Origin: Selaginella moellendorffii | Lineage: Eukaryota > Plantae > Lycopodiophyta | Assembly (NCBI RefSeq): GCF_000143415.4 | Contig: NW_003314350.1 | Span: forward strand, 717,060 to 781,059 | DNA length: 64,000 nt | Reading direction: 5' to 3' | In this document: positions 1-64,000 of the stretch, one piece after another | How positions within the stretch are numbered: the stretch's first letter is position 1 | How the letters are laid out: each line of letters begins with the position of its first letter | Notes under the pieces: model-generated | What the model was told of the DNA's origin: nothing | What the model saw: the letters and a program-made list of their open reading frames with translations, nothing else | Databases searched by the model: none | Translations under genes and position numbers: made by a program

Positions 1-3000
1 AACGAAGGTGGACAATCTGGCGTTGGAGAAGTGGGGCGGCGAGTTTTCCTTCGATGATCTAGTATAGAAAAGCTTTGCAATTCATTACGTTTAGAGCTTC
101 ATCTTACTTTCAAAGCCATTCTCTAGAGATTTAGTACCTCTCCCACCGCTTTCCACCAGATTTTTTATTGAAAAAATGAGCTCCCTATCTTCTAGCAGAG
201 TTTCCACATGAGTGAGAGTCCCTGGATTTTTTAGAGTGAGTCAGAAATCTCGGCAAAACAAAACAAGCATTGACTTACTGAATCTCCAGTAATGCTTTGG
301 ATTCGTTGGATCGTTGATAGTTTCCTCGTTGGCCGGTCGGCCTGTATACTCCTCCTTGAGAGCAAGAAGGTCCTGCAGCACAAATCAACTTAGCAAACTT
401 TTAGAAACTTTGCAAACGTACCTGGAGAGGGAAAATGGCCCACATTGACGGCGATTTCATGTGTTGTTCGATTATAACTCGCGCAACATCTGGTAAGCAC
501 TGAGCAGGAGGGGACTCACTCATTCCCAGATAGTCTTTGTAGAATCGGATTCGTCTGCCTTCGTCATCCTCCCACCAAGCACGCATAGTCGAGCAGTCAT
601 GACACGAAGGTGCACACACCTTGTAAACACCGGCAAATGTCAGGGATCATGTTGTTGGATGCTGTGATTAGTTACCGTCATGTATTCGTATTCCAGTGGA
701 TTGCCAAACTCCTGGCCTGGAGTGCTGGGCATCCGTTGGATCCTCAGTCCAAGCAGGCCAAGCTCGTTAAGAACCTGGAAAGGTTTTGTTTTTTAGTCTT
801 ACAATCATTGGAAAACAAGTTTGCTTACCGGAGCAACGCATGCTGGGACCATTCCAAGGTCCTCTCCACAAGTTAGCATTTCAGAAGAGCTCATTAAAAC
901 TGGAAGCGTTTTTAAAGCGTTTTCGCGCCAGAGGCCTTCTTGCCTGTGATAGAAGTAGTCATAGTACAATCTCTGCAAGACGTTCTTGCTGCATAGAGCA
1001 AAACCACCGAGTCATTTCGAAGAAGGGAAGAAAAACACTACACTAAGTACCTGTGCTCGTCAAGCTCCTTGAAATTTGATGTGTTCTCCATTCCAAATCT
1101 CGGATAGAACTTTCTACTGTCCTCTGGGTCCCTCATCAAGACAACGTCCTAGATATGCAAAAAGAGGCTCTAGAGAAAACCGGTTAATTTCCATGATGCT
1201 GCTTACACGTAGAAGGTCGAACAATGCACCCTTGATTTGTTCCTGCTTTTTCGAATCTTCAAGTTGACTAACAGCTCCAAGAATTTTCCTTTCTGTATCG
1301 TGCTCTTTCTTGAACTGCAAACACGCCGGTTAGAATTGAAGAGAAATGCGGTGAAAGGAGAAACGACACCTTGTAGCACAAATGTTCGTACTCATCAAAA
1401 TACTTGGACGCAATCTCAGACCACGCGTCTCCAAATTTTGCCTGGTAATGGGAGTTAGAGCGAGTGAAACAATTTGATCAAGCTCACTTGCAAAGTATGA
1501 CATCGAACGTATGGTTCGCTAAGACGATTGAAATCCCAAATTCCTTGTGCTTCCAGCTCTTCCTGCAAAAATCAAGTTGTACATAAGCATTTCACTAAGT
1601 TGCCAAACTCTGTGTACCTGCGTCAATGGAAGCGACGGTCGAAACTTGCCCATAAGACCTGTAACAGCGTGCGCAGGCAGCTCCCAGATGCGAAAAAATC
1701 CTAGAATGTGATCAATCCTGTAAGCCGTGAAGTACTTGGACATCTGCAAGAAAAATGAGTTGTGTGGAGAATCTCAAATGTGTCCGTTCAAACCTGAGTT
1801 AAACGAGCTCTCCACCATGCAAAGTTATCTTTGGACATTTCTTCCCAGTTGTAAGTAGGAAATCCCCAGTTTTGCCCGTTCTTATCGAAATAGTCTGGAG
1901 GAGCACCCGTCGATGTATTCATTCGAAACAATGTGGGAAACACCCATGTATCCACACTGTTTCTATCGACACCAATGGGAAGATCTCCTTTCAAAACAAC
2001 GCCATTGTTTCGAGCGTACTCAGACGCTTCAGTGAGCTGGGAAAAAAAAAAAAAACATTAATTGGTAAAAAGCAAAAAGTGGCATATTTAATTAACAACC
2101 TGAGAATGAAGATGATACTGAAGAAAGTATGTGAAAGAGATCAAGTTGTAATGGTCAGAAGAAGGAGACACAAGCTTTTCTAGCTGTAGCAAAAGGCACA
2201 ATTTTAATGATGTTTGTTTACCTTATAAGAGTAGTTTACCTTTTCAGGCGAAAATGTTGAAAAGCGGCCCCATTGAGAATGATCAGCGGTGTCGAAAAGG
2301 TCACGCAAAAAGCAAAAAGCAGCAAATGGTTCTAACCAGTGCTGCAAAATCAGAAGCTTTAGACAAAGGATTTCCACAGTTGCTTTCCACTTCACCTTAT
2401 TTTCGTCAAAGTAAGTCTTAAACTTTGAGGAATTAAATGCGGCTTCTTTTTCTATGTGAAAAATCTTTTTAGCTATAGACAGCTTTGTCTTCATGGTTCC
2501 TTCATAGTCAACATCCTGCATTTGGAGACAGTCAATAACTGAGTAAACTAAAGTCAGGCTAACCTTTAGATCGAGCTTCTTTCTTGCTTGGGAAATCTCG
2601 TCCTGTAATGCGTCATCAGTTTGTTATCACCCTCAAATAAATCAACCTGGAGTTCTTGAGGCAATCTTTCAGTCATGGCTTCCAAGCTCAAATAAAGCGG
2701 GTGTAGAGCGAATACTGAAAGTGAGCTGTGCAACGAAGGATCACTCAAATCTCAGGTGTGACATATTTACCTGTATGGATACGAGTCCCACCACATCCCG
2801 TGCACGGAAGTATCATTAACTGGTAGCAACTGTAGAAGCCTCAATCCAGACTTCACTGCTAAATCCACAAGCAGTTTCAGGTCCAAAAACTCGCCCGCTC
2901 CAACGTCCGCATGCGTCCTTATTGAAAACACAGGGATGGCAAGGCCAGCACCTCTCCACAGATCACCCTGGAAAAAGTATGTGACTTCATTCTCAAAGAT

Positions 3001-4131
3001 TACCAAGCCAACCTTGAAATGTCCATCCGATACTATAATCAGGGAAGATGGTTTTCTCCATGTAGAATCAAGTGACAACTTGCGGCCATCGCCAAGCTCG
3101 CACGTCACTTCTCCACGGAGATCTTTCAGAAAGTAGATGTACGTGCTTATGTCAAGGTCAACAATAGAAAATCAAGGAAAAAGAATGATGAAAAATGTAG
3201 GATATTTCACGGGAAAGTCTTGTTTATCGATTGCACAGCAGCCATGCCAGCTTGAATCGCCCGTTCTCGTAAGCTTAAGTGCTGATTCATAGTCCCAGCT
3301 TCCAAGAGAACTCGAACTTCCAGTAACGTAAACCTGCATTAACGTTGCAGTTGTAAGAAAACCAAAAGACGTATAGAGTGGTGAATTTTCTTACAACTTG
3401 CCCATTCTCTAAGATGGAACAACTGAGCTCAAAGCAGACACCAATTTTTCCTGCCCAAACAACAGCCATTCTTTGAGAAACAAACAAATAAGCGAGAAAA
3501 TAAAGATGGAAACTATGATCCAAAAGCTTTACAAAACGTACCACGATCTTTGAGGAGCTCGGCGCCATAGCTGCCGGTAAAGGGAGTACCAGTCTCCTCA
3601 CAAGTGCTACTAGACTTGGAGTTTCTAAAAATCGCGTCACGGAAAGCACTGCGTGACAGCAAACTCTCTGGAGAACAGCCTTCCTGTAGATAAAAATTCG
3701 CTACAACAAAGAAATTTGATCAAGAAAAGTACCTGCCAGAGATCATATAGATCAACAATGCTGCCACTGGGAATTCCATCCGGAAGAACAAAGCTCCGGG
3801 GATTTCCAGCCTCCCTCCTGACCGCATTGCGCTTATCATCCACAACGCAATACGAGTAGCTCGCCTGGAATCCCTCGCGCACGGGCAGCTGCGCGGTCCA
3901 GACCAGCTCGCCGAGCTCCTCGTCGTGGTGTGGAACCATCGCCAGTCCATGGTGGAGATTCCAGCTGCCGAGAGAGGAATGCGAACCTGTGACGATGAGA
4001 TTCTGGCCCCATTGCGTGAAATATGGAATCCGGAAGCGCAGATTGACGCGCCGCGGCTCCGCTGCCCTGGCGCCGATCATCGCCCTCTCTCGATCGATCG
4101 CGCGCGAGGAATCCATCCCTGGCGCATCCAT
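1..4131 (-). CDS. DPE2: 4-alpha-glucanotransferase DPE2 (CBM20 x2 + GH77), multi-exon; 3' end runs off the window start
   Basis: Exon peptides RFRIPYFTQWGQNLIVTGS (CBM20), GAGLAIPVFSIRT, LQLLPVNDT..WWDSYPY, KGDLPIGVDRNSVDTW, GAPPDYFDKNGQNWGFPTYNW, YRIDHILGFFRIWE, APSCHDCSTMRAWW. The start could be ATG 4131, 4116 or 4080. Confidence 0.95.
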
Positions 4132-4277
4132 CGCGTCGCGCGGTGAATGGAGGACATTTCCCCATGAAAAGAACAAAGGAGCCTGGGATCGAACACGAGA
4201 CTCATGACACTAATGACACGTAGCACACTGGCATATACACGTTAGCATAGTGGTATATCCTTCGAATATTAGGGTTC

Positions 4278-6851
4278 ATGCGTGGAGGATTGCGCGCTTC
4301 TATCAGGTTTTCTTCTCCCAGAGCTATCGCCAGGGGCTGTGCAAGCCTTGGAGCTCTCGATCGACCCCAGGGGCTTGAAAATCCACCCATGGCGCGCAAA
4401 TGCGGGGCGGATTCCGGCCGTGCCAGGCAAATCTACGCGCAGGTGATCCAGAACAGGGCTGAGATTGACGATTTCATTGCCGAGGAGCTCGTCCAGATGT
4501 TCATACGTTGTGGATCTCTCTCAGACGCCGTGAAATCGCTGGATGAGCTGCGAATCCAGAGCGTGGTCGCGTGGACTGCGACGATCTCGGCATTTGCCCG
4601 GCTGGGGCATCGCGGCGAGGCATTTTTTCTCTTCCACAGGATGCTGCTGGAGGGTGTTTTGCCAAACAAGGTGAGTTTCATATCCATTGCCAGCGCCTGT
4701 TCTAGTGAAGACGAGGCTGATTTCCTCTGTGACAGGATAGTCGAGCGAGATCTTCAAAGGGATCGTCTTGTCGGCACAGCTCTGGTAAATCTCTATGGCA
4801 AGTTCCAGAGGCTGGACGAGGCGTGGACGATTTTTTGCGCGCTAGAAGGAAGAGATCTTGTGTCGTGGAACTCCATGCTATCGGCGTTTAGCGAGCACCA
4901 GCAGTGGAGAAGGAGCCTTGAGCTTTTCAAAGCGATGCTGCTTCAAGGTTTGTCTCTGGACAGTATAACATTCCTCGCAGCGCTCAAAGCTTGTGCCAAC
5001 TTACGGGATTTGTCACAGGCAAAGCTTGTCCATGGACAAATCTGTGAGAGCGGACTAGAAGGAGCGGACATGGTCGGGAACACGATCGTTGATACGTATG
5101 GAAAGTGTGGCAGTATCGACGATGCTCTAGCGGCTTTCGAGCGAATTCCAGCCAAAGACATCGTTTCCTGGAACGTCATGCTAGCATCTCTCAGCCAGAA
5201 TGGAAGCTCTGCCGAGGCAGTAAAACTTTTCAAGCAAATGCTTCACGAGGGAGAGAGAGCCGAGAAAGTTACAGTCGCGACGCTGCTCCACTCTTTCGCG
5301 AGCCGGGAGTTTTTGCAAGAAGGTGAGCTTCTTCATGATCATATTGTCGAGCTCGGCCTGGATATTGACATTGTCATGGCAACCGCGCTGTTGATCATGT
5401 ATGCCAGGTGCGGAAGCATGGATCGAGCGAGTAAAATGTTCGACACCATCCAGAACAGGGACGTGGTTCTCTGGAACACTTTCATTTCATCGCTCGCTCA
5501 AGCTGACCGCGTGAAGGATTCCTTCCAGGTGTTCCGAAGAATGCAGCTGGAAGGTGTTCGTCCAAACAAAGTCACATTCGCGAGCGTCATCGACGTGTGC
5601 ACAAGCTTAAGTTCGCTGGCGGATGGAATGCTCGTTGCCGCGCTGGTTTTGGAGAGCGGACTTGGCTCCGACACCGTTCTCGGCAACGCGATCATCGACC
5701 TGTATGGGAAGTGTGGAAGCCTCGAAAACGCGTGGGAGGCATTCGACAGGATGGAGAACAAGGACGTGGTTTCCTGGACGACGATTCTCGGTGCTTACTC
5801 CCAGCACGGGCTTTTCAGCGAGGTGGTCGGGCTTTTCAACAAGATGCTGCTGGAAGGCATAACTCCGAGCACGGTTACGTTCGTCACGGTTCTTTACGCC
5901 TGTGCGGAATGCAAGGCTCTAGAGGTCGGGAAGAAGATCCATGCTCGTGTCATGGAGGCCGGACTGGAATTCGACGAGCTTCTCTCCAGTGCCATTCGGT
6001 CGCTGTACGCGGAGTGTGGCTACCTGGAGGAAGTTTGCAGAGTTTTCCACGGTAGGAAGCAGGAGCAAGAGGTAGCGGCTTGGAACGGGATGGTGGTAGC
6101 CTTGAGTAGACGGGAACTCTTCGACGAGGCAGTGGGACTCTATCGACAGATGCAGCTGGAAGGAGTTCCCGGGGATAAATTCACACTGGTGTCAGTGCTG
6201 GAAGCTTGCTCGGAGCTCCCGCTCGTCAAGTCGATCGAGGCCAGAGCTCTAAGTTTGAGGTTGGAGCAGGACGACACGATCAACACGGCACTTCTCAAAG
6301 CGTACAGCCGGTGTGGAAGCATGCGAGACGCGAGGAGAGCTTTCGAGAGAACTCCAAAGAAGGACGTGGTTGCATGGTCGGCTATGGTGGGAGCTCACGC
6401 TCACCATGGTTGTGGAGAAGCGGCACTGGAGCTCTTCCAGCTCATGCAACTCGACGGCGTCATGCCCAACGACGTCTCCTTCGTGAGCGTCTTCTCGGCG
6501 TGCAGCCACTGCGGGAGTGTGGAGAGAGCTTACGAGTACTTTGTGGGACTGGAGCAAGACTATGGAGTGAAGGTCACGGTCGAGCACTGGAAGTGTATGA
6601 TGGATCTGCTGGGACGGGCTGGGCGGCTCGGCGAGGCCGAGAAGTTCTTGAGCAAGATGGAGTTTGAGCCGGACGTGGTGTTGTGGACGACGCTCTTGGC
6701 CGCGTGCAGTGTCCACGGGGACTTTGAGCTGGGGAAGCATGCGGCAAAGCGGATTCTAGAGCTCGACGAGGAAGACGACGCGGCTCACGTAGTTCTTACG
6801 AGCCTCCAGCATTCTTCGCAGAGTGATATCTTGGAGAGTGGCCGGGGATAG
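4278..6851 (+). CDS. PLS-class pentatricopeptide repeat protein, intronless, ending in a truncated E-type region with no DYW
   Basis: 857-aa ORF with repeated VSWN/LYGKCGS/GV.PN.VTF motifs and C-terminal HWKCMMDLLGRAG..WTTLLAAC..HG. Confidence 0.92.
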   Translation: MRGGLRASIRFSSPRAIARGCASLGALDRPQGLENPPMARKCGADSGRARQIYAQVIQNRAEIDDFIAEELVQMFIRCGSLSDAVKSLDELRIQSVVAWTATISAFARLGHRGEAFFLFHRMLLEGVLPNKVSFISIASACSSEDEADFLCDRIVERDLQRDRLVGTALVNLYGKFQRLDEAWTIFCALEGRDLVSWNSMLSAFSEHQQWRRSLELFKAMLLQGLSLDSITFLAALKACANLRDLSQAKLVHGQICESGLEGADMVGNTIVDTYGKCGSIDDALAAFERIPAKDIVSWNVMLASLSQNGSSAEAVKLFKQMLHEGERAEKVTVATLLHSFASREFLQEGELLHDHIVELGLDIDIVMATALLIMYARCGSMDRASKMFDTIQNRDVVLWNTFISSLAQADRVKDSFQVFRRMQLEGVRPNKVTFASVIDVCTSLSSLADGMLVAALVLESGLGSDTVLGNAIIDLYGKCGSLENAWEAFDRMENKDVVSWTTILGAYSQHGLFSEVVGLFNKMLLEGITPSTVTFVTVLYACAECKALEVGKKIHARVMEAGLEFDELLSSAIRSLYAECGYLEEVCRVFHGRKQEQEVAAWNGMVVALSRRELFDEAVGLYRQMQLEGVPGDKFTLVSVLEACSELPLVKSIEARALSLRLEQDDTINTALLKAYSRCGSMRDARRAFERTPKKDVVAWSAMVGAHAHHGCGEAALELFQLMQLDGVMPNDVSFVSVFSACSHCGSVERAYEYFVGLEQDYGVKVTVEHWKCMMDLLGRAGRLGEAEKFLSKMEFEPDVVLWTTLLAACSVHGDFELGKHAAKRILELDEEDDAAHVVLTSLQHSSQSDILESGRG

Positions 6852-7100
6852 AACACTTTGGAGCAGAGGTCGTGACACGAAACTTTGCAGCACAGCCTAC
6901 CAATCCAGGTTGCTTTGCAGCCAGTGCCAACGAAGAAGAGGTTTGGGAACACGATCATTCATAAAAGAGAGAGTGCTGCTCGGGACCTTTGGGCTCTTCT
7001 TCACGATCATATTGTCGACGTACTTCTTTCACGAGGATTGTTGGATCTTACGAGAATCTCTAGATTATATTGGGATGTTTCTCAAAACTTATCACGTCTT

Positions 7101-7172
7101 GTGGCTGTAGTTTAGTGGTGAGAATTCCACGTTGTGGCCGTGGAGACCTGGGCTCGAATCCCAGCAGCCACA
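7101..7172 (+). tRNA. trnH-GUG: tRNA-His (GTG)
   Basis: GTGGCTGTAGTTTAGTGG...TTGTGGC...GGGCTCGAATCCCAGCAGCCACA; acceptor stem GTGGCTG/CAGCCAC; oligo-T pol III terminator downstream. Confidence 0.96.
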
Positions 7173-7251
7173 CATATTAAACCCTTTTCAGTAACATTTT
7201 GTTTTTTGGTTTAGTTTTTTCAAAACTTTTCCTTTAGGGCTCTTGCGAAGA

Positions 7252-8251
7252 ATGCTGCTCGGGAGTGCGGCAAATGGAAATGGAATCGTCGTCTTCAAAC
7301 AATTCAGGTCTCGTCAGCTGCTGAGCGGCAGGATTTCCAGCTGCAAAATTCCTAGCTCGCATTTCTCGCTGTCTAGGAGTCACTTAATTCGATGCGAGGC
7401 CGCCTCCAACGCAGGTGCTCCACCTTCATATCTTTGATCATCAAAATCTCTCTTGTTCTTATTTTCCGATTTTGCTCCATAGCAGTGTCGAGCGTTCCTG
7501 GTATCGAGTGGGTCCAAAGAACTTTCGATCTCCCACCATATAAAAGGTATGTAAAAAGAAAAATGCGAGGATTCTGATCTTTGCAATCCAGAGGATGTCA
7601 CATAATCACCCAGCAAATCTACAAGGCCGTGCCGGAGATTAGAAACTTTCGAGTCGGCATTGCTCACATCTTTGGTAAGAACTCCAAGAGAATTGAATCG
7701 ACGATGTTTTCTTGCAACTTTTTTGCTCTTGATCGATCTTGTGCGTGATTTGCAGTGATGCACACCTCGGCGAGTCTCACCATCAACGAGAACGCGAGCC
7801 CCGACGTACCACTCGACATGGAGGACGCCTTAAACAAGATCGCTCCAGAGGTAAGGAAAAATTCTCTCCAGAGTTTCCAATCGTTTTTGCTCTCCTTGAA
7901 ATCGTTCTTGAAGGGTCACCACTACCGTCATCTCGATGAAGGACTGGATGATATGCCGGGTGAGTAAACTTGGATGGTCATCTCCCTTGCAAACTTCGCG
8001 CTACGTTTTTTTCTTCTTCCTGTGAAGCTCATGTCAAATCTTCGATCATGGGTTGTTCGTTGAGTGTGCCGATCACCGCTGGGAGATTAAATCTTGGAAT
8101 CTGGCAGGTTGAAAGAGCTAGAGATAGTTTTTTGTCCTCTCCTTGAGTATATCGTGTTGGCTTTTTGTTTTCGCAGGGAGTCTGGCTCAACGAGCATAGA
8201 GACTATGGAGGCAGTCGAAGGCTCTGCATCACAATCCATGGACAATGCTGA
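7252..8251 (+). CDS. YjbQ/UPF0047 family protein with probable plastid transit peptide, multi-exon
   Basis: Spliced peptide WVQRTFDLPPYKRGCHIIT..MHTSASLTINENASPDV..HLDEGLDDMPAHVKSSIMG..LNLGIWQGVWLNEHRDYGGSRR. Confidence 0.9.
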
Positions 8252-8424
8252 GTATAAATACTACGAAGTGAAAAGCTCATACGCAAAAGAAAACCATACC
8301 TGGAAGTTGTATACAAACAACCCGAGTCCGAAGGAAGATTTGGTTCTGCCACCATCTTTCTCTGTGAGATCAAACTCGAAAGTTCTCCGTAAATTCTGAT
8401 CAAACAACAAGATCACAGACTTTC

Positions 8425-9107
8425 CTAGTGTTTCTTATGTGGTTTCTGAATGCCACGCTTGTACCGGGTAATGGACAGCCAGTTCTGGATCTGTAACAAG
8501 AAAGTTCCACACAGGCTTTGCTAGAACGATGCCACTAAAGAAATTTGGAAGTACCTGCTTGACCGTGAGGCCCGTCTGGGCTATGAGCTCCTCTCTCTCG
8601 AGAAGAGATGGATATGGATGATCGGAGTGTTGAGTGATCCAGGACTCGAGAATTTGGACTGATTGACGCGGCAGAGAGTACATGTTCTTGGGCCTCGAAA
8701 GTGGAAGAAGCTTAAACCTGCATGGATCGTCGATTTCTCAAAGAAAAGAATCCAGATTACGCAAAGAAGGTGTTCGCTTACTTGATGAGCTTCCTCGGCT
8801 TCGATCGCCTCGATCTCGCCTTTCGGACGGCCGTGTGCTGCCCCGCCATCGCCAGATAGAAGACTGGATGCTTCTCTTCCGGCTCGAATTCGCAGCTGAT
8901 AGCCGAGCTGTCGGAACAGGCTGCTGGATCGCAATCGGCCTGGCGCTGCTGCTCCTTGCGCCAAAGTATATCGTCGGCTGGCGTCCAGTCGCAATCCGGA
9001 TCAAGAATATCGCCGGCGCCTTCGTCCAGCTCTGGGAGATCGCAAATGTCGCTCAAGACCTGGCTTCCAAACTCCGGAAGCGATTCTTTCCCCGCATTCG
9101 CCTCCAT
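8425..9107 (-). CDS. Divergent TALE homeodomain protein 1 (3 exons)
   Basis: LPRQSVQILESWITQHSDHPYPS..QTGLTVKQ|IQNWLSITRYKR; PYP loop and intron after KQ; GT-AG joins keep the frame. Confidence 0.75.
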
Positions 9108-9339
9108 CGCCCCTGCCAGAGAGCAAATCGAAGTGAGATTGGAGTGAAATATCACATCTGGAGCAGTAGAATCGCAAGATCGATAGAGAAGAGAGCGGCA
9201 TAGTACCCGAGGCGAGAGAGCTCGCGAGGAGAGAACTGGAAGAACCCTACGTAAAGCCTTTGGCCAGAGAAAATTTGAAATGGACGGCGTAGATTCGCTT
9301 ATTTGCGACGAACGGCTGGGGTGGCCTAGATCCGACGGC

Positions 9340-10874
9340 TCAGCTGTGAGCCATTGAGCGGGAAAGCACCTTTGAGTACTTCTGGATGTGGTGCTTGGCT
9401 CTTGCGTTGGACATCCAGCTCTCGATCTAGCAAAAACCACGAAAAAAATCACACCGACCGATCGATCGCGCGAAGAACTTTGTCTGGAGAGAAGAAGTAA
9501 AAGGAAAGATCACGACGTACCTGTTTGGTCTGCAATCCGGTTTGGATCACCAGATCGGTTTTCTCCTCCGCGCTCGGGTATGGATTCTCCCTGTTCGCGT
9601 CGAGCCACATCGCGAGGATCTCCTTGGCTCTGGCAGGAAGCTTTGCGACTGGCCTCTTCCTCTCGTATCCAGTCCGGCGGCGGCGGCGCTTGGGAGAAGC
9701 AATGGGTGGCGAGAGTGGTGGTGACATCTCGGACTCTCGATCGAATTCGTCCCTGGCACGCTTGGAGCTCGCGAATTTTGTGCTGCTTCTCTTCTTCTTG
9801 GGTTCGTGCTCCTGCTGCTGCTCGACTGGTTTGTAGGCCGAGTGGAACTCGGTGGCGGTGTCGCAGCACGATGAACTGTTGTTCACGGAGAGGCTGCAAG
9901 AGTCCACCACTGATTCCGCGAGTAGAGGCGTCGACTGATCCAGCATCGTGTAGTTGTCCTTCGAGAGTAAGCTGAGCTCCACGAACCGATCCAGTCTTGG
10001 GCTTTGAAGTTTCTTCTCGGTTCCATGATATCCAGGCACTGCTGACGATCGAGTGTCGGTCCATGTCCTCTCGCAGTCTAATTCTTCTGCTAGATCTTGT
10101 TCCCGATAGTTTCCTTCTTCCTCATGGATCTCGGTGATCTCCACGCCGGGATGAGCTTGCATGTCGGCATCCTCGTAGAGGATCCCATCCTTCGTCAAGT
10201 TGAGTGCGTAAGACATTGTCGACGACTCCTCTCGCATGACTCCACTCACCAGCGTTGGTTGATCGTATACTGGAAATAGCTGGAAGTCACCGCTACCGTG
10301 ATCGCCACCATGACCTTCCGCCATAGAATCGTTTGGAAAGAGTGGAATCTCGCTGCTCAGAGAAATCTGTGCTTGCTGTGTCTCCAGCGCCTCCGGAATC
10401 CCATCCAGAGCCAGTAGCGGGATCTGCATTTGCCGGAGAACCGCGTGGATCGCTGAGTGATCACACCCCATTCCATCCTGGAACAATCCCCCGTGATCCT
10501 TGATGTTGAGCACGACCTGGATTGTGCTCTGCTCCTCGGTCCTCGCCGTCCAGCCCTGCGCCGCCTGATCGGCCGAAGCGAAGCACGCGGCGGTCGTCTC
10601 CATGAAGATTCCAGTCTCGCCGGCCTCGTTCCAGTAGGACGACTCGCCCTGTTCTTGCTGCGGCGCCGGCGCGGGATCGCGATTCACGAGATCTTGAGCG
10701 TCTTCCTCCGATGTCCAGGAAGCGAACTCGAAATAATCGTCCGCCATGGATACCGCTGCGCAGCACCGGATCGATCACGTAACGATTCAAGCGCAGAGAG
10801 CAAGAATCCGTACCTTGCGCAGCATCGACCGATTCCAGCTCCAGGATCGGCAGCGCTGCGTCGTCCGCCTCCAT
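9340..10874 (-). CDS. Divergent TALE homeodomain protein 2 (3 exons, long acidic N-terminus)
   Basis: KLPARAKEILAMWLDANRENPYPSAEEK..QTGLQTKQ|IESWMSNARAK; an upstream exon MEADDAAL..AAQ splices in frame to the 432-aa ORF. Confidence 0.82.
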
Positions 10875-11503
10875 CGCCACCAAGAAATGCCCGAAATATC
10901 AGGGTTTTCCCGCGCGAGCGTTCTAGGGCGCCCATAAACCCTAAAAACAGGGCCAGTTTTTAACCATGCAATAATTCCAAAACGTTGGAACGGGTAAAAA
11001 GATAAAAAATTGCGACGATCTCATCCTCTATGTTGCGGTTGTTTTGTCCGCGAAGCTCTCCACGAAGTTGCAAGAAACGTGGTGGCCCAAGCTAGCTAGG
11101 GGCGAAAGTAAAAACTCCAATTTACCTCCCTCATTTAAACTTTTTCACCCTGTAGCAATTTTCCTTGCTTCTTTGTCCTCCATCGCGAAGGTACCAGGAA
11201 GAATTGTCCACCCTATAGCTTTGTCCAAAAGTGTGTGCGCCCGGCCCATTCCAAGCAGCACGCAACATGGCCCATTCCGGGCGAAGAGTCGACCACGCAA
11301 CCTACCAAAGGAGAGAGACGACCGTACCTATCAATTAATCAAGACCGTACTTATCTCTTTAGGGCTGTGATGAAGCTGCCAGGAAATTGCCGCGTCAGCT
11401 AGGCGATAAGACACTGCGATTTCCGGCACCTGCCGCGAAGGCGCCATTGGCCTTCTTTCCGGCAAGTTGCCGGTAGGTGCCACATTCCGGGGCATATGCC
11501 TGC

Positions 11504-11509
11504 CACGTG
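11504..11509. promoter_or_regulatory. G-box (CACGTG) about 350 bp upstream of the JAZ gene
   Basis: gcCACGTGgt; JAZ genes are classical MYC/G-box targets, but function here is only inferred. Confidence 0.35.
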
Positions 11510-11863
11510 GTGGGCCCCGAACGATTTCCATGTGCGCAATGTGTGTTTCGGTTGAACGAGACCTCCCGCGCTAATGTAAAAGATATAGCGCTGGAAAGAA
11601 GGGCGTTAAAGAAAGGGCCAGGTGGAAGCCCCCAGGAAACTTCTTCCCGTGTGCTACACTGGCGCTGTTATAAACATTAGAGAGGCCCGGCCAAGGAAGC
11701 AATACACGAAGCCGGCCTAGGGTTTTATATTTTGGGGGTTCTTTCTCCGCCTTCCTCGATCGATAGCTAGAACAGGAGCGTTATGGCGGTGATTCTCGCG
11801 AGAATGGAGCTTTGATTCGTTAGAAGAGCGAGAAATCGAGTGGATCGTGCGGGAAATTTCAGG

Positions 11864-13610
11864 ATGTCGAGGGCTAGAACGGATTCCAAGCTCTTTAGAA
11901 GCACCGGGAGCGTAGGAAAGCCAGGGAGGAAACCAGCGGTGGGAGGGTCGCCTGTGGCAGCGGCCGCGGCGTCCTCCATCCCGGTCAAGGAGTCGCCAGA
12001 TTCCAGCCAGCAGGTGGATCCGGATTTGACGAGAGCGCTCAAGCAGATCTTCGAGGTGAGGAACTGCAAGCTCAAAGATCACGGCAGCAGCCACAACAAT
12101 AACAGTAACAGCAGTAGCAAGAACAGTAGCGAGGAATCGTGCCTGACTTTATTTGGGAGGAAGCTGGCCTCGCCGTCGTCCAGTCTGGATGGATCCGACG
12201 GGAACACGAAGAATGTGGCAAATCAGTACTCGCGGCAAGGGACGGACAAGCTTCCTCCTGCTGCCACGGCTCATCTTCTCAAGGAGCTCCACAAGCAAAG
12301 GCTCAAACAAAGGGGTAAGTTTTTCATAGCAGTGAAAAGTATATCTAAACGATTTTTCGGTTTGGATTTCTTAGGAATCACTGCCTCGGCCAACGATTTC
12401 CCAGACATGGGCGAGATTGAGTTCGTCCACACTGAGAGAAGACCGGAAGTGTCGACGCTACCACTTCTCAACAATTTACAGGAGAAGAGACCTCTGGTAA
12501 GTTTTTGTGACTTGGATCGACGAGGAGACGAAGACTCATGGGTTGTTTTTCAGGAAAATGCCTCGGATTGCAGCCCTGAAGCAAAGAGGCAGCGGATCGA
12601 GAAGGATAAAAGCCTGGATCTGAGTCTTTCGGTGGAGTTTGGTTCACCAGATGAAGCAGCTCGAGATTCGAACAATACCCAAAGCATGGACATTGCTGCT
12701 GAGGAGGAGAGGTAAGACTTTTGAGGAAATTTCTTCTTTTTGTTAGGCAGTCGTGACTGAAGCTTGTTTGCTCTCTCAGGACACATGCAACCGTGAAGGA
12801 TCCGGAGCAGCTCACACTCTTCTACAATGGCCAAGTCCTCGTGTACGACGACGTTCCATCCGATAAGGTGGGTTCCTTTGTGCCTTTTGCTATCGTGGAA
12901 CTGTGTATTAACCCTTCGGTTTTTGCTCTTCAGGCTAAAGCGATCATGGTGTTGGCTAGTAGCATCAGCTCAAAGACATCATGCTATACTCCTTGCCTTG
13001 CTGCGGCTACTGCCGCTGCGGCGAAGGCTACCGGTGCTGCTACTGCTCCGCCTATCGTAGTTCCAACCACGGCAAAAGCATCTAACTCGTTGTACCCATC
13101 ACCAAAGGGCACCACTCCAGCGGCAGACAAACGCTCATCGTCAAACGGTAAGCCCGTGCTTTTTGACTCCCACGCATCCGAGCTGACCTCGATCCTCCTC
13201 GCGTTACAGACGTCCAAGCAAGGAAGGCATCCATTAGCAGATTCCTGGTCAAGAGAAAAGACAGGTGTGTATCTCACCACCATCTCGCCAAGACCGAGGA
13301 TCAAACTCGGTGTTTATGTGTGACTTAACTGACGCTTTCTGTTGTGCTTTCCAGGCTGTCTGCCAAGCCAGCCGAGAAGGCCGAGGCGTCGTCAAAGTCG
13401 TCCGCGAAAGACATATCGCAGCGCTCGAGAAGCCCGTCACCGGCAGCGTCGAGCAGTCCCGTGACGCCCCCCAGGGCCTCGCCTCCCAGGCTCGTCGACG
13501 AGCTCAAGCTCCAGCTAGAAAAGGGGGAGATGCTCAAGAGATCCATCCCGGCAAATGCTGGATCAGCAACAGCAGCAGCAGCAGCACCGAGGCAGTGGAT
13601 TGGTGTGTAG
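11864..13610 (+). CDS. JAZ: TIFY/JAZ family repressor (ZIM + Jas, with EAR motif), multi-exon
   Basis: QLTLFYNGQVLVYDDVPSDKAKAIMVLAS (TIFY); spliced Jas DVQARKASISRFLVKRKDR|LSAK with the Jas intron; LDLSL EAR motif. Confidence 0.9.
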
Positions 13611-16600
13611 AGGCGGTGGAGATGATTCGCAGTGCCAAGTTTTAAAGGTTTTGGACTGTGGAAGGCAGCAGCAGCAAGCTAAGAACAGGCCAAACTCAGA
13701 CACACACACACACAGACACTCTCCTCTTTACCAAGTGAGAAAACAAAGAGAGTATAGCTTATATTTGATACTTATAACTCTTCTCTTCCAAAATTCTTGT
13801 GTATTTCTCTCTCTTTCTCTAGTTTTTTTCTCATCTGGACAGCATATTCGCTTGATGGATGGACGGATGGATGGAAGGTTGATCACAAACAATGCCCTCG
13901 GAAAGATTGTGGAGGGTTGCTTTGTATAGAACAGACAAAAGCAAAGAAAAATTCTTTGATTAAAACTCTTTGAACGTTCTTCCAAGCTTCTAAAAAATGG
14001 GTTGTTTGGCGATCGCTCTCTGTGGATTTGAATAGATCATTCGCAGCACGAGATGTTTGAATGTTTGAAAGTTTGACACTGGGCTGGCTGGTGCTCGCTG
14101 CTTCCAGCGCGTGCGCTGGTCCTACCATTCCAGACTACTAAGAATTTCTAAGGCTGTGTCCCAAAAAGGCACATTTAGACCGGCGCTTTCTCTGAGGGGG
14201 CGGGGGTGGACAAAAGTAGAGGCGTGAGTGCATGGAAGCTTCGAGGTTTGGTTGCCTAAAGTTGAGTCGCCACACTAGGAGTCAGTGTTTTGTGTTGCGC
14301 CAAGAGGAAGGAGAAGAGAAGAAGATTGGGTTTGAGTGGCCCACTCACACTACAACATGCACATACTCTTTCTTGCTATTGGTCCACCACCAAATTTTAC
14401 ACTTCTCTGCAAACATCAGGTATATAACTATGTTGTTTAATTTTATTAACAAGGAAAGATATTTGATTATACTAACCAAGATATATAAAAATATCATAAT
14501 ATTTCCAATCTCAGAAATATCAAGTTCTTCTTCTGAAGATATTTTGCAAGAACTGCAGAGCAAAGTAATAAATTTTATTAAAACAAAACTAAATGATCTG
14601 ACTAATATTTGAGTTCATATTGCATTATTTCTCAAATTCTTGACATTAAATATTCAACAATTATATATTTTAGCTTACAACTAATTCTTCATTTTGCACT
14701 TTTACCAAATAAATGTGATTGTAAAGCAAAAGAAAATTAGTTCAAATACTAAAAATTAACTCTTAAACTATTCTTATTTAGGCTCAAAAATAATATTTAC
14801 TCCAGAATCTTTCTACTTCTAGAGAATACTTAAGTTAATAATTTTTATATTATTTTGAAATTAAATTTTTTATTTGTAAGAAAATTGTACACTGTATATA
14901 AAAGTGAGGTATAATTTCCTTAATTCCTTACTTAGAAAAACTAAGAAGCAAAATATAAAAACTAATTAGATATCATTTCTTACTTAATATAATTAAAAAT
15001 TATAATTAGATTTATGAGTGCTTGGGATATAGGAATAAGTATGTTAGTGAACTCTACTTATATACAATGATGGATGGACCAAATTCAGTCACAAATGAAT
15101 AATTTATATACTATAATACTATAATTAATATATTATCTAGCTAGGGTAACATATATGTGTGTGTGTGTCTATATATATATATATATATAAACCTTATTTA
15201 TGTATTATGTATTTACAAACCTTACATCATTCTCCCCTCTAGAAGATGAAAAGGTGATGATAATAATTCAAGTAGAAAATCTAAAATTTTTACTAAGTGA
15301 TTATAAATTACCACAAGAATTTGAAGTTCCCACAAAACTATTAACAAAGTTGTTGATAACCATGACTGAAATAAAACCCCAAAACCATGGTATAAATATC
15401 AGTCGATTACAGAATTCTAATGAACCAATTGCAACTCCAATTGCAACTCCCAAATGCTCAAATTAACCATGTAATCATAACTTTGAATTGATGTAAGAGA
15501 CTTTGAGAGCCATTATAATCTATAGAACACTATTAAAGCAAATAATACATCACATTATTAAGTTTGTCTATCGACAATCCTCCAAAACCACCATTAATTT
15601 AGACTTAGGACTATAAGTAAAACCATTGTCCTTATCCAATACTACATATAAGAAGTTAAACTCACTCTATTTATCTTCCACATCTTTTTTATCCTCTTAT
15701 CAAAAGAAAAAAAGTTCTAAAGCACTAATTCCATTTGGACTTGTTGTGCTTATCCTCACTCCACAATCTATATCATTTGTCCTTGCTCTAGTACCATATT
15801 CACTTATCCTCACTCTATTGTTAGGGTTAGACTTCTATCCATCCCTTTTACCCCCTTCTCCAAACAAAAAAAAGTTTAAAATGTTGGGGCAAAAAGAAGA
15901 AAATGAAAAAAAATTTGAGGAAAAACAATTGTGGAAAAAGAAAAAGTGGATAAAGAAGCATCGAAAGAAGAATTTACAATAGCTAACAATGTAAAAATAA
16001 GGAAATCAAAAGAAGAACATATGCTCAAAACTTGGAAAATAAGCGACTTCCTATCCAAATACCATAATATAAGCAAAAGATTCACACTTTTCAACCTTTT
16101 TAATATATAATTTAACATTTGAAATATGAAAACTAATAGAAATGTCCACACTCTTAATAAAACATATAAACTCCTTTGCACCAATGATAAAATGAAGGCT
16201 CTGAGTGATACTCACAATTAAAGACATGTAGTTAACTTAAATCTTTGGCCAAAGTGATCCAATCCTTGGAATAGGGGATACTCAACATCAAAATTGATCA
16301 AAGTTTTCATTAATAAAAAAAAAGCAAAATTCTCAACTTCATGCACATACTTAACATCCAGATTAATATGAGGACATAACACTCAACTCAACATTGGATT
16401 GAGAATGAAAATCATAAGGGTCATAAATGATTGATGTGCTAAGAGAAGAAAATATTGCAAATGAGGAAAAAATACTAAAAACATGAGAAGGTGGCTCAAG
16501 TCGAGAAATAAAATTAAAAATTAAAAAATAGCAGATTATAATCAAGCTTATCATCACAATCCAAAATCCATTTGAGCTCGTACACATTGTTTTCCCATAA

Positions 16601-17422
16601 ATTCAATCCTTAAACATTTTCCAAGAACTAGATTGCATCATTCATAGTTCGCTAATCAACGTCATCATCACGCTTCACATCAATGGGAGATAGTAGAACA
16701 CCAAGAAGAGAACAATTATATAATCATGTCTTATGGAAGTTGGAAACAACAACACACTAAGGATAGGTATAATACTAACATGAGCACACCCCACAACACC
16801 AAAAGTTCAATCCAATGGAGTAGCATTAATAACTTCAAGTGATATACTCCTTGATTGATGACTATATGGCATGATAGAAAAAGAGAATGTAATGAAAATC
16901 AAAAGAAAGAGTAGAGATAGCTAAAGTTCTAGATCTTACTATCAGGAATCCCCCAATTCTTGCCACATTCCTGACTCTCGCCGGATTCCTGACCTGCAGA
17001 CCACATTCTTGACTTTCGAGACACTTCCCTATTCCTAACTCTCGAGACACTTCCCTATTCCTGACTCTCGAGACACTTCCCGATTCCTGAGTCTCGAGCC
17101 ACATTCCTGATGATGATGTGGCGCCTCCTTAACCTCAGCTATATTTAGGCCGTCCTCGATCTAAGAGTGGTGGAGCTTCATCAACCTATAATATATATAG
17201 GTTAGCCTTGTTCCATTTCTCCACAATCTGAATCAACACCAGTCTAAGGCCTCTTCTTTGTTTCCACTAGCTTTTCTCTTTGTCTTTAGCATTTTCTAGT
17301 CTTGATCTTGTTGGGGGTCTTGACAGTTTGATTCAGATTGTGGTTTTTGCTTTTCTTTTAGCTCGTTTTGATTATTTGATTGCTTTTGTCTTTTTCCCCC
17401 TTTCTTTTCTTTCTTTTTGCCA

Positions 17423-18394
17423 ATGGAGTCTCCAAGCCATCCTGATTTCTTTGCTGAAGTCCTTGCAAAAATCCAGTCTGAGAATACCGAGCTGAAGGCG
17501 ACCCTTCTTCGCATGCAGCAGGAGCTTGCTTCACTTTTGGCTCAAGGATCCAGCAAAGTTCCTGAACCGAAGGTGAGTTTCCCGGCGAAATTTTCAGGCA
17601 AGCGTTCGGAGCTTCGTGGATTTTTGAACCAAATGGAGCTGATCTTTGCACTTCAACATCGGCAGTACCCCACTCCCGAGTCTCAAATTGGCGCGATTGG
17701 GACATTGCTCGAGGGTGTAGTTTTTTCATGGTTTTCTCCTCTTCTGGAGAAGAGCATGAAAGGGGTCGTGGTTCCGGAGCTGATGGATCTTCAAATGTTC
17801 AAAGAGAAGCTCGAAGCATGTTTTGGCGAGACGGATCGGGTTTGGGCTGCTACCACAAAGATGAGACGTCTCTCTCAGGGGTCTCGTCCTGCCTCGATCT
17901 ACGCTGCAGAGTTCCAACTCCTTGCCTTGGACACTCAGTGGGATGAGTGGGCCCTGATTGACTAATTTCGTTTCGGCCTCAACAATGGTGTCAAGGATTT
18001 GTTGCTCACCATGGAGGATCCCAAGGACCTGTCGGACGCCATCAACAAAGCTGTTCGATGTGACAATCGTCTCTTTGAACGTCGTCAGGAAAGTCGCCGC
18101 GCCGCTGTTTTTCCGTCCCAGACTCAGGAATCCCAGCTTGAGTCTTTGGGGCATAGTCCTGAACCTACTGCTCCGGTCCCGATGGATATTTCTGGTACTC
18201 CCCGACTCATTAGAGGGAAGTTGAGTCCTGCTGAGAGGCAACGTCGAATATCTCATAATCTTTGCCTCTACTGTGCTGATCCTAATCACAAAGCAGCTGT
18301 GTGTCCCAGGAAGCCTCCCCGATTGCTTGAGTTCACTCTGCCTCAAAGTCCACCTCTGTTGCAGTCGGGAAACGACCCTGTCCAAACAGAGTAG
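17423..18394 (+). pseudogene. gag: Retrotransposon gag with CCHC zinc knuckle and one internal stop
   Basis: PAKFSGKRSELRGFLNQ..; CLYCADPNHKAAVC; TAA at 17963. Confidence 0.9.
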
Positions 18395-21300
18395 GAGCTG
18401 TCTGTTTGGACTCCCCAAATAAAAATCACTTTTCTTCCTTATCAAGCTCCTCACCACCTTTCATCAAAGCCACCACCAATTCCCGCAACTTCTGCGTCCC
18501 ATGTCTCCTTTCTTTCACCGGACAATCAGGACTCAAGGCTTTGGCGCTACTGGACTCGGGTGCAACTTCTTGCTTCATGGACACGGACTTTGCTGCCCGA
18601 CATCACGTTCCTCTTTCTCCTACCATACGGGATTTGAGGGTTGAAGGCATCGGCGGGCATTTTGTGTCTCCATCTTCTGGACTTAGGGAAACGTTGCCCA
18701 TTCGAGTACACATTCGGTCCACTGTCACCGATATCGCCTTCAACATCATCAACAGCAAGTCCTCCTCTGTGGTGCTCGGTCTTCCTTGTTTCCAACTACA
18801 TCAGCCTCAGATCTGTTGGAAGGAATTACAGCTCATCTCTCCCACGGCTTCCCCTGCTATTCATCGAGTCCGAATCAGGAAAAGTTCCCTAAACTCGAAT
18901 CAGGGTTCTATTCCTGACTCTATAAAGTTTTCACCCTCTTCTTTTTCCTCTCTTCCATCTTACACTGGACCATATCCTCGTCTCATCATTCCATTTAGTC
19001 GTACACCTCCTCCTATCTCCACAATCACTATGAAAGAACTCCTTCATGAAGAACCTCTTTTTTTTTTTGCTTTGCATGTTTCTCCTGTCAGTCTTCCTGA
19101 GAAGTATCATGATTTTGGGGATGTGTTTGACAAGAAAAAAGCTAGTGTACTGCCTGTTCATTGGCCTTATGATTGTCCCATTGATTTACAGGAAGGAGCG
19201 TCACCTCCGTGGGGGCCTATCTACGGGTTATCCCTGTTTGAGCTTAAGGCCCTCAAAGAGTACGTGGATGAGAACCTTGCCTCAGGCTACATTCAGCATT
19301 CGCAGTCCCCGGCTGGAGCGCCTGTCTTCTTTGTCAAGAAGAAGGATGGGAGCTTGCGACTAGTCATCGACTACCGAGGTTTGAACAAGGTGACTGTTCG
19401 GAACCGTTATCCGCTGCCCCTGATCTCGCACCTGTTGGAACGCCTCGGCGGTGCCCGCTTCTTCACCAAGATCGACCTCCGTGGAGCATACAACCTGATT
19501 CGGATCCGGCCTGGTGATGAATGGAAGACTGCGTTTTGAACCCGCTATGGCCACTTCGAGTACACTGTCATGCCATTTGGCTTGACAAATGCTCCAACAG
19601 TTTTCCAACACATGGCGAATGACGTCTTTCGGGAGTTTCTTGATCAGATGGTGATCGTCTACCTCGATGACATCCTCATCTACTCAAAAACTCAGGAGGA
19701 GCATGACGAACATGTACGCAAGGTGCTCGCGAAGCTGCGAGAACACGGCCTTTACGCGAAGCTTGAGAAATGTTCCTTTGATCAGCAGTCTGTGGAGTTC
19801 CTTGGGTACATTGTCACTCCTGAAGGTATCACGATGGATCCTGCCAAAGTCAAGACTATTCTCGAATGGGAGCCTCCACAATCAATGTCAGATGTTCAGG
19901 TTTTCCTTGGCTTCGCCAACTTCTACTGCAAATTCATTGATCACTACTCTGACATTGTCCTTCCTCTCACACATCTCACTCGCAAGGATGTTCCCTTCTC
20001 TTGGTCTGCTGCTGCCTAGCAGGCTTTCGACACACTCAAGGCGGCCTTCAGTTCTGCTCCTGTCTTGATCCATGCTGATTCCTCACAACCTTTCTTCATC
20101 GAGGCTAATGCCTCCGACTTTGCCATTGGTGCTGTGCTGTCTCAACTCAGAGCGGATCACGAACTTCATCCGGTCGCTTTCCATTCTTGGAAGTTCCAGC
20201 CTACGGAGATCAATTACGAAATCCACGACAAGGAGCTCCTTGCCATCGTGGATTCCTTTGGAGAGTGGCGCTGTTTCTTGGAGGGGGCGAGCCATCAAAC
20301 AACAGTCTGGACGGATCACAAAAATCTTGAGTACTTTGCCACTTCCCGAGTTTTAAGCCGTCGTCAAGCAAGGTGGGCACAATTCCTGAATCGGTTTGAC
20401 TTTGTTATCAAGTACAGACCTGGAAAGTTTCAAGGCCTTCCTGATGCTCTTTCAAGGCGCTCCTATCTCAGTCTCAGGCCTGGTAATCCTGCCTTCGATC
20501 AACAAGATCAAGTTATCCTCGGTCCTGATCGGCTTCAAGTTATGGCAATTTCCCTGGCCCCTCAGGACTCCTCCTTGATGGATGCAATCAGAAACGATCT
20601 TCAATCTGATGATCTCGCTAGCGACATTTTCCCCCATCTTCAGGCTGGACACCCAGTGACTCCCGATTGCCGGCGATTTGACGAGTTCGAGTTCTTAGAT
20701 GGCTTATTGTACCGTGGGGAGCAGCTTTACGTTCCTGAAGGTGATGCTCGAAGGTTGGTCCTGATGGCGTGCTACGATAGCCCGACTGCTGGTCACTTTG
20801 GCATTGCGAAAACCTATGAGCTAGTTGCACGGGACTTTTGGTGGCCTCACATGGACGACTACATCAAAGCTTTTGTTACCTCCTGTGACACTTGTGCCCA
20901 GAATAAGGTACCTCGCCACCTTCCTTTAGGTTTGCTTCGTTCCCTTCCGGTCCCTTCAGGTCCTTGGGAATCCATCTCCATGGATTTCTTGAGTGATCTT
21001 CCGAGTTCTTGAGGCTTCAACAACATTTTAGTCGTGGTGGATCGCTTCACAAAGATGGCGCACTTCTTGCCATGTACCAAGGAGTTTTCGGGCGAGGATA
21101 TGGCAAAACTGGTATTCAGGGAAATTTTCCGACTTCATGGGATTCCTACAGATGTGGTTTCGGATTGAGGGCCTCAGTTCATCTCTCATTTCTGGCAACG
21201 GTTTTTGCAGCTGCTTGGAGTGAAGGCCAACCTCTCTTCGGCATATCATCCTCAAACTGATGGGCAGTCCGAGCGAACGATTCAGACGTTGGAACAATTC

Positions 21301-22125
21301 TTGAGGTGCTTCATCAACTATCATCAGGATAACTGGTTCGATATCCTTCCCCTTGCTGAGTTCTCCTATAACAACTCTGTTCACTCCTCTCTTCGAGTTT
21401 CCCCCTTCTTTGCGAACTCTGGCCGAAATCCCCGATTCAATCTCTCACTTCCTTCTCCATCTGAATCCTCTCGTTCAAATCCCCGCTCTGAATCATTTAT
21501 CTCCAACCTCCAAGAAATCCACAACTCCATCTCCTTCCACCTCCATCATGCTCAGGAATCTCATAAAACATTTGCCAATGTCCATCATCAGGATTGTCCC
21601 CCTTACAATATCGGGGATAAAGTCTGGCTCCTCAGGCGAAATATCTCCACCACCAGGCCCTGTCCAAAACTCGATTTCAAACGCCTTGGTCCTTTCCCTA
21701 TCACTGCCATCATTAATCCTGTCACTTATCGCCTTGCACTTCCCTCCTCATATCAAATTCACCCCATTTTTCACTCCTCTCTCCTTGAGCCTTATATTCC
21801 CAGTCCTATTCCAAATCGGGTCATTCCTCCGCCTCCACCAGTGCAGCTCGAGGATGGGTCTGAGTACGAGGTTCAGGACATCCTTGATTCCAAGATTTCA
21901 CGGTCTAAACTCTACTATCTGGTGAACTGGAAGGGTTACGGACCTGAGGAACGCACTTGGGAACCTGTGGACAACCTGATTCATTCTCCTGACCTTGTTC
22001 AGGACTTCCACCGCCGCTATCCTTCTCATCCCAGTCCTCATTCTTTTTCTCCATCTCCCATCCCTCGCCACTCATCTCATCCTCCTCTTCGTTCTCGTTC
22101 ACATCCTCGTTCCACTCGTTCTTGA
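18367..22125 (+). pseudogene. pol: Retrotransposon pol (PR, RT, RNase H, integrase, chromodomain) with four in-frame stops
   Basis: LLDSGAT, YLDD, ASDFAIGAVL, HPQTDGQSER, EYEVQDILDS..YLVNWKGYGPEERTWEP; stops near 19537, 20017, 21010 and 21166. Confidence 0.93.
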
Positions 22126-23631
22126 GGAGGGGGTGCTGTTAGGAATCCCCCAATTCTTGCCACATTCCTGACTCTCGCCGGATTCCTAACCTGCAAACCA
22201 CATTCCTGACTCTCGAGACACTTCCCTATTCCTAACTCTCGAGACACTTCCCTATTCCTGACTCTCGAGACACTTCCCGATTCCTGAGTCTTGGATGTGG
22301 CGCCTCCTCAACCTCAGCTATATTTAGGCCGTCCTCGATCCAAGAGTGGTGGAGCTTCATCAACCTATAGTATATATAGGTTAGCCTTGTTCCATTTCTC
22401 CACAATCTGAATCAACACCAGTCTAAGGCCTCTTCTTTGTTTCCACTAGCTTTTCTCTTTGTCTTTAGCATTTTCTAGTCTTGATCTTGTTGGGGGTCTT
22501 GACACTTACAAAAAACTATTATATATTTAGATCTGAAAAAGAATGAAGAAATAAAAACAAAAAACACAATCTCGAACACTAGAGCAAAACACTACAAAAA
22601 AACTTTGCCTTTTAGGGACAAATTGCAATGCCCCTCAACTCCACAACTATGAGTGCTCAAGATATAAGAATAGGCATATTAATTGTGGTTTAGATCCTTG
22701 AATAAATGGATTATATTCAGTCCTAAATTGATGGTCCATATGCTATAGTACTATAATTAGTGTATTACTTAATTAGAGTAATACATATACATACATATGT
22801 ATATTTACAAACCTTACAGATTCAAGTATAAAATATTATAAATTGGTGATATTGTGTTGCTTTACTATTTCATGTAAAATAAAAAGAGGTAATAACACAA
22901 ATATATCTTTTTAATTATGCCTGCACTATATTTTGTTACCTTTATAATAATTACAACCATCTAAAAATAAAAAGTGTTATGAATATCAAATTACAAATTT
23001 AAATAGTTACAATTTAAGTTCCTAATTTTGACCAAGCTTTAATTTTATTGTTTTCTCTCTAAAGGCTTTATATATAATATGCAACCTAAAAAATATCATT
23101 ATTTCAAATTTTTATTATGTGGTATACCACATCATATATAATTAAATATATTACTTGCTTTAAAGAGTAAGTTAAAGGTTATATATATACTTGTTAACTG
23201 CGATACCATATTTGTGCTTAACTTAAAATATATATATTTGCACAAGAAAAAAATATTAAATGACAATAATTAAAATTTCAAAAAATAAAAATGATTTATA
23301 AAATTTAAAATTTAAAATAAAATTTTAAATATTCTATTAAAGTATTTTTAAGAAGAAAAAACTAATTTTAACACTACTCTAAATTTGTATGTTGTTACTC
23401 CTAACAAAATAATCTTTATTATTTCAATTTGTGTGTTTGTAGTTATTCTTAACTTTTAATTTTCTTGCATTAAATGGAAAATTTTTAAGTAAATATATTT
23501 TCCTTATTTTTAAAAAGTTAAACAAAATTAAATTTTAAATCATGTTAAAAACTTTACCCTAACAAACTGAACTTTATGGACGAGTGAGTCCAGTAAAAAA
23601 TGTGGCTTACCCTTGTCTTGTCCTCTCACAG

Positions 23632-24041
23632 GATCTAGTTGACGAGATTTTCAAGAGCGTTTGGGAGAAGGAGCCAGGGTTTGCTCTTCCTCTCTCTCTC
23701 TTTTGTCTGAGCTCCACAACAGATGTTGCCAAGGCGGATGAATCCAACGTAGGCGCAACCTTGAAAAGAACCAAGTCTACCACTGGTGAGCAAAGCAAGA
23801 TCATAGAGAAATGCGGCCAGTTTCGTTTCCGTTTTGCAGCAAATGCGAATGCTCTGTGAGCTGCTCAAGCTCTTCGTCAGAGGTCGGGTGTTTCAAAGAA
23901 GGAACTAGAACCAAAACTTCTGGGCTGATTGATGCAGAGGCAGTCGGGCGAGCGGGAATCATTGCAGAGGCCGAGGGAAAGGATCACATCGAAGCAACAC
24001 ATTTCGAAAGAATGCTACCGCAGTTTTTGCTGGACTTCTAG
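23632..24041 (+). pseudogene. MHF2: CENP-X/MHF2 (FAAP10) pseudogene or damaged copy
   Basis: DLVDEIFKSVW..ANANAL / CELLKLFVRE|AVGRAGIIAEAEG..IEATHFERMLPQFLLDF*; frameshifting deletion near 23855; no in-frame first exon found. Confidence 0.8.
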
Positions 24042-24085
24042 CTAGAGACGAAGATGGTGCTCGCGGGAAGAACTCTAGCAGCGGT

Positions 24086-26330
24086 ATGAGAAGGCTGGCC
24101 AGAGGACTCGCTACAGACTGTGCAAGCAAACAGCTAAACTTGAGAGAGTACCTCGATTCGAAGCTATGCTCCTCCGATGTCTCCACTCTGGCTCGTCTCA
24201 TCCGCGAGTGTGGTTCTCTGGAAAGCCTGCTAGATGCACAAAAGATTCACAGTCACATTGTAGAGTCTAGCTTTCAGGAAAGCTTTTACCTGCGTGAGCG
24301 CCTCGTCCACATGTACCTCAAGTGTGGCAGTGTCGAGAACGCCGAGGACGTCTTCTTGGACAGGAACAGGATGGCTCACTTCCGAGACGTCACGACGTGG
24401 ACGGCGATGTTGTCCGCATACTCTCGTCAATCCAGCAGCACCACCAAGGTGCTCGAGTTCTACTGCCAGATGCTCCAGCACGGTGTCAAGCCCGACAGCT
24501 TCACTTTCACTGCCGTGTTGAAAGCCTGTGTTTCTGCGAGGAGAGCGTTGAGTGGCGGCAAGGCGATCCACTCCCAGATCTTAGAGAGCGGGCTAGAGGA
24601 CGACGAGATCATCGGAACTTCGGTCGTGAGCATGTATGGGAAGTGCAGCAGCCTGGTTGATGCTCGAGCCTGGTTTGATGGAGTTTGTGTCCGACGTCCG
24701 CATGGAGTGGTGTTGTGGAACGCCATGATCTCGGCTTACGTCCAGAGCGGCTGCTGTGGACAGTCCTTGGAGCTCTTCACGCTGATGCTCTTGGAAGGTG
24801 TCGCTCCAAACAGTGTCACGTATGTCACGGTTCTCAATGCTTGCAGCTCTACATTGACGCTGGGTATTGGCACGGCGGTTCACATCTGTGTTTGCGATCT
24901 CGGCCTCGAGTCGGACGTCCTCCTTGAGCAGGAAGAGCGGGAAGCTGGACGAAGCCCGGAAGATCTTTGAAAGGATCGAAGCTCCGGACTTGGTGTCGTG
25001 GAACTCGATGATATCAGCTCTTGGCCAAGGTGACAGTGCTCGGACGTTGTTCAAGCAGCTACTTCTGGAAGGCCTCGCTCCAAATGCGATCACTCTCATC
25101 TCTACTATCAATGCCTGTGCTTGTCCGGAAGATTTGACGGAAGGAAAGCTGATCCACGCCTGCAGCTATGAAAGTGGCCGGGCGTCGGTACTCTTCATGA
25201 GGAATGCTCTTGTAGACATGTATGGAAAATGCGGCTGTCTAGAGAAAGCTCGCGAACTGTTTGAGTCTAAAACAGTGGAGAGGAACTTAGTCAGTTGGAG
25301 TGTCATGGTTGCGGCTTACGCAGAAAACGGTCATGGTCACGAGGCCCTGCAGCTCTTCAGGATGATGATTCTGGAGGGTCAAAGCCTCGACTCAGTCGTC
25401 TTTGTCAACGTCCTCAATGCTTGTTCTTCGGTAGGAAACGCTGCTGCGGGAGAAGCTCTTCACGGCAACTTAGTTGAGGCTGGATTCGAGTCGGACTTAG
25501 TAGCGGCAACGGCACTCGCCAACATGTATATCAAGTGTGGACGTTTGGAAGACGGGCGACGTGTTTTCAACAGAATGGAGGTCCGAAACGTTGTCAGCTG
25601 GAACACCATGATCTCGGGCTATGCTCAGAACGGTCGTCCCAAAAAAGGCTTGGAACTCTTCCACCAAATGGATCCCGGAGTTGCTGACAAGCGGACGTAT
25701 GTAGCAGCACTGGATGCTTGCGCCTGGTCAGTGGCTGCAACCGAAGGGAAACTTATACACCAGCAAATACTTCAGCAGAAGATGAGTGTCGACGTAATCC
25801 TGGGAACAGCCATTGTCAACATGTATGGAAAATGTGGTTGCTTGAGCGAAGCCCGGAAGTTCTTTGATAGTATACCTCTTCCCGACGTCGTCACTTGCAA
25901 TGCCATGATAGCTGGTTATGCTCAGCACGATCACCTCGGCAAAGCTCTTGGTCTGTTCGCCAAAATGAAGCAGGAGGGAGTGAGACCCGATGGTGCCACC
26001 TTTGTTAGTGTTCTGTGTGCTTGTAGCCAGTAACTTGAAAAAAGGATCCGAGTTCTTCATATCAATGCTGGTCGATTATGAGTTTAAGATTTCTGTTGAG
26101 CACTGTGGTTGCATGCTGGATCAGCCGGTCAGGAATGCTGCGTGAAGCGGAGGATCTCCTAAAAAAGTATCTGACTTCAGCCAGAGACACCAAGTGGATA
26201 ACGTTGCTGGCCGCGTCTAAGACTGAGAGTGATGCAACCGTGGCTCAAAACGCAGCAGAGGGCCTTATGAACTGCCGCCCAAGAGCTCTTTCCCATACGT
26301 CGTGCTTTCCACTGCTTTGAGCACTGATGA
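24086..26330 (+). pseudogene. PLS-class PPR pseudogene
   Basis: PPR repeats split by a frameshift near 24925, a stop at 26031 and further frameshifts in the E region. Confidence 0.85.
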
Positions 26331-27169
26331 GGAGGCTGCCTGAGAATTAGAGCTATAGCGTGTAAAATTCAACAGACCTGAATCGAAAAATTGCCTGCAG
26401 AAAAAAAAAGTTTATGATGAAGCAATGTGAAATAGTAAGCCTACCTGTCGACAGCTGAGAAAGATGGTACCGATTGAGGCACATGCTGAAAGTTTTCACA
26501 CACGTTTCTCTCATCAGCTCGTGAACTTGGTCAAAAGATTGCCTTGCGTCCACAAACTTGACGACAAATATGGCATGCAATTCCTAAAAGGGTGAGTGTT
26601 ACTGTTGTAGATTTCACCATGTCGCAGTTTTTTATTGGTTCGGCATTAGATGTCATTTGCTCATGGATACCCTAGCCTGATGGGTTAATGATATCCCCAT
26701 AAATATAAACAATGTGCTATACATAGATGCCACATCATGACATAGGGATTCATTAGGTCATAAGGTTTAGGATATGCTTTCTTGCTTTAGTGCCTTGCTT
26801 TAGTGCTATGTTATTTAGCATGTTTCTTGGTAGTAGATGTGAAAGGTAATTTAGTTTGCTAGTGATTGATTTCAAATGTTTTTGTGGGTAGTGTTGGAAA
26901 TGGTTTTGATTTACTACTTAAATTGTTCTTTATGGATTTTCAAGTTCCTACCATGAATATAGTTCCTTCCCTAGTTTACTTCAAATTTGTGTCATTAAAA
27001 CTTTTTCTTCCAAGTTTACTGGAAGACATGGAGGAAGACGAGGTGGATGGCCTTCCATCCAATTTTAGTGATTTGGACTATGGTTCCAGTATGGATAGTG
27101 ACAATGATGCTCTCCCAGAGGTTTGTTTAGTTTCCAGCCTTCTAGATTCATGATTTGCACGTTTCTAGG

Positions 27170-27575
27170 CTTTCTATAAGTTTTTGCAATCAAGGGGATT
27201 CAGTAGTTCAGCTGCATTTGTCACTTGGGATGCACCTGAAGATCCTCGAGACTAAAACTATTGCTTACTTCGCATGCTATCTTAGAATTTCCAAGCAAAC
27301 ACTGTACAAATACATGCGGCTTGTCGATCCAAATTGGAAAAGTGTATATTACAGAGTACCACCCGAAGAGGTACTTCATTATGTTCAAACTAACAATGCC
27401 ATGAATCGAGGTGCCACAAACTGGGGGATTATCAATTCCTGATCTAGCTGTCGAATTGGAGGATACCAGTTAACCGACACCAAATTCATGAGGCCTTAGC
27501 CACTCACGATCCAAATAGGCTAGAACAAAGGCATATGACAAAGATTTAACGATGGATTTATAAAAACGAGGAGGT
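27170..27575 (+). mobile_element. Degenerate DDE transposase/integrase-like N-terminal relic
   Basis: HTH-like LRISKQTLYKYM, then after a frameshift WG..YQFL..IPVNRHQIHEALATHDPNRLEQR..I*RWIY, resembling the V.R..V...L...DP...R....RR.Y pattern of integrase-core transposases. Confidence 0.4.
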
Positions 27576-28274
27576 TTATGCACTTGTTATATAGATTGTG
27601 AGTATTCTTTTATTTTTGTTTTTTTGTTAGCACATGTGGTAACATGTTTATTGTAGCATATTGCAAGCTTGTAAACTATGGTTTCTATGTACATGCTATT
27701 ATTTGTGGGGCAACTCATTATATTGTAGCTTGCAAGCTAACTACCTAGATTCCTAGTGATAAAACTTTTTACGTCATTTGTGTATATCAGCTAGGATCCT
27801 TGTTTTCTGCACAGGCATCAGTCTCAAATTCAAGTGCCATCATCACAATTACAGGGGCAACTGGTGTTTTCATAGTAAACCATTTCATGCTGTATGTTTA
27901 TGTTTGTGTTTACAAATCACTGTCTTAAGTTCTCTCTGCAGAGCAAAATGTCAGAAGCAGGTGGATGGAAGAGGAAGTGTTTTGAACTATAGAAAGGATA
28001 CATGATATTCAACCGCTCCAAAGAGGTGGTGCTTCCTGCTTTTGTTATTGCCGTTGCCTTGCAGCCCTAACCACACTGTAAAACGTCAACAAATGTAAGC
28101 AACAGTTACATTTCCTTCCTGACATTGTTTTCTATTTTCTTTACTCTTGAGCTCTCTGAATCACTGGCGATCCATTCTTGATGGCTAGACTCATATTGAT
28201 ACTGTAACGGTCTGATACTTAAAACTTTGGCAACAGAGCAGCTACCAGAGACTTCATTTGCAGCATAGCCATAG

Positions 28275-30220
28275 ACCACCATCTCTCATCGCCATCTCGC
28301 CAAGACCAAGGATCAAACTCGGTGTATATGTATGTGACTTAACTGATGCCTTCTGTTTTGCTTTCCAGGCTTGTCTGCCAAGCCAGCCGAGAGGGCTGAG
28401 GCGTCGTCAAAGTCGTCCGCGAAAGACATATCGCCGCGCTCGAGAAGCCCGTCACCGGCAGCGTCGAGCAGTCCTGTGACGCCGGCCTCGCCTCCCAGGT
28501 TCGTCGACGAGCTCAAGCTCCAGCTAGAAAAGGGGGAGATGCTCAAGAGATCCATCCCGGCAAATGCTGGATCAGCAGCACCACCACCACCAAGGCAGTG
28601 GATTGGTGTGTAGAGGCGGTGGAGATGATTCGCAGTGCCAAGTTTTAAAGGTTTTGCACTGTGGAAGGCAGCAGGAGCAAGCTAAGAACAGGCCAAACTC
28701 ACACACACACACACACACACAAGAAAACAAAGAGAGTAGCTTATATTTATACTTATAACTCTTCTCTTCCAAAATCCTTGTGTATTTCTCCCTCTCTCTC
28801 TTTCTCTCTTTCTTTAGTTCTTTTCTCGTCTAGAGAGCATATTCGCTGGATGCATGGATGGATGGAAGTTTGATCACAAACAATGCCCTTGGAAAGATTA
28901 TGGAGGGATAGAACAGTCAAAAGCAAAGGAAAATTCTTTGATTAAAACTCTTTGAACATTCTTCCAAGCTTCTAAACAATGGGTTGTTTGGTGATAGTTT
29001 TGAATAGATCATTCGCAGCACAAGATGTTTGAAAGTTTGACACTGGGCTCGGCTGGTGCTCGCTCCTTCCAGCACGTGCGCTGGTCCTACCATTCCAGAC
29101 TATTCTAGTTTAAGGCCGTGTCCCAAAGACAGCACATTTAGACCGACGCTTTCTCTCGGGGGAGTCACGGTTTGTTGCCTAAATCGAGTCGCCACACTAG
29201 GAGTTAGTGTTTTGCATTGTTACCTACAAAGAGCCAACCAAAGAGGAAGGAGAGGAGAAAAAGATTGGGTTTGAGTGGCTTGGCACACTAGAACACACTC
29301 TTTTGCTATTGGTCCACCACCAAATTTTAGATCAGGTGGATGGATGACAATTGTAAATAAAATATACCTATTAAAGCTATTATTATAAACTTTATTAAAA
29401 TAAAATTAATATAATCTGACTAATATTTCTGTTATTAATGAATTATTCCTCAAAATCTTGACAAAAATTAACTTTGTAAGGTTTGTAATATATATATGTA
29501 CATACATATATTACCCTGGCTAGATAATACACTAATTATAGTACTATAGCATATGGACTGTTCATTTATGATTAAATTTGGTTCATCCAATCTTATATAT
29601 AAGTAAGCTATTAAGATACATAATTCTATATCTTGAGCACTCACAACTTGAACAATTATATATTATAGCTCAGAACTAATAGTTTAATTTGCAACCTTAC
29701 TAAATAAATGTGATTGTAAAGAAAAAGAAAATTAGTTAGAAAATTAAAGCTTGTGTCTTAAACAATATTTATTTAGATTGAAATAAATATTTATTTTAGA
29801 GTTTTTTAATTCTAAAAAATACTTAATTTAATAATTTTATATGTTATTTTCAATGTATAGTTTTTTTTAAAAATAAATTATACACTGTATATAAAAGTGA
29901 GGTATAATCTTATTAATTCCTTACTTAGAAAACATAAAGAATCCAAATATAATAACTAATTAGATAACCTTTCTTACTTAATATAATTAAAATAATAACT
30001 AAATTAAATTATAAAACAATTAAAATCAGTGGTATTGTGTTATTTTAATGTTTTTAAGTAAAGTAAAATGTGGTAATATATCTTATGATTGTATTTACAG
30101 CATATTTTGTTACTTTTAAGATAGTTAAAAAATAGTATATCAGATTACAAATTTAAATAAATACAATTTAAAAATATTATAACATACATCCTCATATACA
30201 CCATTATTTCAAAATTTTAT
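28275..30220 (+). repeat. Segmental duplicate of the JAZ last intron/exon, 3'UTR and AT-rich flank (equivalent to 13275-15012 + 22819-23115)
   Basis: Near-identical last exon SAKPAE..RQWIGV*, (CA)n and downstream sequence; colinearity resumes after the LTR insertion in copy 1. Confidence 0.92.
29475..29645 (+). mobile_element. Solo LTR of the 15013-22818 family, 4-bp TSD ACTT
   Basis: TGTAAGGTTTGT...GAGCACTCACA flanked by actt; the equivalent site near 14652 in copy 1 is empty. Confidence 0.8.
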
Positions 30221-30250
30221 AAAGTCATGCCTGATGGAAGGAAGAATGTA

Positions 30251-30540
30251 ACCATCTTGAGAGTGCTCAACCTGATGGATCCAATGGCACCAGACTACAA
30301 AAGCATATCAACGAAGGCACACATGGTATTCCACTACAAGGTCTGGCAGCTGGTAGCTTAGCTCCAAGATTTGCAGCCACTGCACCTCTCAGAGCTCGGA
30401 TTTGAGACCAAGCACGCATTCTTGGAGCTCTTCAGCAGTATCGACATTGATTCCCAGAGAAGAAGCCTGCTAGGTGCTCGATCCTCCACAGCGGATTCAC
30501 AGTAGCCACATTGCCAATCCCTGGATCACTAAGCACCTCC
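30251..30540 (-). pseudogene. ZIP4: Degenerate ZIP4 5' fragment (copy A)
   Basis: Colinear with 34455-34800 (ccatcttgagagtgctc...gagctcggatttgag..caagcacgcattcttggag..gcggattcacagtagcc). Confidence 0.65.
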
Positions 30541-31042
30541 GAGATGAGCATCCTGACAGCAAGCGATCCCGCGTCCAGTCCTGCCAAGCATAGCCGCTCA
30601 ACTGCAAGATGTACGCGTGGCCACCCGTAATTGATGTTTTGTCGGTGGAATTAAATATTGCCACGTGTAAAAAGTTTTGATTCATCTTCTCGAGAACAAG
30701 ACTGCCAGTACATGTACAGCCTGACAGCTAATGCGACCATTAAAAAAGCAATGGAAGGTCTCTTGGTGGGACATTGATTTGATCTTCTCTTCTTTTGAAA
30801 GGTAATCTCGTCACACGCGACTAGTCTAAGTCGTGCTTTAGTCTTCTTTTCCTCCGTTTTTAATGGTGTCATCTAAAAAATTAGAAAACGCGCAAACGTG
30901 TTGCATCATTTTGTATGTCTGAACTGGCGAGTTTCAGTGCAAGAAAGAAAAGAAAAAGAAACGGCATTTTACCTTGAAAAGGTGTCGAGATTGTCGTGCA
31001 AGAATTCACGAGTCTGTTAAGCAAAATACAGAGCTTGTATCC

Positions 31043-34000
31043 ATGGCCCGCCTCGATCCCACGGGTGTGCTGGGAGTGCTTGTTTCTGAAGCTGTTAAAG
31101 AAGTGATTGGGCTTGCCAAGTCTGCCATTCATTGCAAGGAGAAGTGCAGCGAGTTGGAAGTTTCATTGACCGAAGCATCAGGTCTGTTAGATGAAATGAA
31201 CAAATATTCTGCTGCCGAGGGCTCTCTGAGCTCCTCACAACTGGATACCTTGCTGAGAGCCCTCCAAGCCCAGGTTGAAGAGGCTAAACCTCTTATTCTT
31301 GAGTGCCAGTCTCTGCAAAATCCCATTCTAGATGGCCTAAAGAGGTTGGTTGTGCGTCTATTGGGATATTTCTGAATTGAGTTTGTGATTTTGTTTCAGG
31401 ATACAGCTTGCTACCAAGATTGACGACTGCTCCAAGGCGATCCACGAGCTCTTGGCTGCAGCTCCTCGAAATCTTGACATTGAGATTCTACATACATTGA
31501 AGAAGCAAAAGGAGGTGCCCTCTAATGTAGTTCCTAACTTCCTAAGGAAGAACAGCATGTTGTTCCTGAGCACATTTTCGGCATGGAAGAGACTCTGGAG
31601 CGGGTTGTATCAGACTTGCTGGAGTCCCCTGTAAGCAGAAAGTGGGTTGGAGTCCATGGAGCAGGAGGTGCTGGAAAAACACTCCTGGCCAAACGAGTAT
31701 GTGCCAACGATCAAGTCAAGGGGCATTTCGATCCAGTTTTGTGGCTAACATTCGGTCAGTCGGTTCAGGTACGTTCCTTAAGCGTATAATGCAACATATT
31801 GAGCGGCTATGGTTGTATCTCCTCAGGTGGAAGCAAAGCAACACGAACTTGGCGAACAAATTGAACTGGAAGGTCGGGTCAGCAATGAAACACTGAGGAG
31901 GGGGCTTGCTGGGAAGAGATGCTTGCTGGTGTTGGATGATGTCTGGAAGTCCATCCATTTGGATCTCTTGGATGTGGTGCAAGAGAATGGAAGCAAGATT
32001 TTCATTACCACTCGAAAACGTGATGTGCTTGACAGTAGAGGTGCAATCAAAACCGAAATGGGGTTCTTGGGAAAGGAAGACAGCATGAAGTTGTTCACAG
32101 TCCACGCATTCCCAAACCAAAAACATGCTCAAGTCAGCAAGGAAGTAGTGGAGCAAGTTGTGGAAAAGTGTGGGGGGCTTCCACTGGTCTTGAAGGTAAT
32201 TGGCAGAAGAATGGCAGGCACACAAGATTGGGACTATGTTCTGAGCAAACTCAAGGATCAACGACTTATTGCTCTTGATGAGGAACAACAGGTACTGGAG
32301 CGACTCAAGCTGGGTTACGATGCATTGTTGCCTCTTCGCATCCACCAGCACTTTCTCTTCTTCGCAGCATTTCCAGAAGACTATCCGATTGGATTTTGGG
32401 ACCTGTCAGGTGTTGGAAAGGGGAAGGGCTGGTTGCCAACATAGCAGAGGCCACGAATGTTCTAGAAAGGCTCAAGAATCACGCACTTATCACTGAAGAA
32501 GAAAAAGAACAGATTGATTTAGAATACAAGAGGTACAGGATCCACGATGCGTTGCTGGCTCTTGCTTTGCACATCCTGGAACGAGAAGGCCCCAAGTGTT
32601 ATTTCAAGGCTGGGCAGTCGCAGATGAGGGATGTGGGGGACGCCTTCACGAGTAACTACAGCAGGATTTCACTGTTTGGGTGTCGAATTTCGGAAATCCC
32701 TCTACTTAAGAAGAACAGGGTCAAAGTTTCCAGCACCACTTGCCTGCTCTTGGATTATAATCGCAATCTCACTGCATTGCCAAGCCTCTCTCATTTCAGA
32801 AGCTTGAAGGTTTTGTGCCTGAGCCACACTGGGGTGGTAAGTTTGCCACATAGCATTGGACAGCTCAAGACTCTGGAGACTCTGGATTTGTCTTCGAGTA
32901 GGTCACTCCAAAGCATCCCAGATTCACTGGGCAACTTGGCGAATTTATCATATTTGAACCTGGAAGACTGCAGGAAACTCAAGTCTTTCCCTGTGGATGC
33001 TTTGCTCAAACTCACCAAGCTGGTCTACTTAAACGGAAGGGGATGTTGGGGAATGTGGACATGCCACAGGCTGCATCATCGGCTTTTCAAACAGAAGAAA
33101 TGCTTGAACAGGAGGTTTGGAAGATTCTATCTGGATGGGATGTTTCAGGCATTGACAGAGTTGGCGGTGTTGATTATTGATACAGGGTTGGCTGTGGATC
33201 TACCAGCAAGCATAGGCAAACTGGCCCATTTGAAACAGTTGGAAATACATGGTCAAACAGGGGGAACATGTGAGAGCTTTAAGGGCTTGCCCGACCTTGA
33301 GATTTTGAGACTGGAGGGATTGGAGCTTCCATTGACCTCAGACTGGGACTGGAGCAGATTTCCGAGGTTGAGAACTTTGGAAGTGAGCTGCTTTGGGAAA
33401 AGTGGCTTTAAAGTAACCTCCAACATGGAGAACTTGCAAGAATTGGTTATTGAGGACAATGACCACCTTGAGGGGCTTCCTTTCTTAACACAGGAAATGT
33501 TTCCCATGCTGACAAAACTCTGCCTTTGGGGATGCCAAAAGTTGATTGGGGTGCCCACCATCTCTCAACTGGCATCACTCAAGGTCCTCGACATCAACAC
33601 CTGTCCCTCCTTGAAGGACCTCTCCATCTCGTTCCTTCCAAATCTAGAGGCAGTTAATCTATATTGCTGCGACGATGTGACCACCATCAACATATCCGAG
33701 TGCCCATCACTGACAGTTGTTCGACTTGAGTCCTTTCGCATGCATGCCCGTGTTGTTGCATTCGGTGGCAACTTCCCACGACTTCAAGCAATAATCCTTG
33801 GTGGATTTGAACAGCTTCCAGACTCTCTAGGTGCCATGGATGCCTTCCCACAGCTGACGTGGCTGCAAATTAGCAGCTGTGGTATTGACCAACTACCAGA
33901 ATGGTTCGCATCACTCACAACGTTGAGAACTCTGGAATTATGTTCTTTGAAGAACTTGGATGTGATACCCGATGGTGTTGCAAGGCTTCCTTTGCTAAGG

Positions 34001-34171
34001 GAGCTTGATCTGAGAGGTTGCAAGAAGATCAACATGTTACCTTTTGCAGATTCTGAAGACAGCTCCTTCTATCCATCCTTGGAGAACTTATGCTTGATAG
34101 ACACATCCGTCTCTCAAAAGCACCTCTCGGAACACCTTCGAAAAATTCCAAAGCTTTCATGGGAATTATGA
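31043..34171 (+). CDS. NLR with RPW8-like N-terminus, NB-ARC and LRR; one apparent 1-bp frameshift near 32405
   Basis: P-loop GAGGAGKT, kinase-2 LLVLDDVW, GSKIFITTR, CGGLPL, FAAFPED, IHD, then a long LRR region. Confidence 0.88.
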
Positions 34172-34199
34172 GGACCTCTGCAATAACCAAATCTCAAAT

Positions 34200-34449
34200 T
34201 AACGAAGCTTTGGAACAATGCAGAGAGTCCATCTTTCATGATCAGTGTCATGTTGGCAGTACTCCAGTTCAACCTGGAAAACGAACAGACAGAATCATAG
34301 TACCAAAGCAACAAGCCTCGCTTTACCTCGAGCAAACAAACTAGCACCCGTAAAGAGATCACGCACAGCTTCGCACGAGAAGAAATATGAATCAAGACGG
34401 CAATAGCTTTGGTCTCTGCTTGAAACATGAGCATCGTCATGTCATACAA
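34200..34449 (-). pseudogene. Fused remnant of the CYP94 3' end and a METTL6 fragment (deletion scar)
   Basis: 34200-34256 matches 37806-37859; 34257-34449 matches about 40056-40268. Confidence 0.85.
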
Positions 34450-34454
34450 ATCTG

Positions 34455-34810
34455 GCCATCTTGAGAGTGCTCCACCGGGTAGATGCCAAGAAGAGCATCT
34501 CGCTCGCGATCTGACGAAGCCGAGCGTGGTATTCCGCCGAGGAATCCACCGCTGCGCGGCCTGGCGGCTGCTGCTGCTGCTGTTGCTGGATGCTGCTGGC
34601 GATATCCACGCAGGTGTTCCAGATCCGGTAGCTCAGCTTCCAGATTTGCAGCCGTTGCTCCTCGGAGAGCTCGGATTTGAGGCCAAGCACGCATTCTTGG
34701 AGTTCGGAGAAGTCTGCTCGATGTTGCAAACGAGGCGCTCGATTCTCCGCAGCGGATTCACAGTAGCCTCATCCCTGGATGAGTATCGTGAGAGGAAGCG
34801 ATCGCCGCGT
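34455..34810 (-). pseudogene. ZIP4: ZIP4/SPO22 N-terminal fragment (copy B)
   Basis: LQIWKLSYRIWNTCVDI...HARLRQIASEMLFLA matches the plant ZIP4 N-terminus; truncated and frameshifted. Confidence 0.78.
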
Positions 34811-34867
34811 AGCCCTAGAATATTTTCCCTTTCCTCTTTGTTAGGGCTCGGGAATCGATCGGTGCGC

Positions 34868-35500
34868 CATGGGACAGCAATGAAGGCGTGGAAGGTATGG
34901 AATCTCTCGTAGTTGCCGCTTCACAGCTTTAGCTTTGAGCAAGATTTTCCGCGAGAGGTACGTTCGCTAAACACGCGACGGTATCGACATGCTCTCTTCA
35001 GCGGCATCGTCACACTCATTATGGGAGGGTCCTTCATCCTGATTTTGATCTTTTTTCTTCAGCTTGCAGAGCGGTCCTTCTCAAATGCATTCAGTACAAC
35101 AGGAATTGTCTGCGGCTTCCTGATAATGCTCGTTGTGGCCTCGGCAAATACTTACACTTGTGATCTGCTTCTCAGACAAGCTTATTCTCGATTACGAGTC
35201 TCTTGCTTTCCACATTGGTGGGAAGTGGTGGAAGGTTCTGTCTTTTTTCTTTTCGTTTTTTAAGTTTCTAAAGGCTTTCTCTCTTTTCTTTTTTTTCACA
35301 GCTTGCTACCGAAATTAGCATAGTGATTCTGCTCATTGGGACCATTGTAGGCAGCATTCAACAAGGTAGTGAAGCTGCTGTCATCGGGCATTGAAAACAT
35401 CACTTCCAATGCTAACAGGTAGCAGGCGTGTGCTTATGATCCTGTCCGTCGTCTTCATTGTCGCTCCACTTTGCCTGGTGGAAAAAATGAGACAGGTATA
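34868..35500 (+). pseudogene. Amino-acid transporter (Aa_trans/AVT-like) 5' fragment
   Basis: AFSTTGIVCGFLIMLVVASANTYTCDLLL..DYESLAFHIGGKWWK|LATEISIVILLIGTIVG; stops and frameshifts. Confidence 0.65.
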
Positions 35501-35913
35501 ATTTTGACATTCTTTGTCTTCTGATTTAACTTCAATGCAGCTCGAATTTTTTGCAACTGTAGGAACATCGATTGTCATCTGGCTAGAAACTTTCAGTATT
35601 TTTACCTTGATTGACAGGCTGACCACCAATATTCTATTGACCGCAACCACGACATTCTTTTCTTACCCTCTTATCGTTGGGAATTCCAGAGACAATCAGC
35701 TATCGAAAGAACGCAGAGAAAAAATCTAAAGGACCATTTGGACAGTCCCGGGAGGAGGAGACTCTGGATGAAATTTCAATCGCAGGGAGATTTAAACAGA
35801 CAGGGATGGAACTCTGATGGAAAGTCTTTTTCAGGAATCGTTTTCATGGGTGCAGAATGGAAATGACTGCGAAAAGAGGAAGAAATGTTTCAATCCACTT
35901 CGCCTTGACCTTC

Positions 35914-36345
35914 CTAGTTCTTGTCCTTTGAACTCCTTTTCGAGGCTGTCCTGGGCCTGACCAGATGCTCAGGTGTAAACCAGAGCAACGAATCGCCACG
36001 ACTCATGTTACGTAGCATCTTGATGAAGTCCTGCCCAGAAAAGCCAAACAATTCAGATGTCTTTCCAGAAGAACTTCGGTACTCTAAACGTTAGTATGAT
36101 CGTACCTGGGGCATCTCGTGCACGTAGTCCGAGTAGGGGAAGTTTGGACAGTTTTCACCCCGGAACTTGATGTAAGCTCGGTCATAGATCCTGTGATTAA
36201 ACATTTTATCAAAGATCTTTCTAGAAAAGAAAGGAAACAAAGCGGCTTCTGGGGTGCTGGATGACTCGATGTATATCTGTTTGTTCTTGTCGACAGCCCT
36301 GATGGTTATAGATCCATAACTTGGACGGATGGGCGACACACGGTG
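35914..36345 (-). pseudogene. AP2-domain gene remnant
   Basis: KQIYIESSSTPEAA..IYDRAYIKFRG..NFPYSDY..|DFIKMLRNMSRG resembles the AP2 helix plus linker (AYDRAAIKFRG..NF..SDY..EFVHILRR). Confidence 0.55.
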
Positions 36346-36519
36346 TCCAGCCCCGTTGCCGTGAAGACCATGGCTTGATCATGATTCTTATGGAGTAGAC
36401 GGGGTTGCGAGGCAGAAGAGTTGATAGCATGCCTTTCACTCCCGACGACGTTTCATGTGACTACACAACGTTGTGGAGTGTGGGAACGAGTAGTCAGTAA
36501 CATCTTCTACTTACAACAT

Positions 36520-37790
36520 GGTAGGAGGTGCTGGAAAAACACTCCTGACAATGACCGCATTTCGATCCAGTTTTGTGGCTAACCATTCCTAAGATTATCA
36601 CAACTGCATGCAACATGGTTTGTATTTCCTCAGATGGAACCAAAGCAACACGAGCTTGCCAAACTAATCAGACTAGAAGGTCGGACCAGCAATGAAACGG
36701 TGCTTGCAGGGAAAAGGTGCTTGCTGGTGTTGGATAATGTCTGGAAATCCGGTCTGTTTGGTGTGGTGCAAGAGAATGGAAGCAAGATCTTTATTACCAG
36801 TCGAAAAACTGATGTGCTTGGCAGCAGAGGTGCAATCAAAACAGAGATGGGGCTCTTGGCAAAAGTTGTTCATAGTCCACGCATTCCCAAACCAAAAACT
36901 TGCTAGTTCAAGTAAGGTCATAGTCCCAATCTTGTGTGCCTGCCATTCTTCTGCCAATTACCTTCAGGAGCAGTGGAAGCCCCCCACACTTCACTCCACT
37001 ACTTTCTAAGCAAACTGTAAAAATCTGGCTTGTTAAGTCGCCTTGGACGTCGCACTTGAACGTCATGCACTTATCACTGAAGAAAAAGAGCTCTTCCTTT
37101 ACACACCCTGGAACAAATGCCCCTTGGAAGTGTTACCTCAAGGCTGAAAGGTCTCATACCAGGGAATGCCTTCAGTAACTACAACAAGATTTCACTCGAT
37201 GGGTGTAGAATTTCTGAAAATACCCTGCAGAACAAGGTCAGAGTTTCAAGCACCACGTGCTTGCTCTTGGATTATAGTCCCCATTGCACTCTAACTACAT
37301 TACGGTTTTGTGCCTAAGTAACACTGGGGTGGTAAGTTTGCCACGTAGCATTAGAGAGCTCAAAACTCTAAAGACTATGGATTTGACTTGGAACATAATA
37401 CTCCAATTTTCGAATGTTTCCCATGCTGACATTGTCAAACCTCTCCCTTGGGAATTGTGAAAAATTGATTGGGGTTCCTTGAAATCTCCTCTTCTTCTGC
37501 ATCTTGTTCGTTCCAAATCTAAAGACAATTTGCATAGGTTACTGTGACGGTGTGACCACCCTCAACATATACGAGTGCATTAGGGACGTGTTGAAGTCGT
37601 GAATTTTAGTTCAGTGGTAAGTTCCCCTTAAACAAACATTGCGTTATTCACCAGCTTCCAAAATGGTACACATCATTCACGAGCTCTGGAATTGAGTTAT
37701 CCAAAACTTTCCTTCAGTTGACTCCCCGTATGTTTGACTGTTTGTTGAACTTTGAAAATGTTTTCATGTCTAAAAGATTTGGAATATTGG
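36520..37790 (+). pseudogene. Heavily deleted NLR relic, paralog of 31043-34171, with an internal inversion
   Basis: ggaggtgctggaaaaacactcctg, LAGKRCLLVLDNVW, GSKIFITSRK; about 36917-37006 is the reverse complement of about 32145-32240. Confidence 0.88.
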
Positions 37791-37804
37791 CGCCACATCT
37801 CAGA

Positions 37805-39292
37805 CTAACGAAGCTTGGGAACAACGGGAAGTCCATCTTTCATGATCAGCGTCATGTTGATACCGTAGCAAGGCTCTTCTTTTCCCACCACCACAAGCTC
37901 AAACTTTGGTACCAGAGCCGCCACCACATACTTCATCTGTAGCATGGCCATCTCTTTGCCCAGACACACTCTCGGCCCGGCCTGAAACACCGGAAACTTG
38001 AATGGACTCACCTCGACGAACTGGCCATCCTGGATCCATCTCTCGGGCTTAAACTCGAGGCAGTCCTTCCCCCACAAGCTCTCCATCCTTCCCATAGCGT
38101 AGACGTGATACGATACCTTCATCCCCTTCTCCACACAATTACCATCCGGGAGAACGTCCGAGTTCTTCACGACCTTTGTGTCAATCGGTACTGGGGGATA
38201 GAGCCTCATTGATTCGCACAGAGCTGCTTGCAAGTAGACCATGTCCCGAAGCTCCTTGTAAGTGAATGGCCTGTTTGACCCTTTCGCGACTATACTCCCG
38301 ACTTCCCTGATGATTTCCTGCTGAACGCCTGGATGATTCGAGAGCAGCCAGAAGAACCACGAGAGTGACACCGCTGTTGTGTCCTTGCCGGCGAGCACGA
38401 AACTTATGATGATATCCCGCAAAAACTCGTCAGAGAAGCTCGTCGAGTCGAGTCCAATGAACCTCGAGAGCAAGTCCTGGTTGACCCTTCCTTTTTCTTC
38501 TCGCCGCTTCTGGACCACTGACACTGCAAACTCGTTCACCACATCCAGCACCTCCTTGAGTTCTCTTTCCGGTCCAACGTTGAGAGCTCGCATTAATTTC
38601 CACACCAGAGGATGGATCTTTTGGAAGCGCAGCGTGCTAAGCGTCGTTGCCTTGTCAAATGCCTGCGCGAACTTCACCTCCGGAAACGATGGATCCAAGC
38701 ACGCCGGATCAACACCGAAAGAGAGCTTGCAAATGTTGTCGAAGTTAAACCTCATGAACAAGTCCTGTAAGTCGATCTCCTTCCCATCCCGGGAAACACT
38801 GGCAAGAGTTGGCAGTAACCGGCTGTGAACTTCGTCCGCCAGGGAATCCATGAGGAACTCCCTCAGTGACCTCGTTGTGAACTCGAAGCTCGCAAGTTTC
38901 CTCTGAATCTTCCACAGCTCCCCGTCGACATTGAAAATACCATCTCCCAGCAAGTCGGTCAGGCTCTGCCTCAGGTGTTCTCCCTTGGGATAATTCTCGA
39001 AGTTGGTCTTCAAGATGTGCTCCACAGTTGCGGGATTGCCAGTGATTTTGAAAGTGCTGCCAAACCTCCCAGTGGTGAAAGTATTGGAGGGAGAGTTGAT
39101 CACATACTCTGTCGACCACTCGAGAAACCTGTGGCTGTTGCGAAGGAAGTCGAATACATTCCCAACGACTGGATAAAGTACTGGACCGCCTGTTCGTTGC
39201 GAGTCGGCTCTTGATTGAATCGTCCTCCGGACTATCCAGCCCACCGCTGCCGCAAGAACAAAGCTCAAGCTCCACAACATACCTTGGTTCAT
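37805..39292 (-). CDS. CYP94: Cytochrome P450, CYP86 clan, CYP94 family, intronless
   Basis: 495 aa; HILKTNFENYPKG, DLLGDGIFNVDG, AGKDT, ESMR, PERW, FQAGPRVCLG. Confidence 0.9.
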   Translation of the reverse strand: MNQGMLWSLSFVLAAAVGWIVRRTIQSRADSQRTGGPVLYPVVGNVFDFLRNSHRFLEWSTEYVINSPSNTFTTGRFGSTFKITGNPATVEHILKTNFENYPKGEHLRQSLTDLLGDGIFNVDGELWKIQRKLASFEFTTRSLREFLMDSLADEVHSRLLPTLASVSRDGKEIDLQDLFMRFNFDNICKLSFGVDPACLDPSFPEVKFAQAFDKATTLSTLRFQKIHPLVWKLMRALNVGPERELKEVLDVVNEFAVSVVQKRREEKGRVNQDLLSRFIGLDSTSFSDEFLRDIIISFVLAGKDTTAVSLSWFFWLLSNHPGVQQEIIREVGSIVAKGSNRPFTYKELRDMVYLQAALCESMRLYPPVPIDTKVVKNSDVLPDGNCVEKGMKVSYHVYAMGRMESLWGKDCLEFKPERWIQDGQFVEVSPFKFPVFQAGPRVCLGKEMAMLQMKYVVAALVPKFELVVVGKEEPCYGINMTLIMKDGLPVVPKLR

Positions 39293-39584
39293 GCTGAAAG
39301 CCCAGAAAAGGAGTGACGCATGTCAGTCGCCCTGACCAGTTGAAAACCCAAGTCACAAGGAAGAAACGCCAGCCAAAGAAAAAGATTCGAAGAAGCTACC
39401 TTGCCATACGATAAGAGACACGACAGTCATTTGAGACGGTGATAGAGGCTCGTACCAGTGGATCTGAAAGTCACCAAGTCAAGTCATTACAAAAGAAATC
39501 TAGATTTCTAGTACCTTGCTGAAGTTTGGAATGACCCATGTATTCTGTTGAGACCGCTCTTCTATTTCCTCCACCCGAAATTCA

Positions 39585-39900
39585 ATTTTGGTACCGGAGT
39601 TGCTTCATCGTCTTGACTCTCGGCTCAGCCAGAAACTTGAATGGACTCGCACTGATCCATCTCTCGGCCTTAAACTCGAGGCATTTCTTATCTTCTCCAT
39701 CCGGACGACTGTAGTATCATATGGGAGGATACAGCCTCACAAAGCTGCTTGCGAGTAGAGCTCGTCGTAAGAGAATTTACCTTCGCCAGTATACTCTGAT
39801 AATTTCTCACGGGTTGAAAGCACCCAGAAGAACCAGGAGCAGTTGTGTCCTTCCCGGCCAGCAAGAACTGATGACGATTAACTCGATTTTTGTCAGAGGT
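39585..39900 (-). pseudogene. Degenerate CYP94 tandem remnant
   Basis: Patchy match to 37905-38435 (gaaacttgaatggactc, gatccatctctcgg.cttaaactcgaggca, ccagaagaacca) with many microdeletions. Confidence 0.7.
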
Positions 39901-39969
39901 TCTATGTTCTATTTACTGAAAGAGGAAGTCGTTCAAATCAAGGAGTGAATTCTTAGAAACCGGAGTTGC

Positions 39970-41167
39970 TTACGTATGGTCAGGCTTCATGAACTTTGCG
40001 TGAACCCAGACTCGCTTCATAGGAACTTTAGTTTTGTGATTCACCAGCTTAATGCAGCAGTACTCCAGTTCAATCTGGAAAAAGAACAGACAGAATAATA
40101 ATAACAAGGAAACAAGCATCGTTTTACCTCGAGCAATCCAGCACCCGTAAAGAGATCACGCACGGCTTCGCACGAGAAGAAATACGACAAAGTACCATCG
40201 AGACGGCGATAGCAATTAGCAGCTACTTTTTGGTCTGCTGGAAATCTCAACATCGTCATGTCATACAAGCCTGTAGGCTTGCCACCGTGAGTCTTACTAT
40301 TTCACGGAGAAATAGCATACCATAATCTCGAAAGAGAAGCATTCCACCGGGTCGGAGTACAGAGCAACATTCTTTGAGAAGGTTGCTCATTTGATCCAGA
40401 TCTGCCAGCGCGGAAAGAGCGAAAATCTGAAAAGACAAATCAGTTTTAATTGCAAGACAATGTCAGGCTTACCAGCGTGATGAAATCTGCTCCTCCTTCG
40501 CAGCAGCTTACAAGGGAGCTCTTGATACCAAAGTCGGAGGCTCGACAGGCGTCACAAGCCAGCCACGCCGGAAGTGCCTCACAGGAAGGATCGCAAACAA
40601 AAGTCCGCAGCCTCGATTTTGCTTGCTCATTCAAAGCTTTCTCTCCCATCTTGTTTGTGAGGCTCACGGCAGCCTCACTGAGGTCGCAAGCATACACTCT
40701 AGCGGTTGTTGTTGCTCTAGAACAAAATACGTCCTTCAGTAAGAGGGAATAGCAAACAACATCAAACCTCAGGATCGGAATGGCCGAACTTCCAGCTCCA
40801 CATCCAACCTCCAGAACAGTGAAGTCTTGATTAGATCTTCCAAGCTCAGGGAACTCTTTGAGAAGATACCTACGCTCCTGCAATGTGGAAAGCCCGTAAG
40901 GCAACAGTGCAGTGCTGATGCTTACTTTAAAGAAGATGCCTTGAGAGTGTCGGCTGTGAAACTTCTCCCATGCCAAGGCTGCAGTACAGGCATGCTCGCT
41001 AGAAATCATCTTCTCTTCTACGCGAGCCAAATCCTAGTCAAAGAGAACAAGCCATTGATCAGTAAAAGGAAACAATATAATGTAAGCCCAACTTGTGCGC
41101 TCTCCACCTCTTCGCGCAGATCATTCCAATCAAAATCCTTGGAGTAGTACGCGACTTCTTCTTCCAT
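39970..41167 (-). CDS. METTL6: METTL6/Trm140-like tRNA m3C methyltransferase, multi-exon
   Basis: WEKFHSRHSQGIFFK|ERRYLLKEFPEL, LEVGCGAG, IFALSA, LRPGGMLLFRDYG, YRRLDGTLSYFF, MKRVWVHAKF. Confidence 0.88.
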
Positions 41168-41240
41168 GAGACCTAAAACGAGAGGCCAAATAAGAGTTGA
41201 ATTCAACCGTTAGTTAATGTTACAAAAAATATAGTTTTAG

Positions 41241-42889
41241 TCAATCGCTCCAATTGTCCTCGTCGGCTTGCACTTGAGCCGCAATAGTTCCAAGAGCTTC
41301 GTCCTGAAAGAAAAAATCGCATCCATATCTCCTGTTTTTCACCACAAAGATGCTGCGCTCACCTCGGAAACCGACTGCTTTGGAGACCAGACGAGTATTC
41401 TACGATCATTGCTTCCACTGTAGAGTTCCTGGGAGAAAAAAAAGCATAGCTTCTCGAGGAAACAGAGAGACGATATAATACCTGTGATTGACTGTGATAA
41501 GCACAGCAGTTTACAAGTTCATAGTGTCCTTTTAAGGTGGAAAGCAAGCGACCGCTCAACATATCGTACACCTTTCAAGTGAAAATAGAGAATTATTCCG
41601 AATAGGATAGGATACGTCGTACCTGTATCGAGGTTAGACATGGAACGAACACCAGTGGCTTGTCTCCAGAGACCTCAAGTTCGCACGTCAGATTTCCGTT
41701 TATGTTTGTTGCCTCGTAATTCACAAGAGTATTGCAGCCCCTTTCTATGTCCCATAGCTTGACTCTGGAATCACTGCCTGGCGCATTGTGTTCTTAAAAG
41801 TAAAGAAACAAAACAAACGAAGCCGTACCCGCACTAAGAAGGTAGTGTCCGTCGCGGCTTGTCTGGAGCGATGTCACTGTGCCATAGTGCGCCGTGGAAC
41901 GGTCCAGAGCCGAAGTCAAGCCTGGATGAACTCGTCCAGGAGTGGCATCCTTGGAAGTTTTCGCTGCTCTACTGATTTCAGTGGCTTCAAAAAAATAGAC
42001 AAAACAAAAGAGAACGAGAGGGAAACTATTACCTTCCTGAGAAGCAGAAGAACGATGCTGGTCAAGAACATAGAAGCAACCCGCACGTCTTATGTCCCAC
42101 AACCGGATCGCACCGTCACAACCTCCGGAAATTAAAATCCATTCGGAAGATGCAGACCATTTCACCGCCCAAACAGCATCTGCAAGTACAGGAAAGGTTT
42201 TGCAGGGACAAACACAATCTCGAATACCTCGGTGAGCGCTAAGGGTGTGGGTGAAAGCACCAGAAGATATATCGCAAAGCCTTATGCGATAGTCCTCCGT
42301 GCCTGTAGCTATAAGCATGTGAGTCGTAGAAACGGGTGACATGCTTACACCGAAAACCTTCCCTGGCATTTTGAATTGCATCAGCACCTACAAAAGAACG
42401 ATTCAGTGAATCAGAAACCAACAAAGAAAAGGTCTCCAACCTCGAGAGTGTTTGCATCCCAAACATTTATATGCTTGTCGAACGAGCCAGAGATAAAAAT
42501 TCCAGTGTCCACTGGATACCATCGAACTGATGAAACGGAGTACCTATGGGCTTTGTCAATAGAAAAGAGGGCTTCGTGCTTTTGAGAGTAAGGCTCCACC
42601 GTCGTTGGCTGTGATATGTCATAGACACTGATCGATCCATTTCCATTGCCAGCAAGCATATATCTAGCTTCCACGGGATCAATCTAGCACAAGATTTACA
42701 CAATAATTTTCAAACTGAAAATGAAAGAACCGATCCAAATACCTGCAAGCTGTTCACAGCGCCTCTGCCAGACGAAATCACATCCTTGGTCTTGCACAGC
42801 TCCAATGCGCGAGATCTCATCCGGCGAACAGAAGCAGCGTAGCGCCATGGCGGTGCCCCGAGCTCGCGCTCTCGAATACCACTCCACAT
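41241..42889 (-). CDS. CSA: WD40 protein CSA/ERCC8 (transcription-coupled NER, CUL4-DDB1 receptor)
   Basis: VEARYMLAG, HRYSVSSVRWYPVDTGIFISGSFD, HMLIATGTED, GCDGAIRLWDIRRAG, C-terminal DNWSD*. Confidence 0.92.
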
Positions 42890-43013
42890 TGGCGCCACAC
42901 CATAAACCCTAAAAGAAATTACGTGTTTTAAGACTTTTAAATTACAAATATAAAAAACGTTCCACGTGGCACAGTACCTGCCAGGTGGTATTCTGCGTGG
43001 TCCTGACGTGGCA

Positions 43014-43600
43014 CTATTGCAAGGTCTTGACGTAGTGATCCAATGCCATGTTAAACAATTCGCATCTGGAAGAACGATTGAGACGACCACAAGAGCGAGG
43101 GAGAAGAGATTTGGATCGACCTGAAAGGCTGGCCGGGAGAGTAGAGAGGATTCTTCACGACGTACTCGACGTAGATGTTGCTATAGATGTGCATCAAAGC
43201 CTCGCGGAGATCTCCAATCCTGGGATCTGTCAAGAGAATGATCTGCGAGAAGAAGACAAACTAAGCCTGGAGCTACAAGCGCGCATTACCTTGATCCCAG
43301 ACGCCGTCTCCATGAAATGTAGCTTGTAAGTGTTCGTCCGGAAGCTATAGAAGGAGCACGGCGGATTGTTCTCCTTCCCGGAGCTGAAAATCACCAAATT
43401 TTCACCAGATCTAGCGAGAATCCCCCTCACCTCACTGGATCGATCTTGGCCGTGAAGGAATTGAGCGAGAAGAGCATTCCAAACATGAGCTTTTGATCCT
43501 GCTGGGGACTCAGCGTCATCAGCGATCGCAGCCAGACGTGGTAGTGCAAGCACATGCCATTCCTGTTGAAAATGTAGAGGCATCGCATCCTCGGGGCCAT
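43014..43600 (-). CDS. BET5: TRAPP complex subunit TRAPPC1/BET5
   Basis: LYIFNRNGMCLHY..KLMFGMLFSL..FRTNTYKLHFMETASGIK..IYVEYVVKNPL. Confidence 0.92.
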
Positions 43601-43716
43601 GGCAAGCGCCATAGCGATCAAGAGCCCTAAATTTCGCTTTACTCTTCTCAAGAACCCTAAATATTGCGAAGAAAAAGAGAAGATTTTCCAGGTTAGGGTT
43701 TTCTATTTTGTCGACG

Positions 43717-44700
43717 ATGAATCACCTGGATCAGCCGAGAGTAGCCAAATTCCTTCGCGCCTACCTTCTAGCAAAGTATCTTCGCAATGACAATCTCCCC
43801 TGCGAGATCGAGCAGGTACATTGTCTCTGGCGCTTCCTCTCACGGATTTCTTCTCTTAGGGGCTCTATCTCGGATCGATCGGCGCAGCGTTCCACAAAGC
43901 AGCACTCCAGAATGTGCAAATCACTCACATTCTAACCATTGCCAACGCTCTCGAGATGCCTTTCACCCGGGATTTCAAGTATAAGCGTGTAGAAGGTATG
44001 AAGTAAAAGTTCTTCTCATAGTTTGCTTTGTTCTAGACTTGTTCTTTGTTCTTGCTAAGACCGCGAGTTCTCGTCTATCTCTTGCTCGATGATGTTCTTT
44101 CTTCTTGCTAAGAATGCAAGTTCCTGTCATATCTCTAGATTCCTCGTGGTTATCCCATGGTTCTCTGTGTTCTATGTTCTTTATATTGGTTTTCTTATGA
44201 TCTTGCTTTGGTTTTCTTACGTTTTGCTCGTGTTCCTTGTTTTTCCAGTACTGGACAGTGCCGACTCCAACTTAGCAAGCCATTTTGACGATTGCTTCGC
44301 GTTTATAGACGAAGCGAAAGCTTCCGGTGGAGCAGTTTTAGTACATTGTTTTGCCGGAAGATCTAGAAGGTTTGTAACTTTCGTTTTTTTCAGTCCAGGA
44401 AACTTACCCTTTTGTCGATCGATCTTGCAGTGTCACAGTGATCGTGGCTTACCTCATGAAATCTCACAGATGGAACCTCTCGCGAGCGCTGGAGCTCGTC
44501 AAGAGCAAGCGTCCGGAAGCGTCGCCCAATCCCGGATTTGTTCTCCAGCTCCAGCGATTCGAGCAGCAGCTCCGCTTGCATCCAGGCACTAGCATTTAAA
44601 TCTCTCCTCGCTCCTCCCCTTTTTCTCCTCGCAGTTCTCGGTGCTCCTGATCGAGTTTTTCTCGTTTTCCTTGGTTGCAGAAGCTCTTCGCGAGAGATGA
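43717..44700 (+). CDS. Dual-specificity protein phosphatase (DsPTP1/MKP2-like)
   Basis: CEIEQ|GLYLGSIGAA, VLVHCFAGRSR|SVTVIVAYLMK, PNPGF. Confidence 0.9.
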
Positions 44701-44882
44701 AAGTGTCTAAAGTTCCATAGAAAAGGACGATCCAAAGCTTTGTTCTACCACAAACACACAGACAATATAACAAAAGTTTTGATATACCGCTTTGATTAGC
44801 TAGGGTTTTTCCGCGCGAAGGCCGCGAATCGATCGCTAGCAGCGATTTCTCCATCGCCAGGGCTCCGGAATCGCGCAGCAGG

Positions 44883-47603
44883 ATGGACGATCGGCTCTTG
44901 TTTCACAGGGAGGATCTCGGCGATGGATTCCTGAGCGACATGGACGACGAAGTCGACATGGAGGAGATTCGGGAAGGGATGAAGCTTGTGCCGCTGCCCG
45001 ATATGTATCCCGACATAGATCGAGAGGCCCCTTTCTCCTCCTTGGATGATATTTTGAGATTACAGGTTCGTTCTCTCCGTCTCTAGCTAATGTAGCTCAC
45101 TCCAATCGCTCTCCAGGGCGCCGATGATCCATACAAATCCAACGAGGAAGATCAGTCCCATTCTGGCGAAGGTACTGTGATAGAAGTTATTTTTTCTTGG
45201 TGCCTTGTTCTCGAAAGTTCATACACTGTGTCATATCTTCTTGTTTCTTTTTCGCTTTAAGTTCTTACATTCTCTAGACTTTTCTTTTCTTTGGGCTGTC
45301 CGAGTTTCTTTGTGGATCGACCATTGGCATTGTTCTTCTTTCTTGTCGACGCTTAGCTAATTGTCTCAAGCTTTTTTTTTTTGTTCTTTGAATCTTCGTA
45401 GCTGCGAAGAAAGCTGCCAAGGTTGCTGCTCCTCATGTTCTCACTGGTGGTGTAGTCGCGGAGAGTGGCCCTCCGCCAGATTTTAGCCTCTGGACCGTGG
45501 AAGATGATCTTCTTCTTAGAAACGCAATGGAGGTAAAGTGAGTTGCTCGCGGTTTCAGCATGAAACAAACATGTCTTTACGTTGGGTTTCTTTCCATGTA
45601 GGCAGGCGCGGCCATGGAAGCTCTTGCCAGAGGTGCCATGCGATTCTCACGTCGTTACACAGTTCGAGAGCTCCGGGAGCGATGGAGAGCTCTTCTTTAC
45701 GATCCGGAGATCTCGTCCAAGGCGGCCATCCGGATGGTAGAGGCAGAAGCGTCGTTCTTGGAGTCCATGCGGCTCATGTTTCCCAACAAGCAAAAGCTCC
45801 AGGACTTCGTGCACAAGCGGCGGCAGAAGAGCGTCCGTGATACTTTCTACAAGAGAAAGAGAGGCTTGGCAGATGACAAAGGCGTGCTTGATGGCGTCGC
45901 CGACGGTGGAAGCCAGATCAACCTTGGAGAGAACGACTTGGACATGCTAGTTGATCCGGACGATCACGCTTTCTCTCAGATGGTCGATCTTCTTGCTACC
46001 GGAGGGATTGGAGCTGTCATTGGAGCTTTCCCTGGTGAATCTGAACTGGAAACGCAGCAGGATGCCAAGGACGAAGTCTCGCTTGAGAGTTCACTCAGCC
46101 CCGTGATGGTGGCAGCCCCGGAAAAATCATCTCAAACGAAGCTTGACGAACCAAATGGAGCTGCCGAAAATGACGTGACTGGAGATGCCAAGAAAGAGCT
46201 TCATGCAACCATTTCGGGTGAACGCATGCCTTCGTCTTCCAACTTGGACGTCAATGGCAATCCCGAGCCATACGTCATACTTTCGTCAGACGAAGAGGAA
46301 GACGACTATTTCCGGAAGCCGAAGAAATCACGCACAGATTCAGTCGTCCAGGAGAAGTTCGTCTGCTCCTTCAACACACAAGAGACAGAGATATCGGCCT
46401 TTGGAGCTATGTCCTCCCCTTCTTCCGAGCGCGTGCCTAGCTCACCGGAGGACGGCAGAGGCTGCACAAGTGATATGAGGTCTTCGGACTGTCTCGACAG
46501 AGCAGACGACGAGACGGCTGAAACCAGTGAAAAGCCGATCATCGAAGGCGGCAGCTACACAAGTTTTGCCTCAGGTAAACAATCTGTGTGGGTTATTGAA
46601 ATCCTTTTTTGGTTTTGTGTTGTTTTGTTTCGATTCTCTGCCTTGTTGTTTTCCCAGCAAACGTGAAGATAGAGCCCGGAACCGAGACGACAGGCGGGCT
46701 AGAAGTCGATTACTCGGCTCCAAAGGCGGGGACTTGCACAGACAACGAACTGGAAGTCACGACGGGCGTTCAAGAACTCCCTCCGGAAGTCGAAAGCGAC
46801 AATGAAATCGCTCGTTTCTCGGATGTTGAGACCATGGTAATTTCTAACTTGCATTAGAACACTCACACATTCTTCGTTATCTGTTCTACAGATACTAGAC
46901 ATGGACTTGGATCCAGGTGACAATGAACTCTCCGCAAGGGCAGGTAAAACTTTATCTGCAAGTACTTACATGGCTTGTGTGTGTATTACATAGAATCGAA
47001 GCGTTTCTATGGACAACATCAAATGACCATTCTAAGGTTGGAGCAGAGTGTAAACGCCGTGATGCAACGGTACCTCACTCGTAAAGGCGCCATTGCCATG
47101 CTCTACGGATACCACTTGAAGTATCTCATGGTGGCCAACGAGGTTTGCGAGAATGGCTGCTTTTCAGCTTCACGCTTGGCTCACACTTTGCATCCAAGGT
47201 TTCGATCGGTAGACGGACGCAAGGAAACGTCGTTGATGTCGATCTCGCACAGGAGGGCCCGGCAAACAGAGTTTCCAGAAAGCAGGTTTGTAGTTTCCAA
47301 GTTTCTGTCGCAGCTCTCACCATGGTTTTTTGTTTCAGGCAAGCATCAAGCTAAACGAAGATGGGATGTTCCATCTGAAAAACCTGGGAAAGAAGGTGTT
47401 GTACGTGAACGATGTTCTAGTTTTCACTGGCCAACGCGCGATCCTGAGCTCTAGCTGCCTAATCGAGGTCCTAAAATTTACCATCTGCGTGGAATGTTTT
47501 TACCTTTGGTTTTTCACAGGTGGGCGGCATGAGACTGGTTTTCGAGATGAACAGGAGGCTAACTCATCAGCGTGTAAAAGAAATGACCCAAGAAAGCTCG
47601 TAA
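44883..47603 (+). CDS. MCRS1: Microspherule protein 1-like (MCRS_N + FHA)
   Basis: WTVEDDLLLRNAME..FSRRYTVRELRERWRALLYDP; FHA region IGRRT..DVDLAQEGPANRVSRKQASIKL..LKNLGK. Confidence 0.87.
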
Positions 47604-47642
47604 CAAAAGTAGATTCGTTGGTAACTTGAATTAACTCATCAC

Positions 47643-48029
47643 CTAAAGGTGTATTTTTTTTCCTAGACAAAAATAAAATAAAATCGTGGAAAAATCTTTC
47701 AGGTTTACCTTTTTCGTTGAAAAAGGTAAGAAAGGTTTTCCTATTTTTCCTTTTGGCATTATATAATAGGAAAGGTTGGCCTGATTCCTGGAACGAGTGA
47801 TGTAGTAGGACTCCGCCCTGGTGCCCTGCTGGACCACGAACCCTTCCTCCACCGGCAGGGCTCCATCGGGGCAGCGCTTCACCGCGAGGCGGAGATTGAC
47901 GACCGGGAAGAGCTGATTGACGACGCGGCCCTGGTGCCGCGACATCTTGGCGCCCGGCGGGACCAAGATGGATACATCTTGATGATGCTGATCCTTATCA
48001 CATCGATATTTATCTTGAGCTTTGCCCAT
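47643..48029 (-). CDS. Hypothetical small protein
   Basis: 128-aa ORF whose central codons are strongly G/C-ending; no family recognised. Confidence 0.3.
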   Translation of the reverse strand: MGKAQDKYRCDKDQHHQDVSILVPPGAKMSRHQGRVVNQLFPVVNLRLAVKRCPDGALPVEEGFVVQQGTRAESYYITRSRNQANLSYYIMPKGKIGKPFLPFSTKKVNLKDFSTILFYFCLGKKIHL

Positions 48030-48089
48030 CGCCTCAGTAGCATAAGTAGGGGTATGAAGAGCGAAAGGATAGAAAAAGCATTGTGTGTA

Positions 48090-49428
48090 ATGGAGTGCTT
48101 TGGAGCTTACACCGTAGGAGCCGAGCTAGAGCGCGAGGCGTATTGGCCCCAAGCCAAGCTCCGGATTTCCATCTCCGGCGCTGGAGGATTCATCGCCTCG
48201 CACATAGCGCGGCGGCTCAAGGCGGAGGGACACTACGTGATCGCGTCCGACTGGAAGAAGAACGAGCACATGAGCGAGGACATGTTTTGCCACGAATTCC
48301 ATCTCGTGGATCTGCGCGTCATGGAGAATTGCTTGGCGGTGACAAGGGGCGTGGATCACGTCTTCAACCTCGCGGCGGACATGGGCGGAATGGGATTCAT
48401 CCAGTCCAATCACTCTGTGATTCTCTTCAACAACACCATGATCAGTTTCAACATGCTCGAGGCCTCCCGGATCAATGGAGTCAAAAGGTAGCCTGTGATG
48501 TTTCTAAGTTGTTCTTCCCAAGGATTTGGAGCTCACTCTCTCTCTTGGCTTCCAGATTTTTTTATGCGTCCAGTGCATGCATTTACCCCGAGTTTAAGCA
48601 GCTGGAGACTAACGTGAGTTTGAAGGAGTCAGATGCATGGCCGGCAGAGGTATGAAAAAGAAAAAAACAAAAAAGCTTCTTTTCTTTTGCGGGGAATCTG
48701 AAAAAATTTGCACTTTGCAGCCCCAAGATGCCTATGGACTGGAGAAGCTATGCACTGAAGAGCTGTGCAAGCACTACACCAAGGATTTTGGGATCGAGTG
48801 CCGCATTGGACGATTCCACAACATCTATGGACCCTTTGGAACCTGGAAAGGTGAGTTCATAGATTGAGATCTTCTTCTTGCTTCTTTAGCCTGAGTGGGA
48901 GTAACTGAGATTGTTTCAAAACCAGGTGGACGAGAGAAGGCTCCGGCTGCGTTTTGTCGAAAGGCTCTGACTTCCACCGATTCGTTTGAGATGTGGGGCG
49001 ATGGAATGCAGACGCGATCCTTCACCTTCATCGACGAGTGCGTGGAGGGCGTCTTGCGACTCACAAAGTCCGATTTCCGGGAGCCGCTCAACATTGGAAG
49101 CGACGAGATGGTGAGCATGAACGAGATGGCAGAGATCATACTCGGATTTGAGAAGAAGCAAATCCCGATCCGCCATATACCTGGGCCGGAGGGAGTTCGC
49201 GGGAGAAACTCGGATAACAGTTTGATCAAGGAGAAGCTCGGATGGGCTCCCTCGATGCGATTGAAAGATGGGCTGCGGATCACTTACTTGTGGATTAAGG
49301 AGCAGCTTGACAAGGAAATTGGCGAGGGATCTCAAGACTTACTTGCGGGTTACAGCTCCTCCAAGGTTGTGGGAACTCAAGCTCCAGTCCAGCTTGGTTC
49401 TCTCAGGAAGGCCGATGGAAAGGAGTAA
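48090..49428 (+). CDS. GME: GDP-mannose 3,5-epimerase
   Basis: GAGGFIASH, FNLAADMGGMGFIQSNH, PQDAYGLEKL, GGREKAPAAFCRK, C-terminal QLGSLRKADGKE. Confidence 0.97.
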
Positions 49429-49549
49429 ATCCATAACATTTTTGAATCTAAAAGAACGCAAAAATTTCAATGTAGTTTCGTTTTTTTAAATTGGAGGAAT
49501 ATTATTACCCTAAAGGTATATTCGTGAGGTTTAGGGCTTGCTTGTTTGG

Positions 49550-50664
49550 ATGGAGGGAGAAGTAACTTGCGCGAGGTTGCGTCTCCAGGACGATCGATCG
49601 GTGTACGCGAGGGTGCAATGGACGCCGGGCGCCTTCACGCTGGATGTTTCGGATGGATTCCAGGCATGGAGCTGTTCGCGTAAGTGAGATCTTGGCTTTG
49701 GCCCTCATTCCGGCTCTGGAGCTCTGTGTAGCATCCCGCGACATGATCGAGGACCGGGCTAGCCAGTGGGATCAATCCGTGGCCGATTATCTCCGAGACG
49801 TGAGGAGCCGATTGAGCGAGCACCAAGCTTCGTCCGTGTATAAGCTTGAGACTCCCTCAAGTAATGAAGCAAAAGTAAGAACCGATTGTTTTTCTTTCTT
49901 TCTTCCTGCCTTTCTTCTTGTTTGATCTCGAAGGCTCTGTCGTTTGATCTTGTATAGTTGTCTTGGACGATCCAGAGAGCTGGAACCACGTTGGAATCGC
50001 GCTGGAAGCTGATAAAATCAGCGGATTCCAAAGCGATAAATTGCCAGATTCTAGACTTTGTTCTAGAGGCAGACACGAAGATAAGAGTACGTGACTCTTT
50101 CGAGTTCTAGATTGAGAGCCTTTCTGTGCAGGAGGAGCTCAAGAACAAGACGAGACTATTTAACAGCATGAAAGCCGAGGTTGATAAATATCTGGAGCAA
50201 AACAAGAGACTCGTTCAAGAAAAGAACCAATCCGAGGAGGAGCTTATTCGCAAAGTAAGATCGCCTGTAAACTTTGGCTTGTGTGATTGACGAGCACATC
50301 TCTCCAGTTTGTGGCCTTGCTCAATTCAAAGAAAGCCAAGCTTCGCGAGCTCCAATTGGCCGTTCCTACACCGTCTAGACGATCAAGCAGCGGAGACGAT
50401 GACGAAGAAGAAGAGGCTACCGACAGAGAAGACAATGGTGACGAAGAGGATGATGATCAATCCTCCATTAGAATGGCGGCATCTCCCTCTCAACAAAGTA
50501 TCTCCCCCAAACTCAAGCAACGAGAGATCGTTCCCGAGAGTCCCATTGCTCCGGAGAGTCCATCCACAGCAACGAGCTTGAAGCAAACTCCAAGAGACGA
50601 TAGTTTGATGCTACGAAGCTCATCGAACTATACCAGTATTCCTCGAAAAAGGAAGCTTTTATAG
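49550..50664 (+). CDS. XRCC4: NHEJ factor XRCC4, multi-exon
   Basis: MEGEVTCARL..LDVSDGFQAW, DRASQWDQSVADYL, LSWTIQRAGTTLESRW, ILDFVLEA, FVALLNSKKAKLREL. Confidence 0.88.
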
Positions 50665-50829
50665 TTCTAATACCTTAAACTCTGTATATATGTTATATAT
50701 TAATTGATTAAACCCTTATAGCGAGCTTTTTTCTTTTCTTTCCAATATGAAGTTGGTACTTTTTTTATCAATGTGGCATTGAGTTCAAGGGCTTTGCATA
50801 AGAAACCTTTCGGCCTGGCTTTGAATCTT

Positions 50830-51860
50830 ATTCATCGCGGGTGCCCTGATGAGTTCTCTGAACAATCTGTGGCTGAAAATAAAATAAAAATCAAAACATT
50901 TGTATTTGTTTGCAGAGAAATTGAGGAAGGTAAGAAACAGATATATTGGCTACAAAAGATGGCGTCTTGAAATGTTTCCATGATAACACTACAGATCATA
51001 TCGAGTTTGCAGACAGGAAAGCCATGAAGTTGAAGGCAAAATCATAACTGGACACTTTGTCAGTGAGTCAACACTTCCGACTTTGGGTGTTTTTGTTTTA
51101 TTTTTCTTGGGACAGTTGACTTTACATTGAAGGAGCTTAAAACAGTTCGATTCAAGCAGAGGTTTTCATTCCGCAACCAGGATTACAGTCATGATATAAC
51201 ATGAATGCTTTCAGATAATCAAATTTGAAGAAATCCATTGCACTAAATGCCCCGCAGGCTGCTGGCATCTATCCTGAAATCAAATGTCCAGTGCATGTCA
51301 ACCAACATGTAAGCTTATATGTATTGGCAGATGGACTCTTCACAAATTCGGATACAAAGAATCGTATCTATCGGATGAATGGCTGACCAAGCTGATTATT
51401 ATTCACTGGTTTGCTCCTTTGTCACTAATTTACATGGCTAATCTCACAGACAGTCCCAAATCCCTTCTCATGGATGAAGCTTCAAAACTAACGAAGGACT
51501 CGCACCAGGTATAAATTAGTGATGAAGTGGACTAGACTTGGGCTAAACTTCGGACTGTATTTTCTAGACTCTAGAGGAGCTCACTTCATACGAATACCTC
51601 GACTACATCAGTAAGTTTGTAATTGCACCATATAAAGATAGTATCGTGCCTGTGATGAGTACAAGCCAAATCTCAAGTGAGAGCAGCCTGTTAGTGCTGA
51701 GCGATCTGGTTGACAAGGCACACACAAGAGGCTTGCAAGTTCATCCTTGGACATTCCAGAATGAGTATCATTTCTTGCACAAGGACTTCCATTATTAAGA
51801 GTTTGATTTTTGGCTAGACAAGATTAGCGTTGATGGCATCTTCACTGATTTCCCCATACA
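50830..51860 (+). pseudogene. Glycerophosphodiester phosphodiesterase (GDPD) pseudogene
   Basis: DFTLKELKTVRFKQRFSFRNQ, FAPLSLIY, APYKDSIVP, DLVDKAHTRGLQVHPWTFQNE, VDGIFTDFP, with stops and deletions. Confidence 0.8.
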
Positions 51861-53479
51861 AAAGAAAGCTCTTCATTAGATTATTTATTTTGATTATTAT
51901 TTCTCTTTAGTTTTTGTTCAAGTCATCTAGCTCCCATTAAGTTTCTGGAGTGTTGCACCAACACGATGAGCAATGGGATCATATGCAGCATTTTTCTTAA
52001 GAAGAGATTATGAATTGGGCTGATTATCAGGTTGATTTGGTTGTCACCTTTTTAAAAATGCCAAGGAACTTGCTACCAACAGGCATGACATTTTGCATGC
52101 CAATAAAGTGACCATTTAGTTGTTGCCTGACAAGCATGTATGGTGAGACTAGAGAAGATGTCACCAAGGGATCATCCAGTGTTGCAACATGATTCTTCAC
52201 ATCATAAGTTTTGGTTAGAGATATTGTTTGTTTGCAAAATGGCACAACCGATGCTTTTGGCAAAATAATATTGTCACAGAGAATATGTAACTGTGTATCG
52301 TTGAAAATGAGTTTTGGAAGGAAAAAAACACACTCCACACCATGCTGGCTGGTCTGCTGTTCAAGAATTTATATGAAAAACTAGATTATGTTCTATTTTT
52401 AAAATACTTTTTGATGTCTATATTATAAGCCATATTGTGTTCCAATTTTTTATTACATATAAAACATCATAATGTTATATATATAAAAACTAGATTATGT
52501 TCTAGTTCTATAATAGTGCTTGAGAGTATATCTATATTAAAAACCATAGTATGTTCTAGTTTAGAACATAAGTTATATACAGAAAAAACATTAACATTAA
52601 GTTTTACATTAAAAACATAGTTTTAAATTAATTTTTGAGAAAATTATATGTTATCTAGTAGAAACTATATTGATTCACAGAACCATATGTTATGTATATT
52701 GCTTGCTATATTCAGTTCTACTATACTGTAAAAGAATAAAAAAAAAACCATGCATGGAATGAAAACCATATTGACAGGCATACTGTATCACCTTTAATTT
52801 CAAGAAAGGCATCAATTTTTTTGTGCTTGGAATTTGAAAAAGAAAAATAAAAAATATCTTATAGTGATCAAGCCTTATTCATGACCTCTGTTTAGAAGTC
52901 CCTTCAATGCCATATACCTAGAATCTCCCAAGAGTTAAGTAAACTTTCTTCTTGAAGCCATCACTTCAGTGTGGTTAAGGCCATTCATAAAGGTGTGAGA
53001 AAGGCCTCTAAACAAAGGAAGAGCTAAACAGACTATCCACCTTCCATAGTTAAAACCAAAGAACTGAAGCATCAAAAAAAGACTTTTCTACAAGCACAGA
53101 GTTTTGTCACATTTAGCACTAGTCCATAATTCTCATGTATAATGAAATTGGCATGGAAAAAAGAGAAGAAGCTATGAAAAGAACCTTAGATCAATCTATT
53201 GAGCTAAGCTTCTTTTTATTAAGAGATTGTAACTTCTCCAAACTCAAGAACAAGATTTGTCTCCTTTGTCATAGTGGACAAAGCTGTAATCCTTTTGAAA
53301 TCTTGCATAGGTGAGTTACATTTTCTTTGGAGATGATATTTAAACATCACACAATAAAATGTATTCAGTGAGGCTCTTGCCTTTTTTAAATTAGGTATAT
53401 TCTTACCCAGTTGTTTAGATGAGCTTGGGGCTAAGCCTCAGACAGTGTATGCCATGGTGCAATGCATTGGGCACATTCG

Positions 53480-53745
53480 CTCATGTAAGTGAAAGCTCTG
53501 CTTGCTTTGGTATTCATTCCAGCTATAGAGCTAGCATCTGATCAAGAAAGAGCTGATTGAGCAAGCACTAAAGCACTGAATCAAAAGTCATGTTTATCTC
53601 TTTCTTCCTGCCTTTCTTCTTGTTTTATTTTAATCTTAGAGGCTAATCTTGTATAGTTGTCTTGGACAATTCAGAGAGCTGAAACCATATTGAATTACAG
53701 TGGAATGTGATGATGTGATAAATTCACCAGATTCTAAAGCAATAT
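53480..53745 (+). pseudogene. Degenerate XRCC4 duplicate fragment
   Basis: tttcttcctgcctttcttcttgttt...atcttgtatagttgtcttggac.at.cagagagctg matches about 49900-50040. Confidence 0.7.
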
Positions 53746-54222
53746 TTTGCTATGGATTAGGACAATTATGGGGATATTCTTTTATGCAAGTAAATTAAAA
53801 TTATTGAGCTTTTTCAGGAGCTTGTCATCAAGAGAAGGGAAAATAATAAAATTATTAATAAAATACTAAAATAATGAAAAAGAAAAAATAAATTTATCTA
53901 AGTATAAAGTCCTTAAAACTCTATCTTTATAGGGCTAAGATGGAAACTAATCCAAAAACTTAATTTGGGTATAGAATCCTAGATACCCATCCATGTGTAT
54001 AGCATTCAAATCCCATGAGCAAAGATTTGAAGTTTAATTCACCAGTGGTACAGAAAGATCACAAATGCATGATAATATTAAATTAAATATAAATAAATTT
54101 TAAAGAAGAGATACCAAATATGCTCTATAAAGCTGATCAATCAAGAATGTAATTTCCATATTTTTATTTTGATGGTGCTAAAAATGACTTAGTCTGGACA
54201 AAACCTCTAAAACAATTAGCTA

Positions 54223-54511
54223 AATGCTTTATTTCGTTAAAGTGGAACTTTTCATTATCCCACTTATGGTGTGTGGCCACATGCCATTTTTATAACAACA
54301 ATAAAAAATTGAAGTTTTAGCTTTATAATTTATAAATTAAAAACTTTTCATATGATTTTGTGTTATAATATTGTGAAATATAAAAAATAAATTAAAAAAC
54401 TGATAGAAATATTAATAAATATTAATTAAGTACTAGGAAATGGCATGTGGACACATGCTAATTAATGTCCCACTTTACTGAATAAGTTCCACTTTAACGA
54501 AATAAAGCATC
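54223..54511. mobile_element. MITE with long TIRs and TA TSD (Stowaway/Tc1-mariner-like)
   Basis: atgcttttatttcgttaaagtggaactt.ttca vs tgaa.aagttccactttaacgaaataaagcat; an inner inverted ccacatgccattt/aaatggcatgtgg; flanked by TA. Confidence 0.75.
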
Positions 54512-55123
54512 TAAACAGTTTGATAGAGACAAGCAAAGGCTTTACCAACATAGATCACATCAACACCACAATCATCATGCCAAGATCTAGAATTGTTGCT
54601 TGTTTCTCCAGTTAAGCTCTACCATCTTCAAAAGATAAAAGTTAAATGAAACCATAAATTATTAAGGAAAACAAAGAGAAATAGATCAAGAGAGAGCTAG
54701 AAAGAAATATATGATTGATTATATGTGTTTTTTTTCTTAGGCAACTTAGCTAATGGTTAGTTCATGGTAGCATATCATCCATTGCCAAGTCATTTAAATC
54801 TATTGGATACATAATGCTAGTATATATAGTACACCTTACATAATATTACACATGCTTATGTCAATATAAAATTGCTATTGATATGCCATTGACATATGAG
54901 TACATAGAATGTTGATCTTTTGCTAACAAAAATAAAAACAAATGAATCTTTTTAGAAGCTTTTCCTTCCCCCTCCATGACTTTATATATGATATATTCCA
55001 TCTTGTTAATTTTCTCCAATTATGGTTTTCATTTTGAAAGTAGACTCTTTGTACTTGTGGAGATTAGCATATTCCATTACATATATCCTAACTTCTCTTT
55101 GAGATGTCACTTAAGTCTATCTT

Positions 55124-58100
55124 TGTCACGAATGTGACTTCAGGTATCAAAAGTTACCTGTCAGCTAATCTTTTCAGATATTCTTTCCTTACTGCCATAA
55201 CGGCAGGAGGTTGGTATTGCTATTATTAGTCTCCACATAAGCTAGTTGAGAAACTGGTTATCACATGTGCATTTAGACTGGAAGGGCACTAAGGAAAAAA
55301 ATCCTAAATTGTCATTTGTCAAGCAGATTTGACACAGTGATGAGAAACTCATGATGTTGACTTGCACTTGCTAGTGTTGGGAACCCCCGTGATATTGAGC
55401 TTGGTCCCTCAATATTCGCTAAACGATTATTGCTTACCGTGTTTGCCAAACACCTTTGCTATCATGCCCTTTGTGTTAGTTTCCTTTTGGTCCCAAATGC
55501 TATTTATGGAAAGTGTCTAGATTCACTCATTTGGCACATCTACGGAATGTAGAGATTATCTTGAACACAATGGTGTTCGTCCTATGTCCAAATTCGCAAT
55601 TTAAGGACATTCTATATTTAGTAAGTTTCGAGTTTGTCCCAGAGATTAACTCCTGATACTTGGGGTGAAAGCCCAAAGCATGTGTTCCTCAAGGGAAGGG
55701 GGGCTGGGGGATATGAGGGGTTCCAAATGTATAGTAGGGATAGTGGGTAGGTTGAGCATAGTTGACTAACCTGAGGCAATAATCTAGCTTTCGCTTGCGT
55801 GCCTGTCTTTGTTTTGCGTCTAACTTGGGTTTAAGCCTAAATTCTATACCATGTTAGTTGGTAGGGTACTCATATCCTTGCGTTAGACCATTAATATGCT
55901 AAAATAGCACCAGACTCTATTTAGCTCTGTTTTGTGTACTAATTCTGGCATTAAGATGCTAGATACTCTAGGATTGTTCCAAGTTGCTTCGTGCTCTTGT
56001 CCCTTCACTCCTTAGGCTGTTGGGAGTTACTCCGTGGTCCAGTTCCTTCACTCCAGCTTAGGAGTTTGGCACTATTCTTTTGTTCAGTGGCCCAAGGCCT
56101 TGAAACTCAAGTTCTGCACCACTGTCCTTTGGACACATGGCATGTGGCATGTGGCATGTGGCATATGACATGTGGCACATGGGGGGTTTAGGTTTCGCTT
56201 CTATGGTTATCTTATGGTAAATCACCATAGGATAAAAGGTAAAAATCACGTGCACTATATTTGGTATCAGAGGATGAGTCTCGGCAAGTACTATCCAATA
56301 AGATTGGGCAACTAGTCTCATTGTATATGCAGAGATGAAAACGATGATCCGAGTGGGTACACATTTGTGTGCGAAGGCTTCGCAATTGTTCCTTGGGTAT
56401 GGATTGGTTACCTTTTTGTACCCTATTATGTGAGATTGCTCTTGGGCTCATAAAATGGACTGAGATGTTCTATTAGTATGAGTTTGCACTTGGGCTCGTG
56501 AGTGAGGCACATTAGCAACTCAAGGTTACACTTTGAGTTGGCAGGATTAATGTTAGCTTACTAGTGGTTCCATGAGTTGTTCCATGTATCATGGGTAAAA
56601 GTAAACCTTCCCTAGGTTTGCTATGAGTGGTAAATAGGTTGGTCCATAATTGTTTAGCACGGCACTAATGGATCCTTCTTAAGCATGATTATAAATGGAT
56701 CAATTAAGATTGTAGGGATTAGCTTATTAGTTCAAGTAGTCATTGTTGTGCTTTCTCATAAACTTATCTTGGATTGGACTAAAGGCAGTGCAAAAGCAAG
56801 TTTGAGGTTTGGTCAAAGATGAAACCAAAAAGAGAGTCATCAAGGACGAAGGATCAAACATGTAAATCATCTTCTCTTTTTGGAGAGATGATTTGCAACG
56901 AGGTGTGACTCATTGCTCGTGTCCACATCATGCAATCAAGAGTCTCTACTTTAATGCATATTGGAAGTGATGGTCTTACAAGTGGTGAATCATGGGATGG
57001 ATAGCAGTGAAGCACTAAACCATTTTGTCTAGGCTTGCTATTAAAGACTTAGGTTACAATGCTCAATTCTTTTCTAGGGAACCTTATTATTACTCCTTGA
57101 GTAACTTGGTGTTGGATTAGTTTTGAGTTTGGTCAAAAAAAGAGTTGCATGAGCTTATCCATATTATGAATAAAAGCTAATGGTGTTAGGTGTCATAAAT
57201 CTCTATCAGTAGAATGTGGCATTTATGTTGTATTTTATCGAATTGAGTTGGCACTTGATACTTATATAAACCTTTATAGTAGTGATATGGGTGTTGCTTG
57301 TGGTGTTGCTCAATTGTTGATTAAGTCATTGTGATTTCTTATATCATATCCATATGATAATAAGCAATGTATTTGCGAAGTTGCTTCGTTAAACAATGAT
57401 CAACTCCAAAGTGATTGATGGTGAAGTTAGCCTACTTGCACGTAGTAACATTATAGTAACTTTGAATGGATTCTTAATGATGATCCATTATGCTAAGCTT
57501 AAGTCAGTTCCTTATTTCCCATAAGGTGTTGGAAAAGGTTATAACATTCACTTGTTACAGCTTATTGGTTGATATATTAGCACTTGGAGTAGATTATTGG
57601 ATAGAGAAGGTGTGTAGTTGAGGCATTGACATCGCTAGCACTTGTGTTAGTGGAAGTGGCATTGTTATTTCAAGTGATGAGAAATTTTTCCTAGAGCTTA
57701 ATTTTCCATGTCATTTTTTCTTGTTAGTGTTTTGGCTTCACATTAGATCTTGAAGGCGATTGAAGAAAAGGTTTAGTGCAATATGGATATCCAAAGATAT
57801 GGTCTTAATGACTAAACTTTAGATGTTCATTTTGCATTTTACGGATGTTAGTGTTAGATGTCGAAAATATGGGCAAGATGTTCGATGCTTAAATAAACTA
57901 GGGGTCATAAGAATTTATGTTGAGGTAAACCTATGTGAAGTTGTTGGTAGGAAGAAGTTTGTTGAGTTTTGAAAGTTTACATTTTTAGACTGAGAATCAT
58001 TCTTTTTCTAGGATTAAAAAATTTCCACAAATTTTCTTAGACATTTTTAATGGCTGATCTGTTGATCACTTTGCTTGAAAACCATTCTATTTTCGTAAGT

Positions 58101-61100
58101 TAGTATAAACTAGTAAAGGGGTTAGAGTTGACTTCAGTTAGCTTAAACCTTAATAAGTAGTTTGTATGATGTAAACTGAAAGGGATGCTAACTTTTGGGG
58201 CTAAAACAATTGAGTTGAATAGAGTCTGAAGTTGGTGTAAAAAATTGGTTGTTACGCTTTTCTAGAAAAGTGACCCTTATACCTTTCTTCTGTAGCATTG
58301 TGCTTGGTGGTAGGTTTCACCTTACATTTCATTTACACTCTATGAGAGTAATGAGCTCTCACTAATCTTGACTTGGCCTTTTGCCTTGGCTAAGGATGGT
58401 GATGTCTAATTTAGTTGTATGAAGTTGAGATGTTGGTACCCTTACTATAGTTTATTTATGAGGAGGTTGTGTACCATATAAGTCCATCTCATGGTCTTCA
58501 CTTTAGTTTCAACTAAGTGTTGATCATGCATAATTAGCCTTTTCAAGGCATGTTCAGAGCTATTGGTTAGATGTGTTAGTGCGCTTAGTGTGGTTAAGTT
58601 GAATTCAAGTGGTCATTTAGTTCGTGCTTGTCTATGAACTTTTATCTCGTATTTGGGACATTACATTCATATTGGACAAGTATATAACTTGATAACGTGA
58701 GTTTAATGTTTGGGTCTTGTGAAGGCAAGTTGAAGAGTGATTGTTAGTTGTTCTGCGACTAGTGATTGTTTGTTGACTTCGTCAAGGACTATTGACACTC
58801 ACCTCACTCAATGAAGATTTATCAGTGGTGGGTTTGCTTTACCAAATGGTGTTGTGGAGGATCGTGTTATTAGACTTGCATGGTTTTCCATGTTGGCAAA
58901 TCGATTCCTCTGTCGATATCATTTAGTTACGTTTAATCCGTGGTGTTAGATTCCATTGAGTCTTGGATATAGTGAATCACTCCTTGATAATGTGTTATCC
59001 ATACCTAAATATTGTTGAAAGATTGGTCCCGGATACTAAGTATAGTATTTTCGACTTTGGTTAGCTTGGTTGCTAAAAAGTTTTAAGTAGTGATTCACTC
59101 TTGCTTTTTATTAGCTTTGTTATGGTGTTAGTGGCATTAAAGTGATGCTTTGTCATTGATATTGTTGATATTGAGATTCAAGTGAAATGAGATGTCTCTT
59201 TGTGGGATTGATATTGAATTTCATTAGTCTCGATATAAATAGTGTTGATGCTTGGGCTGTAGCTTTATATTATTAGTAGCTGTGTATTTGTTAGTTAGCA
59301 ACTATATTGGCATTCAAACTAGCTGAATGGCAAATTGAATTAGTTGTGTTTTAGACGAGATTGTTTAGTAGGGGTTGAGCTTTAGCTTTTCCTTGAAAAA
59401 TGATTTAATCATGGATTTTCCTATCTTCATGAGAGAAGAGTTAGTGATCAATATTGGAATGTTTGAATCCTTGTTGGATTTGAGTTGGAATATATTAATT
59501 ATTAATGATTCTTTTTGTGTTTGTTATGAAGTGAGTTACGTGTTGTTATAGATGGATTCATGGAGGATCGATTAGATGATCATTTATTGAGCATAACTTC
59601 GTTGTGCTTAGCTTTTGGATTGATGTAGACATGCTCTTCATTAACTTTGCATTATAAAGTTTAATTTATGGATGTGTTGAGGAAGATATTAATGGTTATA
59701 CCATGATTTCTTCTTTAGCATTGAAGTTAATTCATGTGAGACTTGTGATCACTGTTAAACAAAACTTGGCTATAGACTTCTTCAAACTTTTGGTTCTTTA
59801 AATTTTGTGCTCATTGTTCTATTTGTTAGAAGTTGTTGGCGAAGGCATTTTGGCTCATAATTTCGATGTTGAAGTTGGCTTTTGCATTTGGCAATCATTG
59901 ATGATGATTGACTATCATCTTGGGATAGTTGATTATTCTCATTATAAGTTTTGTTTGATTATTGTTGATTTAGAATGATTTGCCGTTCTTCGGGATGATG
60001 AATTCTTTCTTCAACAATGATTATACATCTTTTTATTGATAGGATGATTAATGTTCTTTTATGATGGTTAGTTGTTCTCTTTGATGGCTATGCCTTTTTG
60101 TATTACCACATGTTCTTTGTGGTTCGCTCTAGATTGGTCTCTTGGGTTTGAGATATTAATAGGATGTTGCTAACATTTGTTTAAGCAACTTTGGTTCCTT
60201 AGTATTATTGACCAGAAACTATTTAGGTTGATTAGTGTGATAGTTGGCATGAATGAGTGTTTATTGGTCTTACCATATTCATTCTGTTTTATGGATTATT
60301 GCTCGAGTTAGATTTGAAAAATTTGGATGTTATTTCCTTCAGGTGATATATTCACAAGTATCTTGCTTGCTAGCCAATGATACTTTGTGTTCTTTGAGTT
60401 ATCTTTGGTAAATTTTTTGGCATACTATCTACTATTTTCGATAGTTCTGTGTTATCATTGAGTTTTCTTAATGAGACACTTGCTATTGAATTTTGTTAGA
60501 TAGTGAATCCTATGTTTTCTAATGATAGTGATCTTGGTGGTTCTTGTACTCTAATACTCGTTTATCGGATGATAACTTACTTGGAATACTCTGATAATTA
60601 AATCTCTAAAATATCATTGGCTATGACTTTGATATTATCCATCTATTGATCTCTTGAGTTTGGGCCAGTATAAGCAAATTGGCTTCGGCACTTCGTGTGT
60701 ATGTTGAAATCTTTAGTCATGGGGTAGCTATTGTAGACTGGTCACATCACCCATCTTTTTATTGATGTTCCTTATTCCATTAAAAATGGTGTGACCATGT
60801 AAACAACTCTAACTTCTTATTTATAGTAGTTTATATAAACCTTATCGACAGGTTTGGTTTCTTTGCTTATGAGGGTTGGAGCCTCTGACTTTTCTCTCTA
60901 TGTCTCTACGGGTAGGAGCGTATCACACTTTTGTAAGTTGGGTGACACCCAAAGGTGGTTAATTCCATTAGTCATTTCCTTGTCGATGACAGCTGAAAGG
61001 TGTTTGAGTTGGTAGCACATCCACGTTAGACAAAGAGGTTACTTCCTAACTCATTTAAGTTGGTGCATTTCTCACATAGTATGAATACCGTGATTTTTTT

Positions 61101-61625
61101 TTGGAGTTGTTTCCTAGGCAATATTCTAGACTTGAGGGTGCATCGATGAGGACGTAGATGTTCTCTAAGGGGGGGAAAGTGTCGTGAATGTGACTTTGGG
61201 GATTGAAAATTACCTGTCAGTTAGTCCTTTCGGATATACTTTCTTTATTGCCACGACGGCGAGAGGTCGGTATTGCTAGACCCTTTATTAGTTTCCACCT
61301 AAGCTAATTGAGAAATTGATCATCACATGTGCACTTAGACCGGAAGGGCACTAAGGAAGGAAATCCTAAGTTGTCATTTATCAAGTATTCTTGATACAGT
61401 GATGAGAAACTCATGATGTTAGCTTGCACTTGCTAGTGTTGGGAACCCCTGCAATATTGAGCTTGGTCTTTCAATATTCACTAGATGATAGCTTACCATG
61501 TTTGCCAAACACCCTTGCTATTATGCCCTTTGTGTTAGTCTCCTTTTAGTTCGAAATGCTATTTATGGATAAATAGATTCACTCATTTGGCATATTTACA
61601 GAATGTAGAGATTATCCTGAAAACA
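55124..61625 (+). mobile_element. Ancient degraded LTR retrotransposon; LTRs about 55124-55568 and 61180-61625
   Basis: Diverged direct repeats of about 445 bp starting TGTC; PPT AAGGGGGGGAAAG before LTR2; TGG PBS-like site after LTR1; no intact ORF. Confidence 0.85.
56132..56182. repeat. 7-bp tandem repeat (CATGTGG)n
   Basis: catggcatgtggcatgtggcatgtggcatatgacatgtggcacatgg. Confidence 0.8.
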
Positions 61626-62558
61626 ATCAAGTCAAGGTTTATCACCTTAATCATGGGGCAAATCTTTGGAATCGTGGTTGAATCTTGCCTTGAGGCAAGT
61701 TTTGATTGTGACAAGGACTGTATAGCACTAGAGTAGATGGCCATGGATGGTTCAATTGTAGCATTGGGTATAGAAAAAGTGTGGATGTTAAATACCTCCA
61801 TTTTTGGTAGTGATGGATTGTCAAGGAGTTCAAGGGAGACAATAGCTAACTCTGGTGGAAAAGCACTCCACTTATGAGTAGCAGTAGGCTTAGGTTGTGA
61901 AGTAAGAGTAGAAACATTCTCCATCAAAGAACTAAAGAGCATTGTAAAGTTTTCTAGTGGTGATTTGTCACTAATTTGCATTGTCCCCTTCTAGTATGTC
62001 TTAGTATTCGCTTGGAGGTGTCAAAAGCATCTTAAGATGATAAGAGTGGTGAGAGAATGTGAGTTCACTTGCTGGGAGTCTACCACTATGAAATCCACTA
62101 ACAATGAGATCCCTTGGATTGATATTGGCACTTAACAACATATGCCCGCAAGGATTATGGTATGATGCAAAGGTTTTGAGGATGATAGTGTGGATATGGA
62201 GCCTCGAAAACTTTGCCAATACCAAGGAAATAACATTACTCCTTAATCCCAAATAAAAGAGTGTTTCTATTATAACTGTATCTCATAAAGTGATTGATGC
62301 CATGAAAGCTCCTGGATCTTGTGATGCCACAATATCTATAATGTGAATCTCTTCACTAGAATGAAGAAGAGGTTGGCTTGAACATACAAGAGTTTTTAGC
62401 TATTGGCCAAATCCTGGGATCGAGTACAAAAGTTGGCTAAGTGAAAGGGTGAATGAATTATGCAATAATTATTGTATGCCTAGAGAAGATGTCATGTTGA
62501 GCTGAGAAGGTTCAACATTAACTATAGGGTATCTAACAAATGCCGACTTAAAGGGCAA

Positions 62559-63824
62559 TGTAAAAAACTAAAAGGAATAATTTGAAAGATGATCCATAAA
62601 AGTTTAAATATAGAGAGAGAGGGCCCATGAACAAGAGTGCACCCCTTTTTTTAATTGGTTAAAGGTTTTAGGATACTTGGGGTTAAATGTCTTTGGGTTT
62701 GAATAGTATTGAGGTGGGTGACCTCTCAAGAAGTTTAAATTCAGGAGCTTACATTTGGTATCAAAGAGGTCTTGGGTTTGACTTTATTAGTTGACTTAAG
62801 GGAATCACACCACATATTAATTGACATTTGGCAGATCTAGTTTATTTCGGTTGGGCTCAACTTAAAGGGTAGGGTGTTAAAAGAGCGGGGCTCTCCTCGA
62901 CTTTATTGGTTGGCTTAGGGGAATTCCACCACCATGTTAATTGACATCTACCAGGTTTAGTTTTCTTTGGCTAGGCTCAACCCAAGGGGTAGGGTGTCAA
63001 GAGAGCGGGGCTCTCGGGAGCTGTGACTCTCAGCTTTCGTTCATGAGGGTATGAACTTGCAAAGCTGTTGGCTAATACTTCTTCTGAGCTTGGGTCACAG
63101 TTGTGAGTGTCTCATTGGTGATATGTAATGGCTAGACTTGGGACTTGTTGAACAAGTAAGTCTTGGTCTCCATTGATATCTGGGGCTGTTAGTTGGTGCT
63201 TCTTCTGAGCTTAGGTCATAGTTATGTTGGTGATAGTGTTGATGTAGAGGCCTTGTTCGTCAATGGAGCAACCTTGATTGTGCAATGTTAGACTAGTAGC
63301 TGAGTGATAGTGGTGAAGCCCATAGCTTTCTACAAGAATCTTACAAAATCAAACCCAAGATGTCTCTAATGCCAAATGTAAACTCTTGAATTTGAACTAT
63401 TCAAACCTAATGACACATAACCCTAAATATCCCAAGCCCTTTAACCAATTGAATAAAAGGATGGACTTTTATTTATGGGCCTTTTCCTTTTATATTTGAA
63501 CCTTCATCTCTCAAATCATTCTCTTTAGTTGTTTATAGGATATCACAGACAAGAATGACCCAATATACACTATAGAACTTATCTAAGATCTATTTAGGGG
63601 ATATTTAGAACTATAAGGTCAATAAAGAGGGTGTAATGTCTTGAATTTGGACTTCTTGAAAGGTCACCCAACCTAATACTATTTAAACCCAAAGATACTT
63701 AACCTGAATATCCCAAGACTTTTAACTGATTTGAAAAAAGGGTGCACTTTTTATTCATGGGTTTTTCCTCTATATTTAAACCTTTATAGATCATTTTTCG
63801 AGTTGTTCCCTTTGGTTGCTTACA
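62559..63824. mobile_element. Cluster of about 200-bp LTR-like repeats: 62559-62752 followed by a tRNA-iMet PBS, inverted copies at about 63378-63537 and 63632-63824, and a 119-bp tandem duplication at 62780-63015
   Basis: TGTAA...TTACA + TTTGGTATCAAAG; reverse-complement matches to the two downstream copies. Confidence 0.65.
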
Positions 63825-64000
63825 ATCCACCACACTCTTTTACAAGTTCACATCCTCATGAAAAGAAGTTGAGAGCCATAGTATAAGTGACTAAATTTTC
63901 CATTTTACTTTAGTCACTTAACCACACCCCCAACCATTTGGAGAAGTCTCACTTACAACCTCTATAAGTCATATTCCGGACTTGGGGCTTTCTAGCCCCA

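Follow-up and report, generated by a model that had tools for sequence, protein, structure and literature searches.

Two head-to-tail TALE homeobox genes without recognisable partner domains, probably diverged non-KNOX types, in Selaginella moellendorffii

Two neighbouring TALE homeobox genes, both on the minus strand and arranged head-to-tail, were found in the 64,000-nucleotide stretch of Selaginella moellendorffii DNA analysed here (contig NW_003314350.1; hereafter the window), which bears out the overall observation of an earlier note made from the letters of the sequence. Gene 2, the upstream one, was modelled as three exons of 1383 nt in total (460 aa and a stop codon), and gene 1, the downstream one, as three exons of 555 nt in total, whose product of 184 aa agrees with the approximately 180 aa proposed earlier (Table 1). 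The interval delimited in that note runs exactly from the stop codon of gene 1 (8425) to the proposed start codon of gene 2 (10874), and its gap of about 230 bp corresponds to a spacer of 232 bp between the gene 2 stop (9340) and the gene 1 ATG (9107). All four predicted introns were GT..AG and 58-94 nt long, and the frames were clean in both gene models; an ATG at 10747 is an alternative start for gene 2, which would then code for 437 aa.

Table 1. Positions of the modelled features of the two TALE homeobox genes in the window.
Feature	Positions	Strand	Remarks
Gene 2 proposed exon 1	10814..10874	-	ATG at 10874, 20 codons + 1 nt, phase-1 donor; model only
Gene 2 proposed intron 1	10756..10813	-	58 nt, GT..AG
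Gene 2 exon 2	9521..10755	-	Acidic N-terminal region, basic stretch, homeodomain positions 1-44 (about 9521-9661)
Gene 2 homeodomain intron, position 44/45	9427..9520	-	94 nt, GTACGT..TAG, phase 0
Gene 2 exon 3	9340..9426	-	Helix 3 (IESWMSNARAKHHIQK...) and stop codon; from translation
Spacer, gene 2 stop to gene 1 ATG	9108..9339	-	232 bp; open in the gene 1 frame, composition not coding-like
Gene 1 exon 1	8782..9107	-	Acidic N-terminal region, pI 4.58, without Pfam family
Gene 1 intron 1	8718..8781	-	64 nt, GTAAGC..CAG; model
Gene 1 exon 2	8555..8717	-	Homeodomain positions 1-44 with HPYP loop
Gene 1 homeodomain intron, position 44/45	8491..8554	-	64 nt, GTACTT..CAG, phase 0
Gene 1 exon 3	8425..8490	-	Helix 3 (IQNWLSITRYKRGIQK...), Ile at position 51, stop codon; from translation

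An open frame of 432-433 codons, such as that of gene 2, would arise by chance with a probability of about 4e-8. The GC content at the three codon positions was 0.60/0.44/0.67 in gene 2 and 0.63/0.47/0.70 in gene 1; in the N-terminal regions of both genes it resembled that of the pentatricopeptide repeat (PPR) and P450 genes of the window, a pattern seen neither in the other reading frames nor in the spacer (0.53/0.58/0.45 in the gene 1 frame, of non-coding type). Each 100-codon block of gene 2 showed this coding-type composition. We rejected alternative coding, whether in other frames or on the plus strand, as no Pfam match was obtained there and coding-like composition was confined to the proposed frames. 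The open frames, the canonical splice sites and the codon-position composition indicate, at the level of sequence, that both are real or recently real coding genes. The N-terminal region of gene 2 was acidic (pI 4.35), and single-sequence AlphaFold predictions of the two N-terminal regions were of low confidence (pLDDT 41 and 51); in the AF2 prediction of gene 2 exon 2 a pLDDT of at least 70 was reached only at helices 1-2 of the homeodomain. All structure predictions and database searches were run on single exons, each taken alone.

A six-frame scan of the whole window with a TALE homeodomain HMM detected exactly two homeodomain N-parts, those of gene 2 and gene 1 (E 1e-16 and 4e-16), and single exons of both genes matched Pfam Homeobox_KN (gene 2, E 1.6e-8, residues 381-409; gene 1, E 1.3e-8), which places them in the TALE superclass. 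When the window was scanned with a helix-3 HMM, the two best matches were the two proposed last exons: exon 3 of gene 2 came first (E 3e-4), followed by exon 3 of gene 1 with a poor score (E 0.05, 11 bits). In both genes the helix-3 exon lies downstream of the homeodomain exon, one short intron apart. The TALE homeodomain matches in both genes are far beyond chance. The homeodomain N-parts aligned without gaps to the PKNOX1/MEIS/TGIF/PBX homeodomains, which were also the PDB matches of gene 1 exon 2 (1.5e-7 to 1e-3), while the short helix-3 exons had no match in the PDB.

The residues pointed out in the earlier note were found as described. Both genes have the PYP loop (...PYPS...TGLQTKQ in gene 2, ...HPYPS...TGLTVKQ in gene 1), interrupted by the intron directly after Lys-Gln, so that the reading continues as IESWMSNAR in gene 2 and IQNWLSITR in gene 1. 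The helix-3 cores WMSNAR and WLSITR both depart from WFIN, and Ser occupies homeodomain position 50 in the two genes. All four core residues (Leu16, Trp48, Asn51 and Arg53) are present in gene 2; gene 1 has Leu16, Trp48 and Arg53, with Ile in place of Asn51, as had been claimed.

The absence of KNOX and BELL partner domains, also claimed beforehand, held: the Pfam models KNOX1, KNOX2, ELK and POX (SKY/BELL) gave no match at E<=1 in any exon, and the motif scan detected no ZIBEL, SKY or ELK motif (for ELK, in six frames). On reading the sequence, the homeodomain intron of both genes was located at the boundary of codons 44 and 45 (phase 0). This is the BELL/PBC-type (non-KNOX) position, the KNOX-type one being 48(2/3) (PMC6219170); PMC2775110 also supports 44/45 as the non-KNOX/BELL/PBC position. 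An intron at 48(2/3) was found in neither gene, and the BELL-specific 24(2/3) intron was absent from both, homeodomain positions 1-44 being encoded in one uninterrupted exon. The position of the intron and the domain content together led us to reject descent from KNOX. Of the marks of a canonical BELL gene, the 44/45 intron was present, while the SKY/BELL (Pfam POX) domain and the 24(2/3) intron were not. With the BELL/PBC-type position in both genes, the most fitting reading of the pair is as strongly diverged non-KNOX (BELL-related) TALEs; 44/45 is an ancestral homeodomain position, however, so the intron is a better argument against a KNOX origin than proof of a BELL one.

An exhaustive HMMER search of 1.84 billion proteins retrieved relatives through the homeodomain only, with no plant protein among them. 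The 41 matches of the gene 2 homeodomain at E<=0.001 included no plant KNOX or BELL, supporting the distance from these classes proposed in the earlier note, and residues 1-270 of gene 2 had no relatives in the same 1.84 billion proteins. Word-indexed protein searches with the large exon of gene 2, and with its homeodomain part alone, gave no match because too few exact words are in common, and ESM Atlas look-alikes were uninformative, with no relatives outside the homeodomain. Exact-sequence records were found neither for the 432-aa open reading frame nor for the neighbouring PPR gene (three alternative starts) and P450 gene. Gene 2 was not found in the public protein sets searched, though these include the S. 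moellendorffii proteome, in which the neighbouring P450 has a counterpart with 99% identity over 100% of its length, a match that confirms the species; the absence of gene 2 is consistent with weak or lacking expression in the tissues on which the annotation was based. The P450 block was about 92% identical over 5.5 kb to the NCBI copy GL377570.1, and not collinear beyond.

The homeodomain N-parts of the two genes were 38% identical (26 bits) and their N-terminal regions unrelated, so any duplication is old; a recent tandem duplication was rejected on the same grounds. The two genes have a helix-3 signature in common: scored against each other, the exon-3 peptides reached 41, where the medians for 84 foreign TALE homeodomains were 15-20. 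An old tandem duplication is suggested by shared features taken to be derived, namely Ser50, Met or Leu at 49, Lys55, an Ile-Gln-Lys tail at 58-60, the PYPS loop and the 44/45 intron.

Compared with canonical land-plant BELL proteins, the pair is alike in the TALE homeodomain, in the 44/45 intron and, for gene 2, in the Asn-Ala-Arg core of helix 3; helix 1 of gene 1 also fits LP..SV..L..W...H..HPYP, which we take to be the BELL pattern. It differs in lacking the SKY/BELL (Pfam POX) domain, ZIBEL and the 24(2/3) intron, and in having Ser50 instead of Ile50. With the KNOX class it has in common the TALE homeodomain, the PYPS loop and the Lys-Gln-Ile junction before helix 3, whereas KNOX1, KNOX2 and ELK are missing, the intron is at 44/45 rather than 48(2/3), and helix 3 does not read WFINQRKRHW. 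A closer counterpart was described by Mukherjee, Brocchieri and Burglin in 2009, whose main text and Table 2 list 'uncharacterized' S. moellendorffii TALE genes (six in Table 2, five in the text) that lack KNOX/BEL co-domains and cluster with neither class; in that catalogue six of the thirteen TALE genes of the species thus fall outside KNOX and BELL (PMC2775110). Genes 1 and 2 agree with the definition of this set in species, TALE homeodomain and lack of a KNOX/BEL co-domain, and, likened to it on species and domain content, they most likely belong to the six; the main text of that work mentions neither tandem genes nor Ser50 nor a missing Asn51 (PMC2775110). Of the earlier interpretation, the missing partner domains, the non-WFIN helix 3 and the loss of Asn51 in gene 1 stand. 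The class is not newly seen, however, as this kind of gene was catalogued in 2009 (PMC2775110), and the BELL/PBC-type intron speaks for TALEs within the known framework.

Two further groups resemble the pair. Algal-type non-KNOX TALEs (GLX, Class-B and MpBELL2-5) are, by their description, also without a recognisable PBC/BELL domain and outside the canonical BELL clade; no PBL domain is discernible in Class-B, Mam-A/B and MpBELL2-5, gametes are the site of action of some algal-type TALEs, and binding to KNOX partners is retained in those of algae (PMC6219170; bioRxiv 2020.04.06.027821). Unlike the pair, each of MpBELL2-4 is a single protein with two or three homeodomains, and no lycophyte or Selaginella member of the GLX-type or MpBELL2-5-like TALEs was found in the literature searched. 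The top scores to the homeodomain N-part of gene 2 came from environmental and protist multi-homeodomain TALEs (P0012, P0018, P0001 and others, from diatom-like and unassigned contigs). Helix 3 of these proteins, which lay outside the query, matched both exon-3 peptides best (IESWM..., then Lys-Arg-Gly-Val-Gln-Lys), and many of them also lack Asn51; they differ, however, in having two to five tandem homeodomains and Glu50-Lys51 rather than Ser50, in being intronless and in belonging to unrelated lineages. This likeness in helix 3 involves about 16 residues and may be convergent.

We consider it fairly probable that the locus holds two separate, intact genes, each coding for a very diverged non-KNOX (BELL/PBC-type) TALE without a partner domain and likely to be among the six genes of 2009. 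That both are instead silent or near-silent relics, old duplicates from the BELL lineage, by now without the partner domain and drifting with open but functionless frames, seems unlikely, although such relics would agree with the absence of gene 2 from every public protein set searched despite inclusion of the species' proteome, with the lack of relatives outside the homeodomain, with the missing Asn51 and weak helix-3 score of gene 1, and with N-terminal regions predicted to be unstructured. Against drift stand the improbably long frame of about 433 codons, the intact splice sites of all four introns and the coding-type composition in each block of gene 2; moreover, homeodomains so far from any canonical TALE imply that the frames were kept open for long, an argument for selection. 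Highly improbable, in our judgement, is a single gene with two homeodomains, as in Marchantia MpBELL2-4 and many protists, in which an extra intron would remove the gene 2 stop codon. The distance from that stop to the gene 1 ATG is indeed short, upstream of its ATG the gene 1 frame runs for 115 codons without a stop, an in-frame intron of 64 nt (the length of both gene 1 introns) could extend from a GT at 9379 to an AG before 9315, and many of the top homeodomain matches have two to five TALE homeodomains in tandem. However, the candidate donor is weak, the spacer is of non-coding composition when set against the exons, about 200 residues would separate the two homeodomains where those of multi-homeodomain proteins are adjacent, and gene 1 has an ATG of its own followed by coding-like sequence.

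KNOX/BELL and GSP1/GSM1 are TALE life-cycle switches, and the functional pair envisaged in the earlier note would act in a comparable way, the two proteins forming a heterodimer with each other or each with a KNOX protein in a gamete or zygote switch, with gene 1 as a weak partner or inhibitor; we regard this as rather improbable. The genes lie next to each other on one strand, but a tandem duplication explains this equally well. The homeodomain of gene 2 looks competent and that of gene 1 impaired, heterodimers with KNOX are still formed by non-KNOX TALEs of green algae that have no PBC-like domain (PMC6219170), and MpBELL2-4 of Marchantia, with no discernible partner domain, are expressed in male organs and take part in zygote activation (bioRxiv 2020.04.06.027821). 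Gamete-restricted expression, if real, would also explain why gene 2 lacks annotation. On the other side, no interaction domain was detectable in either protein, and two non-KNOX TALEs did not interact mutually in algal assays (PMC6219170). There is a similarly small chance that in this pair a lycophyte has retained part of the ancient diversity of algal-type non-KNOX TALEs, which among land plants has so far been reported for liverworts only (MpBELL2-5). The pair would then be confined to gametes or zygotes and act in the haploid-to-diploid switch, either with KNOX or as a pair of one competent and one impaired homeodomain.

Under the preferred reading of two separate, diverged genes, the acidic and probably disordered N-terminal region of gene 2, its Arg/Lys-rich stretch and its homeodomain with Trp48, Asn51 and Arg53 would make the product a nuclear, sequence-specific DNA-binding factor, whose base preference would be unlike that of KNOX and BELL because of Ser50 in place of Ile50 and Lys55 in place of Arg55. 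The 184-aa product of gene 1, with Ile for the base-contacting Asn51, would bind DNA weakly or without specificity; it would serve as a modulator, or else the gene would be drifting toward loss.

TALE homeodomain pairs control the haploid-to-diploid switch in green algae, liverworts and mosses, and to our knowledge none of the six S. moellendorffii TALE genes outside KNOX and BELL has been studied. As this kind of gene is already known in the species, the pair is not a newly seen class. Whether the pair is silent or expressed, public protein sets appear to lack gene 2, the larger of the two. A silent pair would be one more pair of drifting duplicates. If expressed in gametes or zygotes, the pair would provide both a naturally occurring homeodomain that lacks Asn51 and a lycophyte entry point to the remodelling of the TALE life-cycle system in vascular plants.

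The two same-strand TALE homeobox genes described in the earlier note at 8425-10874 were recovered in every observed detail when their exons, frames, introns and the 232-bp spacer between the stop of gene 2 (the upstream gene) and the ATG of gene 1 (the downstream gene) were read out. In gene 2 a 432-codon open frame leads to Thr-Gly-Leu-Gln-Thr-Lys-Gln and a GT donor, and beyond a 94-nt intron closed by an AG the reading continues with Ile-Glu-Ser-Trp-Met-Ser-Asn-Ala-Arg up to the stop; an ATG at 10747 is the other possible start. In gene 1 one 64-nt intron precedes the homeodomain exon and another of 64 nt follows Thr-Gly-Leu-Thr-Val-Lys-Gln, and the last exon reads Ile-Gln-Asn-Trp-Leu-Ser-Ile-Thr-Arg before the stop. 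The helix-3 translations thus confirm that both genes have Ser50 in the homeodomain and that gene 1 lacks Asn51, with Ile in its place.

Positions of the TALE pair and of its two neighbouring genes
Feature	Position	Strand	Description
Gene 2	10874-9340 (stop at 9340)	minus	1383 nt in total, 460 aa, including the modelled exon 1
Gene 2 exon 1 (candidate)	ATG 10874, 20 codons	minus	joined in frame via a 58-nt GT..AG intron; model only
Gene 1	ATG 9107 to stop 8425	minus	555 nt in total, 184 aa
UPF0047 (YjbQ-like) gene	7300-8252	plus	multi-exon; tail-to-tail with gene 1, ~170 bp between stop codons
TIFY-domain gene	11840-13600	plus	head-to-head with gene 2, ~960 bp of upstream DNA in common

At the local base composition, a 433-codon open frame has a chance probability of ~4e-8. 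GC content by codon position was 0.60/0.44/0.67 in the large exon of gene 2, a pattern that holds in each 100-codon block, and 0.63/0.47/0.70 in the first exon of gene 1; bona fide genes of the window (PPR, P450) gave roughly 0.53-0.60/0.37-0.41/0.65-0.66, and neither the spacer nor the remaining frames showed this coding-type pattern. The four introns, 58-94 nt long, all have GT..AG borders, and no Pfam families were found in alternative-frame or plus-strand ORFs of the TALE pair region. Given the long frame, the codon-position GC, the intron borders and the lack of a Pfam-bearing rival ORF, both units appear to be genuine coding genes, or to have been so until very recently.

Searches, folds and scores were all run on single exons. 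Each homeodomain exon alone matched Pfam Homeobox_KN (1.6e-8 for gene 2 and 1.3e-8 for gene 1), and the PKNOX1, MEIS, TGIF and PBX homeodomains of the PDB aligned without gaps with that of gene 1. Two HMMs, one for the part before the homeodomain intron (N-part, positions 4-44) and one for the helix-3 part, were built from 84 TALE homeodomains of an exhaustive HMMER search. A six-frame scan of the whole 64-kb window yielded two N-parts and no more (E 1e-16 and 4e-16), and the top two helix-3 matches coincided with the last exons of the two gene models, each lying 3' of its own N-part across a short intron. Both N-terminal regions have an acidic pI (4.35 in gene 2 and 4.58 in gene 1), and neither showed a Pfam family or a look-alike in the Atlas; single-sequence AlphaFold models, which are weak evidence, had low confidence throughout except in homeodomain helices 1-2.

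Word-indexed protein searches gave no match, whether run with the whole of the gene 2 large exon or with just its homeodomain part. An exhaustive HMMER search of gene 2 against 1.84 billion representative proteins returned 41 matches at E<=0.001, all aligned via the homeodomain end of the query and none touching residues 1-270. Every match carried Homeobox_KN and none carried KNOX1, KNOX2, ELK or POX; many had 2-5 tandem TALE homeodomains. Those with a known source came from a diatom, a choanoflagellate, a chlorarachniophyte, fungi, a giant virus and environmental contigs, with no plant proteins among the 41. There was no self or near-self match either, and since the collection includes the S. 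moellendorffii proteome, gene 2 appears to be unannotated in the public protein sets it holds. This search says nothing of gene 1, whose homeodomain scores only 26 bits against that of gene 2, below the listing level. Five environmental or protist proteins (P0001, P0012, P0013, P0018 and P0025; loci L001 and L002) have two or three tandem TALE homeodomains with Lys, Ser or Thr, not Asn, at position 51. The contig of P0002 has two neighbouring TALE ORFs 64 nt apart, and P0034, also among the homeodomain matches, comes from a giant virus (Harvfovirus) and has two TALE homeodomains.

As the spacer is short and the best matches have several homeodomains each, we examined a model in which both units form one gene with two homeodomains. 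Upstream of the gene 1 ATG, 115 further codons in its frame are free of stops, and an in-frame 64-nt intron could run from a GT at 9379 to an AG just ahead of 9315, but the candidate donor is weak and the spacer composition is non-coding in the gene 1 frame; a single fused gene is very improbable. As for the kinship of two separate genes, their N-parts are 38% identical and their N-terminal regions unrelated, which rules out a recent duplication. The helix-3 exons have in common Ser50, Met or Leu at 49, Lys55 and an Ile-Gln-Lys tail, and score 41 pairwise against medians of 15-20 for the 84 foreign homeodomains. The simplest reading of these sequences is that an old tandem duplication gave rise to both genes. 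The best match of both helix-3 peptides, with scores of 44-48 over 16 residues only, was to P0012 and P0018, environmental proteins with two homeodomains, retrieved by a HMMER query that did not include these peptides; this likeness may be convergence.

The DNA around the pair is gene-dense, and the E-motif PPR proteins, P450, NB-ARC/LRR protein and chromovirus also encoded in the window show that it is land-plant DNA. The intronless P450 (37.8-39.3 kb) matches 'cytochrome P450 94A2 [Selaginella moellendorffii]' from end to end with 99% identity, against 58% for the next-best protein, which confirms the species. The NCBI scaffold with that P450, GL377570.1, shows ~92% DNA identity over 5.5 kb only (window 37498-43019 against 6508-11816 of locus L003) and is not collinear beyond it, so that, on this alignment, the window copy is a different one, either another, strongly diverged haplotype or a segmental duplicate. 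A PPR gene at 24086-26033 (plus strand) consists of two overlapping ORFs in different frames, from a frameshift or a short intron, and the chromovirus-type LTR retrotransposon at 17400-22130 (plus strand), with protease, RT, RNase H, integrase and chromodomain, has a coding region disrupted into several ORFs.

Homeodomain positions 50, 51 and 55 have a role in base contact. Gene 2 keeps Trp48, Asn51 and Arg53, its homeodomain is preceded by a basic stretch and its N-terminal region is acidic; its product is probably a nuclear DNA-binding factor, whose flanking-base preference would, because of Ser50 and Lys55, be unlike that of the Ile50/Arg55 KNOX and BELL proteins. Ile51 should make the gene 1 product a poor DNA binder; it may act as a modulator of other factors, or the gene may be heading for loss.

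In green plants, a homeodomain intron at 44/45 marks the non-KNOX group (BELL, GLX, PBX-like), one at 48(2/3) the KNOX/MEIS group, and one at 24(2/3) is specific to canonical plant BELL (Joo et al. 2018, PMC6219170); Mukherjee et al. 2009 (PMC2775110) agree on these positions in other words. Counted back from Trp48, both genes have a phase 0 intron between Gln44 and Ile45, with positions 1-44 unbroken. They therefore have the BELL/PBC-type 44/45 intron, but lack both the 48(2/3) intron of KNOX and the 24(2/3) intron of canonical BELL. As judged from intron position, KNOX descent is ruled out more firmly than canonical BELL descent is proved, because 44/45 is regarded as ancestral.

An exhaustive search of the S. 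moellendorffii genome (Mukherjee, Brocchieri and Burglin 2009, PMC2775110) had listed five KNOX genes and one pseudogene, two BEL genes and six 'uncharacterized' TALEs, the latter without confident KNOX or BEL clustering or typical co-domain architecture. The earlier interpretation is partly supported, but the TALE class that it proposed for the pair had in substance been reported in 2009. Both loci are quite likely on that six-gene list, and the pair represents further or already listed members of a known, unstudied group of co-domain-less S. moellendorffii TALEs. In Marchantia, four of the five BELL-related genes are 'algal-like': no partner domain can be discerned in them, and their expression is in male organs (bioRxiv 2020.04.06.027821). 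Green-algal non-KNOX TALEs can bind KNOX partners even when they have no PBC-like domain, whereas a pair of non-KNOX proteins showed no binding to each other (PMC6219170). By analogy with these findings, the life-cycle role proposed for the pair in the earlier note is conceivable.
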